A DNA stretch of 64,000 nt from the IMG/VR virus record IMGVR_UViG_3300032323_000894, positions 1 through 64,000 of that record; one strand, given 5' to 3'. The translations under genes were made by a program, and so were the position numbers. A model generated the notes under the pieces. That model saw nothing but the letters and a program-made list of their open reading frames with translations. It searched no databases and was not told the origin of the DNA. Shown here piece by piece: positions 1 to 64,000 of this stretch. The DNA is from a virus. Position 1 is the first letter of the stretch; every line of letters starts with the position of its first letter.

Positions 1-1
1 A

Positions 2-580
2 TTAAACGCTCTTAGGGAAGAGTACGGGGCTAAAAAACGCATCGACGACCCTATGAAGTTCTACGCTCCGCAGAACCTTTATTATTACGAGGATGACCTT
101 GAAGACGATTTAGACATGTTTGCTGGGGAATCCCCCAACGCTCCAGCAGACCTAACTGACATCCCGACTTCTACTCTAAACGTATCTAGGCCCCGTACAG
201 TAGCAGCAGGTTACGACAAGAACCGTGGAGTTCTTACAGTAGTTTTCAGAGATGGAACTATCTGGAACTACCACAACGTAACAGAGGGTCAGTGGCAGAA
301 CTTCCAGGCCTCTATCTCTAAGGGTAGACCATGGATTAATGAGCAGAAGTTTGGCAGGGGAGAACCTGCCGATATGTCAAACCTAGACCCTCGAGTACAA
401 GCAAGCCTATATGCGGCTGCTCGCCAAGCTCAGCTACAGTACAAAACTGTTAGACAGTACCGCGGACCAAGCGGAAAAGCTAATATTAGTCGTCTAGGTA
501 AAACTGGCGTTGTAAAAGCTCAACGCTCACTTAGAGCACGTACCCCCAAACGGGGCGGAAAACCTCCAAAAAATAATTAG
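2..580 (+). CDS. KTSC-domain protein with basic C-terminal tail (possibly 5'-truncated by the window edge)
   Basis: GYDKNRGVLTVVFRDGTIWNYHNV..WQNF.ASISKG matches the KTSC pattern. The frame is open from nt 2 (LNALREEYGAKKRIDDP) up to ATG 53. Confidence 0.7.
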   Translation, partial: LNALREEYGAKKRIDDPMKFYAPQNLYYYEDDLEDDLDMFAGESPNAPADLTDIPTSTLNVSRPRTVAAGYDKNRGVLTVVFRDGTIWNYHNVTEGQWQNFQASISKGRPWINEQKFGRGEPADMSNLDPRVQASLYAAARQAQLQYKTVRQYRGPSGKANISRLGKTGVVKAQRSLRARTPKRGGKPPKNN

Positions 581-586
581 GACTAC

Positions 587-985
587 ATGCCAAAGGTACA
601 CGAACTCGGACCAGATAAGTTTTTTCAGTACATAGACTTTCCAGTAAAATGGGGATTTAAGCTATACGTACGAGGATGGACACAGGAAATTGCTGAGCCT
701 TTCCGTTCAGCTACACCTATAATAGTAAGACTTCCATTTAACAAAGCACTAGTATTTGGTAAGTGGACAGGCACAAAAAACGAGGAAGAGGCGCTTAGTT
801 CGGCTCTAGAAATGCGGATATTAACAGATGAAGATTTTTCAGAAGAAAATGGGTGGACGCCAGCCCCAGACAAAGATAGAGAAGAGAGTTGCGAACATAG
901 CGACTCCAGACCTAGTGATGTGGGCGGAGAATGCTTTGTATGTTATTGGGAAAGAAGTCACCCATTGGATGCGCGACAAAAATGA
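587..985 (+). CDS. Hypothetical protein
   Basis: AGGA SD before the ATG, 132 aa; its 3' end overlaps the next ORF. Confidence 0.65.
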   Translation: MPKVHELGPDKFFQYIDFPVKWGFKLYVRGWTQEIAEPFRSATPIIVRLPFNKALVFGKWTGTKNEEEALSSALEMRILTDEDFSEENGWTPAPDKDREESCEHSDSRPSDVGGECFVCYWERSHPLDARQK

Positions 986-1070
986 GGACTCTCTAGAAGA
1001 AGCAGCTTTAGGCGCTGAAGCCCTGACAGCAATTATCCACGAACTTAAGAAACGGTCTATGGATGTCTGA
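828..1070 (+). CDS. Hypothetical helical protein upstream of terminase (start 828 or 849)
   Basis: Amphipathic helical sequence; its stop overlaps the terminase start. Confidence 0.6.
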   Translation: MKIFQKKMGGRQPQTKIEKRVANIATPDLVMWAENALYVIGKEVTHWMRDKNEDSLEEAALGAEALTAIIHELKKRSMDV

Positions 1071-2688
1071 TGAGTCCCAGTACGAAGAACTGACGGATTC
1101 TCCTAGCGAAGAAGACTACCAGTTTGAGGAAATCAATCCTGAGTTTTTCTCTGGTGACGAGCACGTTCTTCCAAACGAGTTTGACGAAGATGAGGAAGAA
1201 GACGAACTAACCAAAGAGTTCGTTAATAAACTCACAGACAAAATACTTAAGTTTATGGTTGTTCTTGTAGGTCACGACCTACACTCCTATCAAAAGCCTC
1301 TTGCACGCAGAATCGTAGAATCTGTACTAATAAACGATGGTGAAGAAATTACCGCTTTGGCGTCTCGTCAGTCAGGCAAAACAGAGACAGTGTCTGATGT
1401 ACTAGCCACATTAATGGTAATCCTTCCACTACTTGCCAAGATATACCCAGACCTTCTAGGTCGGTTTAAAGACGGTTTGTGGGTAGGAATGTTTGCGCCC
1501 ACTGAGTCTCAGGCAGAAACCTTGTTTGGTAGAACAGTTACGCGACTTACTTCTGAGCGTGCCCTAGAGGTACTTGGCGACCCAGAAATTGACGATACAA
1601 CTAAGCGCGTGGGCGGAGTAACTCGTCAGATAAAGCTAATGCGCTCAGGCTCCACGATTACAATGATGACAGCTAACCCAAGAGCCAAGATTGAGTCTAA
1701 GTCTTTCCACGTTATCGTAATTGACGAATGCCAAGAAGCAGACGACTTTACAGTCTCAAAATCTATCTCTCCTATGCTTGCTTACTACGCGGGAACCATG
1801 ATTAAGACTGGCACACCAACTACAAGTAAGAACAACTTCTACAGAGCTATTCAGCTAAATAAAAGAAAAGCTACTGGTAGGGGAGCCAAGCAGAACCACT
1901 TTCAGTGGGACTGGAGAGACGTTTCAAAAGTAAACTCTGACTACCAAAAGTTTATTAAAAAAGAAATGCTAAGAATTGGAGAAGAGTCTGATGAGTTCCA
2001 GATGTCGTACAACTGCAAATGGCTTCTTGAACGAGGAATGTTCGTCTCCTCTACCGTCTTGGATGAACTTGGTGATACATCTCAAGAACTCGTCAAAGTC
2101 TGGCATAAAACCCCTGTTGTGGTCGGAATCGACCCTGCTAGAAAAATGGACTCCACTGTGGTCACGGTTGTATGGGTCGACTGGGACCGTCCAGATGAAT
2201 TTGGCTATTTTGACCACCGAATCCTTAATTGGTTGGAACTACAAGGAGATGACTGGGAAGAACAGTACTTCCAAATTGTTAACTTTCTTAGCAATTATGA
2301 CGTACTCGCTATTGGCGTTGACGCTAACGGTGTCGGTGATGCAGTCGCTCAACGGCTAAAGGTTTTAGTCCCAAGAGCTGAAGTAATTCCTTTAACCTCT
2401 AGCCCTACCGAGCAATCTAAAAGATTTAAGCACCTACAGGCCCTAATTCAAAGGCGCTCTATAACCTATCCTAACCACGCTAAGACTAGGCGGCTTAGGG
2501 TTCACAAGCGATTTGTGCAGCAGATGACGGATGCGGAAGTCCACTTCAAAGGCCCTAACTTTAGCGTCGCTGCGCCTAAAGAGACTTACGCCCACGATGA
2601 CTTTGTAGACAGCCTAGCTATAGCCTGCTCTTTAACCCAAGAGTTAGTCATGCCAGAGATTCAATCTACTACTTCACCTTTTTTCTAA
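1063..2688 (+). CDS. terL: Terminase large subunit
   Basis: Walker A ASRQSGKTE, Walker B VIVIDECQE, coupling motif GTP, nuclease motifs GIDPA and HDDFVDSLA; upstream of portal. Confidence 0.93.
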   Translation: MSDESQYEELTDSPSEEDYQFEEINPEFFSGDEHVLPNEFDEDEEEDELTKEFVNKLTDKILKFMVVLVGHDLHSYQKPLARRIVESVLINDGEEITALASRQSGKTETVSDVLATLMVILPLLAKIYPDLLGRFKDGLWVGMFAPTESQAETLFGRTVTRLTSERALEVLGDPEIDDTTKRVGGVTRQIKLMRSGSTITMMTANPRAKIESKSFHVIVIDECQEADDFTVSKSISPMLAYYAGTMIKTGTPTTSKNNFYRAIQLNKRKATGRGAKQNHFQWDWRDVSKVNSDYQKFIKKEMLRIGEESDEFQMSYNCKWLLERGMFVSSTVLDELGDTSQELVKVWHKTPVVVGIDPARKMDSTVVTVVWVDWDRPDEFGYFDHRILNWLELQGDDWEEQYFQIVNFLSNYDVLAIGVDANGVGDAVAQRLKVLVPRAEVIPLTSSPTEQSKRFKHLQALIQRRSITYPNHAKTRRLRVHKRFVQQMTDAEVHFKGPNFSVAAPKETYAHDDFVDSLAIACSLTQELVMPEIQSTTSPFF

Positions 2689-2782
2689 AAGTTTTTAGTT
2701 CAGGGTGTAAAAATCTTAAGAAACAGGGAAACTGTTAGAGGAAATACTGCAGTTTTCCATTTTTAATATTAAGGAGTTCCCC

Positions 2783-3178
2783 ATGGGTATTAGCCCTGCA
2801 CCACAGTTCCCTGAGCGTTCACCTCAGGCTTACGAGATGAAGATGGCTGGCAACACAGAGCGTCGTGGCCCACTACGCTTCGAAGAGGGTGTCGCTACTG
2901 ACACTGACGTACCTAACGATTTCCAGGTTGGAATCCAGAATGGCTTTGCAGCTGCTCCTGGCCGCCCAAACCGTAATGCCCCAGTATGGCAGAAGCCAGC
3001 TGCTGAGACTCTATCTGAGCGTGCTCACGTAGGTTCCGCAGCATGGATTGAAGCACCAACCTTCCTTGGTGAGTTTGCTCACGGTTCTTTTAGCAAGAAC
3101 TCTGAACAGGTTATCGAGACTCGGGTTGTTTCTGGCGGACGTCAGATGCGCAACAATCCAACAGTCGTAAACGACTAA
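2783..3178 (+). CDS. Hypothetical protein, likely virion/head-associated
   Basis: Strong AAGGAG SD; codon usage resembles the capsid gene. Confidence 0.7.
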   Translation: MGISPAPQFPERSPQAYEMKMAGNTERRGPLRFEEGVATDTDVPNDFQVGIQNGFAAAPGRPNRNAPVWQKPAAETLSERAHVGSAAWIEAPTFLGEFAHGSFSKNSEQVIETRVVSGGRQMRNNPTVVND

Positions 3179-3192
3179 TTTAGCCTTACAGC

Positions 3193-3228
3193 TCTCGGCC
3201 TTTACTACTAGATTGGTAGAGGCCGAGA
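3193..3228 (+). terminator. Stem-loop after the 2783-3178 gene (terminator or processing hairpin)
   Basis: TCTCGGCCTTTACT ... GGTAGAGGCCGAGA inverted repeat, ~14 bp with G-U pairs; no U-tract. Confidence 0.5.
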
Positions 3229-3249
3229 ACTTGGCATTGAGGAGTTAAA

Positions 3250-3477
3250 ATGGCAGATGTACCTACCAACGAAAAGCTTTACGCAATGGTCGTAATGCAG
3301 GCGAAAGCTAAGTACCGTATTTACCCATCCCCAGGAGCTTCCCACTGGGTCCATAAGCGCTACCTTGAGCTTGGTGGAAAGTTTGAAGACTCTGAAGAAG
3401 TCAACGAAAGAAAAGAAGCTGTACAAAAGTTTGCAGAACGAGCTCGAGAGCTTAAGAACAAGCGTGGAGACAAGTAA
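3250..3477 (+). CDS. Small basic protein, DUF5872-like N-terminal helical motif
   Basis: PTNEKLY...AKAKYRIYPSPGASHWVHKRYLELGGKF; GAGGAG SD; TAATG-coupled to portal. Confidence 0.6.
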   Translation: MADVPTNEKLYAMVVMQAKAKYRIYPSPGASHWVHKRYLELGGKFEDSEEVNERKEAVQKFAERARELKNKRGDK

Positions 3478-5198
3478 TGTCAATAGCTGATTTCTCCCCA
3501 CCGAGCTATAGAGCTGCATCATCTGACTTAACAATTTCTATCTCTCCACTAGGTCTTGTAGAACTAGCTGACGAAGAGTTTGAGGTCCACGGTCCTCGTC
3601 TAAACCGTTACTCCCTTAATTGGGCCATGTACCTTGGTCACCACTGGGGCTATCGCCGTGAACAAGGCGAAATGCAAATTTCCATCAACTACTACCGTGC
3701 TTTCCTAGATTACCTAGCTAGGTTCACTTTTGGTAACGGCGTTCACTTTAGAAGCCCAAAAGCTACAGAAGCAATCATCCCAGACCGCCTTGAAAGAGTA
3801 TGGGAAATTGACAACGACAAGATGCAGGTACTGTTTGAGATGGCTCAAACAGGGGGCATTACAGGGGACTGCTTTGTTAAAGTAGCTTACGAAGAAGCTT
3901 GGGAAGACAGCGTAGGTCGCTTTCACCCAGGTCGTGTAAGGATTCTTCCTCTTAACCCAGCTTTTGCTTTCCCTGAGTTTCACCCTCACGACAGAAGTCG
4001 ACTACTTAGATTTAAGCAGAAGTACCGTTTCTGGGGAACATCTCTAGAAGGTACCCGTCAGGTGTTTACCTACACGGAGATTCTTACCGATGATGTTATC
4101 GAAGAGTACATCAACGATGAGCTAATTGACTCTAGACCAAACCCATTGGGACAGATTCCAGTAGTTCACATTCCTAACATTCCAGTATCTGGTTCTCCTT
4201 GGGGACTTTCAGATGCCCATGACATCATCTCGATTAACCGTGCGTACAATGAAATCTCTACAGACATTGCCGACATCATTAACTACCATGCAGCTCCTGT
4301 AACTGTAATTGTTGGTGCCAAGGCCTCTAACCTTGAAAAGGGTGCCAAGAAGGTCTGGGGCGGACTTCCTAAAGACGCTCAGGTATTTAACCTAGAAGGC
4401 GGTGGCTCAGGAATTCAGGGAGCCCTAGATTACCTAGACAGACTTAAGATGTCTATGCACGAGCTGATGAACATCCCCGAGACTGCTTTGGGACAGGCAC
4501 AGCCAATCTCTAACACTTCTGGTGTTGCTCTTTCTATCCAGTTCCAGCCTTTGATGAACCGATGGTCGCAGAAGGTTGCAGTATACGGAAAGGGTCTTGA
4601 GCGAGTTAATGAGCTGGTAATGCTTAACCTAGCCGTTAAAGAACCAGAAACTCTTGTGTATAACCCTGAAACAGATGGTCCTATTAAAGATGGTCAGCTA
4701 ACAAAGCTTGACCCTAATGACCCAATGACTTACCTGACCTACTCACACTTCCCACCACCACTACCTTTGGACAAGATTGTCCTATTGAACGAGCTAGCTC
4801 AGAAGCTATCTATGGGCCTTGAGTCCAAAGAAGGCGCACTACGTGCTCTTGGTGAGGAATTCCCAGAAGAGAAGCTTGTTGAGATTCGTGCAGAGCTTAT
4901 TGCTGACGCTAAGTCAGATGGAGCTCTTAACCTTGTTAAGGTTCAAGTTCAGAAGCAGATTATGGATATGACTGGATTCATGGCTAGCCCAGACGGCACA
5001 GCTACTCCTGTAGACCCAATGATGATGGGTGATGGAGACCTATTGGGAGACGGCTCAATTGGTGCCCAGGGCACAGACCCTGAAGCACCAGTTGTTGAGG
5101 CTGAGACCCTAGACGCTGAACAGCGTATTCGAGAGACTTTGGTAAGCCAGGCATACGGGGCAAACGTCCCTAAAACCAGAGCGGTGGACAAAGAGTAA
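3477..5198 (+). CDS. Portal protein (SPP1 gp6-like)
   Basis: 573 aa between terminase and scaffold; NPLGQIPVVHIPN..GSPWGLSD and SNTSGVAL motifs typical of portals. Confidence 0.88.
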   Translation: MSIADFSPPSYRAASSDLTISISPLGLVELADEEFEVHGPRLNRYSLNWAMYLGHHWGYRREQGEMQISINYYRAFLDYLARFTFGNGVHFRSPKATEAIIPDRLERVWEIDNDKMQVLFEMAQTGGITGDCFVKVAYEEAWEDSVGRFHPGRVRILPLNPAFAFPEFHPHDRSRLLRFKQKYRFWGTSLEGTRQVFTYTEILTDDVIEEYINDELIDSRPNPLGQIPVVHIPNIPVSGSPWGLSDAHDIISINRAYNEISTDIADIINYHAAPVTVIVGAKASNLEKGAKKVWGGLPKDAQVFNLEGGGSGIQGALDYLDRLKMSMHELMNIPETALGQAQPISNTSGVALSIQFQPLMNRWSQKVAVYGKGLERVNELVMLNLAVKEPETLVYNPETDGPIKDGQLTKLDPNDPMTYLTYSHFPPPLPLDKIVLLNELAQKLSMGLESKEGALRALGEEFPEEKLVEIRAELIADAKSDGALNLVKVQVQKQIMDMTGFMASPDGTATPVDPMMMGDGDLLGDGSIGAQGTDPEAPVVEAETLDAEQRIRETLVSQAYGANVPKTRAVDKE

Positions 5199-5327
5199 CC
5201 CCAAGTATTCACAGGAGTTTACCGAGAAATTTAAACAATTTTAAGGTGAACTTATTGAGTATAAGTGACAAGGTCATGTGGCATTAATTCGGAAAACGAC
5301 CCTGAGAATGAAAAGAGAATAACCATT

Positions 5328-6101
5328 ATGGACGAACAACTAGAGATTGCAGACGCAATCGAAACTGGTTCCACAGAAGCTTTTAACGAAGCTACTGCAG
5401 AAGCATCATCTACATCCGCTGCAAAGTACACTAACGAGGATATCGCTAAGGCACGTGCGCAGGAAAAAGAGAAGCTATACCCTGTAGTAGACAAGCTAAA
5501 AGAAGAACTCAATCTGCTAAAGCAGAAAGAGTCTGAGCGTGAAACTAAAGAAGCTGAGCGTAAGGCTGCCCGCGCAGCCCGTGACGCAGAAGCTGCTGCA
5601 GAAAAGAAGAAGCAGGAAGAAGCCGAGCTAGGCTTCAAAGACCTTCTATCTAAGAAAGAGCAAGAGTTCCAAGCTCAAATTGAGGCAGAACGTGCAGAAC
5701 GAGAAAAAGCTTTTGCACTTCTAGACCGTGAGCGTGAGTTCCAGGAGTTGCAGACGTACCGTCAGCAGCGTCTCGAGCAAGAACGTGAGAGCATTATTCC
5801 TGAATTAATTGACCTTATTCAGGGAAATTCCAAAGATGAAATCGAGCAGAGCATCAATGGTCTTAAAGACAAATCTGCGAAAATCTTCGAATCCGTGGCG
5901 ACAGCGTCGCAACAGACTCGCAAGGAAATGGTAGGAAGCCGAATTACGGCCCCTGCCTCTGGACCCCTCGACAATGACTCGGAGCAACGTTCGTATTCTC
6001 CTGATGACCTCAGGAACATGTCTATTACAGACTACGCGAAGAATAGAGCCAAGCTACTTGGTTCTGCAAGTAATAACCGTGGACAGGGATTGTTCGGGTA
6101 A
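5328..6101 (+). CDS. Capsid scaffolding protein
   Basis: Long Glu/Lys/Ala coiled-coil directly upstream of the capsid gene; ATG 5328 preferred over GTG 5265. Confidence 0.8.
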   Translation: MDEQLEIADAIETGSTEAFNEATAEASSTSAAKYTNEDIAKARAQEKEKLYPVVDKLKEELNLLKQKESERETKEAERKAARAARDAEAAAEKKKQEEAELGFKDLLSKKEQEFQAQIEAERAEREKAFALLDREREFQELQTYRQQRLEQERESIIPELIDLIQGNSKDEIEQSINGLKDKSAKIFESVATASQQTRKEMVGSRITAPASGPLDNDSEQRSYSPDDLRNMSITDYAKNRAKLLGSASNNRGQGLFG

Positions 6102-6135
6102 TTAACCTAACCTAACCGACCGAAAGGAACTAATA

Positions 6136-7266
6136 ATGGCGTCAGCTATTACAGGTTCGGGCCAGCTTGCTGGAGCCCCAACCGCATATTCAGGTTCGAA
6201 CAGCCAGCTATCTCAGGCTATTCAGACCATCTGGTCGAAGGAAATTCTGTTCCAGGCGATGCCTATTCTTCGCTTTGAGCAGTTTGCAGTTAAGAAGACT
6301 GAACTAGGTGTCGCACCTGGTCTTCGTGTTAACTTCCTTCGCTACAAGAACTTCGCAGTGGACCCAACTCCACTGACCGAAGGTGTCCGTATGACAACCT
6401 CTGCATTGACTGCAGAGCAGATTGCTATCACCGTTGCTGAGCACGGTTACGCAGTAGCTGTTTCTGAGCTACTACTTAACGCCTCATTCGACGACATCAT
6501 GGCCTCTGCTTCACGTCTACTTGGTCGTCACATGGCACAGTACCTAGACCTACAGGCTCGCAACACCCTTGGTGCTGCTACTTCTGCAGTGTTTGGTTAC
6601 GACCGCTCAGAAATCACTGGCGGTGCCTTCACTAACTACGACGAAGGTACTAAGGCAGCTAACCTTGCAGGAGTTACTGCAGACCACAAGCTGACTACTG
6701 GTGCAATCAAGGATGCAGCTCTTACCCTTGCTGGTAAGAACATCCCTCGCATTGGTGAAACCTACGTTCAGTTCATCCACCCAAAGCAGTCTCGTGACCT
6801 TCGCTCGAACCCAGAGTTCATTGAAGTCACCAAGTACGCTGCTCCAGGTAACTTCATGCTTGGTGAGATTGGTCGTCTATACGACGTAGTCTTTATCGAG
6901 ACCACTCAGGTTAACCTACTGGCATCTGGAACCAACATTGCAACCAGCCCAGCTACTGCTTACTCGCAGTCTGTTGGAGCACCTGCAAACCAGGGCTCAA
7001 TCCCAGTAACCGCTAACACCAACCCTGGTGGTGGAGGTAACCCAGAAAACGACGCTGCAGCAGCTACCACTGGTACTACTCAGACTAACGTTTACGAGTC
7101 AATCATGATTGGTGACAACGCATTTGGTCACGCAATCTCTCTACCAGTTGAGCTCCGTGACGGTGGTGTTCTAGACTTCGGTCGCGAGCACGCACTAGCA
7201 TGGTACGCCATCTGGGGTCTAGGTATCATCACAGACCAGGCTATCGTTAAGGTATACACCGCTTAA
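6136..7266 (+). CDS. Major capsid protein (N4-gp56-like family)
   Basis: 376 aa; PLTEG, EHGYAVAVSE, GEIGRLYDVVFIET, DFGREHALAWY motifs; strong codon bias; GAAAGGA SD. Confidence 0.9.
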   Translation: MASAITGSGQLAGAPTAYSGSNSQLSQAIQTIWSKEILFQAMPILRFEQFAVKKTELGVAPGLRVNFLRYKNFAVDPTPLTEGVRMTTSALTAEQIAITVAEHGYAVAVSELLLNASFDDIMASASRLLGRHMAQYLDLQARNTLGAATSAVFGYDRSEITGGAFTNYDEGTKAANLAGVTADHKLTTGAIKDAALTLAGKNIPRIGETYVQFIHPKQSRDLRSNPEFIEVTKYAAPGNFMLGEIGRLYDVVFIETTQVNLLASGTNIATSPATAYSQSVGAPANQGSIPVTANTNPGGGGNPENDAAAATTGTTQTNVYESIMIGDNAFGHAISLPVELRDGGVLDFGREHALAWYAIWGLGIITDQAIVKVYTA

Positions 7267-7285
7267 TAGCCAAACCCTTCGTGAA

Positions 7286-7315
7286 GGGGGGAGGGGGCTC
7301 GAAATCCCTCCCCCC
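7286..7315 (+). terminator. GC-rich stem-loop downstream of the capsid gene
   Basis: GGGGGGAGGG / CCCTCCCCCC 10-bp stem; no U-tract. Confidence 0.55.
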
Positions 7316-7355
7316 AACACAAACAAATGAATATTCTATTTAGGAGAAAAATATC

Positions 7356-7724
7356 GTGGCAAATAAACCAACAAGTCCAATGGACGCAACAGGCAAGGCA
7401 GCAGAAGACGCTGCTAGACGAAACGCAGCAGAGCTAGCAGCTCGCAAGGAAGAGATTTCTCTTTCTCGTGCAGCAGAGGAAATCTCTCTAGCTAACGACG
7501 TGTTTGACCCAAAGAAACCAGACGCCCCACTTCTAATCGATGAGATTGAAGAAATTGGCGTTAGTGTTAATGATGAGAAAGTTATCATCCGAGTCAACAC
7601 TGATATTGATGACATGACTTATGGAGTCGGAAACTCTTACACCTTCAAGCAGGGTGTTAAGTACTCGGTTCCACGTGACCTAGCTGAGTACCTTCAGCGA
7701 CTAGGTTACCTGTGGCTTAACTAA
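7356..7724 (+). CDS. Hypothetical head-associated protein
   Basis: AGGAGA SD, GTG start; follows capsid. Confidence 0.7.
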   Translation: MANKPTSPMDATGKAAEDAARRNAAELAARKEEISLSRAAEEISLANDVFDPKKPDAPLLIDEIEEIGVSVNDEKVIIRVNTDIDDMTYGVGNSYTFKQGVKYSVPRDLAEYLQRLGYLWLN

Positions 7725-7739
7725 GCTACCTAATAAGCT

Positions 7740-7788
7740 GTCCGTCCTGCTGGTCCCCGCCCTCCTCACCAGCAGGGCGGACTTTTAT
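7740..7788 (+). terminator. Intrinsic terminator with 13-nt C-rich loop
   Basis: GTCCGTCCTGCTGGT / ACCAGCAGGGCGGAC 15-bp stem followed by TTTTAT. Confidence 0.8.
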
Positions 7789-7850
7789 GTTTGCGCTGTA
7801 TTTTACGCCAATTTGCGAGACCATAATTACATCTAGATTTCGGAGGTATC

Positions 7851-8908
7851 GTGGCGACCATTTCCAGCCTCGTCGACAGAGTTCGCGTAGAACTCGGTGA
7901 TGTGCCAAAATCATTTGTCACCCAGTTCATGGCTGACGGCACCACTAATCGATTTAAGCTGCACTATTCTCCACTAGATGCAACTACAGTCGTAGTGTAC
8001 AAAAATAATGTAGACATCTCCGATGAGTGCTCTGTAGAGGAATCTTCAGGAATCCTCGTTACCGAAACGTTACCTGTTGACGGAGACGAGTTTACTGTCA
8101 GTGGTATGTACTACCGCTATTTTACTGGGGCTGAACTAGCTCAAGTTATTACTAGCGCCGTGGACATGCACTCTGCAAAGCATACAGATTCCCTGGGACG
8201 TAAGATTACCATCGATACTCTCCCTTACATTGATGAGTACCCAGTAGTTGTGTACGCCACAGCTTTGGCGCTGTACACCCTTGCTACTGACGCATCCTTT
8301 GACATTAACATCTTTGCCCCTGATGGCGTGACTATTCCTAGGTCTGAGCGTTACCGCCAGCTTCTAGACATGATGAACACTAGAAAGTCTCAGTATGCTG
8401 AGCTATGTGCCCATCTAGGTATTGGCCTATACAGTATTGATGTATTTACTCTTAGACGAATCTCTAAGAGGACTAATCGTTACGTACCTGTTTACAAGCC
8501 TATGGAAGTTGACGACAGGTCTTGGCCACAAAGGGTTAACCTTTCTCTTCCTGATTATGGAGATGCTCAACCAGCATGGCCAACAGAGGGTGGCCCACTA
8601 AACGCTTACCAAGGCGTTGCCTACGAAGAGCAAATTTCCTTTACAGGAGACTTTACTGGAAAGACTATTATTGCTCGTCTTCTAGCTCAAAGAGGAAGCG
8701 TGCAGGTAGTTAGAAACTTTACCCTAGAAGTAACTACTGAGGATGACGAAAACTTTGTAGCAAATATTTCATTGACCGCTGAAGAAACAATTCGACCACC
8801 TCGACGTACGCACTGGCAAATTGCTAGTAAAGACAACGAGACTAACGAGATTATTGAAATTCTTGGTGGCGACTTCTTTATCCAACGTCGTAGTGAGGTT
8901 ATCCTTTA

Positions 8909-8909
<1 letters not shown>
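7851..8909 (+). CDS. Putative head-to-tail adaptor with C-terminal beta-sandwich (fibre anchor?)
   Basis: N-terminal [11 protein letters not shown] typical of head-completion proteins; GGAGG SD; TAATG-coupled to the collagen-like gene. Confidence 0.55.
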
Positions 8910-11736
<2,827 letters not shown>

Positions 11737-11737
<1 letters not shown>

Positions 11738-13956
11738 TGTCTGCAAAAATGAAAATACCAACCACCCCACATTATGTGGCTTTTGGTAGAAACGTGGGAA
11801 TAAGCGTACCGTATTCTGTAAGCTATTCTTTAGACGGCGTTAACTGGGTCCCGTCAACACTGCCAGCAGGGAGCGGTGGTCTTGGCAAAACAGCTTTTGG
11901 TGAAGATAGGTTTGTAGCAATAACCGACAACAATACTAACGAGGCTGCTTACTCAATTGATGGGATTACTTGGCTACCAACTACTCTGCCATCCGCCCAA
12001 TCCTGGACTACGGTAGCTTATGGTGGTGGAAAATTTGTCGCACTGGCAGCGGGGTCAAATGCTGCGGCTTATTCGACAGACGGAATCACTTGGACAGCAA
12101 CCACTCTACCAGCCAGTGGCTCTTGGTTGTCAGTAACTTACGCAGATGGCAAATTTGTTGCTATTGCTAGAGACTCATCGACTAGCGCCTATTCAACAAA
12201 CGGAATTACGTGGAACGCAGGGACCATGCCTTCTGGACTTTCTTGGCAACAAGTGGCCTATGGAGCGGGAAAGTTTGTTGCACTAGCTAATGGTTCATCT
12301 AACTTTGCTTATTCTACTAATGGTATTACTTGGACTATAGCTTTTTTGCCTTTTTCTGCAAACTGGATTTCGCTAGCTTACGGAGACGGAAAGTTTGTCG
12401 CACTAGTAGGTAACTCTTCTACCTCAGCGTATTCCTTAGACGGAGTATCCTGGACAGGTTCAAACATGCCGTCTTCTAGGTTTTGGAGCTCAATAACGTA
12501 TGGAGGTGAAAAGTTTGTGGCACTAGCATCTCAATCTACAACAACTGCCTACTCTTCTGATGGAATTACCTGGACAGTATCCACTATGCCCGTAGCAGCT
12601 GGCTGGTCCTCCATAGCTTACGGAGAATTTTTTCAAAAAACCCTGTCCTACTCCGCTAGTTCAAACGGGCTATGGAGAGACATGGTAGCGCCCTATGTAA
12701 AAGTTGCTGGTGCTTGGAAAGTGGCTAAGTCTGCGTTTATAAAGGTCAGCGGGCAATGGAAAAATTGGTTTTTACAAGACGGAATACTGGACACCGAATT
12801 TGCAACCAATCTTCCATTTCCTATTGGAAGTAGAATTTGGGCTGCTGAACCACAGCCTGATGGAAAAATAGTTGTTGCAGGGGAATGGAACTCGCCAACT
12901 ACTCCTCTTGGCCTTCTTAGGTTAAACGCAAACGGAACTCAAGACATCTCTTGGGCGGGGATTGAAATAACTGGAATTCAAGAAATTCTACTACTTCCTA
13001 CTGGTAAATTTTTACTAGGAAAAGAAACGGGTAGACTTGCACTGCGCGGTATTAATTCAAACGGAGCTTTAAACAGCGATTTTGGTAATTTTAATGACCG
13101 CGAACTTCGGTTTACGTTAGAAGATACTCCTTCCATGGGGTCTAACCCTGTCATCGTTGCTTGCCTAAGAAACACCCCAAGTGGGAAAGTTATCGTAGCA
13201 GGACAATTTGACCGTTATGGTGGAACTGGAGGGACAACTGGAACAGTTGTTCCTCATCTAATTCAATTAAATTCCAACGGAACTTTAGATACAGCTTTTT
13301 TAACAAACATAGGTACTGCTACAGGTGGTCGGCTGTTTAAGTATAGCGTAGCAGTTCAAGCAGATGGAAAGATAGTTATCGGTGGTAGTTTTACTTCTTT
13401 TAACGGAGTAGCCGCCCCGAGAATAGTTCGACTAAACAGCGACGGGACTATAGACACCGCTTTTATGGCAAACCTTGGAACGGGATTTTCTACATCCTCC
13501 TCAAAAGGGGTAGTTGGTAGCGTGTACGTGCAAAATGACGGAAAAATATTAGCGACACTAGGCTCTAACTCGTCTGCTCCGTTTACTGATTTTAACGGAA
13601 CTACTGTAGGAACAATCGTTCGTTTAAACTCTAATGGAACTTTAGACACGTCTTTTAGTACGTTAACTCTAGGGGTTAGTTTTCCACAAATTTTACCATT
13701 GTCTTCAGGAAAAATTTTTGTGTATGGTGCCAAGGCTCTTTTTAATAGGGGAATAGGAAGGCTTAACGTTGACGGAAGCTCAGACTTAGACTTTCTTAAT
13801 AACGTAGGAACAGGGTTTAGTAATAGTGCGTTCCTAAGAGACGCTGTCGAATTGCCTGATGGAAGAGTGCTAGTTATGGGAGATTTTAGTTCCTATAACG
13901 GGTTTGCTACTAAGCTAATTGCTCAAATAGGTGGGGACGGGTACTTTGTTAATTAA
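11737..13956 (+). CDS. Fibre tip/adhesin-like protein: BNR-like propeller plus delta-60 (DUF5122-like) propeller
   Basis: Repeats W.S..YG.GKFVA.......AYS.DGITW, then QPDGKIVVAG, QADGKIVIGGSFTSFNG and RLNSDGTID. Confidence 0.75.
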
Positions 13957-13990
13957 AGAATTGGTGCAGAAATACCCTAGTAGAATAGGT

Positions 13991-13996
13991 TAGTAT
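13991..13996 (+). promoter_or_regulatory. -10 box for a probable leaderless transcript
   Basis: TAGTAT 7 nt before ATG 14004; no SD. Confidence 0.45.
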
Positions 13997-14003
13997 AGAA
14001 GCT

Positions 14004-14228
14004 ATGACATCCATAAATTTTCCAGATACCCCAGCTGTAAACGACATTTACACTGTGGGCATTCGTTCATGGATTTGGACTGGGATTGCTTGGGAATCTG
14101 TGTCGGCTCCTGGACCCGTTGGTCCTACAGGTCCGCAGGGTGACTCCATTTCAAACATTGACGGTGGCATTCCAAACTCGCTTTATGGCGGAATCGTTTC
14201 TATTGACGGTGGGAGTGTACTTAGCTAA
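14004..14228 (+). CDS. Small fibre adaptor, paralog 1 (FP-type N-terminus, short collagen, double DGG C-terminus)
   Basis: MTSINFPDTP.VND.YTVG.RSW.W.G..WESV ... NIDGG...YGGI..IDGG. Confidence 0.75.
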   Translation: MTSINFPDTPAVNDIYTVGIRSWIWTGIAWESVSAPGPVGPTGPQGDSISNIDGGIPNSLYGGIVSIDGGSVLS

Positions 14229-14255
14229 GAGCACTCCTAGAGTATGCACTTAAGG

Positions 14256-14261
14256 TAAAAT
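14256..14261 (+). promoter_or_regulatory. -10 box for a probable leaderless transcript
   Basis: TAAAAT 7 nt before ATG 14269; no SD. Confidence 0.5.
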
Positions 14262-14268
14262 AAAAATT

Positions 14269-14514
14269 ATGACATCCATAGACTTTCCTAACTCACCAGC
14301 GTTAAATGATGTTTATACTGTAGGTAGTCGTTCTTGGAAATGGAACGGCACATTTTGGGAATCAGTAGGTACTACTGGACCCACAGGACCAACTGGCCCA
14401 ACAGGTGCTGAAGGTCCTGAAGGCCAGTCATTTGCCAACATGGATGGCGGTAAATCGGGTACTCTATACGGAGGAATAGCACCTATTGTTGGCGGAAGTT
14501 CAGGGAGTTTTTAA
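14269..14514 (+). CDS. Small fibre adaptor, paralog 2
   Basis: Clear paralog of 14004-14228. Confidence 0.75.
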   Translation: MTSIDFPNSPALNDVYTVGSRSWKWNGTFWESVGTTGPTGPTGPTGAEGPEGQSFANMDGGKSGTLYGGIAPIVGGSSGSF

Positions 14515-14774
14515 TGGCAGTACAAATTCAACTGCGCAATGACACCGCAGCAAACTGGTCTGCAAATAACCCTATTTTGGCTTTGGCCGAAATGGGCGTA
14601 GAAAACGATACTGACCAGTTCAAACTGGGTAACGGGGTTGACCCATGGAATGACTTGCCATACGGCGGCCTACAAGGTGCTGAAGGCGAATCATTTAACA
14701 ACATTGACGGTGGAATACCTGCTTCAATGTATGGAGGAATTAATTCTATTGATGGTGGAAGTGTAGGAAGCTAA
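14514..14774 (+). CDS. Mtd_N-like (major tropism determinant N-terminal) adaptor with double DGG C-terminus
   Basis: IQLRNDTAANW...NPILALAEMGVENDT.QFKLGNG..PWNDLPY. Confidence 0.78.
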   Translation: MAVQIQLRNDTAANWSANNPILALAEMGVENDTDQFKLGNGVDPWNDLPYGGLQGAEGESFNNIDGGIPASMYGGINSIDGGSVGS

Positions 14775-15040
14775 TGGCTGTACAAATTCAACTTAGGCGT
14801 GGAACCGCCAGCGAATGGACTAGCGCTAACCCAGTCCTAGCAGTTGCCGAAATGGGCATCGAGACTAACACTAACCAGTTTAAGATTGGTAACGGCTCTA
14901 CCCCATGGAACTCCCTTCCATACGGTGGTATTGCTGGTGCTGCTGGCCCTGCTGGTGCTACTGGCCCAGCTGGTGAACGAGGACCTGCGGGAACTGGTGA
15001 CGCTGGAACAATTAGCTCCTTCCTATTGATGGGGGCTTAA
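14774..15040 (+). CDS. Mtd_N-like adaptor with short collagen and FLLMGA C-terminus
   Basis: IQLRRGTASEWTSANPVLA.AEMGIET.T.QFKIGNG.TPWNSLPY. Confidence 0.78.
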   Translation: MAVQIQLRRGTASEWTSANPVLAVAEMGIETNTNQFKIGNGSTPWNSLPYGGIAGAAGPAGATGPAGERGPAGTGDAGTISSFLLMGA

Positions 15041-15041
15041 T

Positions 15042-15374
15042 ATGCCCGCGGCATACTCTGTATTAGGTCAGAGACGTCCTACCACCTTTGGTACTACTAC
15101 TCTTTTCACTGCGTCTAGTTCTCTAGGTACTGTAATTTCTACACTATCAATTACTAATACCACCGACATTACCTCGTCAGCTAGTGTATACATTCCTACA
15201 GTTGCTGGTGGAGGCACAAACGCCAACGCGCTACTGAGAAACGTAGAAATTTTTCCAAAGAGCACTGTAGCCCTAACTCTAGGTATCACCCTAGAGGCTG
15301 GGCGAGTACTTGACGTACAGTCAAGCGAATCTGGTGCGCTAACATTTCAAGCTTTCGGAAGTGAGATTTCTTAA
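15042..15374 (+). CDS. Small beta-rich structural protein (YSVLGQ...TF.AFGSE family, copy 1)
   Basis: Paralogous to 17479-17835 and to the split scaffold of 15374-17479. Confidence 0.7.
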   Translation: MPAAYSVLGQRRPTTFGTTTLFTASSSLGTVISTLSITNTTDITSSASVYIPTVAGGGTNANALLRNVEIFPKSTVALTLGITLEAGRVLDVQSSESGALTFQAFGSEIS

Positions 15375-17479
15375 TGCCAATTGCATATTCAGTCCTGGCT
15401 CAGAGCCAGCCAAGAGCAAACTTCGACGCAGCTACTTGGACTACAAGAGTATCCTCTACTGGGTCCGCGGCTATTCGTGCAGTTACTTTTGGTGCTAACC
15501 AGTACAATAAGCCCCTATTTGTTTCGGGAGACGCAGCAGGCTCTGTAAAGCTATCTGAAGATGGCATTATGTGGTCCGATGCTGTAACCGTAACTTCTCA
15601 GCCAATCAACGCTTTTGTATACACTACTAACTTTAACTCTACATTTAACAGCATTAACTGGTGGGTTCTAGGCGCTAACAACGGAATCATTGCTACCTCT
15701 TCTGACGCCATGACCTGGACTTCAAGAACCTCTGGTTTTGGAGCTACTGTGCCTGTTCTTGGTCTTGCTTACGGTGAAGGAAGCTACGTAGCTGTTGGTG
15801 GAGCAGGAACTATCACTGCTTCTACTGACGCAGTTACCTGGGTTACACGTACTTCCCCTGTAGTTACCGCTCTTACTTCCATTACTTATGGTGCTGACAC
15901 GTTTGTAGCCACTGGTACTGGTGGAGTTGTAACCTCAGATGACGGTGTTACTTGGGCCCAAAGAACTGCTGGATTTTCCGTAACCACTATCAACGCTGTT
16001 GTATTTGGTAATGGCCTGTTTGTTGTTGGAGACGAAGTTGGTAGGATAACCGTTTCTACTAATGGTATTACTTGGACTTCCCGCCCACAAATCCACAATG
16101 TTAGAGCGCTGTCTTTTGCTGAAGGCAACTACATTGCAGCAGGAGCTAACGGAGCACTTTCCACCTCTACAGACTCCATCACTTGGGTAACACGACAGTC
16201 TGCTTTTAACACTAACCTAGGAATTAATGGGGTTGCTTACGGTAGCAACGCCTACGGTAACAACATTGTTGCCCTAGTTGGTGACGGACACACAGTTAAC
16301 AGCGCTCTGCTAGAAAGCGTTCAGGACGCTTACACGGTTCCTGCAGGCTCTCGCGTAGTGCTCTCAAGCGTTACTATTACCAACCCTACTAATAGGGACG
16401 TTCTTGCGGATGTTTACCTGCGAAGCAGGTCCTCTTTCAATGTGGGCCCTTGGGTACCAAAAACGCTTACAGTCGCTAGCACCCAGATTAACTCAATTGC
16501 ATTTGGTGGAAATCAGTACATCACCGCTGGAAACAACGGGCAAGTAAGAACTTCTACTGACGCAGTTACTTGGGTTGAAAGATTCTCAGGTTTTGGTACC
16601 AGCAACGTGAACGCCGCAGTAGTGGGCTCGAGCACCGTTGATAGAGTAGTATATGCTGTGGGTGGTGTTGGTGGAAGAATTTCTACCTCTACAGACTCAG
16701 TAGTATGGTCTACTAGAACTTCTGGTTTTGGAACCAGCTCTGTAAACGCCCTTAGCTTTGGTCTTAGCACATTTGTTGCTGCTGGAGAACTTGGTGCGTT
16801 AACCACCTCTACAGATGGAACTACTTGGACCTCAAGAACTTCTAATTTTGGGTTTAATAGTGTTCGTGCCCTTACTTTTGGTGGCGGCCTATTTGTGGCT
16901 GCAGGAGACTCTGGTACTCTAACCACTTCTACTAATGGGGCTACGTGGACAACTCGCTCTCCTCAGTTCGGAACTACTCCAATTTTCTCACTTACTTTTG
17001 GAAACAACACCTATGTTGCTGGTGGCGGACTCGGCTTGCTGTCCACCTCTACCGATGGAATTACTTGGACTTCTCGTCCAGCAGTAGCAACTCTTGTAAG
17101 CAGCTCTAACATTCAGGCCCTTACTTTTGGTGATGGAGTGTTTGTGTTGGCTACGGCTGCGGCGCGAATCGCTACTTCTACTAACGCAATTACTTGGACG
17201 CTTAGAACTACAGTGGCTAACTTGTACACTAACTTTAGGTCTGCAGGATACGCTAACGGTGTATTCTTGGTAGGAGACGAGTCAGGAAACTTGGCTATAA
17301 ACGACAGAAACCTTGTCAATAAGCCAGCTAACGCCCTTGTATTTAGGCAGGCAATTAAGCCTCGAGACGTCAAGGCTTTCACAGTAGGAGCTACTCTTTC
17401 TGAAGGAGACGTAATTTCTTTTGAAAGTTCTGCTAACGCTACACTAACATTCCACGCTTTTGGAGGTAGAGAGTTTTAA
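15374..17479 (+). CDS. BNR/Asp-box-like double beta-propeller fibre protein
   Basis: Many ~40-aa repeats TSTD..TWT.RTS.FG...I.AL.FG...FVA.G..G. Confidence 0.8.
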   Translation: MPIAYSVLAQSQPRANFDAATWTTRVSSTGSAAIRAVTFGANQYNKPLFVSGDAAGSVKLSEDGIMWSDAVTVTSQPINAFVYTTNFNSTFNSINWWVLGANNGIIATSSDAMTWTSRTSGFGATVPVLGLAYGEGSYVAVGGAGTITASTDAVTWVTRTSPVVTALTSITYGADTFVATGTGGVVTSDDGVTWAQRTAGFSVTTINAVVFGNGLFVVGDEVGRITVSTNGITWTSRPQIHNVRALSFAEGNYIAAGANGALSTSTDSITWVTRQSAFNTNLGINGVAYGSNAYGNNIVALVGDGHTVNSALLESVQDAYTVPAGSRVVLSSVTITNPTNRDVLADVYLRSRSSFNVGPWVPKTLTVASTQINSIAFGGNQYITAGNNGQVRTSTDAVTWVERFSGFGTSNVNAAVVGSSTVDRVVYAVGGVGGRISTSTDSVVWSTRTSGFGTSSVNALSFGLSTFVAAGELGALTTSTDGTTWTSRTSNFGFNSVRALTFGGGLFVAAGDSGTLTTSTNGATWTTRSPQFGTTPIFSLTFGNNTYVAGGGLGLLSTSTDGITWTSRPAVATLVSSSNIQALTFGDGVFVLATAAARIATSTNAITWTLRTTVANLYTNFRSAGYANGVFLVGDESGNLAINDRNLVNKPANALVFRQAIKPRDVKAFTVGATLSEGDVISFESSANATLTFHAFGGREF

Positions 17480-17835
17480 TGTCAATAAGTATTCTAGCTA
17501 GAACAGCTCCCACAAGTACTACTCCGTTTGCTTTGACGGCCAACCTATTGTCAGGCTCTACTGAAGCTGGAGTTCTGTCCTCACTGGTAGTCACTAACAC
17601 CACGTCTTTGCCTGTAGTGTACAGCGTGTACCTAATCTCTAGGAATGGCCCAGCTACTCCGTCAATAGAGAACGCCCTAGTATTTCAGCAGACAATTAAA
17701 AAGAACGAAGTAATAGACCTAACTTATGGTCTAACTTTAGGTTGGGGAAGTGGCACCCAAGATGTTATTTTTGTAGAATCAGGAACTCCTGACGCTCTAA
17801 CATTCACCGCATTTGGAAGTAAGGTCGCAATCTAA
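17479..17835 (+). CDS. Small beta-rich structural protein (copy 3 of the 15042 family)
   Basis: LSSLVVTNTT..NALVFQ..I..LT.GLTL..ESG..ALTF.AFGS. Confidence 0.7.
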   Translation: MSISILARTAPTSTTPFALTANLLSGSTEAGVLSSLVVTNTTSLPVVYSVYLISRNGPATPSIENALVFQQTIKKNEVIDLTYGLTLGWGSGTQDVIFVESGTPDALTFTAFGSKVAI

Positions 17836-20012
17836 TGGCTATTAGACAGTCTAACGTATCTACTCTTTTTACTGCAGGACAGGGTGCCGCAGTTACACCC
17901 ATATCCAAGACTTACGTAGGTCAGTTTGCTCAGACTACTTATCTTGACAGATTCAAGATTCCTTCTGGACCTTACGTTGTAAACATGCAGATTCTAGGAA
18001 CTGAAGTTAACTCTGGTGTAGACATCAGGTTAGATAACCCTGAGGGTCAGTCAATTGCTAACTACAGGCTAATTAACACAGGTGTCACTACTACTAACTT
18101 TACAATTATGACAGACTACGTATTTTTAAATACTACCCCTGATAGGTTTGTTCCATCTAACCCTAATCTTACTTGGACTACCAGAACTTCTAACTTTGGA
18201 ACTACAAACATCAACGCTCTGGCGTTTGGTGATGATTTCTTCGCACCTGGAGTGTCGTCTGGACTGTTGTTGGCAGCAGGAGACAACACTCAGATAAGAA
18301 CTTCTACAGATGGCGTTACTTGGACTACTAGAACCACTACGTTTGCTACCCCTTCAGCCTCTCTTCGAGCAGCTACTTACGGTTTTAACGGAACCAACGG
18401 AGTCTACCTTGTTGCAGGTGACTCTGGTCAGATTGCTGGTTCTACAGATGGTCTTTCTTGGACTACTAGAGCTGCACCATTTGGAACTACAAACATTAAC
18501 GGTCTTGGATACGCTAACCGAATCTTTGTTGCCGTAGGTAGCAACGGAACTATCTGGACATCTGGAGATACCACTAGCTGGACAGGTAGAACATCTAACG
18601 TAGGAACTAACATTCTCCGTTCCGTTACTCACGGACTTGGTTTCCGTTGGGTTGCTGTTGGTGACAACGGAACAATCACTACTTCTGATGATTCGGCTGT
18701 TACTTGGACTGCAAGAACCTCTGGATTTACTAACAGCGATATTCTTACAGTTTGCTACGGCCGTGACAACACTTACGTTGCCGCAGGTACTCAGGGTCGC
18801 TTGGCTACCTCGTTTAACGGTGTTGACCAGTGGATTCAGAGAACTACTGGTTTTGGTACCGAGACAATTACTTCGGTAACTTATGGCGATGACATCTATG
18901 TAGCTGTCGGAGCTGCTGGAACCGTGGCCTCATCTGTTGACGGTATTACTTGGGTCAGACAGCCTTCAAATACTTGGGCTTCTACCCCTCTTCGCGCGGT
19001 TACTTGGGCGCCTATCGGAACTTCAACTGGTACTTACGTAACTTCTGGTGATGCAGGTACTCTGGCAACAGCGGTACCAGCTAGCACTGAGCGAGTTTCT
19101 GTCTCTAGATTGTTCGTTAACTTTAATGATGTTGGATTCATCGGTCGAGACGGTGTCTCAGGAGCAGTTACTTGGGCTACTGGTGGCTACGGCGATGGAT
19201 TGTTCTTTATCGGTGGTAGCGGTTCGACATTCTCTACTTCTACCAACGGCTTAACTTGGACAGCTCGAGGAAACGGACTCAGTGGAGATACCCGTGGAAC
19301 AGCTTTTGGTAACAACACCTATGTTTCTGCTGGAACTGCTGGCCGTGTAACCACTTCTACAGACAGCATTTCTTGGACTGCTAGAACTCCTAACTTTGGA
19401 ACTAGCGCAATCAACAGCCTTGTTTATGGAAATGGTCTGTTTGTACTCGCAGGTGAGGCTGGTCAAGTAAGAACCTCCGCAGACGCGGTTATCTGGACAA
19501 CTCGTGACGGTGGTTTTGGACCACAGACAGTTAACGCGCTACTTTACGCTAACTCTCAGAACCTATTTGTAGCCGCTGGAAACGCAGCAACAATTTCTAC
19601 CTCTACCAACGGTATTCTGTGGACATCACGTACTTCTGGTTACGCTGTAGACGTTAACCTTCGTGCGCTTACTTACGGAAATGGTTTGTACGTAGTTGCT
19701 GGAACTAACGGTAACTTGGCAGTTTCTACTAACGCAATTACTTGGACCACTAGAAACGCAAACTTTGGAACTAGCACCATTAACGCTCTAACTTTCCACA
19801 GAAACTTGTTTATGGCTGTAGGAGACGCTGGTCAGATTAGGACTTCAACCGACACTATTAGCTGGACATCTCGTGTATCAAACACTGGTGGTCAGTTCTT
19901 AGGCGCGGTGTCTGCTTTAGGAACCTACTTGGCAATCGGTGTTAGTGGATTGGTCCATTCAAAGCAGCAGGGTGCAGCCCTGGTTCAGTTCGCGCCAGTA
20001 GTTAGTAACTAA
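17835..20012 (+). CDS. BNR/Asp-box-like beta-propeller repeat protein
   Basis: Same TSTD.WT.RT repeat family; TAATG-coupled. Confidence 0.8.
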   Translation: MAIRQSNVSTLFTAGQGAAVTPISKTYVGQFAQTTYLDRFKIPSGPYVVNMQILGTEVNSGVDIRLDNPEGQSIANYRLINTGVTTTNFTIMTDYVFLNTTPDRFVPSNPNLTWTTRTSNFGTTNINALAFGDDFFAPGVSSGLLLAAGDNTQIRTSTDGVTWTTRTTTFATPSASLRAATYGFNGTNGVYLVAGDSGQIAGSTDGLSWTTRAAPFGTTNINGLGYANRIFVAVGSNGTIWTSGDTTSWTGRTSNVGTNILRSVTHGLGFRWVAVGDNGTITTSDDSAVTWTARTSGFTNSDILTVCYGRDNTYVAAGTQGRLATSFNGVDQWIQRTTGFGTETITSVTYGDDIYVAVGAAGTVASSVDGITWVRQPSNTWASTPLRAVTWAPIGTSTGTYVTSGDAGTLATAVPASTERVSVSRLFVNFNDVGFIGRDGVSGAVTWATGGYGDGLFFIGGSGSTFSTSTNGLTWTARGNGLSGDTRGTAFGNNTYVSAGTAGRVTTSTDSISWTARTPNFGTSAINSLVYGNGLFVLAGEAGQVRTSADAVIWTTRDGGFGPQTVNALLYANSQNLFVAAGNAATISTSTNGILWTSRTSGYAVDVNLRALTYGNGLYVVAGTNGNLAVSTNAITWTTRNANFGTSTINALTFHRNLFMAVGDAGQIRTSTDTISWTSRVSNTGGQFLGAVSALGTYLAIGVSGLVHSKQQGAALVQFAPVVSN

Positions 20013-20021
20013 GGAGTTAAA

Positions 20022-21371
20022 TTGGCCATTTCACAGATAGTTAACCCAAACCCAGTAACGGGTGTACCTGTTGGTACTGAGCTAGTTCACTCTAGCTACA
20101 TTAGGACCACTCAGAACAAGATTATTACTAAGGACCGAGTTCCTGCGTCTATTCCTCCTGGTACATACGCTGTTGTAGGTATGCGTACTCGTGGAGCGAA
20201 CAACGTTCTAGTTACTTTTAGGGATGCAGATGATGAGACGGTATTCGGCTATCCTGTGCTTCCTGCTGCCAGCAGGCTTCTTACCGAATTTCCGTCTAAC
20301 CAAGCTACTATGGTTCAGCTTATGGTTGTTGACAAAGAAGTAACCTCTGTAACTTACAACTACTCTTGGCAGAGTTGGACAGAGCGAACCCACTCTATGA
20401 GCACAACTACTGGCCATATCAATGCTATGGCTTATGCTAATGGTTATTTTGTTGCTGTGGGAAACAACGTCAACCAGTTCTCTGTCACTAACTCTTCTGA
20501 TGGAATTACCTGGACAGTAAGACTAAACAGCGCCGCCTCGGCCTCAGCGTTTGCTCTTACTTACGGAAATTACCGTGGAAATAAAACTTGGGTTGCCGCT
20601 GGTACTGGTGGAATTATTTTTAGCTCTACAGACAGCAACACGTGGATTCAAAGAACCTCCCCTACTGTACAGCAACTACAGGCTGCTGCGTTTGGTGTTT
20701 CTACATTCCTTCTAGCGGGAGCGTCTGGCGCACTCGTCAGCTCTACTGACGGATTTACTTGGATTAACAGAACCTCAGGATTTGGTGTTACTCCAATTAA
20801 CGCTTTGGTTTTTGGAAATGGCGTTTTTGCCATGGCTGGAGATGGAGGTAGACTTTCTACTTCTACAGACGGCATTAACTGGACTACTAGAACTTCAGGA
20901 TTTGCTACTACGTCTATTCGTGCCCTTGCATTTGGTAACGGGTTGTTCCTAGCTGGTGGAGATAACGGTGTCCTAACTACCTCAACAGATGCGATTACTT
21001 GGACTACAAGAAACGCAAACTTTGGTACCACCGTAATTAGGTCTATCATTTGGGGAGAAGGCCTTTACGTTCTTGCTGGTGATAACGGTTCAATTAGGGT
21101 ATCGACAGACGGCTATGAGTGGCAAGTTAGACCGCAGCTATTTACTGGTACCCAGATTAGAGCCCTAACTTACGGCTCTGGTATCGGTATTTTTAGTAGC
21201 CCAGTATCGGGTACTTTGCCTCCTCTTAACACCTACCCAGCTCAAATGACTCCTATCCTAGGAAACACAGGTGGCCAGTACATTGCAGCTGGAGGAAACG
21301 GTACTTCTGGAGGCCGTTTGGCCCAGTCTGAACAGGGATTTGAGGCGACAGTTCAGGTTTACAGAGTTTAA
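20022..21371 (+). CDS. BNR/Asp-box-like beta-propeller repeat protein
   Basis: Same repeat family; AAGGAG SD with TTG start. Confidence 0.78.
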   Translation: MAISQIVNPNPVTGVPVGTELVHSSYIRTTQNKIITKDRVPASIPPGTYAVVGMRTRGANNVLVTFRDADDETVFGYPVLPAASRLLTEFPSNQATMVQLMVVDKEVTSVTYNYSWQSWTERTHSMSTTTGHINAMAYANGYFVAVGNNVNQFSVTNSSDGITWTVRLNSAASASAFALTYGNYRGNKTWVAAGTGGIIFSSTDSNTWIQRTSPTVQQLQAAAFGVSTFLLAGASGALVSSTDGFTWINRTSGFGVTPINALVFGNGVFAMAGDGGRLSTSTDGINWTTRTSGFATTSIRALAFGNGLFLAGGDNGVLTTSTDAITWTTRNANFGTTVIRSIIWGEGLYVLAGDNGSIRVSTDGYEWQVRPQLFTGTQIRALTYGSGIGIFSSPVSGTLPPLNTYPAQMTPILGNTGGQYIAAGGNGTSGGRLAQSEQGFEATVQVYRV

Positions 21372-21382
21372 AACTGTAGTAG

Positions 21383-21388
21383 TATACT
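21383..21388 (+). promoter_or_regulatory. -10 box for a probable leaderless transcript of the glycosyltransferase genes
   Basis: TATACT 7 nt before ATG 21396; no SD. Confidence 0.55.
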
Positions 21389-21395
21389 AATTACT

Positions 21396-22073
21396 ATGGA
21401 TAAAAAACCACATGTAAATTTAATCATTGCAACACCTGGACACTCATTGATGTCAACTTACGTTCGCAGCCTTTTGGCTGCTACGCAGATGTTGGCCTCA
21501 AAAGGAATTACTTGGGCTTGGAGCTCAGAGTATTCCTCCCACGTAGCTGACGCTCGTGAAATGACTCTAAATGGCGACAACCAAAACGACCCTTCTGAGC
21601 AGCGTCCGTTTAAAGGCCAAGTAACCTACGATAAAATTCTTTGGATTGATTCGGACATTGCGTTTACTCCTGAAGACGTACTAAAGCTGTACGAGTCAGA
21701 CTACGACGTAGTTACTGGCGCGTACTTGCTGGCTAACGGAGAAGTTGTTGTCTACAAAGAGCTTTTTGGAACTGGCTACAACTACGATGATGTAAAAGAT
21801 ATGACAGAGCCAATAAAAGTATTCGGCGCTGGATTCGGCTTTATTATGATAAAGCAGGGCATCTTTGAACAGCTAACTCGACCTTGGTTTCAGTCACCTA
21901 TGGCATCAAAAACCATGGATGATGGAACCGAATTTACTTTCCCAATCATGGGAGAGGACCTTTCTTGGTGTAAGAGGGTCAACGACTTAGGGATTGACAT
22001 TTGGTTTGACCCTACAGTTCGTGTAACGCACCATAAAATGATGAAACTAACCTGGGAAGGAATTAAACCATGA
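21396..22073 (+). CDS. GT-A fold glycosyltransferase-like protein
   Basis: ILWIDSDI (DxD), GAGFGF.MIK, GEDLSWC and W.DP.V.V.H.K motifs. Confidence 0.72.
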   Translation: MDKKPHVNLIIATPGHSLMSTYVRSLLAATQMLASKGITWAWSSEYSSHVADAREMTLNGDNQNDPSEQRPFKGQVTYDKILWIDSDIAFTPEDVLKLYESDYDVVTGAYLLANGEVVVYKELFGTGYNYDDVKDMTEPIKVFGAGFGFIMIKQGIFEQLTRPWFQSPMASKTMDDGTEFTFPIMGEDLSWCKRVNDLGIDIWFDPTVRVTHHKMMKLTWEGIKP

Positions 22074-22321
22074 GTAGATACCGCTACGAAGTTGATTCAG
22101 AAAACGCACTACGTTTCTGGGACGACGAGAATCCAAACGAGAACGACGCACCGTTCTTCTTCCAGCCTGACTACCCTAATGGCGAGCCATGGGGAACCAA
22201 GAAGGCTGCAGAAGACTGGGCAAAGCTATTTGTTGCATCACTAGAGGACCCTGAGTCTGCGCTAGTTCCTGGAGACTCTCCAGCAGAACCAAGCAAGCCT
22301 CGCCCTGTAGCTGCAGAGTAA
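22070..22321 (+). CDS. Hypothetical acidic protein
   Basis: ATGA overlap with the upstream gene; 83 aa. Confidence 0.65.
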   Translation: MSRYRYEVDSENALRFWDDENPNENDAPFFFQPDYPNGEPWGTKKAAEDWAKLFVASLEDPESALVPGDSPAEPSKPRPVAAE

Positions 22322-22351
22322 CAACTACTTCACTCTAGATAAGAGGAGAGC

Positions 22352-23401
22352 ATGAAAGTAGCTGTTTATACCATTGCATTAAACGAACAACAGTTCGTAA
22401 AGCGTTGGGCAGACTCCTGTAAAGAAGCAGACTTCAGGTTTATTTTAGACACTGGGTCTACGGACGGTACAGTTGAGTCTGCCTACGCTAATGGTGTGGA
22501 TTGCATGATTGCATCCATCAAGCCTTGGCGATTTGATGACGCCAGAAACGCGTCTCTCGCGCTAATCCCTGACGACGTTGATTACTGCATTGCCTTGGAC
22601 ATGGACGAAGTCCTACTTCCAGGATGGCGAGAAGAGCTTGAGAAAGCCCACAAGTTGGGGTTGACTAGGCCTCGCTACAAGTACACTTGGTCTTGGAAGT
22701 CGGACGGAACTCCTGGCCTACAGTACGGTGGAGACAAAATCCACGCTAGAAACGGTTACAGGTGGAAGCACCCTGTACATGAAGTTATTACTTCAGACCG
22801 TATCGAAGAAAAACAAGGCTGGGTTGGATTAGAAATCCACCACTACCCAGACGATACTAAATCCCGTGGCCAGTATCTGCCACTATTAGAGCTCTCTGTC
22901 AGAGAAGACCCTTCAGATGACAGAAACGCCTATTACTTTGCTAGAGAACTTTTCTTTAACAGACAGTATGAACTAGCCGCCCAAGAGTTTGAGCGCCATC
23001 TTTCACTTCCTAGAGCTGTATGGCGACCAGAGCGAGCAGCCTCTATGAGGTACATCGCAAAGTGTAAACCAAAAGAAGCACGACACTGGTTAGAGAAGGC
23101 TACAGAGGAAGACCCTAACAGGCGTGAGGCGCTCGTAGAATTGGCTAACTGGGCCTACCAACACAAACAATGGGAGCTCTGCCTACAGTACTCTGAGAGG
23201 GCGCTGGAGGTCGCTGAGAAGCCTTTGGACTACCTCTGTGAGGAGTTTGCTTGGGGAGCCCTTCCATACGACCTAGCGGCGCTAGCGGCTTACAACACAG
23301 GTGATTTTAAAAAGGCTAAAAAGTACGGTGCAAAGGCTGCTGAACTAGAGCCAGCTGATGAGCGTTTACAGCGAAATCTAGAGTTCTATACAGGACAATA
23401 G
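22352..23401 (+). CDS. GT2 glycosyltransferase with C-terminal TPR repeats
   Basis: LDTGSTDGT, FDDARNASL, LDMDE (DxD) and WKHPVHE, then TPR-like helices; architecture of protein-modifying GT2s. Confidence 0.88.
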   Translation: MKVAVYTIALNEQQFVKRWADSCKEADFRFILDTGSTDGTVESAYANGVDCMIASIKPWRFDDARNASLALIPDDVDYCIALDMDEVLLPGWREELEKAHKLGLTRPRYKYTWSWKSDGTPGLQYGGDKIHARNGYRWKHPVHEVITSDRIEEKQGWVGLEIHHYPDDTKSRGQYLPLLELSVREDPSDDRNAYYFARELFFNRQYELAAQEFERHLSLPRAVWRPERAASMRYIAKCKPKEARHWLEKATEEDPNRREALVELANWAYQHKQWELCLQYSERALEVAEKPLDYLCEEFAWGALPYDLAALAAYNTGDFKKAKKYGAKAAELEPADERLQRNLEFYTGQ

Positions 23402-23425
23402 AACCAAAGACTTTACAGGAGAAAC

Positions 23426-23929
23426 ATGCCAGCAAAAGCAGTGATTCAATACCGCAGAGACACATCCTCTAACTGGACGGCAGTCAACCCAATTCTTGCA
23501 AGCGGTGAGCCTGGATATGAAACCAACACCACCTTTTTTAAGATTGGCGATGGCACCACTCCGTGGAACGCTCTTCCCTACAAAAAGGGTGACGACGGAG
23601 TAGATGCCCCAACTATTATTGGGTTTAATGACCAGACCGTAACTTCGTATACCTTAGCCTTGTCAGACAAAGACAAAATGGTTACTCTAGCCAACTCGTC
23701 AGCGGTAACTCTCCTAGTGCCTACTAACGCAGCAGTTCCGTTTGCAATTGGCACTACCATTAACATTCTCCAAGCAGGAACAGGACAAGTAACGGTCGCC
23801 GCAGTTACCCCTGGAACTACCGCAATTCGCTCCACTCCTGGTGTGAAATTACGCGCCCAGTGGTCCAGTGCTTCCTTGTTTAAGTGGAAAGCTAATGAGT
23901 GGATTCTTTCAGGAGACACCACACTCTAA
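23426..23929 (+). CDS. Mtd_N-like adaptor fused to a C-terminal beta-rich fibre domain
   Basis: IQYRRDTSSNW...NPILASGEPGYET.T..FKIGDG.TPWN.LPY; C-terminus SYTLALSD...LRAQWSSA..W.LSGD. Confidence 0.75.
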   Translation: MPAKAVIQYRRDTSSNWTAVNPILASGEPGYETNTTFFKIGDGTTPWNALPYKKGDDGVDAPTIIGFNDQTVTSYTLALSDKDKMVTLANSSAVTLLVPTNAAVPFAIGTTINILQAGTGQVTVAAVTPGTTAIRSTPGVKLRAQWSSASLFKWKANEWILSGDTTL

Positions 23930-25056
23930 TGCCACGCTTTTTCCTAGGCGGGGTATTCACTTCAGTCCGTGAAAGACTCGCGGACGCATTCGTGCGAGGT
24001 GATAGAGACGATTTAGGAGTAGCTCAAGACGGTAGCCTATGGACTAATATTCGTTCTGGATTAAGAATTTCAAATAACCGTGTAGTAGCTACAAACCCTG
24101 GTCAATTTCCTATGTCCACTATTGACATGCCCTCTACTAACGTAGACATCGCACTAACAGGTGTGACTCAGGGTGCTGGAGCGGCTATTTGGGTACAGAG
24201 CAGTGCTGATTGGACAGCAGTTACTATTGAACAAGAGTCTCGGGTTATTCCTCCTACTACCCAAACCCTAACAGGAACTTTTCAAACCTCTGCTAGCAAC
24301 AACTCCTTTACTTTTACACGGGAAGAGGATGTCCCATTTACCGACTTTGCTGGTGGTAATCCATTTACTGAAAATGGATTTAAACAAGTAACAAATAATG
24401 CGACTGGGTTTAGGAATGCTACTGGTAACTTTTTTTACACCTCACGGGTAAACTTTACGTATTTAGTTACGGGCACAGGCTTCTACACCTATGTGTCAGG
24501 TAAACCACCCAGAGTTCTTACGGGCTCATTTGTCTGGGCCAGAAACGCTACAGGAACTTACAGTATTACGGAAAGAGCACCGTACACATACAGAGAGTCG
24601 TTTACTTTTCAAGTAACAAACACAGTAGCCTGGTCTCGTACAGCGTTTAACGCTCTAGAGCCTTTTACTAATTACTTTACGCGGTCGGTTACGGAGTTTG
24701 TTCCTGGATTTAGTTTTACGGTGTTTGCTCCGTTTACCTACTCAGTAATAGTTCCAGAAACAACAGTTTTTGACCAAAAAGTTAGTATTCGACAATCTAT
24801 TGCTGGAAATATTCAGTTACTAACTTCGTGGGTAGTCTCTTCTAGCCAAGTAATTCGCTCTTTATTGGTGCGTACCCGAGGTAACGAAGTGACTGTTCGC
24901 CCGTATTCTGATGGAAACTTAGTAGCTCAAGTTGGCGACGACCTAGTATACACTGCTACTGGAGCTTCAGTTAATACGCGATTCGGTATAACCCTAGCTC
25001 CTTCCCCAAACAATCAAGGAAACACGGTAGCCACCACAGCTTCTATAACTACGTAG
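23929..25056 (+). CDS. Putative fibre tip protein with a Phe/Thr/Tyr-rich insertion
   Basis: TAATG start at 23929; beta-rich flanks around a low-complexity aromatic/Thr segment. Confidence 0.6.
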   Translation: MPRFFLGGVFTSVRERLADAFVRGDRDDLGVAQDGSLWTNIRSGLRISNNRVVATNPGQFPMSTIDMPSTNVDIALTGVTQGAGAAIWVQSSADWTAVTIEQESRVIPPTTQTLTGTFQTSASNNSFTFTREEDVPFTDFAGGNPFTENGFKQVTNNATGFRNATGNFFYTSRVNFTYLVTGTGFYTYVSGKPPRVLTGSFVWARNATGTYSITERAPYTYRESFTFQVTNTVAWSRTAFNALEPFTNYFTRSVTEFVPGFSFTVFAPFTYSVIVPETTVFDQKVSIRQSIAGNIQLLTSWVVSSSQVIRSLLVRTRGNEVTVRPYSDGNLVAQVGDDLVYTATGASVNTRFGITLAPSPNNQGNTVATTASITT

Positions 25057-25086
25057 GTTAAACTACACGGAGAATAAATAAGGATT

Positions 25087-25776
25087 ATGAAATTTATACA
25101 CTTTTTTTCAGACCCATCTAATAGGGACCTTGGAAAACCCATACCTATAAAACAAGTTTTACCAAAATGGTACAAAGAATCTGAGGCAACTTTTACTGCT
25201 GCTGATGGTTCAGAAGCAGCAGGTTTAAAAAAATGCGTACCTTTCTTAGACGCTATGATGAGTGGTTACACGCTAGTTCTGCCTGTGGACGTATTTGTCT
25301 CGGAAAATGTTGCTGGAGAAGTACAGATTAGATGGAACTCCCCAGATGAATTCCAAGAGTTTATAGGTCAAAGACCTTTTGAATCAGGCGAAAAAATACC
25401 TAGACCAGCAGGTCATCACCCAAATCACTTGGCTTGGAAAGGCACTTGGGGAATAAAAACTCCTCGAGGTTGGAGTGTGCTTGTTACTCACCCCCTAAAT
25501 AGATTTGACCTACCGTTTACTACTACCTCGGGAATTATTGACTCAGATAAATATTCTACAAGCGGAAATCTCCCATTCTTTATGAAGCAGGGCTTTACTG
25601 GGGTTATCCCTGCAGGAACTCCAATTGCTCAACTTATCCCCATAAAAAGAAGTTCGTGGACTGCGGTCTCGAATAACAGTGGGTTACAGTATTTAGAGCC
25701 CCTTCAAGGCTACGCCGTAAGAGACTTGGGAAACAGCTACAAGAAATACTTTTGGCAAAGAAAGAACTATCAATAA
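25087..25776 (+). CDS. dUTPase-fold-like (DUF6065-like) protein, paralog 1
   Basis: KKCVPFLDAM.SGYTL, TP.GWS.L.THPLNR..LPF...GI.D.D, G.IPAGTPI.Q.IP.KR. Confidence 0.5.
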   Translation: MKFIHFFSDPSNRDLGKPIPIKQVLPKWYKESEATFTAADGSEAAGLKKCVPFLDAMMSGYTLVLPVDVFVSENVAGEVQIRWNSPDEFQEFIGQRPFESGEKIPRPAGHHPNHLAWKGTWGIKTPRGWSVLVTHPLNRFDLPFTTTSGIIDSDKYSTSGNLPFFMKQGFTGVIPAGTPIAQLIPIKRSSWTAVSNNSGLQYLEPLQGYAVRDLGNSYKKYFWQRKNYQ

Positions 25777-26168
25777 TGTACGGAAAAGATTACAAAAAAA
25801 AGTATGGTCCAGCGCTTCCTGGAAATAGCCTAAAGTTACTAGCAATTTTAAAGCACATCTTAATCACAAAGTATTTTACTAAAAAAGCTATGAAACAGTC
25901 AGTGTACTTAGACACTGCTTGGAAAGCAGAACTTCCTCGCCATACCCCAGAAAAAAAGTTAAACTACCTCGCAATAGTATACGACGGTGTAGTAGAAGAG
26001 ATGATTAGAGTAGATAGCATTACTGCCAAGTTCTTGTTGGGTGGGGCAGAGTTGGTTCTTTATGACCCAGAAACTACTGCGGTAAAGAAATCAATGAAGT
26101 ATGTAGACGGCAGCTTTATAGAAAATCCAGAGGAGGGTAAAGATGTTAAACCGACCAAAGAAAGTTAA
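25776..26168 (+). CDS. Hypothetical protein
   Basis: TAATG start at 25776; lies between the two paralogs. Confidence 0.6.
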   Translation: MYGKDYKKKYGPALPGNSLKLLAILKHILITKYFTKKAMKQSVYLDTAWKAELPRHTPEKKLNYLAIVYDGVVEEMIRVDSITAKFLLGGAELVLYDPETTAVKKSMKYVDGSFIENPEEGKDVKPTKES

Positions 26169-26805
26169 GTTTCAGTCTACTCAACCTACTTTTAGCCTAC
26201 CTACTCCTACGCCCACCTATAAGAATACTCCCGACTGGTACAGGCAAATGCCTGGTGTAGAGGGCACTGAAATGACCATTAAAAAATGCGTGCCATTCTT
26301 AGACTCTATGACTTCTGGATACACGCTCTACTTGGCAGCAGATGTAGAGTTTGTTAAAGATGGGTTTAAGACGTTTACTAAAGTCCCGACACTAACTGCT
26401 CATTATAAAGAGCAAACCTCAATGGTTCCTGTGCCGTCAGAGTATGACCCACAGCCTTACAAATGGGAAAACTTCTTTGTTATGACTACTCCAAAAGGAT
26501 ATAGCACTCTTTTTACTCACCCATTAAATAGGTCCGAACTTCCGTTTATGTCTATAGCGGGCATTGTAGATACGGACAATCATCCAATTCCAGTTAATTT
26601 TCCGTTTTTTATAAGAAAAGATTTTATTGGAATTATCCCTGCAGGAACCCCGATTATCCAAGCAATACCTTTTAAAAGAGAAACTTGGGTCTCTGAAGTA
26701 GACGAAGAAAACGGAGTTAAAGAGCACCCAGACCTACATAAAATGCACAACCCACCATTTGGCTTTTATAAAAAGCACTGGTGGTCTAGAAAGAGATACT
26801 ACTAA
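26143..26805 (+). CDS. dUTPase-fold-like (DUF6065-like) protein, paralog 2
   Basis: Shares KKCVPFLD.M.SGYTL, THPLNR and IPAGTPI.Q.IP.KR with 25087-25776; GGAGG SD. Confidence 0.5.
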   Translation: MLNRPKKVKFQSTQPTFSLPTPTPTYKNTPDWYRQMPGVEGTEMTIKKCVPFLDSMTSGYTLYLAADVEFVKDGFKTFTKVPTLTAHYKEQTSMVPVPSEYDPQPYKWENFFVMTTPKGYSTLFTHPLNRSELPFMSIAGIVDTDNHPIPVNFPFFIRKDFIGIIPAGTPIIQAIPFKRETWVSEVDEENGVKEHPDLHKMHNPPFGFYKKHWWSRKRYY

Positions 26806-27794
26806 TGGAAACTATTTTTGTAGTTTTTCCAGCACTAGACGACCACGAAATCTTTGCAACCATAGAAGACGCATTTAAAAAAGCAGAACATCCAGAAAGA
26901 TTAGTTTTGGGGATAGCTCCTCTGTACTCTACTCGGAGGTACCTTAGAGATGTCAAAAAGTTTACAAAGAAATTTGGCAGTCAAATACGACTATCTGAAA
27001 TAAAGGTAACTGCTAAAAATATCTTTGAAACTTTAGGCGTGGGTAAAGGTAGGAGAGCTGCTGCAGATTTGTACGCGGGGGAAGACTACGTGCTACAGAT
27101 TGACTCTCACACTTGGTTTGCGCAAGGCTGGGACACTAGGCTTATTGGCCTACACAAACAGGCTGTAAAAGAACTGGGGCTAAGCAAAGTTCTTCTCACG
27201 GGGTATGCGGGGCACTACAAGTACTTTTCAAAGGATATTAGAGAGCCCTTTACAGACGACGGAAAACTAAGGTACCCGTTTATTAATGAGGAGCAAAGAT
27301 TTTCAAACATAATTCCAAACTGGTTTGACGTGCCCCTTCCAGACGACTGCCTTGATTCGTTTGTTCCTTCAGTAAAATTTAACGCAAACTTTTCTTTTGG
27401 AGACAGTAGTTTTGGGGAGTATAACGGGCTGTTAACTGAAGCCGTGTTTTTTGACGAGGAACTTACTCAGACAATAAACCTTACCGCTGCTGGATTTAAC
27501 TTAGTTTTCCCCAATATTAAAGAGCCTTTAATTTGCCATTTATATAGCGACCATTTTAATGAGTTTAGTGAAGCTAGGCCTAGCTTGCCTGACTACATGT
27601 CTCCTTTATTAGGTCAAGTTTTTCACAAAAAAACTAATGACAATTTTACGGCGTTTGTAAAAGACCCTAAAAACCAACCAGCAATAAAGAAGTGGGAAAA
27701 GTACGCTAAATGTAGCCTGACGTTTGGGCCCTTAAGAGCCAACTACGTGCCTGAGTACTACATAAACCAGCCTGATTCTGACCTGAAATTATAG
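26805..27794 (+). CDS. GT60-like (Skp1-hydroxyproline GlcNAc-transferase-like) glycosyltransferase
   Basis: TIFV...D.E...TI...F..A..PERL..GI; G...GR..A..LY.GEDY.LQIDSH..F..GWD..L; F.ANF.F; F.EE. Confidence 0.75.
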   Translation: METIFVVFPALDDHEIFATIEDAFKKAEHPERLVLGIAPLYSTRRYLRDVKKFTKKFGSQIRLSEIKVTAKNIFETLGVGKGRRAAADLYAGEDYVLQIDSHTWFAQGWDTRLIGLHKQAVKELGLSKVLLTGYAGHYKYFSKDIREPFTDDGKLRYPFINEEQRFSNIIPNWFDVPLPDDCLDSFVPSVKFNANFSFGDSSFGEYNGLLTEAVFFDEELTQTINLTAAGFNLVFPNIKEPLICHLYSDHFNEFSEARPSLPDYMSPLLGQVFHKKTNDNFTAFVKDPKNQPAIKKWEKYAKCSLTFGPLRANYVPEYYINQPDSDLKL

Positions 27795-27833
27795 GCTTTA
27801 TAAGTCAAAATAGAAGTCTAAGAAAGGCCGTAA

Positions 27834-28451
27834 ATGCGTGGTGGTAGAGAAGGAACTGACGACAATAGTCGTTTTGCACTCGACTACGAATCTAAGTCTA
27901 TTTACGAGGGCATAGCTGAGGACCTAGGCGGCACGGTAGGTGTAGACCTTGAGTGGTTTAGGTGGCAAGAGTACTATCTAGTAGATAACTACACCACAAT
28001 CGTAGACGACATTTATGATGTATCTAGCTCTGTTCCTGGACAAGGACGAAGATGGATGCTTCCTTTCAAAATGCCTGCTCTTATGGCGCAACTAATACGT
28101 TCTACAAACGTAATGAACGAGCGCGGTTACTACGTGACAGATACACTACGACTAGTAATCAGCGCGGGAGATGCTATGAGGATGCTGCCTAGCTTAGTTG
28201 GGGATAATCCAAACCAGCACATTAAAGACAGGCTTCTATACAGAGGACAAGTATTTACTCCTACTAGGGTTGTTCCTAGAGGGCACTTTGGCTACAAATG
28301 GGCTGTCGTTACCGTGGATTGTAACGAAGTAAACCCAGAAGAGCTAGTAAACGACCCACAGTTCCAACAATACGCTTTGACTCCAGCAATAAGTGTAAGA
28401 ACATTAGGCTATGGCTCTGGAGGCTATGGCGCTGACCTTTACGGAGATTAA
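27834..28451 (+). CDS. Putative head-closure/neck protein with C-terminal GYG repeats
   Basis: Beta-rich HIKDRLLYRGQVF segment; ends GYGSGGYGADLYGD. Assignment mainly by position. Confidence 0.45.
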   Translation: MRGGREGTDDNSRFALDYESKSIYEGIAEDLGGTVGVDLEWFRWQEYYLVDNYTTIVDDIYDVSSSVPGQGRRWMLPFKMPALMAQLIRSTNVMNERGYYVTDTLRLVISAGDAMRMLPSLVGDNPNQHIKDRLLYRGQVFTPTRVVPRGHFGYKWAVVTVDCNEVNPEELVNDPQFQQYALTPAISVRTLGYGSGGYGADLYGD

Positions 28452-28454
28452 ACA

Positions 28455-30656
28455 ATGCCATTAAACAAACCCAACATCGGGCAGTCTAACTGGGGACCAG
28501 TGCTCAACGATGCCCTAGATTACCTAGACTCCAAAGAAGTCTCTGCTGACACTGCTGACTTTGTATTCAGTGAAGACAACTCTGAAGGCTCTCGCAGCAC
28601 GATGACCATCACTGACCACGACATGACTATTCAGACTGTTCGTGATGAAGATTCAGTAGGTTCAGACTGCGACATAAACATTGAAGCAGCTGACGATGTA
28701 TTTATCCGTGCCTACGGAGATGACATTGGTATTTATGCAAGCAGTGAAGTTGAAATTAGAACTAATAATTATGATGGACAGGGACTTGGAGACGGTGGTA
28801 ATGACTCACACTCCTGGACGTTCAATAAAAATGGACACATCGAGTTCCCAGACGGAACTGTCCAAACTACCTCTGCTCAAGGAATTCGTCCTCTTCCAGA
28901 TTTCCTCACATGGAGAGAAGGAACAACTCATCTTCCAGCACTAAACACAAACTTTGGCTGGAACTCTGACGGCGTTTGGTTTCAGAATGCACAAGACGAA
29001 GGAGCAGTCAGCTCCTACCCAATCTATACAGACTTTACTGTTGCACAGAATGAGCCTGTAATTGTTGAATTTGACTTTGATGCCAACACCGAGTGCAATG
29101 ATATTGGCGTTTGCGTTTATGTAGATGGAACAACCCCACAATGGGATTGGAGTCCAAACACAACAAGAATTGCTGCACAGTTTGATTGCTTCAACCTAGA
29201 GCTTGTTGGTCGCACAACAGAGGTAACTGTTGGAGAGGGAGAGGGTATACCAGGCGAAGGAATCTACACCGTTACCTTTACATACAACCCAACAGCATCT
29301 ACTGACAAGGTAACTGTTTCCTACAAGGCACAAGGCTCCAGCGAGGTTATTGCATCACTCAGCCTCAATGAGGCTCTACCTGCTGGTCGTTATCGAGTTG
29401 GCTTTGCAGCAGACCAAAGTTCTTCAAATACAAAAACCTACATGTCTAACTTGTCAATTGATGTCAACAACGATGATGATTTTTACAGCAACGACCTACA
29501 GGATGGCAACTCTGGATTTACATCTGACACAGACCTTGTTATCCCAGTTGCTATCAAGGATGACAACGGCGATGACTTCATCACCTTCACAAGAACCTCT
29601 ACAGGCACTGCTCGTATTGCAACCCCACAGGACGACCTATCACTTCGCTCTGCAAGAGACATCACGCTCTTTGCTGGTAGCGAAGGTCCAGGAAACGTCT
29701 ACATTGGCTGGGGAGACGCAGAGCTCACTCCAGACGCAAGCAACCGAGTTGCAACCATTGCGGACGTTACAGCAGCAACAGGTCTTGGAGACATTACTTT
29801 TGATGGTGTAAAGATTACTGGCGCTGGCACTGCCTCTGGCGACGGACTTGGTGCTGGGACTATGGAATTGGTTCCAGACGCAGACCTATACGCCAATGAC
29901 CAATACCTAGTTATTGACCCAACTGACCCCAACCACATCCACATTCGTGCTGGTGGTGCAATGGATGAGTCCAACGCAAAAGTTATTCTTGGTGGAGAAA
30001 GAAACCACGTTTATGTCTCTGATGGTAGCAGACAAGTTTCAATTCGTACAAGACCAGCAAGAATTGAAAATACCTATGCAAACGTAAACGAAGCAAGCAG
30101 CACAGAGTTTATGGCACCCATGCCAATAATCGTTTCTGTTGGCTATACCGTTACCGTTGGTGAGACTGACTACGAGGTAACAGCAGTTACCCCTAATTCT
30201 CCGTATGAAGGTATGGCAACTGTTACAGCAACTGGAGCATCCTTTGTATCAGGAACTTCATATACATTTAGCTATGAGGAATCATACGACAACTACTGGC
30301 AGTTTAACTCAGATGGATACCTGTATGGACCTGCAATGGGTGGTCTATTTGTTTCAGGCCTTCTTAATGGAGAAGGTGATTTATGGCTTTCGTCAAACGA
30401 TAGCGTTGTTCTTAATGGCAATGAAGGTGGGGAGTTCCTAGGAAATCCAGAATTTCCTGGAAACCAGATTGCAAAACTAGATGATTTAGCCTACCTTCGT
30501 ACTAACGTTCCAACAACTTCTATAGGACTTCCTGGAGAAGTTGCTGGCCTTGTTGCAGACGATGCAAACTATCACTACTACTGCACAGCAGCCTACGACG
30601 GCACTACCCACATTTGGAAGCGTGTCGCCTGGGACGCTGGAACTTGGGGAGATTAG
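28455..30656 (+). CDS. Acidic fibre-like structural protein
   Basis: 733 aa, Asp/Thr-rich; fibre-type motifs KP.IGQ.NWG..LN.ALD, FPDGTVQTT and IWKRVAW. Confidence 0.6.
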   Translation: MPLNKPNIGQSNWGPVLNDALDYLDSKEVSADTADFVFSEDNSEGSRSTMTITDHDMTIQTVRDEDSVGSDCDINIEAADDVFIRAYGDDIGIYASSEVEIRTNNYDGQGLGDGGNDSHSWTFNKNGHIEFPDGTVQTTSAQGIRPLPDFLTWREGTTHLPALNTNFGWNSDGVWFQNAQDEGAVSSYPIYTDFTVAQNEPVIVEFDFDANTECNDIGVCVYVDGTTPQWDWSPNTTRIAAQFDCFNLELVGRTTEVTVGEGEGIPGEGIYTVTFTYNPTASTDKVTVSYKAQGSSEVIASLSLNEALPAGRYRVGFAADQSSSNTKTYMSNLSIDVNNDDDFYSNDLQDGNSGFTSDTDLVIPVAIKDDNGDDFITFTRTSTGTARIATPQDDLSLRSARDITLFAGSEGPGNVYIGWGDAELTPDASNRVATIADVTAATGLGDITFDGVKITGAGTASGDGLGAGTMELVPDADLYANDQYLVIDPTDPNHIHIRAGGAMDESNAKVILGGERNHVYVSDGSRQVSIRTRPARIENTYANVNEASSTEFMAPMPIIVSVGYTVTVGETDYEVTAVTPNSPYEGMATVTATGASFVSGTSYTFSYEESYDNYWQFNSDGYLYGPAMGGLFVSGLLNGEGDLWLSSNDSVVLNGNEGGEFLGNPEFPGNQIAKLDDLAYLRTNVPTTSIGLPGEVAGLVADDANYHYYCTAAYDGTTHIWKRVAWDAGTWGD

Positions 30657-30667
30657 GAAAGGTAAAA

Positions 30668-30856
30668 ATGGCAGAAAAGAAAAAGAAATCAGCTAAAAGA
30701 ATTGGTCACATTGCAGGTAAGAATCCTGAAAAAGCTATTAACCTAGGCTTAACGGGGTCTAAATACCACGGTGGAGGCTCTAAGAATAGGGGTAAAAAAG
30801 GCGGAATTATCCGTAAACCTACCGCCCCTATTAGGTACAGAAAGAAAAGTGATTAG
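30668..30856 (+). CDS. Small Lys/Gly-rich protein
   Basis: GGAAAGG SD, ATG 30668 (MAEKKKK...). Confidence 0.65.
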   Translation: MAEKKKKSAKRIGHIAGKNPEKAINLGLTGSKYHGGGSKNRGKKGGIIRKPTAPIRYRKKSD

Positions 30857-30864
30857 GAAATAAC

Positions 30865-31167
30865 ATGGCAGAAGCAAAAAAGTCAAGTAAGAAGGACCCT
30901 CGCCTAGCTAGAGCTGGCGTATCGGGCTATAACAAACCTAAGGCTACCCCTGGAGCTAAAAAGTCTCACGTAGTAGTGGCCAAAGAAGGTAACCAGATTA
31001 AGACTATTCGTTTTGGTGAGCAGGGAGCGGAAACTGCTGGTAAGCCAAAGGCTGGAGAGTCTGAGCGCATGAAGGCTAAGCGCAAGAGCTTTAAGGCTCG
31101 TCACGGAAAGAACATTGCTAAGGGAAAGATGTCAGCAGCATACTGGGCTGACAAGGTGAAGTGGTAA
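30865..31167 (+). CDS. Small basic protein (DUF6321-like)
   Basis: KDPRL..GVSGYNKPK.TP..KKSHVV.AK.G...K.IRFG.QG...RKSFKARH...KMSAAYWA.KVKW. Confidence 0.65.
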   Translation: MAEAKKSSKKDPRLARAGVSGYNKPKATPGAKKSHVVVAKEGNQIKTIRFGEQGAETAGKPKAGESERMKAKRKSFKARHGKNIAKGKMSAAYWADKVKW

Positions 31168-31370
31168 TGGCTGCCTCTAAACCAAAGCCAAAGCCAAAGG
31201 CTAAGTCAAAAGTAAACGAAGCTGGAAACTACACTAAGCCTGGAATGCGCAAATCTTTATTCAATAAGATTAAAGCTGGCACTAAGGGTGGCGACCCAGG
31301 GGAATGGTCTGCCCGTAAAGCACAGCTACTAGCATCTGAGTACAAGAAAGCTGGCGGAGGCTACAAGTAA
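31167..31370 (+). CDS. Small basic protein, DUF5872-like N-terminal half
   Basis: YTKP..RK.L...IK.G.KGG.PG.WSARKAQLLA.EYKKAGGGY. Confidence 0.7.
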   Translation: MAASKPKPKPKAKSKVNEAGNYTKPGMRKSLFNKIKAGTKGGDPGEWSARKAQLLASEYKKAGGGYK

Positions 31371-31612
31371 TGGCTCTAGCTAAGTCTCAGAAGTCCCTTA
31401 AGAACTGGACTGACCAGAAGTGGAAAACCTCCGACGGTAAACCGTCTAAGGGTAAAAAACGCTATCTACCTGAGAAAGCTTGGGCTGAGTTATCGCCTGC
31501 AGAAAAGGCCGCTACTAATAAAGCTAAGGCCGCTGGAAATAAAAAAGGCAAACAGTTTGTAGCTCAACCTAAGAAGATTGCTGAAAAAGCAGCAAAGCAC
31601 AGGAAGTCATAA
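31370..31612 (+). CDS. Small basic protein, DUF5872-like C-terminal half
   Basis: SQKSL..WT.Q.W.T.DG......RYLP.KAW..LSP.E..ATN..K..G...GKQFV. Confidence 0.65.
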   Translation: MALAKSQKSLKNWTDQKWKTSDGKPSKGKKRYLPEKAWAELSPAEKAATNKAKAAGNKKGKQFVAQPKKIAEKAAKHRKS

Positions 31613-31893
31613 TGGCAGAAACTAAGAAGTTTGGCCCATACAAGGGGTCTAAGGCTAATGGTGGTAGGCCTATCTATGTCTATAAGACTAAGAACGCTAA
31701 AGGCGAATGGGTAACCACATCCAAGAATAAGGCTCGTGCAGACTACGAGGCTAAGAATGGTAAGTTGCCTAGAGACACAGATGTTGACCACAAGGACAAC
31801 AACAAAAAGAACGACTCTAAGAGTAATCTAAGAGCTCTAAAGCACGGTAAAAACACGGCTAAAGAGAACAAACGACGGGTAGGAAAGAAGTAA
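31612..31893 (+). CDS. Minimal HNH-motif basic protein
   Basis: DVDHKDNNKKNDSKSNLRAL.H..N is an HNH/HNN beta-beta-alpha metal motif. Confidence 0.65.
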   Translation: MAETKKFGPYKGSKANGGRPIYVYKTKNAKGEWVTTSKNKARADYEAKNGKLPRDTDVDHKDNNKKNDSKSNLRALKHGKNTAKENKRRVGKK

Positions 31894-32135
31894 TGGCTAA
31901 AAATCCTAAATTAGTAAGAGCAGCTGCAAAAACAAACGCAAAACAAGCAAAAATGGAAGTTTCTAATCCTTTACAGTACAACAACGTAGGCATGGGTAAA
32001 GCGCCCAAAGGCCAAACAAAAGCAGCCAAGCTTTTTATGAAGACTATGTCGTCAGATAAAAAAGGCTACGTAGCTAAGCAAGTAGACAAAGCAGTTACTA
32101 AAACTGCAAAGAAGATGAAAAAAGGCGGAAAGTAA
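31893..32135 (+). CDS. Small Lys/Ala-rich protein
   Basis: TAATG-coupled on both sides. Confidence 0.65.
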   Translation: MAKNPKLVRAAAKTNAKQAKMEVSNPLQYNNVGMGKAPKGQTKAAKLFMKTMSSDKKGYVAKQVDKAVTKTAKKMKKGGK

Positions 32136-32200
32136 TGTCAGATTGCGGTTGCGGCCACTGTGGCTGTGGAAAGAAGGAAGACAATGGCGGAGAAGCCTAA
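32135..32200 (+). CDS. 21-aa Cys-rich micro-peptide MSDCGCGHCGCGKKEDNGGEA (not in ORF track)
   Basis: Read directly: TAATG coupling at 32133-32137, TAA at 32198-32200. Confidence 0.5.
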   Translation: MSDCGCGHCGCGKKEDNGGEA

Positions 32201-32297
32201 GAAACCAATGAAACCAATCAAGAATCTTAAGCCAATTACGGCTCAAGTTAAAATGCCTAACATGGCTAAATACAACACCAAAGGAAAGAAGAAGTAA
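32184..32297 (+). CDS. 37-aa Lys/Pro-rich peptide MAEKPKKPMKPIKNLKPITAQVKMPNMAKYNTKGKKK (not in ORF track)
   Basis: AAGGAAG SD; stop abuts ATG 32298; composition like its neighbours. Confidence 0.6.
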   Translation: MAEKPKKPMKPIKNLKPITAQVKMPNMAKYNTKGKKK

Positions 32298-32516
32298 ATG
32301 GCAGGAAAACCAGCATTCCTAAAGGGTAAGTACACTGAGGAAAAAGACAAGAAAAAAGACGCAGCTATGACTAAGAACTTGACCCCAGAGCAGAAGAAGC
32401 GCTTTGAGAAGATGGACAAGGCTCATGGAGACAAGAAGAAGCCTAAGACCATGAAGGAAGACAAGAAGATGGATTCCAAGATTATTAAGAAAGTAACTAA
32501 AGGAAAGAAGAAGTAA
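32298..32516 (+). CDS. Small Lys/Asp-rich protein
   Basis: 72 aa, about one third Lys. Confidence 0.65.
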   Translation: MAGKPAFLKGKYTEEKDKKKDAAMTKNLTPEQKKRFEKMDKAHGDKKKPKTMKEDKKMDSKIIKKVTKGKKK

Positions 32517-32767
32517 TGCCACTAGCAGCTAAAGGCTCAAAAGCCTCTATGAACAAAAAAATGGGTGCAGACAAGACTTACAACCCAGCAAAAAGCAACG
32601 TAGCAAAGAACGCCAAGAAGACTCTTAGCACTGCAAAGGGCTATGGCAAGGCTGGTGGAGGAATCTCTACAGCTGCCTCTAAAGCTCTTGGTGAAAAGGG
32701 CCTAGAAAAGGGAATGCAGAAAGCCGAAAGCCGCATGAAAAAGGCAGCTATGGCGAAAAAGAAGTAA
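32516..32767 (+). CDS. Small Lys/Ala-rich protein
   Basis: TAATG-coupled; histone H1-like composition. Confidence 0.65.
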   Translation: MPLAAKGSKASMNKKMGADKTYNPAKSNVAKNAKKTLSTAKGYGKAGGGISTAASKALGEKGLEKGMQKAESRMKKAAMAKKK

Positions 32768-32793
32768 TCTCCCAACACAAACATTTATAGATT

Positions 32794-32821
32794 AACCCTG
32801 CGAATAGCAGGGTTTTTCTTT
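32794..32821 (+). terminator. Intrinsic terminator closing the basic-protein cluster
   Basis: AACCCTGC-GAATA-GCAGGGTT followed by TTTCTTT. Confidence 0.8.
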
Positions 32822-32898
32822 ACCCTAGAGGAGTAGGTATCCGTGCGGAGCCTACCTAGCTACTGCTAGACCTGCGTACCTCTGATTGGGGATTTGCC

Positions 32899-33087
32899 GT
32901 GCCTTCAAAAGACTGGAAGCCGTGGTGGGAAAAGACCTTTGACACACCACAGGAAAGAGACGAGTTCATCCGTGGACTGTCTGGGGCTACACCTAGCTCT
33001 AATAAGTCTTCAGGAATTCTACTGGCTTTAATAGCAGGCTACGTAGGCGGTAAAGCATCCCAATTCAAAGGTAAGAAGTGGCAGTAA
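32899..33087 (+). CDS. Small protein with C-terminal hydrophobic segment
   Basis: GILLALIAGYVGG; GTG start. Confidence 0.55.
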   Translation: MPSKDWKPWWEKTFDTPQERDEFIRGLSGATPSSNKSSGILLALIAGYVGGKASQFKGKKWQ

Positions 33088-33395
33088 CTACCCTAGTAAA
33101 GTTAGCTGAATTATCAGCAGATGACACCGCCAAGTTCATAACCGAGGACGTTAAAGAACTTGCTACTAAGCACGGCTGGGATGCTACATCCGTTAACGGT
33201 GTAGCCGTCAAATACTCTGACTCTGAATTCTCTTTTGACATCTCTCCTGAAACGGAGAACTCTGTCATGCGCCTAGAATACGGCACTGAAACAGTGGCCC
33301 CCACAGCAGTTTTTCGTAAGTACGGCTCTAATACCAAAGAGGCTGAAAAGGTATTCATCAAAGGCCTTGAAAAGAGAGTAGGGATTTCCCTATGA
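33078..33395 (+). CDS. Hypothetical neck/tail-completion region protein
   Basis: LEYGT motif as in HK97-gp10-like neck proteins; position. Confidence 0.5.
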   Translation: MAVTTLVKLAELSADDTAKFITEDVKELATKHGWDATSVNGVAVKYSDSEFSFDISPETENSVMRLEYGTETVAPTAVFRKYGSNTKEAEKVFIKGLEKRVGISL

Positions 33396-34054
33396 CTTTT
33401 TTACTTTCTGAAGACAAGGCTCTACGGGAGCTTATCCAGGGTGTTGAAGTTAGCGACCAAAAAGCAGACAACTCCTTGGCTCCGCGTCAGGTAGGCGTGT
33501 GGTTTGGACAGCCTGACCAAGAGTTGCGAAACCAGAACTACCCTTACGTAACTATTCAGATGATTGACGTTGCTAGAGACACCACTAGAGAAATGCGCGG
33601 TAAAACAAGCGCAGAGTACCTACGAAACGACACTGTCGGTGAAAATGACGAGTTTATTACTGATAGGCCGATTCCTGTAAATATTGACTATCAGATAACC
33701 ACCTACTCTCGCCACCCTAGGCATGACAGAGAGCTTTTGGCAAAAATACTGTATGACAGATTGCCATTTAGATTTGGTACGTTGAACTGCGACGACAATA
33801 CTGTTCGTCGTTTAGACGTGCTAGACGTCACAAAACGTGATGTTACCGAGCAAGCAAAGCGCCTGTTCGTCAATGTATTCACTGTACGTGTTTCTAGCGA
33901 AATACTGCAGAGTGTACTGACAAAACTATACCCAGTATCAGAAGTGCACATTGATTCTCCAACGGAAGAAAATTCCAATGGTGGACCAAGAAATCCCCAG
34001 TATGTGGGGATAGGCAGTGTAATTATCTCGGAACAAGTCGGAACCCCTTCTTAA
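33392..34054 (+). CDS. Putative tail terminator/completion protein
   Basis: YPYVTI..D...D..R and P.PVNIDYQITTYSR; immediately before the sheath. Confidence 0.6.
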   Translation: MTFLLSEDKALRELIQGVEVSDQKADNSLAPRQVGVWFGQPDQELRNQNYPYVTIQMIDVARDTTREMRGKTSAEYLRNDTVGENDEFITDRPIPVNIDYQITTYSRHPRHDRELLAKILYDRLPFRFGTLNCDDNTVRRLDVLDVTKRDVTEQAKRLFVNVFTVRVSSEILQSVLTKLYPVSEVHIDSPTEENSNGGPRNPQYVGIGSVIISEQVGTPS

Positions 34055-34081
34055 TAACCCCCCTAGTTAGGAGAAACAAAA

Positions 34082-35611
34082 ATGGCTACTTATGGTCGTC
34101 CAGGCGTTTACATTAGTGAGCGTCTTCTCCCTGCGCCTATCACCGTTCTAGGTACCGCAAATGCTGCTGGTGCTGTAATTGGTGAGTTTGCTCAGGGACC
34201 AGAAACCGTGACTTTGGTCACATCTTGGTACGATTTTGTAAAGCAGTTTGGTGGCTACAACGCAGCCTACCCAGCTACTTACGGAATTGGACTATTCTTT
34301 AAAAACGGTGGAAGCGAGCTGTATGTTAAGCGCGTTCTATCCGATGATGCCGAAGCCGCTTCTATTACAGTGCCTTCAAGCGTAGAAGAAGCTGACGATG
34401 TAGCAGTAATTACTGCTAAAAACAGAGGTGAAGACGGCAACAGCATCAACGTAACTTTTAGCCCAGCTAATATTGATGGTCTTTGGAACCTTCTTGTTTC
34501 CAAGGAAACTGTAGCTGGTACAGCCGCAGACACTACCAACGACGTTGTTCTAGAAAGCTACATTAACTTAGAGCTTAATGACTCACTTTCTAGTGACTTT
34601 ATTGAGAACGTAGTAAATCAGTCCTCTAAGTACATTTCTGTAGTAGTTTCCGAAGACAACAACGCTCTGCCAGTTGTTACCACTCTACCGCTAACTGGTG
34701 GAGACAACGGTTCCGCTCCAAATGGAGACGATTACATTCAGGTCGTAGAAGAGTTCAGCACTGCTAACAGGCCTCTAGTGCTATTCTCCCCAGAAATTAA
34801 CACTAACGTCAGACTTGCTAACCCTGTAGAAGACGAGCCAAACGTAGGTTCGATTTACGATGCTTGGATTTCATGGGCGCAGAATAACGATGGATTTGTA
34901 ATCCTCGATACTGAGCCTGACACCAGTGTTAATGATGCCGTAAGCCTAGCCTCTGTTAGACAAAGCTCAACAAACGCGGCCATGTATTATCCAAATATCT
35001 TGATTACTGACCCGCTAGGTAGAAGCCCGTCTTCTCTCCGTAAGGTTGGTCCAGCTGGTGCAGTTGCAGGCCTATACCTGCGCACTGACAAGCAGATTGG
35101 TCCTTTTAAGTCACCTGCTGGAGTAACCGCGGCAGTTAGTGGCGCTGTTGCGATTGAGGCAGCCTTCACTACACAAGAGCTAGACGTTCTAAACTCTAGT
35201 GCAAGCCCTATTAACGCTATCCGTGCCCTACCAGGTGCGGGAGTAGTCGTTATGGGTGCTCGTACACTAAAGAATGATGGAACTGCAAATAAGTATGTAA
35301 ATACTCGCCGTTCCCTAATCTTTATCAAGAAGAGCTTGACTGATTTGACTGAGTTTGCCCTATTTGAGAACAATGACGAAAAGCTATGGGCGAGACTTCG
35401 CTCCGCAATCTCGGTGTTCTTGGGTGGCTACCAGAACCAAGGTGGTCTAAGAGGAGCAACTCCTGCAGAAGCTTTCTACGTAAAGTGTGACGCAGAAAAC
35501 AACCCAGACGAAAGCATTGCAAGTGGTGAAGTTAACATTGAAGTTGGTGTTGCACTTCAGTACCCAGCAGAGTTTGTCGTAATCAACCTAAGTCAAAAGA
35601 CGTCTGAGTAA
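34082..35611 (+). CDS. Contractile tail sheath protein
   Basis: RPGVYISE, G.F..GP, FF.NGG..LYV.RV, GARTL, YVN.RR, AFYVKCD.ENN, PAEFVVI. Confidence 0.95.
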   Translation: MATYGRPGVYISERLLPAPITVLGTANAAGAVIGEFAQGPETVTLVTSWYDFVKQFGGYNAAYPATYGIGLFFKNGGSELYVKRVLSDDAEAASITVPSSVEEADDVAVITAKNRGEDGNSINVTFSPANIDGLWNLLVSKETVAGTAADTTNDVVLESYINLELNDSLSSDFIENVVNQSSKYISVVVSEDNNALPVVTTLPLTGGDNGSAPNGDDYIQVVEEFSTANRPLVLFSPEINTNVRLANPVEDEPNVGSIYDAWISWAQNNDGFVILDTEPDTSVNDAVSLASVRQSSTNAAMYYPNILITDPLGRSPSSLRKVGPAGAVAGLYLRTDKQIGPFKSPAGVTAAVSGAVAIEAAFTTQELDVLNSSASPINAIRALPGAGVVVMGARTLKNDGTANKYVNTRRSLIFIKKSLTDLTEFALFENNDEKLWARLRSAISVFLGGYQNQGGLRGATPAEAFYVKCDAENNPDESIASGEVNIEVGVALQYPAEFVVINLSQKTSE

Positions 35612-35630
35612 TCTAAGGAGATACTAAACA

Positions 35631-36245
35631 ATGGCTACTATTATCAACAATAGGTCAGTACTAGAGACTGACCCAATCAGAAATTTTAGATTTCTGGTTA
35701 CATTCAAGCCACATGACACCGCAGGGTCTGCTTCTTGGTACGACTCAAAGGTCACTCTTGGCTTTACCTCTGTTTCGGGACTGTCAGTAACTACTGACTC
35801 TATCCCTTACCGTGAGGGTGGCTACAACACCACAGTCCACCAGATTCCTGGCCAGACTACATTTGCACCAATTACCCTACAGCGCGGAGTTATTCTTAAC
35901 ACCAAGCAGAACTGGCAGTGGATGAGAACCTTGTTCGCTACCGTTCAGGGTGGTGCAGCAAACGTTCAGGGAAAGTCCTTCCGTGCTGACCTAGAGATTG
36001 AGGTACTAAGCCACCCAATTCCTGGTTCCGCTGGTGGAACTACCGCAGGAACTGGCGGTGTAGCTAAGGATGACCACGTGTCTATGAGGTTTAACGTGTA
36101 CAACTGCTGGATTACTTCAGTATCGTACTCTGACCTAAACGCAGGTGACAACGCAATCTTTGTTGAGCAGGCAACTCTTGTTCACGAAGGTTTTGATGTT
36201 AACTGGGCACCAAACCTAACCGATAGTGCTCCAAAATTTAACTAA
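35631..36245 (+). CDS. Tail tube protein (T4 gp19-like)
   Basis: DPIRNFRF, GF.SVSGL, YREGG, ITLQRG, DLNAG.N.I.VE...L.HEG. Confidence 0.92.
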   Translation: MATIINNRSVLETDPIRNFRFLVTFKPHDTAGSASWYDSKVTLGFTSVSGLSVTTDSIPYREGGYNTTVHQIPGQTTFAPITLQRGVILNTKQNWQWMRTLFATVQGGAANVQGKSFRADLEIEVLSHPIPGSAGGTTAGTGGVAKDDHVSMRFNVYNCWITSVSYSDLNAGDNAIFVEQATLVHEGFDVNWAPNLTDSAPKFN

Positions 36246-36259
36246 TAAAAGGAATAAAT

Positions 36260-37075
36260 ATGGAAAACCAAACGATTAACGCAGCAACTAACCCTGGCCT
36301 AGCAAACAAACTTGCGGCCGAGGCTGTTTCTCAAAAAACCGAAGCACCAGAACCAGCAAAAATTAAACTTCCTGTAGATGTTCTTGTAGACCTTCCTGGA
36401 GGGTACATGTCTCCCTCTGGGGAGGTTTACAGAACCGCTGAAGTTAGGGAACTAACAGGAAAAGACGAAGAAGTTATTGTCAAGGCGGCTAATATGCCTA
36501 AAGCTTTGGCACTAGCTCTATCTAGAGGAACTGTAAAAATTGGGGATGTTGAAGCTACTGAAGAAGTCTTAGACAAGATTTTGGCAGCAGACCGAGACGC
36601 AATTATGCTTGGAATATACCGAGCAACTTTCGGTGACACCGCTGAATTTGGGGCTTATTGCATGGGGTGTAAAGACTCTAAAACTGCGGAGATTAATCTT
36701 CTAGAAGACATAAAGGTAAAGGTTTTACTAGACCCTCTAGAAGACAGGGCTTTTAAGGTTCAAGGAAAGTCTAAAGAGTATCTTGTACGACTTCCTGAAG
36801 GAAAAGCTCAACGAGAACTAGCTAATAACTTAGACAAAACGTCCTCTGAATTAGATTCAGTTCTTTTGGACTACTGTTTGGTGGAAATAGACGGCAAACA
36901 AGTATTTGGTAAAAATCAAGTACAAGCTATTGGCTTAGCTGATAGACGTCTTATTTTAAGTGAAATTATCAACAGAAACCCTGGACCACAATTTAACGAT
37001 GTCAAAATTACCTGCCCTGATTGTGGCGGAGAGGTGGTAGTTCCGATTAGTCTCGGGACTCTATTTCAGTTCTAA
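36260..37075 (+). CDS. Tail/baseplate assembly chaperone (T4 gp26-like, two CxxC)
   Basis: VRELTG.DEE, DR..I...I...T.G, CMGC and CPDC; between tube and tape measure. Confidence 0.78.
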   Translation: MENQTINAATNPGLANKLAAEAVSQKTEAPEPAKIKLPVDVLVDLPGGYMSPSGEVYRTAEVRELTGKDEEVIVKAANMPKALALALSRGTVKIGDVEATEEVLDKILAADRDAIMLGIYRATFGDTAEFGAYCMGCKDSKTAEINLLEDIKVKVLLDPLEDRAFKVQGKSKEYLVRLPEGKAQRELANNLDKTSSELDSVLLDYCLVEIDGKQVFGKNQVQAIGLADRRLILSEIINRNPGPQFNDVKITCPDCGGEVVVPISLGTLFQF

Positions 37076-37088
37076 TTTAGCATCATAT

Positions 37089-37229
37089 ATGCAGTTGATG
37101 AGTCAGTGGACAGCATTAACTGTTAGTTACACGGGTTGGTCTTTAGAAGAAATTCGAAGACTTACTCCAAGAGAAAGAAAGAATTGGCTAGAAATAGCCA
37201 GAGAATACGGATTGGTGGTGAAGAAGTAA
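37089..37229 (+). CDS. Second chaperone segment (46 aa), probably expressed by +1 frameshift (not in ORF track)
   Basis: MQLMSQWTALTVSYTGWSLEEIRRLTPRERKNWLEIAREYGLVVKK; GWS..EI..L..RER..W is typical of the chaperone extension upstream of tape measure genes. Confidence 0.7.
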   Translation: MQLMSQWTALTVSYTGWSLEEIRRLTPRERKNWLEIAREYGLVVKK

Positions 37230-37230
37230 T

Positions 37231-39603
37231 ATGGCTAATAGTTTAACCGTGTTAATGCAAGACGTCAAAAAACTTCTTGGCCTACTTAACCAAGTAGATG
37301 GATTCGTTAAAGGCGGAGGAGTAACTGGCGGCGGTAACATGCTGTCAGGGTCTTTGGCGGGTATCTCTACTGTTGCTTCTGGCGCGGGTTCTCGCATTCA
37401 AACTGCTGGTAGCCTAATTGGCATCGGTACAACAGCCGCAGCAGGATTTGCTGGCGGCGTGTCCTCAATGATGCCTGACGTAGCGCTGACTATTGGCCGT
37501 CAGGCTGCCCTTTACGGCGCTGGGGTATCCAGCGGTGGGCTAATGGGCACCGCCATGCTAGACCGTAATACGCGGCTAGGTCTAGGTCAATTCCAAACTA
37601 GTGCAGGGGCTTCTTCAAGAGTCGCAGCTATGCTTACTGGGCGAGGTATGGCTCCAACTAGTGCTGCGTTTACGCGGACGGTTGCTTCTACAGCTAATGC
37701 TGCCAAGTACTTAAACATGCCAAACGAAGTTGCCGCTTCCGCTTTTGAGGGGCTAACTTCTGGTGCTACATCTTCCATGATGATGAGAAATTACGGAATT
37801 TACACTGGAAATCCCGTAACTGGACAAGCTCTGGGTCAAAAAGAAATTTTTGAACAGCTCTATCAAAGATTTCTTGGCGGTAGAAGTACCAACGTAGAAA
37901 GAACCATGGAGTCCTTGCGTAGAGGAAACCTTGGGGCAAATATCCGTGCTTCGGGACTTGACGAGGCACAACAAGGATTGCTTTCTCAGTATTTTATTGA
38001 CCGTGCTCGTGGCATCAACGTAGACTACTCTGACGATAAGTCAGTTCAAGCAGCAGTGGACCGTAATAAGGCCGAGGGCATCGTAAACCCAATGCTTGAC
38101 CCAATGAAGCTTAGCTCTAGACAAGACGAGCTTATGAGCCTTGCTACTGAGCCGTATCTACAAGGACTTAAAACTTCTACAGATTTGCTAATGCAACTTA
38201 GTGATGTAGTAGAGGACCAGTTAATCCCAAGTTTTGGTGCTCTCAAGTCAACCCTTGACAATTTTATGGGTAATAACATGGGTGCAGGAGCAGTTACTGC
38301 TGGTGCCGCATTACTAGGTGGGGGACTTGCTGGAGCTGGGGTACTGGCGGGTGCTGGAGTTGGTCCTAGAGGTGGAAAAAGCCCAAAGTCTAGTGGTAAA
38401 GGTAACTTTAAAGGCGGTATGGGAATCCGAGCTGGTGGCCCTCTAGGAGCCGCGGCTATGCTGGGCGGTCAGGCCATGGGTGGACTAGGTGGCGACCTGC
38501 TTTCTGGTGCTGGAACAGGCGCTATGTTTGGTTCTTTTGCTGGTCCAAAAGGAATGCTAATTGGTGCCGCTATTGGTGCGTTAATTAGCGGTGGAGCCAG
38601 TATTCTAAGCGGCAGCCTTGCTCCTAAGGCTCCAGGTAAGGGTGGTGGCGGAAACATTGACCCAGGACCTCAGGGGAATAGTTGGACGGGTGCGTATGGG
38701 GAGCGACGCCCATATGGAATCCACGACGGTGTAGACATTGCGATGGCTGTTGGAACTCCACTAAAAGCCGTAATGGACGGAGTTGTTTCCTATGCAGGTA
38801 GCGGAAGCGGCAGCCGCTCAAGAGGACTTTACATAACAATTGAGCATGAGAATGGGTACAGAACGCTGTACGCCCATTTAAGTAAGTTTTTTGTTAAAAA
38901 AGGTGATGCTGTTTCTAAAGGACAACTAGTAGCACTCAGTGGTAATAGTGGTTTTTCAACTGGTCCTCACTTGCACTTTAGCTTATACAAAAATGGAACC
39001 CACATTAATCCAGGTCAGTTTGTAAATGACGGGCTCTACGGTGGGGCAGGAGTGTCTGTACCTCAAGGTGGATACACAGCATCAACTGGTGAGCAAAACA
39101 TCAACAGCGGAATGACCGCAGGAATTTCTACCTCAAATTTTGCGTCTGTAATTAACCAATTTATGTCTGGCGGCTCTTCAGGTATCTCATTGGGCTCAAG
39201 CGCCATGTCTATTCTTGGTTCTGTACTGGGCGGAGCAAGCGGCTCATTTGGAAGCATTGCGTCAAACTCATCTGGTGTAAATCTTCCAGAACCTATTGGC
39301 AATACCTCTTCAGGAATGATGGGGACAGACTTAAACGCGCTTTTGAACTCTGGAGAATCTTCTGGGGTTGGAGGCGGGTATGAGCCACAGGGATTATCTG
39401 AAGGAACCAATCTTTCTAGCGCCATTTCACGCTCAAACTCTGGGTCAATATCTTCCAATGGTCGTTCAGGAGTGTACAAGCCCCAAGTAACGATAAACGT
39501 AAACATAGCTCGTGCGTCAGAAAGTGAAGCTAAGCGATTTGCCAAGATGGTTAAAGACGAACTAGAAGAAGACAGAATGTTAGACAGAATTGGTGGTAAG
39601 TAA
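37231..39603 (+). CDS. Tape measure protein with M23 peptidase domain
   Basis: Gly/Ala-rich helical protein; HDGVD (HxxxD) and STGPHLHF (HxH) zinc motifs. Confidence 0.85.
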   Translation: MANSLTVLMQDVKKLLGLLNQVDGFVKGGGVTGGGNMLSGSLAGISTVASGAGSRIQTAGSLIGIGTTAAAGFAGGVSSMMPDVALTIGRQAALYGAGVSSGGLMGTAMLDRNTRLGLGQFQTSAGASSRVAAMLTGRGMAPTSAAFTRTVASTANAAKYLNMPNEVAASAFEGLTSGATSSMMMRNYGIYTGNPVTGQALGQKEIFEQLYQRFLGGRSTNVERTMESLRRGNLGANIRASGLDEAQQGLLSQYFIDRARGINVDYSDDKSVQAAVDRNKAEGIVNPMLDPMKLSSRQDELMSLATEPYLQGLKTSTDLLMQLSDVVEDQLIPSFGALKSTLDNFMGNNMGAGAVTAGAALLGGGLAGAGVLAGAGVGPRGGKSPKSSGKGNFKGGMGIRAGGPLGAAAMLGGQAMGGLGGDLLSGAGTGAMFGSFAGPKGMLIGAAIGALISGGASILSGSLAPKAPGKGGGGNIDPGPQGNSWTGAYGERRPYGIHDGVDIAMAVGTPLKAVMDGVVSYAGSGSGSRSRGLYITIEHENGYRTLYAHLSKFFVKKGDAVSKGQLVALSGNSGFSTGPHLHFSLYKNGTHINPGQFVNDGLYGGAGVSVPQGGYTASTGEQNINSGMTAGISTSNFASVINQFMSGGSSGISLGSSAMSILGSVLGGASGSFGSIASNSSGVNLPEPIGNTSSGMMGTDLNALLNSGESSGVGGGYEPQGLSEGTNLSSAISRSNSGSISSNGRSGVYKPQVTINVNIARASESEAKRFAKMVKDELEEDRMLDRIGGK

Positions 39604-40916
39604 TGCCCAACATAAGGCCCCTTCCTGTATTCCCTGGAATTACTGAAAAATCTGCTAAGACTTTAAAAGAAAAAGTTAGCGCTAGCGTTCAGTCTGTTTC
39701 ACCTGCAGCAAAAGCAAACACTAAAATTAAACGTTTAAATGAGCAGATAGCCGCGCTAAAAAAGAATCTGCAAACTTCCTTAACTAGATTGGGGGAGATT
39801 ACTAAAATATTAGAAAAACCACCACTACAGGTTCTTTGGGGTGTTATATACGTTAATAGGTATTACATTCCTTGGCTTCCCGAAGGAAAAGACTTAGCTA
39901 CACCAACTGAGGCTAAAAAAGTCAAACAAGACCTAATTGCTAGTATTGCAGAAACTAGAGAAAATATTAGAAAGCTAGAGGGAGCATTAAATAGCTCCTC
40001 TAAACAGCAAGAGCAGCAACAGAAAAACGGCAATAAAGGCAATAGAGGCAATAGAGGCAATAAGGAAGACGTTAGCGGAGGACCGCCGTCTTCTGACCCC
40101 GCTAATACAGCTATTGAGTACAACGTAAGCTCAGTTAAAGAAGCCTACTTCACTAGTAAACAGGACACCCTAGACACCGCAAAACTTTTTGCTGGAAATA
40201 CTCCTGCAAAAGTTACTCAAGCTATGGACCTGTGGAAAGCGGGAGTATCAAGTAAGGGAATGATTGTTACCCACATTCCTCCTGGCCCTAAACCTGCTCA
40301 GTATATGGATAGTAATGGTAATTGGGCTGTTCCTGGTGATGCTTCCTCTATAAAACGTTCAGGGTTTCAATTCTTGTACAACCCTACAACTATAGGCATG
40401 ACCTACGGCGGGGTTCCCCCAGTTGACATCACTATGTCCACTTCTGGTCTGGAAGACTACACGCTTCAAGCCCCCAGCATTTATCAATCCGCAATTAATT
40501 TTGAAATATTAATTAATAGAATGCACGATTTAGAGTACATAGGGGAAAACGGCACAATAAAGGGAGGCTTAAGAGCTTCTGATTTGTGGGTAGGAAATAT
40601 TCCAGATACTAAAACTTTAAATCGTATTTACAATAAAGGAACAATGTACGACATAGAGTTTTTGCTAAAGACTATGTTTGCCGTAGACCCATTCCCGAGT
40701 TTACTCCGCGGAAGAACCACAGACATTGGTTTCTTAGGCCCATCTCCCGTAGAACTGCACTTAGGAAAAAAACTACGGTATGTAGTAATGGTTGACAGCA
40801 TAACTGTAGACCACGTTATTTTTAACAGTCAAATGGTGCCGATGTTTAGCACAGTACGTGTTTCCACACGCAGAATTCCAGACTACAGGCCAGGAAAGGT
40901 TTCAAATGCTTCTTAG
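39603..40916 (+). CDS. Putative tube-initiator/baseplate protein
   Basis: GFQFLYNPTTI and V.H..F...M.P..S.V.V motifs; after tape measure. Confidence 0.55.
   Translation: MPNIRPLPVFPGITEKSAKTLKEKVSASVQSVSPAAKANTKIKRLNEQIAALKKNLQTSLTRLGEITKILEKPPLQVLWGVIYVNRYYIPWLPEGKDLATPTEAKKVKQDLIASIAETRENIRKLEGALNSSSKQQEQQQKNGNKGNRGNRGNKEDVSGGPPSSDPANTAIEYNVSSVKEAYFTSKQDTLDTAKLFAGNTPAKVTQAMDLWKAGVSSKGMIVTHIPPGPKPAQYMDSNGNWAVPGDASSIKRSGFQFLYNPTTIGMTYGGVPPVDITMSTSGLEDYTLQAPSIYQSAINFEILINRMHDLEYIGENGTIKGGLRASDLWVGNIPDTKTLNRIYNKGTMYDIEFLLKTMFAVDPFPSLLRGRTTDIGFLGPSPVELHLGKKLRYVVMVDSITVDHVIFNSQMVPMFSTVRVSTRRIPDYRPGKVSNAS
40029..40064 (+). repeat. In-frame 4 x 9-nt tandem repeat GGCAATARR (GNK/GNR)
   Basis: GGCAATAAA GGCAATAGA GGCAATAGA GGCAATAAG. 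Confidence 0.85.
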
Positions 40917-40928
40917 GAGTTGGTTTTA

Positions 40929-41204
40929 ATGATTTTTACAGATAGTAGATACGCTTCTGGTATTTTGACTAAGTCGTATGACGCAAGAAAGCAGTCCTAC
41001 GGAGTTACTGTTTTTCGCCAATTTACCGAAGACTCTTCGTCTTTCTTTTACTACACGTGGACTCAAAAAGACAGGATAGATTTAGTAGCAGCTGAGCTAT
41101 TAAACGACCCAAATCTTTGGTGGTTAATTATGGATTACAATCCAGAAATTTCAAACCCATTTGATATTCCCCTAGGAACTGTGCTAAGGATACCTGGTGA
41201 GTAA
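40929..41204 (+). CDS. LysM-like baseplate protein (T4 gp53/P2 gpX-like)
   Basis: DRIDLVA...L.DP.LWW.I.D.NP.I..P..IP.GT.LRIP. Confidence 0.8.
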   Translation: MIFTDSRYASGILTKSYDARKQSYGVTVFRQFTEDSSSFFYYTWTQKDRIDLVAAELLNDPNLWWLIMDYNPEISNPFDIPLGTVLRIPGE

Positions 41205-42609
41205 AGAACCTATTATTGGAAAATCTAGGCGCTCCTCTCCCTTTAGTGTTCAATTTCCGACATTGCCTTCTATAAAGGCGCAACCTCAGACCGTCATGTT
41301 AAAGCAAAAGCAAAAGAAACATGACGTATTAATTATTGAATATCCTGCAACTAGCTTTAAAAACGCAAGAGTTTTAAAAACAGGTGTTCCTGTTAAGTTT
41401 GTCTGGAGACAGGGTTCTCGAAAAGCTGAGTGGCTTGGATATGTCACTTCTGTTTCTAGAAAATCTTCTTCTCAATTTTTGCAGCCTATGAAAGTTTACT
41501 GCGTTGGTGCTTCGTTTGTACTAAAACAAACTAAAACTAAAACGTACAAAAATAAAACTGTATCTGAAGTTGCTGCAGTAATTGCTAAAGAAAATAATCT
41601 TAGATTTGTCGGAGATAGGGATAAAAGAAGATTTAATCAGCTAGCTATTTCTGGGCACAGTCAGTGGGAATGGTTACAAGAGCAGGCTAATCGTGTAGGT
41701 TACGTGGCTTATGCCCAAGGAACTAACTTAGTGTTTAAGTCAATAGACAAGATAATTGACGAAAAATCTTTAGATGCGCCAATTTTTCAATTGTGGAGTC
41801 CGTACATACCAAGAACACCCCAAGGATTAGACAGAACTTTGGATTCTATAGAGGTGTTGGTTGGAGAAAACAACGAAGGCGATTACCCCACAAGGGCTGT
41901 AAAACAAACTGGTGGAGTAGACCCTGTAAAAGGAACATCATTTACTAATAAAAAGTCACCTTCAAGGTCAGGAAAGTCTGTTAGAGAAAGTGTTGCAGAT
42001 ACGCTGTTTGATGAGCTTAATAGTGACCAAGTAGTTAGCAGTAAAGCTGACTCTAGAGCAGCTTCGTCAGGAGCAGCTGAACTTGCAAGGTTTAATATAC
42101 CAGCTAAAGTTATTGGGCAGGGAGACCCTCGAATACACCCGTATCAAATGATAGAAATACAGGGCTCAGGAAATGACACTGATGGCCACTGGATTGTGCG
42201 GGAAGCTACGCACAAGTTTCTTTATGGAGGTTACTACACTATAGAAATGATTGTAGCTACTGACGGTCTTGGAAAAAATACCAGAAAAACTAGAAACTCT
42301 TCCAGAAATAGAGCTATAGACCCATTTAGGTCAGAGACTGTAAAGAGCGCAATTGATGTTGAGTACTTACTTAACAAAAACAAACGCCCTTTTAATTCTC
42401 GAGGAAATGACTCTTCAGTAAACCTAGCTGTAGAGCTAAACAGGACAGGAAATCCTTTTTCAATAGGAAATTCCAGGGAAACTAGCTCGGCTAGACTTTC
42501 TGCTAATAAGCCACTGTTAACAAATGTTGAAAACCAAGGGTATTTACGAACACCAACTGTTTGGAAAACTAAGGCCCCAACCTCAAGAAATCCAAGAAAA
42601 GCTAGTTAA
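41197..42609 (+). CDS. Baseplate hub (P2 gpD/T4 gp27-like)
   Basis: TVSEVA..IA.EN.L, S.WE.L...A.R.GY, GDPRI.P...IEI.G...DG.W.V.EA.H. Confidence 0.75.
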   Translation: MSKEPIIGKSRRSSPFSVQFPTLPSIKAQPQTVMLKQKQKKHDVLIIEYPATSFKNARVLKTGVPVKFVWRQGSRKAEWLGYVTSVSRKSSSQFLQPMKVYCVGASFVLKQTKTKTYKNKTVSEVAAVIAKENNLRFVGDRDKRRFNQLAISGHSQWEWLQEQANRVGYVAYAQGTNLVFKSIDKIIDEKSLDAPIFQLWSPYIPRTPQGLDRTLDSIEVLVGENNEGDYPTRAVKQTGGVDPVKGTSFTNKKSPSRSGKSVRESVADTLFDELNSDQVVSSKADSRAASSGAAELARFNIPAKVIGQGDPRIHPYQMIEIQGSGNDTDGHWIVREATHKFLYGGYYTIEMIVATDGLGKNTRKTRNSSRNRAIDPFRSETVKSAIDVEYLLNKNKRPFNSRGNDSSVNLAVELNRTGNPFSIGNSRETSSARLSANKPLLTNVENQGYLRTPTVWKTKAPTSRNPRKAS

Positions 42610-42624
42610 TTTTAAAGGAGTCTA

Positions 42625-43041
42625 ATGTCAAAATCACCCGTGTATGAAATGGCCATAAGCTTGCCATTTAAAATAGATAACTTTGGCGGAGTTGCTGTGA
42701 CCATGTCCCAAGAGAAAATTTGGGCTGATAGGGTACGTAGCGCTATTGGTACCCAGTTAAAAGAGCGTGTATTTAGGGCTGATTACGGCACCACTATCCC
42801 AGTGACGCTATTTGAGGACACCGACTTGATGACCGCAACCATTGAAGAAGAGGTGGAAAGAGCCTTTATTGAGTACCTTCCTACCCTACAATTAGATGTA
42901 GTAGAGGCCACGTACGACAGGTCTCAGGACACTATATTTGCTGAAGTAGGCTACTTTCTGCCAAATAAAGACCAAACGTCTGTTGTAATCGGTATTGCCA
43001 GACTTTCTACTACTAGACCAATTGATGAGGAACTACTATGA
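42625..43041 (+). CDS. Baseplate wedge/sheath initiator (gp25-like)
   Basis: ISLPF, T...ERV.R.DYGT.....LFE. Confidence 0.85.
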   Translation: MSKSPVYEMAISLPFKIDNFGGVAVTMSQEKIWADRVRSAIGTQLKERVFRADYGTTIPVTLFEDTDLMTATIEEEVERAFIEYLPTLQLDVVEATYDRSQDTIFAEVGYFLPNKDQTSVVIGIARLSTTRPIDEELL

Positions 43042-45122
43042 CAGCCCCAGTAAGCAACATTCCCGTATCGGTAGATTACACTTCTAGGGATTACTACGCT
43101 CTGCGTGAGGACTTAATTAACCTCGTAAAAGCAAGGGTAAACTCAGGCTCCTCCAAACAATGGTCTGGGGAAGACCCTTCAGACTTTGGTCTAGCGTTGG
43201 TTGAGGCATTTGCCTACATCGGTGACTTGACAAACTATTACATTGACAGAATTGCAAACGAAACCTACTTACCTACAGCTACTCAGCGAAAAAACATCTT
43301 AAATATCGCAAGACTGTACGGATATGCCCCTACTGGTTTTAGAGCTTCTCAACTACAAGTTGAGTTTACTAACTCATACACTACAGACGTAACAAACGCT
43401 GTTGGAAACGGAACCCTTATAACTTATACTGCTGCTAATGACTTTGTAGTGGGAGATGTAGTAACGATTTCCGCAGTTAATCCTTCTGGGTTTAATTTAA
43501 GTAACAAAGAAGTAGTGTCTTGCACCCCAACAAGTTTTGCTGTAAGCAGCACTTTTAGTGGAGCTTACGTTAGTGATGGTGTTGTTGGCAAGGCTATATC
43601 AATACCTGCAGGAACCCAAGTAAGTGGCTCAGTCATTAAAGATGACGTAGTAGAAGAAGTTGTGTTTACTACACTAGAAACAGTAGAAATCCCAGCTTCT
43701 TTAGAAAATTCTGTGGGGTCTGTCTTGGCTTGGGCAAAAAATGGAGAAGACATTCGCTTAAGGCCAGGTAACGAAGCTCAAAATGAATTAGACATTGCTG
43801 GTGAACTTATTGGTACGTCAAATGGATTTGCTAATCAAACTTACATTCTTACTGAAAACGAAGTAGTAACTGAAGATATAGAGGTGTATGTTGAGGCGGG
43901 AGACCTTTATGAGCCTTGGCAGCAAGTTACCAATCTAATTGACTACGGTCCGACCGACGCAGTGTTCCGTACTGAATTAGACGAAAACAACTTTGTTTCT
44001 ATCATTTTTGGTGACGGTATCTCGGGCGCTATACCAAACACTATGTCTGGAATTAAAGCAGTTTACTATGTTGGGGGAGGAACTATAGGAAACGTTTCTG
44101 CGGGAACTATTGACACAATTGACTACATTCCTAACTTAACATCCGTACAACTAAACTCATTATCTGAATTTGTTTCTGTTGGCAATCCAGGAACTGTAGG
44201 TGTTGGCGGCTCAGAGCCTGAAGATAACTTTAGTATTAGAACTAACGCTGCTCTTGCAGTTCGCTCTAATAACAGGGTTGTTAGTTTTCAGGATTACGAA
44301 TCATTGGCTTTATTTGTAGAAAATTGCGGAAAAGCCAACGCAACGGCAGCGGTATGGACATCAGTAACCCTATATGTTGCACCTATCAGGAACCAAGGAG
44401 ATTTAGATAAATTCCCTGGCTTTGATGGTGCTAATGATGAAGTGACTTCAGAATGGAACGCTCTACGAGACAATGTACTAGAGTATTTTGAAGGAAAAAC
44501 TCTAATTGGTGCATCTCTTCAAGTATCTCCCCCAACGTATTCCCCAGTGTCTATTGACGTAGTGTTTACTAAAAATGACAACTACACCTCTGAGCAAGCT
44601 GAAGACGATATTAAAAAAGCTTTGGTTACTACTTTTGGGTACGCAAACTTAGACTTTGAGCAAACAATTACCCCAGAACTAGTTGAAAGTGTTCTAATTG
44701 GTCTTCCAAGTATAAAAACCTCTAGAGTAACTAACCTATACAAAACTGGTCAGACTCCTAAAAGAGCAGCCCTTATAGGTTCCCCAGCTGAAATATTTGT
44801 ATTTTTAGAATCAGATATTGATGTTTTAGAGTCCTCTAACGACGCTCAGTTGTCTGCGCTAACCGCATCTAGCGGAACCCTAAGCCCTGTGTTTAACAGC
44901 GACTTTTACGCCTACAACTTGGTAGGAGTTAGCGCCTCAACTGTCACGCTAACTCCTGTAGGAGCTGCAGGTTCGACAATAACCGTTAACGGAGTCTCTG
45001 CTGCTACACCTGTTACTCTAGGTGCTGTAGGAAGCACCACTACTGTTTCAATTGCAGTTATTGCTCCTGATGGAACTACTGTTCGAGTGTACACCGTATC
45101 TATCTTTAGAGTCGCTCCGTAA
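43038..45122 (+). CDS. Baseplate J/T4 gp6-like wedge protein with C-terminal cadherin-like beta-sandwich
   Basis: DYTSRDY, D.G..LVE.FAY.GD...YY.D..ANE..L.TA, FGDG..G.IP, GG...E, R.V...DYE; tail SNDAQLSAL...LSP.F..D...Y. Confidence 0.88.
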   Translation: MTAPVSNIPVSVDYTSRDYYALREDLINLVKARVNSGSSKQWSGEDPSDFGLALVEAFAYIGDLTNYYIDRIANETYLPTATQRKNILNIARLYGYAPTGFRASQLQVEFTNSYTTDVTNAVGNGTLITYTAANDFVVGDVVTISAVNPSGFNLSNKEVVSCTPTSFAVSSTFSGAYVSDGVVGKAISIPAGTQVSGSVIKDDVVEEVVFTTLETVEIPASLENSVGSVLAWAKNGEDIRLRPGNEAQNELDIAGELIGTSNGFANQTYILTENEVVTEDIEVYVEAGDLYEPWQQVTNLIDYGPTDAVFRTELDENNFVSIIFGDGISGAIPNTMSGIKAVYYVGGGTIGNVSAGTIDTIDYIPNLTSVQLNSLSEFVSVGNPGTVGVGGSEPEDNFSIRTNAALAVRSNNRVVSFQDYESLALFVENCGKANATAAVWTSVTLYVAPIRNQGDLDKFPGFDGANDEVTSEWNALRDNVLEYFEGKTLIGASLQVSPPTYSPVSIDVVFTKNDNYTSEQAEDDIKKALVTTFGYANLDFEQTITPELVESVLIGLPSIKTSRVTNLYKTGQTPKRAALIGSPAEIFVFLESDIDVLESSNDAQLSALTASSGTLSPVFNSDFYAYNLVGVSASTVTLTPVGAAGSTITVNGVSAATPVTLGAVGSTTTVSIAVIAPDGTTVRVYTVSIFRVAP

Positions 45123-45595
45123 TGAAAGACGACTCTGGTAACAGGAGATTTTACGGGGTATACAGAGGTACAGTAACTAACGTAAAAGACCCAGAAAACA
45201 AGAAGAGAATCAAGGCTAGGGTACCCCAAGTATTGGGTGATGGAACCACGGACTGGATGTGGTGTAGCGACTACTCTGCGCAGAGCGCTGTTCCGCCGTC
45301 GATTGGTCAAGGTATTTGGGTAATGTTTGAGGGAGGAGACCCCTCTTTCCCTGTATGGACTGGTACTTTCGGTACGCATAAAGGCACTGGACACCAGGTA
45401 AATATACGGCCATTAAATACTGGGTCTTATCCATCTACGGTTAAGCTTAGGTCTACTGGTTCTGGGGCCAAAGAGCTTGATTTAATCGCTACGGTAATAG
45501 CTATAGCAAAAACGGTGGAAGATATACGCCTGTCTTTAAACTCTCATGGTGGTGGCGAGTTTGAATCGCCCCCTACAGACGTACAAAACTATTAG
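45122..45595 (+). CDS. Baseplate spike, gp5/gpV OB-fold
   Basis: YG.YRG.V....DP....RIK..VP.V.G.....W...P.IG..WV.FEGGDP..PVW.G. Confidence 0.85.
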   Translation: MKDDSGNRRFYGVYRGTVTNVKDPENKKRIKARVPQVLGDGTTDWMWCSDYSAQSAVPPSIGQGIWVMFEGGDPSFPVWTGTFGTHKGTGHQVNIRPLNTGSYPSTVKLRSTGSGAKELDLIATVIAIAKTVEDIRLSLNSHGGGEFESPPTDVQNY

Positions 45596-45652
45596 TTCAC
45601 CAAATAATTACCCTGTAAAACAGCGAAAATAGAACTATATTTAGGAGATTTA

Positions 45653-46123
45653 ATGCCATCTAACTACCCTTCCAGCATCAAGGTCTGGTCACCAACCGAT
45701 GCGGGATTTAACTATCCAGAAGATTTAAAAGAGGTTGTTTACGCTCGCCACGTTACTACTATTTACGATGAAGTAACTGCTGTTCAGCAAGAATTAGGCG
45801 CAGGCTCTGGAGGACTAAAGACCAGTGTTATTGACAGTCTTTCTCCTTTTGACCCACTTACTAGCGGAAAAACTTGGCCAAATCTTAGGACAAGACTATT
45901 CAACATGGAACAAGGGGCTATTGACGGCTCCCTTAAGCGCGTAAGCATTTTAGGTGGGTCAACTATTACCCCATCTTCAGCTTCTACTGTAGGATTAACT
46001 GTTCGAGCTGCAACTGTACAAACGGCAAACTTAATTGAAATTAGAAACACAAGTAACGTTGTCAGAACCGCCTTTGGTTCTGATGGTCTAATCTCAGGAG
46101 TAATTGACGGCGGCAACGCTTAA
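45653..46123 (+). CDS. Hypothetical tail protein ending in a DGG motif
   Basis: AGGAG SD; C-terminus SGVIDGGNA. Confidence 0.65.
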   Translation: MPSNYPSSIKVWSPTDAGFNYPEDLKEVVYARHVTTIYDEVTAVQQELGAGSGGLKTSVIDSLSPFDPLTSGKTWPNLRTRLFNMEQGAIDGSLKRVSILGGSTITPSSASTVGLTVRAATVQTANLIEIRNTSNVVRTAFGSDGLISGVIDGGNA

Positions 46124-46133
46124 GGAGAATTAA

Positions 46134-49100
46134 ATGGGACTCTATAACGTTGCGGGGTACGATTCTGGTGATATTTACGGAGATATTCCAAAACTCCAGT
46201 ACTACTCAGAACCTTTTAGGTCGATAGCAGTTAGCTATACCCAAATTGAACTTACTTGGGTAATTCCTTCTGGTGACTTTTTTGAACTGAGAGTAGTAAG
46301 AAGTACCGATGGATTTCCAGAAACTTCTGAAGACGGCGCTGTAGTCTATTCGTGGAACGTAACTACTGCAGGAGTTCTAGAGTCTAGTTTCTTAGACGGA
46401 GAAGACTCCTCAATACCACTAGTTCCTGGAAGATTTACTTATTACAGGATTTGGCTAAAAAATGCGCTTGGTAATTGGGTAATTGCTGCAGACTCGTACA
46501 CCCTGCTACCAATCAATCACACTACGTATTCCCCTGATGGAACAGCGCTAGTAACAACCAAAAATAAACTTCTTGAAGTGCTTCCTAAAGTATTTACTAC
46601 GGCTTCTCAGTCTCCTTTGGATGAGATTGACCCTAACTCTGATTTAGCTAAGTTTTTAGAAGGACCAGCATTTGAATTAGATAGAATGCTAACTTATGCT
46701 GAGCTACTTCTTCCCCTAGAAAGTAACAGGCTAGTTGGCCCTGAGATATTGTTGCTTCAAAGTTTGCAGCTAGGAGTTCCACTAGAGCCCTACTTAGCAA
46801 CTAAACAGCAAAGACGCCTAACCCGTGAAGCTCTGTACATCTATCAAAACAAAGGAACTTACGCTGGTTTAGAGGCGTTTGTAGAAAGTTTTACTGGATT
46901 TGCTCCCGACATTTCTCCCTCCCCAAACCTAGTTCTAAGTCCACAAGACAGCAGCTTTACTGGTGGATTTGGTTTTTGGAGACCTGTAGGAGACGCAACC
47001 CTTGACCTAGAAACTACAGTACCAGGGGTTGGTCCAGAGGTAGAGCCGTATGTAGACGATTACAGATATGTAGCAAAAATTACTGCAAACGAAGTTGGCG
47101 CAAGAATCATAAATGGAACTGACGACCCTATTAGACAAGGAACTCCAGTAAAAGCTGGAGAAGCTTATGTATTTTCTGGATACGGTAAGGCTGCAGACGA
47201 AACCACTATGGGCGTATCTGCCTACGCTCTTTGGTACAACTACAAAGGCGAGTTAATCGACATAGACCCACCAAGAACGTTTGTTCAAACTCCACAATCT
47301 GTTACAGACGAGTGGACTCGGTTTGAATTTGTTGGAAGAGCTCCTGGCGTAGTTCGTGACGTTTCTGCATACAGTATCGAAGACGGGATAATTACTTTAT
47401 TTTTGTCTACTTTGAACGTCATGGTTAGAGGCGAAACCATCATTGTTGATGGGGTCAGTGATGACGTAGATGGGATTTACCAAATTGAAGGTGCTGGGGA
47501 CATTACGGAAATTCCAGAAGGCGGAATTGCTGGTCTTTTAGGTTCTAATTTAAACCAAATTTACCTAGCAACTAGCTTACCCGATACTCCTACCACAGAA
47601 GTAAGCGGAACTATTACTGAAGCAACCCCTGATGTTGGACCTACAACGTACGTCATTATGGCTGGAGAAATTGTAGACGGTGAGGCCACTGTAACGTTTG
47701 CTCTTCCTCACGATTTAGTTGTTGGAGACAAAATCGTAATTCAAGCTATGAGCTCGTACTTTAGCTACGGACTGCACACTATAACTGGTGTTGGAGTAAA
47801 CACTGTAGAATTTAGCATTTTTGAACCGTTTACTGGAGAGCCTGCAGTAGACGTTAGTGAGTCTTTTCCTGTAACTGGAGTTCCTTATGGAGGTGCTGTA
47901 AAAATTATTCCAGGGACTGGGACACCACTTGAGCCTGCAGTTTACGGTGGGTTTGAGCTCGTGTGTGCGACCACTGGAACACTGTACCTAGACCTATTCC
48001 AAATGGCGTCGTTCACTGTACAGGAATTTCACGAAGCTCGCGGTGTAGAGATGTTCTTAAACCCTACAAAAACTAACTATTTAAGGAACCCTGGATTCAA
48101 CCCTACAACGCTAGCATTAACTTGGTCAATTGCGGCCCAAGATTATCAGAGTGTAGATAGAACAGACGAGCCTCTTGAACTGCTAGAAGACGGTTACTCT
48201 TTAGAAGTAGAGACTCTAAACTGCGTGCCCACTTACCTTATGACTGCATACTCAGTTTCTGATGGAGTTGCTGAAGTAACTATAGGAACAAACGAACTTA
48301 GCGCTGGAGATGTGGTCCTAATTACGGGAGCAGGTCTGCAACCTGTTTACGGACAGCACCTAGTGCTCGCAGCTACTCCTACCACAGTTAGTTTTGCCCT
48401 AGAGTTACCAGACATTCCGACTACTCCAGCAGTAGCTGCAGTAACGCATCTTAAGTACGTAATGGTCGGATACTTGGTTAATAACAATATTGCTACAGTT
48501 ACGTTTACTGGTCCACACGGCATTGAAGAAGGTCAAATTGTTGACATTTCAGGTTTTGTTTCTAGCCCTATTTTGGGACAGCATTTAGTTACGGATATTG
48601 GCGCTAGCACTATTAGCTTTGCTTTTCAGGCCCCTAACAGTACTACAGTACCGTTAACTGCGGCAGTTACGGCGCTAACAACGGTCTCTACTAACTCGAC
48701 CATTATTGGCTCTGGAAAGTTTGTCAGCGCATCTTTTTACGCAAAAACTCTTGAGGAAAACTCTGAAGAAACCTTCACAGTAGTTATATCCGCAGTAAAC
48801 CTGTTAACACAACAGCCTGTATTTTCAACATCATTTCAAATAGAGGTTACCAATGAATTACAGCGATTTAACAAAGAGCTATTTGTTTCTAAAGTAGAGC
48901 CTGAAATTTATATAATAAATCTGACAATAGCTGGAAATACTAAGGGAAATACCGTGTACTTTGACAGAGCTGTAGTAGAGAATTCTTTTACTCCTACAGA
49001 TTACTTTGATGGGGATTTCCCAGCTTCTTACGGAGCTGTTTGGGAATCTATCCCGTTTGCCTCTGCTTCTCACTTGTACCCAAACCTTGCCATAAAAATG

Positions 49101-49196
49101 ACTAGATTAAAACAAGAGCTGGAAAAGTATCTTCCAATTAATACTTCGTTCTTGGTTCAATGGCATGGCGGCGGAATAGCCAAACCTTCAATTTAG
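46134..49196 (+). CDS. Large baseplate wedge/tail protein (P2 gpI/T4 gp7-like) with repeated beta domains
   Basis: FN3-like start; A..IYQ.KGT..GL...VE..TG; repeated ATVTF..PH.L..GD.V.I.G domains; C-terminal YFDG. Confidence 0.65.
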   Translation: MGLYNVAGYDSGDIYGDIPKLQYYSEPFRSIAVSYTQIELTWVIPSGDFFELRVVRSTDGFPETSEDGAVVYSWNVTTAGVLESSFLDGEDSSIPLVPGRFTYYRIWLKNALGNWVIAADSYTLLPINHTTYSPDGTALVTTKNKLLEVLPKVFTTASQSPLDEIDPNSDLAKFLEGPAFELDRMLTYAELLLPLESNRLVGPEILLLQSLQLGVPLEPYLATKQQRRLTREALYIYQNKGTYAGLEAFVESFTGFAPDISPSPNLVLSPQDSSFTGGFGFWRPVGDATLDLETTVPGVGPEVEPYVDDYRYVAKITANEVGARIINGTDDPIRQGTPVKAGEAYVFSGYGKAADETTMGVSAYALWYNYKGELIDIDPPRTFVQTPQSVTDEWTRFEFVGRAPGVVRDVSAYSIEDGIITLFLSTLNVMVRGETIIVDGVSDDVDGIYQIEGAGDITEIPEGGIAGLLGSNLNQIYLATSLPDTPTTEVSGTITEATPDVGPTTYVIMAGEIVDGEATVTFALPHDLVVGDKIVIQAMSSYFSYGLHTITGVGVNTVEFSIFEPFTGEPAVDVSESFPVTGVPYGGAVKIIPGTGTPLEPAVYGGFELVCATTGTLYLDLFQMASFTVQEFHEARGVEMFLNPTKTNYLRNPGFNPTTLALTWSIAAQDYQSVDRTDEPLELLEDGYSLEVETLNCVPTYLMTAYSVSDGVAEVTIGTNELSAGDVVLITGAGLQPVYGQHLVLAATPTTVSFALELPDIPTTPAVAAVTHLKYVMVGYLVNNNIATVTFTGPHGIEEGQIVDISGFVSSPILGQHLVTDIGASTISFAFQAPNSTTVPLTAAVTALTTVSTNSTIIGSGKFVSASFYAKTLEENSEETFTVVISAVNLLTQQPVFSTSFQIEVTNELQRFNKELFVSKVEPEIYIINLTIAGNTKGNTVYFDRAVVENSFTPTDYFDGDFPASYGAVWESIPFASASHLYPNLAIKMTRLKQELEKYLPINTSFLVQWHGGGIAKPSI

Positions 49197-49211
49197 TGCT
49201 ACTATCTAGCC

Positions 49212-49484
49212 ATGGATACTTTAGCTCACGTAATAGTTGCAGGCCTTGGAGTCGCCTTTATATTAGCCACAATTGACGATTTGTTAGGTCGGTACTTCCC
49301 TACTAAATGGGTAAAGGTCGTCTTAACCCTCCCCCTTTCTCTGTTACTCGTTTCCCCTTTAGGTGCTTACACCTTTGGTCAGTTGGTCGTCTTGGGTATT
49401 GCGGCAGGATTTTTTTCACTCTCGGCTTTACTTTTAATCAATCGACCTGTTAGTATACAAACTTCACCACGACGGAGAATTTAA
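49212..49484 (+). CDS. Small membrane protein (3 hydrophobic segments; holin-like?)
   Basis: Three TM-like stretches and a basic C-terminus; TACTAT 6 nt before the ATG (leaderless-type). Confidence 0.55.
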   Translation: MDTLAHVIVAGLGVAFILATIDDLLGRYFPTKWVKVVLTLPLSLLLVSPLGAYTFGQLVVLGIAAGFFSLSALLLINRPVSIQTSPRRRI

Positions 49485-49497
49485 AAAAGGAGTAAGA

Positions 49498-50496
49498 GTG
49501 GGGCACTCAGACGAGCTACTACTGCTGTCGCTTTCTGCAAACGAAGCCCGCACGCTACTCGCACTCCGCCACCTTTCCGACCGTGACGGAAAAATTGTTG
49601 CCACGATGGAAGAGCTAGGCATACTTACCAAGTACAGCCGTGAAACTCTCCGTGTTGCCGTACGTAGTCTAGAAGACCGCGGCCTAATCACAACCAGACG
49701 TACCAAGAGAAACCTAGGTAAGTTGTACAAAAATGAGTACCAACTTATCCAAGAAAATCTGGCATCAGAAGACAAAAAGCAGGAAAATCTGGCATCACCT
49801 GCAGAGGTATTTGCACAGAAATTTCTGGCATCAACAGCTGGTACTGACGATATAGGAGTACCTAGTACCAATAGTAAGTCAATAGTATTAAATACTACGT
49901 ATTTAATACCGAGCGAGGCTCGAGAGGAAGAATTCAAGGAGGTCAAATTGGTGAACAAATGGCAGGACGACGATGACCACATTGGCGGTTTCGGTTTACT
50001 TGATGGCGAGGTGCGGGCTTCACTGAAGCCAGTGCCAGTATCCAAGCGCAACCCCAAGACCAGATGGCAGAGACCACAGGATGACTGGACTCCAGCGGAT
50101 GTCGCCACAGAGTTTTCCTATCGGATGTACCAGAAGATTAACAACGCCCCTGCGATGATTAACACCGCAGAGCTACGTGGTGCTTTAGCTGCTTACCGCA
50201 AGCGTTACAACACCAACGCCACTATCGAGATGTCCGTCATGGAGAAGTTCTTTGGTGATGCTAGAATTTGGACTGACGCAAAAAAGGCCCCGCACTTCGC
50301 TCACAAAATATTTCTTCGGTTGATGACTACGGAAACCGCTAATGTTATGGATGAGCTGGGTATGAACGAGCCAGTGTCAACAGAGCCAGCACGAAGCAAC
50401 TACGTTTATGCTTCCGATGGGTCCAGATTTGACAACTCAATTCCAGGCCGTGTAGATTTACAGCGGTACGAGGAAAAACTACGGAGGGTAAAATGA
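49498..50496 (+). CDS. Winged-helix replication initiator-like protein
   Basis: HTH TMEELG..TKYSRETLR.A..SLE..GLI; internal DNA repeats; directly upstream of a DnaC-like loader. Confidence 0.7.
   Translation: MGHSDELLLLSLSANEARTLLALRHLSDRDGKIVATMEELGILTKYSRETLRVAVRSLEDRGLITTRRTKRNLGKLYKNEYQLIQENLASEDKKQENLASPAEVFAQKFLASTAGTDDIGVPSTNSKSIVLNTTYLIPSEAREEEFKEVKLVNKWQDDDDHIGGFGLLDGEVRASLKPVPVSKRNPKTRWQRPQDDWTPADVATEFSYRMYQKINNAPAMINTAELRGALAAYRKRYNTNATIEMSVMEKFFGDARIWTDAKKAPHFAHKIFLRLMTTETANVMDELGMNEPVSTEPARSNYVYASDGSRFDNSIPGRVDLQRYEEKLRRVK
49753..49909 (+). promoter_or_regulatory. Putative replication origin: three iterons plus AT-rich inverted repeat
   Basis: GAAAATCTGGCATCA at 49753 and 49783, GAAATTTCTGGCATCA at 49818; GTATTAAATAC-TAC-GTATTTAATAC at 49885-49909. 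Confidence 0.6.
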
Positions 50497-51218
50497 GTTA
50501 CGAACTTTCACAGCTAGACCCAATGAAGATGCATTGGCTACTTAGGACCTCAAATATTCCACGTCGTTTTATCGGAATGGATAGAGCAGACCTAGAGGCG
50601 CACGCTGGCTCCTTCCCAAAAATTATAGACAGCTGGCTAGAGCTTGTTATGGAAAAGCAAATCATTAAGCAAATTGGTGGGCTGGGAACTACGGGTACTG
50701 GGCTACTATTTGACGGTGCCCCAGGACTAGGAAAGACAACACATGCTGTTGTTGCTGCCACAGAGCTTTTAAGGTCACTACCAGACGAAGCTAAAGAGGC
50801 AAGAGAAATTTTAGGCTTTCGCGAACAGGACTACGGTATGCACTGCCGTCCTGTCTATTACATGACCTACCCCGAGTTTTTAGCCCGTAAAAAGGCAATG
50901 TTTGATGCTGACCCAGAGACCAAGAAAGAGATGTTTTTGGAGATGGAAGGCTTCCATGGAAGAGCCAAAGAAGACCACATGAACGTCCGTGTACTGGTCC
51001 TAGACGACCTTGGAAAGGAATATAAGGGGTCTGGGTTCAATGACGCCTCATTTGACGAAATCCTGCGTTCCAGATACGATAGAGCCCTACCAACAATTAT
51101 TACTACAAACGTAATGCGTGATGATTGGGCTACGCAGTATGGTAAAGCTATGGGTAGTTTCGCCTTCGAAGCATTCAGAAGAGTTGAGATAATAGGAGAG
51201 GACAGGCGTAAAAAATGA
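50493..51218 (+). CDS. DnaC/IstB-like AAA+ helicase loader
   Basis: GAPGLGKT, LVLDDLGKE, RY...LPTIITTN. Confidence 0.88.
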   Translation: MSYELSQLDPMKMHWLLRTSNIPRRFIGMDRADLEAHAGSFPKIIDSWLELVMEKQIIKQIGGLGTTGTGLLFDGAPGLGKTTHAVVAATELLRSLPDEAKEAREILGFREQDYGMHCRPVYYMTYPEFLARKKAMFDADPETKKEMFLEMEGFHGRAKEDHMNVRVLVLDDLGKEYKGSGFNDASFDEILRSRYDRALPTIITTNVMRDDWATQYGKAMGSFAFEAFRRVEIIGEDRRKK

Positions 51219-51523
51219 GAGGTTTAGACATGGAAATTGACTGGAGAACAGTCCAGCTATTTTTAGATGACTCTGGTGTTTCTGAAGTAGAGATTGACGC
51301 CGAAGATTCTTCCAAAGTTAGATGCGACTGTAGGGCATTCTCTAAGTCATCACGCTGTAAGCACACGCGCTATGTTCGCGCAGAGATGCTTCGTAACGAA
51401 GGAAATTACGCCATAAAAGTTCCTATGGATATTTCTGACGAAGAGGCTTTAGATGCCATGTCTTCTTCCGCAACTTTTAGAGAGTTTATTCTTAAGTACG
51501 GTAAGGTAGAGGTAATTGATTAA
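51215..51523 (+). CDS. SWIM zinc-finger protein
   Basis: CDC..F.....CKH. Confidence 0.72.
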   Translation: MRGLDMEIDWRTVQLFLDDSGVSEVEIDAEDSSKVRCDCRAFSKSSRCKHTRYVRAEMLRNEGNYAIKVPMDISDEEALDAMSSSATFREFILKYGKVEVID

Positions 51524-51932
51524 TGGCGATATCTCCAATGAGACGTCCCCAAGAATTATCGTAGTAATAGACGTAGTCGCTAACTCAGAAATTTTTGAAG
51601 AGAAAAAGATTCTCAGGACAATAGTTGAGAGAAAAGTTGTATCGCTAAACAATGTTGCGCTGTCAGAGCTTTGGACCGTGTCAAATAAGTACGGACTATC
51701 AGTAGAACTTGCTGGGTTTGCAGATGAGCTGTGGACACAGGGACACCTAGACAGCTTTATGGAAAGACTCGAAAGACGCGGTGGAAACCCATTTAATTAC
51801 GCAGAACTATACAGCGATATAAATGAGTTCATTAGCGAGTTGCCTTACAGGACTAACCTAAAAGGCGTGGTAGATTTACGGGAGCGAATTGCAAGGTACG
51901 GTTCCTGGGGTATAGAATTAAATAATCTGTAA
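51516..51932 (+). CDS. Hypothetical protein
   Basis: 138 aa, overlaps the upstream gene. Confidence 0.6.
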   Translation: MINGDISNETSPRIIVVIDVVANSEIFEEKKILRTIVERKVVSLNNVALSELWTVSNKYGLSVELAGFADELWTQGHLDSFMERLERRGGNPFNYAELYSDINEFISELPYRTNLKGVVDLRERIARYGSWGIELNNL

Positions 51933-51955
51933 TAGTAACGAGGGTAGAGGGTAGA

Positions 51956-53227
51956 ATGGCGTATGACAATGAGCATCGGCTCGTCAGCAAAGTCGTAAAA
52001 GACAGAAACATAATTCCTGTTCTTGAGCAGGGAATCAAAGACGACTGGTTTGTAGATGATGACCTTAGGCGTGTCTGGAAGTTTGTACGGGACCACTATG
52101 TCAACTACAGGGAAGTCCCAACTGCCGTAACCGTTGTAGACAACTTCCCTAACTTTAAAGTCCTAGATGTCGAAGACACTATTGACTACCTAATTGACAC
52201 CATAGTTGCGTTTAGACGTAGGACCATTACTCGAAACGGTATTGAGATTGTCGTCAATAAGATTGACATGAACGACCATGAGGCAGCTCTTATTGAGATG
52301 TCTAAGACAGTTTCGCTAGTCAATGAGCAAGGGGTTATAGGAACAACCCACATAGACCTTTCTGAGAACCCAGATAAGTTCTGGGAAGACTATGAGAACG
52401 TACAGGGCAACAAGTTACTAGGAGTTCCTACAGGCTTCAAAAAGATTGACGAAGCTACTGCTGGTCTTCAAGGCGGTCAGTTGATTACAGTTATTGCTCC
52501 ACCAAAGACTGGTAAGTCACAGATTATTCTTCGTATGGCCGCCAATGTTCACGAAGCTGGAATGGTCCCTATGTTTCAGTCTTTTGAGATGACAAACCAT
52601 GAGCAGGCTCAGAGGTACTTGTCTATGACTGCTCACATCAGTAACTCAAATCTTAGAAGAGGTAAACTCGACGTAGCTGAGGAAGACAAGCTGATTGGTC
52701 AAATAGAAAAGCTAAAACAATCTAAACCGTTTCACTTGGTAGACGCTGTGAACGGTCTGACTATTGACTCTTTACTAGCAAAAGCTGAGCAACTAAACCC
52801 AGACATACTTTTTGTAGACGGCGTATACCTGATGATGGACCAAGTTACTGGAGAAGCTAACACACCTCAGGCCCTGACCAACATAACTAGGGGCCTAAAA
52901 AGATTGGCCCAGAAACTAAACATACCAATCGTAATTTCTACCCAGACACTTCTTTGGAAGATGCGGGGCGGAAAAGTCTCTGCAGATTCAATTGGTTACT
53001 CATCCTCATTCTTCCAAGACTCGGATGTTATTTTAGGTTTAGAACCAGTTGAGGATAGTGACTACACTAGAAACTTACGTGTAGTTCAGTCTAGAAACTC
53101 CGCACCAGAAGCAACTCTAATTACTTGGATATGGGATACGGGTTGTTTCCATGACGTCCCAGATAAAAATAACCCTAGCGCCTCGTGCAAGTTCTGTGCA
53201 GTTTGGGGTACGAAACACTTATTATGA
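51956..53227 (+). CDS. dnaB: DnaB-like replicative helicase
   Basis: GVPTGF..ID..T.GLQ.GQL, APPKTGKS, SFEM, FVDGVYLM, LKRLAQ.L.IP, QDSD.ILGL. Confidence 0.9.
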   Translation: MAYDNEHRLVSKVVKDRNIIPVLEQGIKDDWFVDDDLRRVWKFVRDHYVNYREVPTAVTVVDNFPNFKVLDVEDTIDYLIDTIVAFRRRTITRNGIEIVVNKIDMNDHEAALIEMSKTVSLVNEQGVIGTTHIDLSENPDKFWEDYENVQGNKLLGVPTGFKKIDEATAGLQGGQLITVIAPPKTGKSQIILRMAANVHEAGMVPMFQSFEMTNHEQAQRYLSMTAHISNSNLRRGKLDVAEEDKLIGQIEKLKQSKPFHLVDAVNGLTIDSLLAKAEQLNPDILFVDGVYLMMDQVTGEANTPQALTNITRGLKRLAQKLNIPIVISTQTLLWKMRGGKVSADSIGYSSSFFQDSDVILGLEPVEDSDYTRNLRVVQSRNSAPEATLITWIWDTGCFHDVPDKNNPSASCKFCAVWGTKHLL

Positions 53228-54204
53228 TGAATATTGACATTGAAAAGGTTTTGTTAAACCTAGGAATTGATTACGACAACAAAGGTCACGAAGCAAACGG
53301 CCTTTGTCCTATGCACAAGACTAGGACTGGAAAAGAAGACCATTCCCCATCTTGGTGGATAAACATGGAAAGCGGACAACACATCTGCTTTTCGTGCCAC
53401 TATAAGGGCAACCTTCTTCAGCTAATTTGTGATGTTAATGAGTTTTACAAAAAGGGTCTTGACGGTAATTACGTCTACGACTACAGCGCAGCAGAGCTGT
53501 GGCTATCACAAATCTCTGCGGTGTCTGTAGAGGCTCTCAAAAGCATTATTGACAATCTACCAAACTATCTAGGTCCTGCCCCCAAGCCAGTAGCAATGTC
53601 TGAAGCTAGGCTAGCCATCTTTGATGAGCCCCCAGCCACTGCTTTAGCCTCTAGGGACATCTCTGCAGAGTCAGCTCAGAAATACGGGGTCATGTGGGAC
53701 ACAAAGACCAGTACTTGGATTCTGCCATTAAGAGACCCAGACGACAACAAGCTCCTTGGTTGGCAGGAAAAAGGCACTATAAATAGGACTTTTTTCAACA
53801 GGCCTACAGGGCTTACCAAGTCTAAGACCTTATTTGGGCTCCAGAATCAATCGGAGGACCTTGTGGTAGTGGTGGAGTCTCCTTTGGACTGTTTGAGGCT
53901 GTACAGCGCTGGTGTGACCTCTGCGGTGGCAATTTGCGGGTCTTCTCCATCGGAAACTCAAATCAAGCTACTTAGGGCCTCTGACAGGATTATCTGCGCT
54001 TTTGACAATCCCAAGCTAGATAGCGCTGGCAAAAAGGCATCAGAAGAGATGAGGGAGTTTGCTAGGCAGTACGGCTTGAACCTGTCATTTTTCAACTATG
54101 GAGACAGCGGTAAAAAAGACCCTGGAGACATGACTGATGAAGAAATCCAGTGGGGTATTGCTAATAGCAAGTCCGCAGTCCTAGGTGAAAAGGCGTATGT
54201 TTAA
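53224..54204 (+). CDS. dnaG: DNA primase (CHC2 zinc finger plus TOPRIM)
   Basis: CPMH...D..PSW...CFSC; VVESPLD, FDN..D.AG, KDPGD. Confidence 0.88.
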   Translation: MMNIDIEKVLLNLGIDYDNKGHEANGLCPMHKTRTGKEDHSPSWWINMESGQHICFSCHYKGNLLQLICDVNEFYKKGLDGNYVYDYSAAELWLSQISAVSVEALKSIIDNLPNYLGPAPKPVAMSEARLAIFDEPPATALASRDISAESAQKYGVMWDTKTSTWILPLRDPDDNKLLGWQEKGTINRTFFNRPTGLTKSKTLFGLQNQSEDLVVVVESPLDCLRLYSAGVTSAVAICGSSPSETQIKLLRASDRIICAFDNPKLDSAGKKASEEMREFARQYGLNLSFFNYGDSGKKDPGDMTDEEIQWGIANSKSAVLGEKAYV

Positions 54205-55765
54205 CGGAACTTTAAAGCCGTATCAAACCGAAGCTGTCGAAAAGATGGTGGAGGTAAAGCACATTCTTGTGGCGTACGAGATGGGCTTGGGAAAGACTCC
54301 CATGACAATTGCTGCAATTGAGCAGCTCAAAGATTCTGGTGAGGCAGAGGGCACTACCCTCGTTCTCTGTCTCGCCAGTCTAAAATACCAGTGGCAAAAA
54401 GAGATTACAAAGTTCAGCGATTCCACAGCAATAGTTATTGACGGCACACCAAAACAACGGCAATCCCAATACGACGAAGCTAGTACGCACGACTACGTAA
54501 TCATGAATTATGAGCAGGTAGTCAATGATTGGGAAATTATTAAAACTTTTAAATTTGGCGCTGTGGTTTGCGATGAGGCAACCGCCATCAAAGGATTTAG
54601 GGCCAAAAGGGCCAAAAAAGTAAAAGAGTTAGCAAAGAAGATTCCAATTAGGTTTGCCTTAACAGGAACTCCCATTGAGAATGGCAAGCCTGAAGAAATC
54701 TTCTCTATCATGCAGTTTGTAGACCCAAGTGTTTTGGGAAGATTTGACCTCTTTGATAAAACGTTTATTGTACGAAACTACTATGGCGGGGTCCAGCGCT
54801 ACAGAAACCTCCCAGTTCTCCACAAGATTTTGATGGAGTTCTCAGTACGCAAGGGCCAAAACGATGAAGATGTAAAGCCATACCTTCCAGACGCAATTTA
54901 CCGTGAGCCAATCTTGGTTAAGTTAGACAAGGCCAGCCAAGGGCTGTACGACATGATTGCAAAAGATTTGTACTCAATTCTAACTGACGCTAAAGAAATG
55001 TTTGGAAGTAGCTTTAACATTGCAGCCCATTATGGGCAGACCTACGACGCAAGCGACCCAGCTAACGAGCTTCGCGGTGCAGTTATGTCCCGTATTGGTG
55101 CTATGAGGATGCTGTGTTCTAGCCCCCATGTTTTAGTCAGTAGCTATAAAAACTTTGATGCTCATACAGGCAAGGGCAGTGCTTACATTCACTCCTTAGG
55201 TTCCTACTTAGAAACCCTTTCAAAGACACCCAAACTAGATGTTGCAACCCAGTACCTTAGCGAGCATCTGGACATCTCACAGGACTACAAGGTAGTCGTG
55301 TTTGCCTCCTACCTTGACTCAGTGTCAGAGATTGCTGCTAGACTAAACGCCAAAGGTTATGAAGCAGTTGAGTACACGGGAGAGATGAATGCCAAGCAAA
55401 AAGAAGAAGCCAAAGTTAAGTTTCAACTGGAAGCTGGCTGCCGTGTCTTGGTCTCTAGCGATGCTGGGGGTTATGGTGTTGATTTACCTCAAGCAAACCT
55501 CTTAGTTAACTACGACCAACCTTGGAGCGCTGGCCTTGCAGTACAAAGAAACGGAAGAATTAACAGAGCGTCGAGCACTTGGGGTACAATAACAATTCAA
55601 GATATACTTGTAAAGGATTCCATCGAACAACGCCAGTACGACATGCTAAAACAAAAAGGCAATGTTGCAGGGGCAATCTTAGATGGAGTTAATATAAACG
55701 ATAAGGGCGGAGTTGACTTGACCGTCGGAAGTCTGTTAGACTTCTTAACCAATAAGTTAATTTAG
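54197..55765 (+). CDS. SNF2-family helicase
   Basis: LKPYQ, EMGLGKT, CDEA, LTGTPIEN, GGYGVDL, QRNGRINR. Confidence 0.9.
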   Translation: MFNGTLKPYQTEAVEKMVEVKHILVAYEMGLGKTPMTIAAIEQLKDSGEAEGTTLVLCLASLKYQWQKEITKFSDSTAIVIDGTPKQRQSQYDEASTHDYVIMNYEQVVNDWEIIKTFKFGAVVCDEATAIKGFRAKRAKKVKELAKKIPIRFALTGTPIENGKPEEIFSIMQFVDPSVLGRFDLFDKTFIVRNYYGGVQRYRNLPVLHKILMEFSVRKGQNDEDVKPYLPDAIYREPILVKLDKASQGLYDMIAKDLYSILTDAKEMFGSSFNIAAHYGQTYDASDPANELRGAVMSRIGAMRMLCSSPHVLVSSYKNFDAHTGKGSAYIHSLGSYLETLSKTPKLDVATQYLSEHLDISQDYKVVVFASYLDSVSEIAARLNAKGYEAVEYTGEMNAKQKEEAKVKFQLEAGCRVLVSSDAGGYGVDLPQANLLVNYDQPWSAGLAVQRNGRINRASSTWGTITIQDILVKDSIEQRQYDMLKQKGNVAGAILDGVNINDKGGVDLTVGSLLDFLTNKLI

Positions 55766-55778
55766 GAGAGGAAACCTG

Positions 55779-56219
55779 ATGGCTAAAAGAATTGATGAAG
55801 AAGCTCTACGCATCTCGGACCCAGACGACTTGGGTTCGCAAATTAGAGAATTTGTATTACTAAAGGCATCCCTTGAAGTAATGGAGGCTCGTTCAAAAGA
55901 GCTTAGAGACAAACTAATGGCCCAGCTTGATACCGAAGGGTATGAAGATGAGAAGGGAAACATTCAGTTTGACCTGCCAGAATCCGTCGAAGGAATCGTC
56001 AGGCTAGAGAAGCAGCGTCGAGTAACCAGAAAGCTTAACGAACCAAAGGCAGAAGAAATTCTGGAAGCCAACGGTTTAGAAGAAGTGTTCGAGCTTAAGA
56101 GGGTTGTAAACGAAGACGCTCTCATGGCTGCTTTCTACGAAAATAAAATTACCGAGGATGAGCTCGACCAGATGTTTCCAGCATCAACTATCTGGGCTCT
56201 AAGAACCCTAAAGAAGTAA
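55779..56219 (+). CDS. Hypothetical coiled-coil protein
   Basis: AGGAGAGG SD; acidic and helical. Confidence 0.65.
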   Translation: MAKRIDEEALRISDPDDLGSQIREFVLLKASLEVMEARSKELRDKLMAQLDTEGYEDEKGNIQFDLPESVEGIVRLEKQRRVTRKLNEPKAEEILEANGLEEVFELKRVVNEDALMAAFYENKITEDELDQMFPASTIWALRTLKK

Positions 56220-56225
56220 TTAACT

Positions 56226-56696
56226 ATGCCAGGGATGAGAAGTGAAGAGGAGATTCTCAAAGCCTTTGAGGGTCTTGACCGCGTACCTGGCTCTAAACAT
56301 AAACGACGTGAGTCAACAGAAGTTGCAGACAAACGTCGCTCAAAAGTCTTAGGCGAGTCTAATGGTTGGGATGCAAACCCCATCATAAAGACCGTCAAAG
56401 GAGTGGAGACCGAGCTGTTTACAGTCAGTGCATTTGCATCCGCACTGGAGAAAAGTTTGGTCACCATTCGTTTGTGGGAGAAGAGGGGATACATTCCTGG
56501 AGCTCCTTACCGTTTACGCTCAAAGAGTTTGAACGGCAAGAAAGTAAATGGTAATCGTGTTTACACGCGAGAGCTCATTGAAATTGCTGTAGAAGAATTC
56601 CAAAAGCGTAAGCTGTTAGGCACTGCTCGTGTAGAGTGGCGTCACCACGCTGATTTGACCCAAGCATTAGTGCGACGGTGGAAAGAAGCAACTTAA
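56226..56696 (+). CDS. MerR-like HTH DNA-binding protein
   Basis: FTVSAFA.AL.KS.VTIR.WE..G.IP....R...NRVYT. Confidence 0.72.
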   Translation: MPGMRSEEEILKAFEGLDRVPGSKHKRRESTEVADKRRSKVLGESNGWDANPIIKTVKGVETELFTVSAFASALEKSLVTIRLWEKRGYIPGAPYRLRSKSLNGKKVNGNRVYTRELIEIAVEEFQKRKLLGTARVEWRHHADLTQALVRRWKEAT

Positions 56697-56768
56697 ATCA
56701 GGGAAACTTGATTTCTAACATATGGCACAGAGACTAAGGGTCGAAAGGCCTCGAACAGAAAGAAGAAT

Positions 56769-57425
56769 ATGGTAACACAGCCAACACTAGATGCCTCTAA
56801 CTACCTCGAAGAGGATAGCGAAGATGCGCAACCAAAGCACGGAACTACCGTCCAAGCAGGATGGGGAGCTGCAGCTAAGCTACTCAAGCCAAAGGAGAAG
56901 TCTAGCGGCTACGCTACAGAGGTTAAGTTCTCTGAGAAGCCTGTACTAGTTCGTTTCCTAGAGGACGGACCATTCCATGCGTACGAACAGCACTGGATTG
57001 ACCGTACTGAAGGTAAGCGTTCCTTTGTTCACTTGGGAGACGACGACCCGCTACTAGTAATTGCGGGCTCACAACCTAGAGCAAAGTTTGCCTTTAACGT
57101 ATTGGTTCTATCGGAAGAAGAGCCAAACGTGCAGATTCTAACTGCCCCAATTACCCTTGCCAGAATTTTGTTTGCGGCTCACGAAGACCCTAAGCGTGGA
57201 CCACTAACTAAGTTTGACTGGTCAATTACTAGACTAGGAAAGGGCAAAGAAACTCAGTACATTGTTGACCGAGTTCGTCGCGACACTGACCTAGTTGAGG
57301 ATTGGGAGCTTGACCCAGAAAAGATTGCAGAAATTGCAGCAACCGCTGTTAAGTATGACAAGTCAGCAATCTACGTGAGTACTCGCGAGGAGCACCTAGA
57401 GGTAGCTCGTTCACTCGTAAAGTAA
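56769..57425 (+). CDS. Putative single-stranded DNA-binding protein (gp32-like)
   Basis: VRFL, Y.QHW, FAFNV and ITR.GKG..T.Y; upstream of the polymerase. Confidence 0.65.
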   Translation: MVTQPTLDASNYLEEDSEDAQPKHGTTVQAGWGAAAKLLKPKEKSSGYATEVKFSEKPVLVRFLEDGPFHAYEQHWIDRTEGKRSFVHLGDDDPLLVIAGSQPRAKFAFNVLVLSEEEPNVQILTAPITLARILFAAHEDPKRGPLTKFDWSITRLGKGKETQYIVDRVRRDTDLVEDWELDPEKIAEIAATAVKYDKSAIYVSTREEHLEVARSLVK

Positions 57426-57437
57426 CTCTTTACACTT

Positions 57438-57490
57438 GAGGGGGCCAGGCGATTTCCCTCCTCTCTTCTCTCCTGGCCCCCTCTATTTTA
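57438..57490 (+). terminator. Terminator/attenuator hairpin with 22-nt pyrimidine loop before polA
   Basis: GAGGGGGCCAGG / CCTGGCCCCCTC stem followed by TATTTTA. Confidence 0.7.
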
Positions 57491-57505
57491 CTTTGAGAGG
57501 TAAGC

Positions 57506-59509
57506 ATGAACGTAATCACAACTAAAGAACAGCTACAAGAGTTCGTAGACTTTTATAAAAACGTACAAGAGTTTGCTTTTGACGTCGAAACTATTGGGGA
57601 AGATAGGCTGTACCCAGTGATTAACGATGTTTGCTGGATTTCATTTGCGACTGAAGGTCGCGTAGACGTTATACCTATGGGTCACCCTAATGGTGAGTTT
57701 GAGGGTTGGGATAAACCCCTCCTTACCCCTGGCCAGAAAAGGCTAGAAGAAGGAAAAAAGATACTTGAGTCCCACTACTCTAAGGATGAACGAAAATGGA
57801 CAGCTAAGTTTGGGGAGCCACCAGTGCAGTTAACTCCTCGTCAAGTATTCGATGCAGTAGAACCGTTGATGTTCGGGAACCAGCTAAAAATAGCTCACAA
57901 TGCAAAGTTTGACCTAAAGTCTGTTGCAAAGTACTACGGAGGCAGAGTTCCAACCAAGCCGTACTTCGACACATTGACTGCATCGTTTATCGTTAACAAC
58001 CTAAATAAGTTTGCGCTAGGTCTAAAGGACTGCGTAAAACGAGAATTAGGCGTAGAAATGGAAAAGGGAGTTGGAGAGAACGTAGCCCTCCACTCGTTTA
58101 CTGATGTCGCCACCTATTCAGGCATTGACTCTGAGTTGACTTGGAAGCTATACAAGGTGCTAGCCCCTAAGATTACTGGGAATCTTACAAAGGTTTGGAA
58201 GCTAGAAATGGATGTACTGGCTGCCCTATGCGACATGGAGCTCACTGGAGCGTACATTGACCAGAAACAGCTCAAAGTACTATCAGAAGAGATTGAAAAG
58301 GGTAAGCAAGAAGCAGAGGCAAAGTGCTACAAGATTGCGGGCAAAGCTTTTGCCATCAACTCTGTGCCAGTTAAGCAAAAGCTTTTGTACACTCCTCAAG
58401 ACGGGGATGTAAAAGCTCGAATTACGCCTAACCCAAAGTATCAAGGTGTGCTAACCCCTAAAGGGCAGAAAGCAGCCAAAGAAGGCAAGACCCTTGACTA
58501 CAGTCACTTCTCTGTCTCAGCCGATGCATTGGAGTATTACCGAGGTAAAGACGACCTAGTAGACGCAATCCTTACTTATCAGGACCTAAATAAGCTTATG
58601 ACAACCTACGTAACTCCTTACACAGGTGGAGAAGTTAAGCGAGTAACTAACGGTAAAGAAAAGATTACTCAACGTAAAAGTCTTTTAATTAACGGGAGAG
58701 TACACACTAACTTTAAGTCCCATGGTGCAGAGACTGGCAGGTTCTCTTCCAGCGAACCTAACCTACAGAACATCCCTTCATCAGGAGATTACGGCAAGCT
58801 AGTTCGTAATTTGTTCATTGCCCCACCAGGACACAAGTTAATTGTTGCGGATTATTCACAGATTGAACCTAGAATCATAGCTGCTTTCTCACGCGACCCT
58901 CTTCTAGTAGAGAACTACATGACTGGTGGAGATGTGTACACCACAATTGGTGACACTATGGGGGTAGACCGTAAGGCAGGAAAAGTCTTGGTTCTAGCCA
59001 TCTCCTATGGTGTAGGGCCAGACAAGATTGCTTCATCCATCGGCTGTTCTTTAGCAGATGCTAAAAAACTATTGACTGACTTTGAAAAGAAGTTCTCGTC
59101 TATTTCTAAGTACAAAAGCCACGTAATCAGAATGGCAAAAGATAAGTCGCCCCTACCTTATGTGGAGACCCTGTTTGGTCGCAGACGCTATATCCCTGAC
59201 CTTTTAAGTAAGGAAATAGGAAAATCTGCTAGAGCAGACCGCCAAGCATTTAACACCATGATTCAAGGTTCCGCTGCAGATGTGATGAAGTTGGCGTTAG
59301 TTAGGGCCCACTCTTGCTTTTTGACCGAACCTACTATTAATGTAGTACTTACAGTGCATGACGAACTAGTCACCATAGCGCCTGATGACCGTGCCGAAGA
59401 GGTTGCGGAAGCTATCAGAGAGTCTATGGAGGGCATTCGACTGAAGCAAATTGACATCCCACTACTTGCTGAGGTACACATAGTGGACAAGTGGGGAGAG
59501 GCAAAGTAA
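57506..59509 (+). CDS. polA: Family A DNA polymerase (3'-5' exonuclease plus polymerase)
   Basis: FDVET, HNAKFD, TGRFSSSEPNLQNIP, ADYSQIEPR, AFNT.IQGSAAD, VHDELV. Confidence 0.96.
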   Translation: MNVITTKEQLQEFVDFYKNVQEFAFDVETIGEDRLYPVINDVCWISFATEGRVDVIPMGHPNGEFEGWDKPLLTPGQKRLEEGKKILESHYSKDERKWTAKFGEPPVQLTPRQVFDAVEPLMFGNQLKIAHNAKFDLKSVAKYYGGRVPTKPYFDTLTASFIVNNLNKFALGLKDCVKRELGVEMEKGVGENVALHSFTDVATYSGIDSELTWKLYKVLAPKITGNLTKVWKLEMDVLAALCDMELTGAYIDQKQLKVLSEEIEKGKQEAEAKCYKIAGKAFAINSVPVKQKLLYTPQDGDVKARITPNPKYQGVLTPKGQKAAKEGKTLDYSHFSVSADALEYYRGKDDLVDAILTYQDLNKLMTTYVTPYTGGEVKRVTNGKEKITQRKSLLINGRVHTNFKSHGAETGRFSSSEPNLQNIPSSGDYGKLVRNLFIAPPGHKLIVADYSQIEPRIIAAFSRDPLLVENYMTGGDVYTTIGDTMGVDRKAGKVLVLAISYGVGPDKIASSIGCSLADAKKLLTDFEKKFSSISKYKSHVIRMAKDKSPLPYVETLFGRRRYIPDLLSKEIGKSARADRQAFNTMIQGSAADVMKLALVRAHSCFLTEPTINVVLTVHDELVTIAPDDRAEEVAEAIRESMEGIRLKQIDIPLLAEVHIVDKWGEAK

Positions 59510-59919
59510 TGCGTCGCAATAAAAAAAAGGACGAGCTGACCCTAGCTGACGTCACTAACAGGCTACGTGGATTCATACTAGATTCTCAAATACAAAATGC
59601 CCATGAACTGAGTGTCATTTTAGGCTGCTCACCATTGTCCGACGAGCTGCAGGAAAAAGAAGAAGAAGAAAGCGACAACAGAGTAGACAAAATTGGCTCT
59701 TTGATTCCCCTGCTATATGCTCACGCCCACGTTCTTGCCGAGGGTGCGGTTGAATTTCAAAGGGCAAATGTTAAGAACGAGGCTTTAAAGAACCTTCCAG
59801 ACGAAATGTGGTGGGAAAGCAGGAAATTGATGGAGCAAATGGCTTTATCAGTTCTGCTAGGTTCCGTTTCTCAGCTAGTAGACATGGGTCTTTTAACAGT
59901 AACAAAGAAGAGGAGATAG
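59509..59919 (+). CDS. Hypothetical protein
   Basis: TAATG-coupled to polA. Confidence 0.65.
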   Translation: MRRNKKKDELTLADVTNRLRGFILDSQIQNAHELSVILGCSPLSDELQEKEEEESDNRVDKIGSLIPLLYAHAHVLAEGAVEFQRANVKNEALKNLPDEMWWESRKLMEQMALSVLLGSVSQLVDMGLLTVTKKRR

Positions 59920-59921
59920 TA

Positions 59922-60308
59922 ATGAACAACGCAGACTGGTGGGCAAAAAAACTGCAGCAACAACAACCGCAGGTTCAACAATACCGCCCAGACCCAACTC
60001 CGCCAATGCCTCCGTCTCAGAGGCCTATGGACCCGATGCCTTCCTTTCAGACACCGCCGAATCCAGCGGAGCGTGCGCAGTCATCTAAACAGACTTCTAC
60101 GTGTCCTGAGTGCGGGTCGGTCAACTACATGGCAGTGGCGAATGCGGCTCCGAGGTGCTACGACTGTGGGTATCCCATATCTCAGTCGGGTTCAAGATAC
60201 GGGTCTCTAACAGGAGCTCACGTAGAGGGTTCGGCAAAAGGCGCAAGGGGTAACGACCCTGCCAGTAACTGGAACCCACAAGGAATTATCGGAAGAATTG
60301 GAGAATAG
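59922..60308 (+). CDS. Pro/Gln-rich zinc-ribbon protein
   Basis: GAGGAG SD before ATG 59922; CPEC...CYDC. Confidence 0.7.
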   Translation: MNNADWWAKKLQQQQPQVQQYRPDPTPPMPPSQRPMDPMPSFQTPPNPAERAQSSKQTSTCPECGSVNYMAVANAAPRCYDCGYPISQSGSRYGSLTGAHVEGSAKGARGNDPASNWNPQGIIGRIGE

Positions 60309-60310
60309 TA

Positions 60311-61357
60311 ATGATTAATGCTGACGCACAAAAGGTAATGGCCCAAATTAATAAGAGATTTGGTGCTAACGTCGTAGTTGTAGGTAAAGATGTACGTACA
60401 GATTTAATTACCAGAGTAACCACAGGGTCCACTACCTTTGATTACGTACTAGGTGGGGGATTCCCCGCAAACCAGTGGAATGAGCTTATTGGTGAGGCAT
60501 CTCACGGAAAGACCGCAATTGCGTTAAAGACTATTGCGGCTAACCAAGCAAAAGACCCAGACTATACAACTGTGTGGGTAGCTGCAGAACAATGGGTTCC
60601 TGAGTACGCTGCAATGTGCGGAGTAGACCCTTCTCGTGTTATTGTTATTGAAACCAATATTATGGAGGAAGCGTATGACGCGGTTATTGCTTTTGCTGAA
60701 TCGAAATCAGTTGACGCTATCGTTATTGACTCTCTTCCTGCCCTAGTTCCGTCTCCAGAAGACGAGAAAAACATGGACGAGATGACCGTCGGACGTGGGG
60801 CCCTCATCACTAACAAGTTCTTCCGTAAAGCGGGGGCTGCTATGAAACGCTCCCTAGTAGAAGACGAGCGCCCAATTCTAGGTATTGTTATTAATCAGTA
60901 CCGCATGAAGATTGGCGTAATGCACGGAGACCCTCGAACCACTCCTGGAGGAGAAGGAAAGAACTACGCTTTCTTTACTCGTGCAGAGGTTCGTAGAGAC
61001 GAATGGATTGAGGCGGGCACAGGAGTAAACAAGCAAAGAGTTGGGCAGAGGATAAAGATTCGTGTCCTTAAAAACAAGACGGCCCCACCACAGCGAGTTG
61101 CTTTTGTAGATTTCTATTTTGCCCCGTACAGCATTTACGAACCTGGAGATTACGACGTTGCTAAAGAAATTGCGGCAATGTCTATAGTCAAGGGTATAGT
61201 AGACCGTAAGGGTGGCTGGATTTACTACGGCGACCGTAAGTGGCAGGGACAAGAGGCACTTGTCAATTCCATTAGAGAAGAGGTAGACTTCTTGGAAGAA
61301 CTACGAGATAAAGTAATGACAACCCCAGATTCATTTATAGGAGCGCAGGATGAGTAA
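60311..61357 (+). CDS. recA: RecA-like recombinase
   Basis: TGS..FD..LGGG.P, GEASHGKT, IVIDSL.AL.P, INQYR.KIG, TTPGG, KNKT.PP, G.W.YY. Confidence 0.95.
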   Translation: MINADAQKVMAQINKRFGANVVVVGKDVRTDLITRVTTGSTTFDYVLGGGFPANQWNELIGEASHGKTAIALKTIAANQAKDPDYTTVWVAAEQWVPEYAAMCGVDPSRVIVIETNIMEEAYDAVIAFAESKSVDAIVIDSLPALVPSPEDEKNMDEMTVGRGALITNKFFRKAGAAMKRSLVEDERPILGIVINQYRMKIGVMHGDPRTTPGGEGKNYAFFTRAEVRRDEWIEAGTGVNKQRVGQRIKIRVLKNKTAPPQRVAFVDFYFAPYSIYEPGDYDVAKEIAAMSIVKGIVDRKGGWIYYGDRKWQGQEALVNSIREEVDFLEELRDKVMTTPDSFIGAQDE

Positions 61358-61565
61358 AATGAACGAGTTATCAATTTCAGACATGGAAGACAGCTACGCA
61401 GAGCACGTGGAAGAGCAGCGCCAAGAACTTCGTAAAGAAGGGGCTGAAGAACTTCGTAAAGATATTCTGCGCGAGCTAGAGAGCTTAAAAATTAAGGCCT
61501 GGACATCTCAGGAAAGAATCGCTTATGAAGCAGCAATTATTGTTGTTGGGCGTGCAAATATTTAA
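61350..61565 (+). CDS. Hypothetical protein
   Basis: 71-aa helical ORF overlapping the recA stop. Confidence 0.6.
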   Translation: MSKMNELSISDMEDSYAEHVEEQRQELRKEGAEELRKDILRELESLKIKAWTSQERIAYEAAIIVVGRANI

Positions 61566-61888
61566 TGAAAAGTGTTGGCCAGAAGGAATCCCAGAAGCAT
61601 GAAAAGCGAATTGCTAAAGCCATTGGAGGGCAAACCACGGCTGCTTCAGGAGCCTTCTGGTCACGCAAAGGCGACGTTAGAAGTACAGGGTTATTGGTCG
61701 AGCATAAATGGACAGGTAAAAAGTCCAAAACAATACAGTCTGCTGAACTTAAAAAAATAACAACTGAAGCAATCATAGATGGTAGGACACCAGTGTTTGG
61801 CCTTCATCTAGACGGTGAAGACTACGTTATACTTTTAGAGACAGACTTTTTAGAGTTATGGAACAAACTAAATGACACTCCCGCATGA
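61565..61888 (+). CDS. Holliday junction resolvase-like PD-(D/E)xK nuclease
   Basis: HEKRIAK..GG....SGA....KGDV......EHK.T. Confidence 0.75.
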   Translation: MKSVGQKESQKHEKRIAKAIGGQTTAASGAFWSRKGDVRSTGLLVEHKWTGKKSKTIQSAELKKITTEAIIDGRTPVFGLHLDGEDYVILLETDFLELWNKLNDTPA

Positions 61889-62285
61889 CGGTGACCTCTC
61901 GTGGTATGACGATGCCGCTTGTAGAGGCGCTGATACGGAGTTGTTCTATCCTCCAAGGGACAAGGCTAAATACAAAAAGATTGCTAATGAAGCCAAAACT
62001 TACTGTTTTGGAATTTCAGGAAAAACCCCTTGCCCTGTTAGAATGAATTGTCTTTGGGACGCTATTATCCGAGATGAGCAACATGGCATCTGGGGAGGAA
62101 TGTCTCACAGAGAAAGAAATGCTTTAATTAGAAAATGGGAACGCAAGTACAAAGGGACTATGACTTTGAAAGAATACATCTTTCAATTGGATACGAGGAG
62201 AGAAAACAATGCCAGCACCAAAAACGGACCTATGGAAATTCTTAGACGCAAAGGCAAAGCCAACACGTCTACTAGGCGATATTGA
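61872..62285 (+). CDS. whiB: WhiB-family Fe-S transcription factor
   Basis: W...AAC...D.ELFYP, AK..C.....CPV...CL, GIWGG.S..ER. Confidence 0.9.
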   Translation: MTLPHDGDLSWYDDAACRGADTELFYPPRDKAKYKKIANEAKTYCFGISGKTPCPVRMNCLWDAIIRDEQHGIWGGMSHRERNALIRKWERKYKGTMTLKEYIFQLDTRRENNASTKNGPMEILRRKGKANTSTRRY

Positions 62286-63057
62286 GCGCCACCTACTAAA
62301 GCGACCTGTTGGAGACCGTGATTACACGGTACTGCATCCTTCTGACATTATTAAGCGTGATTGGTGTAAGCGTTCTTCTTACTTCTTATTGCGTGGTCAT
62401 GAGCGTATTGCTGAAAAACCAAACCTTAGACTGCAGTCAATCTTTGATGAAGGCCATGCTATCCACGCTAAATGGCAGGCTTGGTTTCAGGAAATGGGCG
62501 TACTTCACGGCAAGTTTAAATGTGTTTCTTGTCACGAAATAACTTGGGGAACCTCTCCCTCTGAGTGTAGTAAGTGTGGTTGGAAAACCTTAGAATATGC
62601 TGAAGTAACTTTAGTGGATAAAGATTTGCGCATAGCTGGGCACACAGACGGTTGGATAAAAGGTATCGGAGACGACTGCCTTATAGAGATTAAGTCAATT
62701 GGCCCAGGAACTATTCGGTCAGAAGCCCCTAACCTTATGATGGAGGCCGATGGAGACTTCATGAAAGCGTGGAGTACTGTTCGTAAGCCTTTTGGTCCAC
62801 ACGTTTTGCAGGGCCAGATTTACCTTGAGTTGATGAAGCGAATGGGAAATTCTGTTGATGAGATTGTATTCTTGTACGAACTAAAGGCTGACCAGTCTTA
62901 CAAGGAATTCACCGTTAAAGCAGACTACTCGTTAGTAGAGCATGTTTTTGATGGTGCTAAATTTGTCGTAGATGCAGTGGCCGCAGGCATTGCTCCAGAC
63001 TGCTCTAACAACCCTGGCAGTATCTGCAAGCAGTGCGCCCCTTACAAGGAGGCATAA
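62209..63057 (+). CDS. Cas4-like PD-(D/E)xK exonuclease
   Basis: HPS...WC.R, G...H, GHTDG, IEIKS, Q...Y; C-terminal C...C..C. Confidence 0.82.
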   Translation: MPAPKTDLWKFLDAKAKPTRLLGDIERHLLKRPVGDRDYTVLHPSDIIKRDWCKRSSYFLLRGHERIAEKPNLRLQSIFDEGHAIHAKWQAWFQEMGVLHGKFKCVSCHEITWGTSPSECSKCGWKTLEYAEVTLVDKDLRIAGHTDGWIKGIGDDCLIEIKSIGPGTIRSEAPNLMMEADGDFMKAWSTVRKPFGPHVLQGQIYLELMKRMGNSVDEIVFLYELKADQSYKEFTVKADYSLVEHVFDGAKFVVDAVAAGIAPDCSNNPGSICKQCAPYKEA

Positions 63058-63518
63058 TGTCTGCATTAGATAAGTTTCAAGACTGGGGCCTTACATTTAG
63101 AAAGCCAAGTGACAATCAGGTAGAACTACCAAATGACATTACGATGCTAAACTCAGAACAGCTGGGAGAAATATTTACCAGACTTACTGCGTGGACAGAC
63201 TACATTGCGTCACAACTTGTTCACGCACAGTTAGATGAGCGTGCAGCACAAAAAGTTCTGGAGTACAATGAGAACCTCATGCTAGTCAAAAGGCTAGGGA
63301 GTGGCATTCGAGGGGAACGTGTAACCACCGTTAAAGCAGAAATTGCAATTGACGAAAACATTGTTCAACTTAGTAATCAGTACGAAGAAAAGTATGCGTA
63401 CAGAAAACTTGTAGAAATGCTGCTTCATAATCATGAACGTGACCTGTCCTTAGTCAGCCGAGAGATTACTCGTCGCTCCAATGACTCAAGGGCACTTAGA
63501 AAGGAATATGGCGTCTAA
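63057..63518 (+). CDS. Hypothetical coiled-coil protein (possible recombination mediator)
   Basis: GGAGG SD and TAATG start; helical; ends ...LVSREITRR. Confidence 0.55.
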   Translation: MSALDKFQDWGLTFRKPSDNQVELPNDITMLNSEQLGEIFTRLTAWTDYIASQLVHAQLDERAAQKVLEYNENLMLVKRLGSGIRGERVTTVKAEIAIDENIVQLSNQYEEKYAYRKLVEMLLHNHERDLSLVSREITRRSNDSRALRKEYGV

Positions 63519-63811
63519 TGACCACACCAACCGATAGCACTCTTCAAGCATCAACCCCTCTGGAAATCACCGTGTATACAAACCCCAACTGCGTACAATG
63601 CGTTCAGACAAAAAAGTATTTTGATGCAAATGAGGTCCCGTACTCTGTAGTAGACCTTTCTGAAGACAAAGCAGCGTTGGACATGGTTCTAGAGCTAGGG
63701 TTTACTTCCGCCCCAGTGGTTATCGCCAATAAAGAAAAGTGGTCAGGATTTAGAATGGGCAAGCTGTCCGATACAGTACACGCATACAAACTAAGCATTA
63801 GGGGTAAGTAA
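63518..63811 (+). CDS. nrdH: NrdH-like glutaredoxin
   Basis: ITVYT.P.CVQC..TK...G...APVV.....WSGFR. Confidence 0.88.
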   Translation: MTTPTDSTLQASTPLEITVYTNPNCVQCVQTKKYFDANEVPYSVVDLSEDKAALDMVLELGFTSAPVVIANKEKWSGFRMGKLSDTVHAYKLSIRGK

Positions 63812-63814
63812 CTG

Positions 63815-64000
63815 ATGGGGAGGGCGGTAGGTTACGAGCCAAGATTCGATAGAGACCTAGAACGTGGCAATGTTGGAGAAGACCTACTAGAGCTGTTTTT
63901 TGCTGATGGCGAAGACAACAATATGTTTGAGGTTAAGACGGATTACCGAATTAACGAAACAGGCAATATCTACGTAGAGACCCACAAGTATAGAAAAGCT
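63815..64000 (+). CDS. Partial PD-(D/E)xK-like nuclease (runs off the window)
   Basis: Read directly: MGRAVGYEPRFDRDLERGNVGEDLL...FEVKTDYRINETGNIYVETHKYRKA. Confidence 0.55.
   Translation, partial: MGRAVGYEPRFDRDLERGNVGEDLLELFFADGEDNNMFEVKTDYRINETGNIYVETHKYRKA

Follow-up and report, generated by a model that had tools for sequence, protein, structure and literature searches.

In the long tail fibre of phage T4, several gene products (gp34-gp35-gp36-gp37) are joined end to end by noncovalent contacts, small connector proteins are included, and the genes are neighbours in assembly order. No joint of this fibre is known to be built from a reusable pair of peptide and cap. The fibre proposed here resembles that of T4 in being encoded by several neighbouring genes with small connectors among them, while the T4 fibre has no sequence relation to these connectors; in contrast to T4, one short motif pair, carrying a two-state specificity residue, recurs here in hundreds of unrelated phages. 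A cap domain of the type discussed below (Mtd_N, Pfam PF18454) is found on the Streptococcus phage hyaluronidases HylP (PDB 6X3M, 2C3F, 2YVV) and on the Mtd protein of Bordetella phage BPP-1, and the same domain forms the N-terminal heads of the 86-, 88- and 167-aa proteins of our locus, the 88-aa protein aligning to HylP residues 7-81 (E 4e-9). A degenerate version of the layout described here is seen in BPP-1, where mtd lies 15 nt 3' of the gene for the fibre protein Bbp9, whose last residues are ADLGGIA. Our literature search found no paper describing the C-terminal DGG tail, its joint with Mtd_N, a partner for Mtd_N or a partner peptide for the HylP/Mtd cap. Unlike HylP and Mtd, the 86-aa protein carries the cap without an enzymatic or receptor-binding body, and a putative docking tail follows instead.

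In branched receptor-binding complexes, small N-terminal modules likewise mount several different distal proteins on one virion site, an arrangement of the kind envisaged by the initial annotation. The adaptors of these complexes have larger anchor and gp10-like branching domains and dock side-on, whereas the 86-aa protein matches Mtd_N only and its joint is predicted to be 3:3 and end-on. Such complexes, with anchor-branch adaptors, are those of phages G7C and CBA120 and of Klebsiella phages (PMC6872550, PMC13579863). Mini-adaptors of 63-97 aa, with an Mtd_N head and a DGG-x-Ala end, are encoded by uncultured phages (L006, L009, L015, L018, L020 and others). They have the same head as the 86-aa protein, nearly identical over the first 15 residues, a similar size, and the same position directly 3' of a fibre gene with a Lys-type DGG tail. 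They differ in carrying only a short one-unit end followed by a gene with an M-A-D-I-P-S-N head, whereas the 86-aa protein has a full two-unit tail of the Pro class and is followed by an Mtd_N gene.

The fibre island and its 86-aa protein

The window, that is the whole stretch of DNA analysed here, comprises the first 64 kb of an IMG/VR virus record that is 75.6 kb long and whose completeness is put at 78%. It originates from a contractile-tailed phage, and the + strand carries every gene of its map, from the terminase through the replication genes (Table 1). Four large proteins of the fibre island contain many S-x-D-G-x-T-W (Asp-box-like) repeats and match Pfam DUF5122 and DUF6242; the repeats point to beta-propellers, and these proteins are likely the distal bodies of the fibre system. 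Amid the fibre genes are three glycosyltransferase-like genes, of which one matches PHROG 13126 at exact length; glycosylation of the fibre is possible. The island also encodes a 942-aa collagen-like fibre protein in which W-x-W/Y hairpin motifs are repeated between Gly-X-Y runs; these hairpins are similar to the one at the N-terminus of the 74-aa and 81-aa proteins. A promoter and terminator scan of positions 14000-15400 gave nothing exceeding chance, and a DNA search with the region of the 86-aa ORF gave no match in cultured phages.

Table 1. Positions of the genes, domains and motifs of the window that are discussed in the text.
Feature	Position	Strand	Basis or remark
Terminase	1063	+	
Portal	3477	+	
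Major capsid protein	6136	+	
Fibre island	~8909 to 25056	+	
942-aa collagen-like fibre protein	8909-11737	+	
Asp-box-like repeat proteins (4)	11737-13956; 15374-17479; 17835-20012; 20022-21371	+	DUF5122, DUF6242
74-aa protein, paralogue of the 81-aa protein, Pro-class DGG tail	14004..14228	+	ORF, motif
81-aa protein: IDFP hairpin head, short collagen stretch, Ser-class DGG tail (NMDGGKS)	14269..14514	+	ORF, complex model
86-aa probable double-ended connector: head of the Mtd_N type, three Gly-X-Y triplets and a DGG tail	14514..14774	+	ORF, relatives
Mtd_N head domain of the 86-aa protein, Asp at residue 10 (LRNDT)	14526..14639	+	Pfam PF18454, genome scan
DGG tail module N63-G82 of the 86-aa protein (NIDGGIP..YGG..IDGG), Pro class	14700..14759	+	motif scan, alignment, profile search
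88-aa protein: Gly-10 head of the Mtd_N type (LRRGT), collagen triplets and an end in SSFLLMGA	14774..15040	+	Mtd_N 56.6 bits
Mtd_N domain of the 88-aa protein	14786-14902	+	genome scan
110-aa protein, start MPAAYSVLGQ, head type found after FLLMGA ends	15042..15374	+	PHROG 1276
Glycosyltransferase-like genes (3)	21396; 22352 (within 21396-23401); 26805 (26805-27794)		
167-aa protein: Asp-10 head of the Mtd_N type (YRRDT), tip-like C-terminal domain	23426..23929	+	Mtd_N 47 bits
Mtd_N domain of the 167-aa protein	23444-23560	+	genome scan
Tail sheath	34082	+	
Tape-measure-like protein	37231	+	
Baseplate genes (gp25-like, J-like, V-type OB)	41197 to 45595	+	
156-aa protein beside the baseplate genes, VIDGGNA end (46100-46120)	45653..46123	+	motif; candidate anchor
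Replication genes	3' of baseplate genes	+	

The 86-aa ORF starts with ATG and stops with TAA. As the initial annotation had noticed, its N-terminal part is of the Mtd_N type: residues 5-42 match PF18454 with 44.2 bits (cut-off 26.3, E 1.8e-11), and a scan of the whole genome located three such domains, on the 86-, 88- and 167-aa proteins. Searches of Pfam and PHROGs returned Mtd_N-type matches only; the anchor or gp10-like branching domain expected of a branched receptor-binding protein adaptor was not found in either. The Pfam Collagen family (PF01391) gave no match in the 86-aa protein, which has just three triplets (G52-S60), and only sub-threshold matches in its 81-aa and 88-aa neighbours. 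The protein ends in NNIDGGIPASMYGGINSIDGGSVGS, in which the module N-I-D-G-G-I-P-A-S-M-Y-G-G-I-N-S-I-D-G-G is followed by four residues before the stop. The pattern N-x-D-G-G-x5-[YF]-G-G-x5-G-G is thus present near the C-terminus, with all invariant columns and the Tyr, and it is shared with the 74-aa and 81-aa proteins encoded upstream, as had been proposed before; this agreement is far beyond chance. Two exact-length relatives (P0003, P0004) have 78-85% identity to the 86-aa protein over residues 47-86, the region searched, and more distant double-ended relatives of 77-122 aa exist. The monomer model is poor (pLDDT 56), its tail and first strand being disordered. We consider it probable that this ORF encodes a real and conserved double-ended connector in a fibre built of many small trimeric pieces arranged as a linear relay. 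The protein is most likely a coupling piece that clips two fibre proteins together end to end, and probably not a branch point that multiplies itself.

A widespread tail module and the gene that follows it

When 23 tails were aligned, the N, the D and the three G-G pairs were invariant, the Tyr was nearly invariant and the spacing was fixed. The profile built from this alignment was searched against 1.84 billion representative proteins and matched 799 protein clusters at E<=0.001. Among the best 150 of the 799 clusters, the match nearly always ends a few residues from the C-terminus, in proteins 34 to 760 residues long and mostly shorter than 100. Many longer tail-bearing proteins were found by the exhaustive profile search and none by a shared-word search; tblastn with the 32-aa tail alone gave no match, for which the low-complexity filter is the probable cause. 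The module is found in no chain of the Protein Data Bank. The two DGGs of the 86-aa protein had been described as two sockets. This description is not supported: in every member of the family they form one conserved module of 20 residues, and the complex model presented below sets one head trimer upon three tails.

Viral contigs were then retrieved with a degenerate DNA pattern that covered nothing but the tail, Mtd_N being absent from the query. A newly built Mtd_N profile was run over the fetched loci, counting the tail ORFs with at least 160 nt downstream. Among the matches listed, 91 of 95 distinct tail ORFs have an Mtd_N head starting at -25 to +60 nt of their stop, and 67 of these 91 head starts (again among the matches listed) are exact TAATG/TGATG overlaps. 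With 129 Mtd_N domains in 1.06 Mb of the same loci among the matches listed, the background chance of an adjacent Mtd_N head is roughly estimated at ~0.5%. In the window, the junctions from the 81-aa to the 86-aa gene and from the 86-aa to the 88-aa gene are both TAATG overlaps, the latter at 14772-14776. The pair is also found in cultured phages: in Cellulophaga phage phi13:1, gp023 has a DGG-type end and gp024 an Mtd_N start, both being annotated as virion proteins (MS/MS), and degenerate versions occur in Synechococcus phage S-CBS3 (gp18 followed by gp19) and in BPP-1 (Bbp9 followed by Mtd). In the four exceptions to this order among the matches listed, the next gene has an M-A-I-D-F-P-N-S-P hairpin head (L087, L114, L155), and the 74-aa tail of the window likewise precedes the 81-aa gene with its IDFP head and not an Mtd_N gene (junction at 14196-14271). 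These cases would suit IDFP heads as a possible regular second socket for DGG tails, but most IDFP genes follow unrelated C-termini.

Small proteins consisting of a head and a tail recur between the fibre genes of many related contigs. On some of these (L006, L009, L010, L015, L018, L020, L034), a row of four genes is observed, namely (i) a collagen fibre with a Lys-type DGG tail; (ii) an Mtd_N mini-adaptor of 63-97 aa ending in DGG-T-A; (iii) a protein of 200-440 aa with an M-A-D-I-P-S-N start and an I-D-G-G-T-A end; and (iv) an Mtd_N fibre with an M-P-V-Q-T-V-I-K start.

The predicted joint and its covarying residue pair

The complex modelled here combines the 81-aa protein in three copies (its alignment having 10 rows) with three copies of residues 1-56 of the 86-aa protein, comprising its head (59 rows). 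Three runs gave an ipSAE of 0.78, 0.80 and 0.80, compared with 0.01 for the best of the three controls; the mark applied is reached by 58/80 solved complexes and 2/110 mismatched pairs, and is a rough guide for a six-chain job with its own alignments. The partner pLDDT was at least 87 and at least 62% of the contacts were common to the runs. Since no solved chain contains the tail, the score is unlikely to come from a memorised structure. The predicted joint consists of one head trimer placed end-on on three tails (3:3), with residues 55-65 and 67 of the 81-aa tail against residues 2-10, 14-15, 17-18, 20 and 45 of the 86-aa head. Its confident part reaches from the first DGG unit to the Tyr and leaves out the tail's second half; it brings the invariant residues of the tail (N, D, GG, Y) against invariant residues of the head (Q6, R8, W15, P20, W45). 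The contacts rise in step on both sides (59 with 6, 61 with 8-9, 63 with 10), which suggests that the tail would lie along the first strand of the Mtd_N head. The 81-aa protein is the likely donor of the tail for the 86-aa head, and the 88-aa protein the likely acceptor of the 86-aa tail.

The identity of tail residue +2 after the first DGG was compared with that of head residue 10 in 95 distinct adjacent pairs among the matches listed. Pro in the tail was followed by Gly in the head in all 48 of 48 pairs, and Ala or Ser by Asp in 43/47 (Fisher p 6e-24). This pair has the highest corrected mutual information (0.68) of 1150 tail-by-head position pairs among the matches listed; next come the equivalent position after the last Gly-Gly with head residue 10 (0.43) and position +2 with head residue 14 (0.41), likewise among the matches listed. 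The least-error contacts of the model include those of 81-aa tail residue 63 to residues 10 and 14 of the head, and the model could not have learned this coupling from the alignments, as these were unpaired. Two more scans, in which the tail residue was the sole criterion of selection, provided a second sample of 98 distinct pairs that were new (among the matches listed), with 43/43 for Pro-Gly and 51/55 for Ala-Asp, so that both samples pooled reach 91/91 for Pro-Gly and ~92% for Ala/Ser-Asp among the matches listed. Short or variant tails among the matches listed obeyed the same code in 25 of 26 cases, DGG-x-Ala occurring with Asp in 19/20 and DGG-x-Val/Ile with Gly in 6/6.

The class switches on two supported branches of a tree of the short head domain and about 10 times on the best tree, among the matches listed, and in 41 of 45 disjoint closest contrasts between Gly and Asp heads (matches listed) the tail obeys the code. 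A phylogeny-aware sign test has low power with its two supported contrasts, and we do not claim statistical independence of the covariation, which therefore rests on its rank among the position pairs, on its agreement with the model and on the second sample. It could come in part from linked cassette lineages, the end of the tail and the start of the head being ~100 nt apart and co-inherited. Among the matches listed, head residue 10 covaries in addition with the position that follows the last Gly-Gly, and the second DGG unit may touch a head as well.

In the window, the Asp class comprises the tails of the 81-aa (Ser/Ser) and 156-aa (Ala) proteins and the heads of the 86-aa and 167-aa proteins, and the Gly class the tails of the 74-aa and 86-aa proteins (both Pro/Val) and the head of the 88-aa protein. 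Both junctions of the window match the code: KS in the 81-aa tail stands before ND in the 86-aa head, and at the next junction IP in the 86-aa tail stands before RG in the 88-aa head. From the natural pairings we infer that tails and heads of mismatched class would fail to bind. The initial annotation had supposed that a DGG tail docks on an Mtd_N head; this idea is supported by the near-universal gene adjacency, by the complex model, which predicts the physical docking, and by the covariation at a top predicted contact.

The same gene order could also arise without any docking, if tail, stop and head formed a cassette for recombination and translational coupling in which a flexible Gly-rich end carries the ribosome-binding site of the next gene. 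Conserved N-termini of fibres are classic recombination points in the mosaicism of phage tail fibres, and the junction is nearly always a TAATG overlap among the matches listed. The codons of the last Gly-Gly are moreover biased towards GGAGG (14490-14516 and 14750-14776 in the window, for example), and an SD-like 4-mer is found there in 87/139 tails among the matches listed, compared with 37 at the first and 21 at the middle pair, which are free of this bias. The last codons of the tail thus double as the ribosome-binding site from which the overlapping head gene is read. The module is however conserved at the level of the protein, over 799 clusters with varied codons, and its invariant N, D and Y and its first and middle Gly-Gly lie too far upstream for a role in ribosome binding. 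A single residue pair, which is also a predicted contact, covaries well above the rest, and the controls of the complex model stayed at or below 0.01. A cassette devoid of docking is thus improbable.

A proposed linear relay of connectors

Taken together, these data are in agreement with a relay in the order of the genes, for which we infer both the assembly order and the place on the virion. With its Mtd_N head, the 86-aa protein would take the C-terminal DGG tail of the 81-aa protein, or that of the baseplate-side protein ending in IDGGNA. Its own DGG tail would plug into the 88-aa protein at the Mtd_N head, and the FLLMGA end of the 88-aa protein would in turn lead to the proteins encoded at 15042 and 15374 and to the propellers. 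The choice of the partner would be set by one contact, in which Pro at +2 goes with Gly-10 of the head and Ala or Ser at +2 with Asp-10, and the 86-aa protein would thereby convert a site of the Asp class into a site of the Gly class. The relay would run from the 81-aa to the 86-aa, to the 88-aa and to the 15042 and 15374 proteins, with no self-polymer.

The initial annotation had instead considered that the 86-aa protein binds its own copies through head and tail, giving branch points or chains of variable length, capped by the proteins at 14774 and 23426. Both halves of the joint are indeed present on this one protein, both DGG units covary with head residue 10, so that two contact sites per tail are possible, and the window holds four DGG-type ends for three Mtd_N heads, which makes a one-to-one occupancy of every tail impossible. 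Some relatives even have self-compatible classes: a 77-aa relative has a Gly head and a Pro tail, and short-tailed mini-adaptors have an Asp head and a DGG-x-Ala end, so the avoidance of a self-fit is not a general rule. The 86-aa protein, in contrast, combines an Asp-class head with a Pro-class tail, a mismatch shared with P0003 and P0004 and reversed in P0152 and P0035 (Gly head, Ala tail), and a Pro tail precedes a non-Gly head in 0/91 natural cases among the matches listed; self-branching is hence not supported. In the model, the three tails contact the head trimer by their first DGG unit alone, the two DGGs belong to one module in every family member, and the strict gene order with TAATG coupling suits defined neighbours. 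The monomer model, weak evidence at its pLDDT, has no fold-back of the tail on its own head. We hold binding of the protein to itself to be very improbable.

Of the two proteins supposed to bear tips, only one has a tip-like end. The C-terminal domain of the 167-aa protein matches the ends of the PHROG 8780 and 18179 fibre proteins and is tip-like. The 88-aa protein, in contrast, is read as a further adaptor and not a tip: it ends in SSFLLMGA, and the gene after such an end encodes another type of head in the window as well as in relatives.

A putative second type of joint was noticed at such ends: (S/P)-F-L-L-M-G-A ends are followed within 3-40 nt by M-x-T-x-Y-K-V-L-A-Q-S-A-P starts. At these junctions (window 15014-15046; L009, L015, L018, L037, L182, L190 and others), a YKVLAQ-type start follows in 14 of ~19 FLLMGA ends among the matches listed, including the step from the 88-aa protein to 15042, and three F-L-L-M-G-[AV] ends precede Mtd_N genes instead (matches listed).

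The DGG tail might otherwise serve as a recognition tag for another partner, such as a glycosyltransferase of the island or an assembly chaperone, and the glycosyltransferase genes at 21396, 22352 and 26805 do lie amid the fibre genes. Over hundreds of contigs, however, it is an Mtd_N head and not an enzyme that constantly neighbours the tail, the inspected stretch of the cultured phages with the pair (phi13:1, S-CBS3) contains no glycosyltransferase, and the covariation of tail and head is left unexplained, so that we regard such a tag as highly unlikely. That the small ORFs are mere remnants of a larger decayed fibre gene, as the Lys-type tail found on collagen fibres of 240-290 aa in relatives and on an 81-aa protein here could suggest, is scarcely credible, since every one of the ORFs starts at an ATG of its own, immediately preceded by an SD-like sequence, exact-length homologues of the 74-aa (with a near-identical representative, P0045), 81-aa and 86-aa proteins recur across many samples, and the invariant residues of the motif are all kept.

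Returning to the relay, a candidate for its baseplate side is the 156-aa protein, whose gene lies 3' of the gp25-like, J-like and V-type OB genes and whose place at the baseplate is proposed from this position. Its VIDGGNA end, already pointed out in the initial annotation, is indeed present, and 62 homologues retain an end of the form [VI]-I-D-G-G-[NTS]-A down to 38% identity. Following the code, it should take heads of the Asp class, i.e. those of the 86-aa or 167-aa proteins; DGG-x-Ala ends pair with Asp-10, and the earlier suggestion that this protein could recruit the adaptors fits with both observations. Its monomer model is weak (pLDDT 69, pTM 0.36), and no significant fold or sequence match to it was found in the PDB.

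New here are the code of classes, the FLLMGA junction and the assessment of whether the protein assembles with itself. For the window, the picture of a branching polymer is replaced by that of a defined relay in which five small genes in a row lead to the propeller proteins, and the code provides a testable rule of partner choice which would explain why proteins made of little more than a head and a tail exist. We see an even chance that these elements belong to a previously undescribed universal snap joint of fibres, spread over many phage lineages, with a two-state code and tiny double-ended class converters. If so, the converters would let one anchor site display different distal fibres, and the wiring of fibres could be read from sequence and re-wired by the swap of one residue pair. 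If the joint is real, the order of fibre assembly and the placement of tips in uncultured phages could be read from the ends of their genes, and its ~20 + 45 residues would offer a compact part for mounting foreign receptor-binding domains on a phage in laboratory work on host range.
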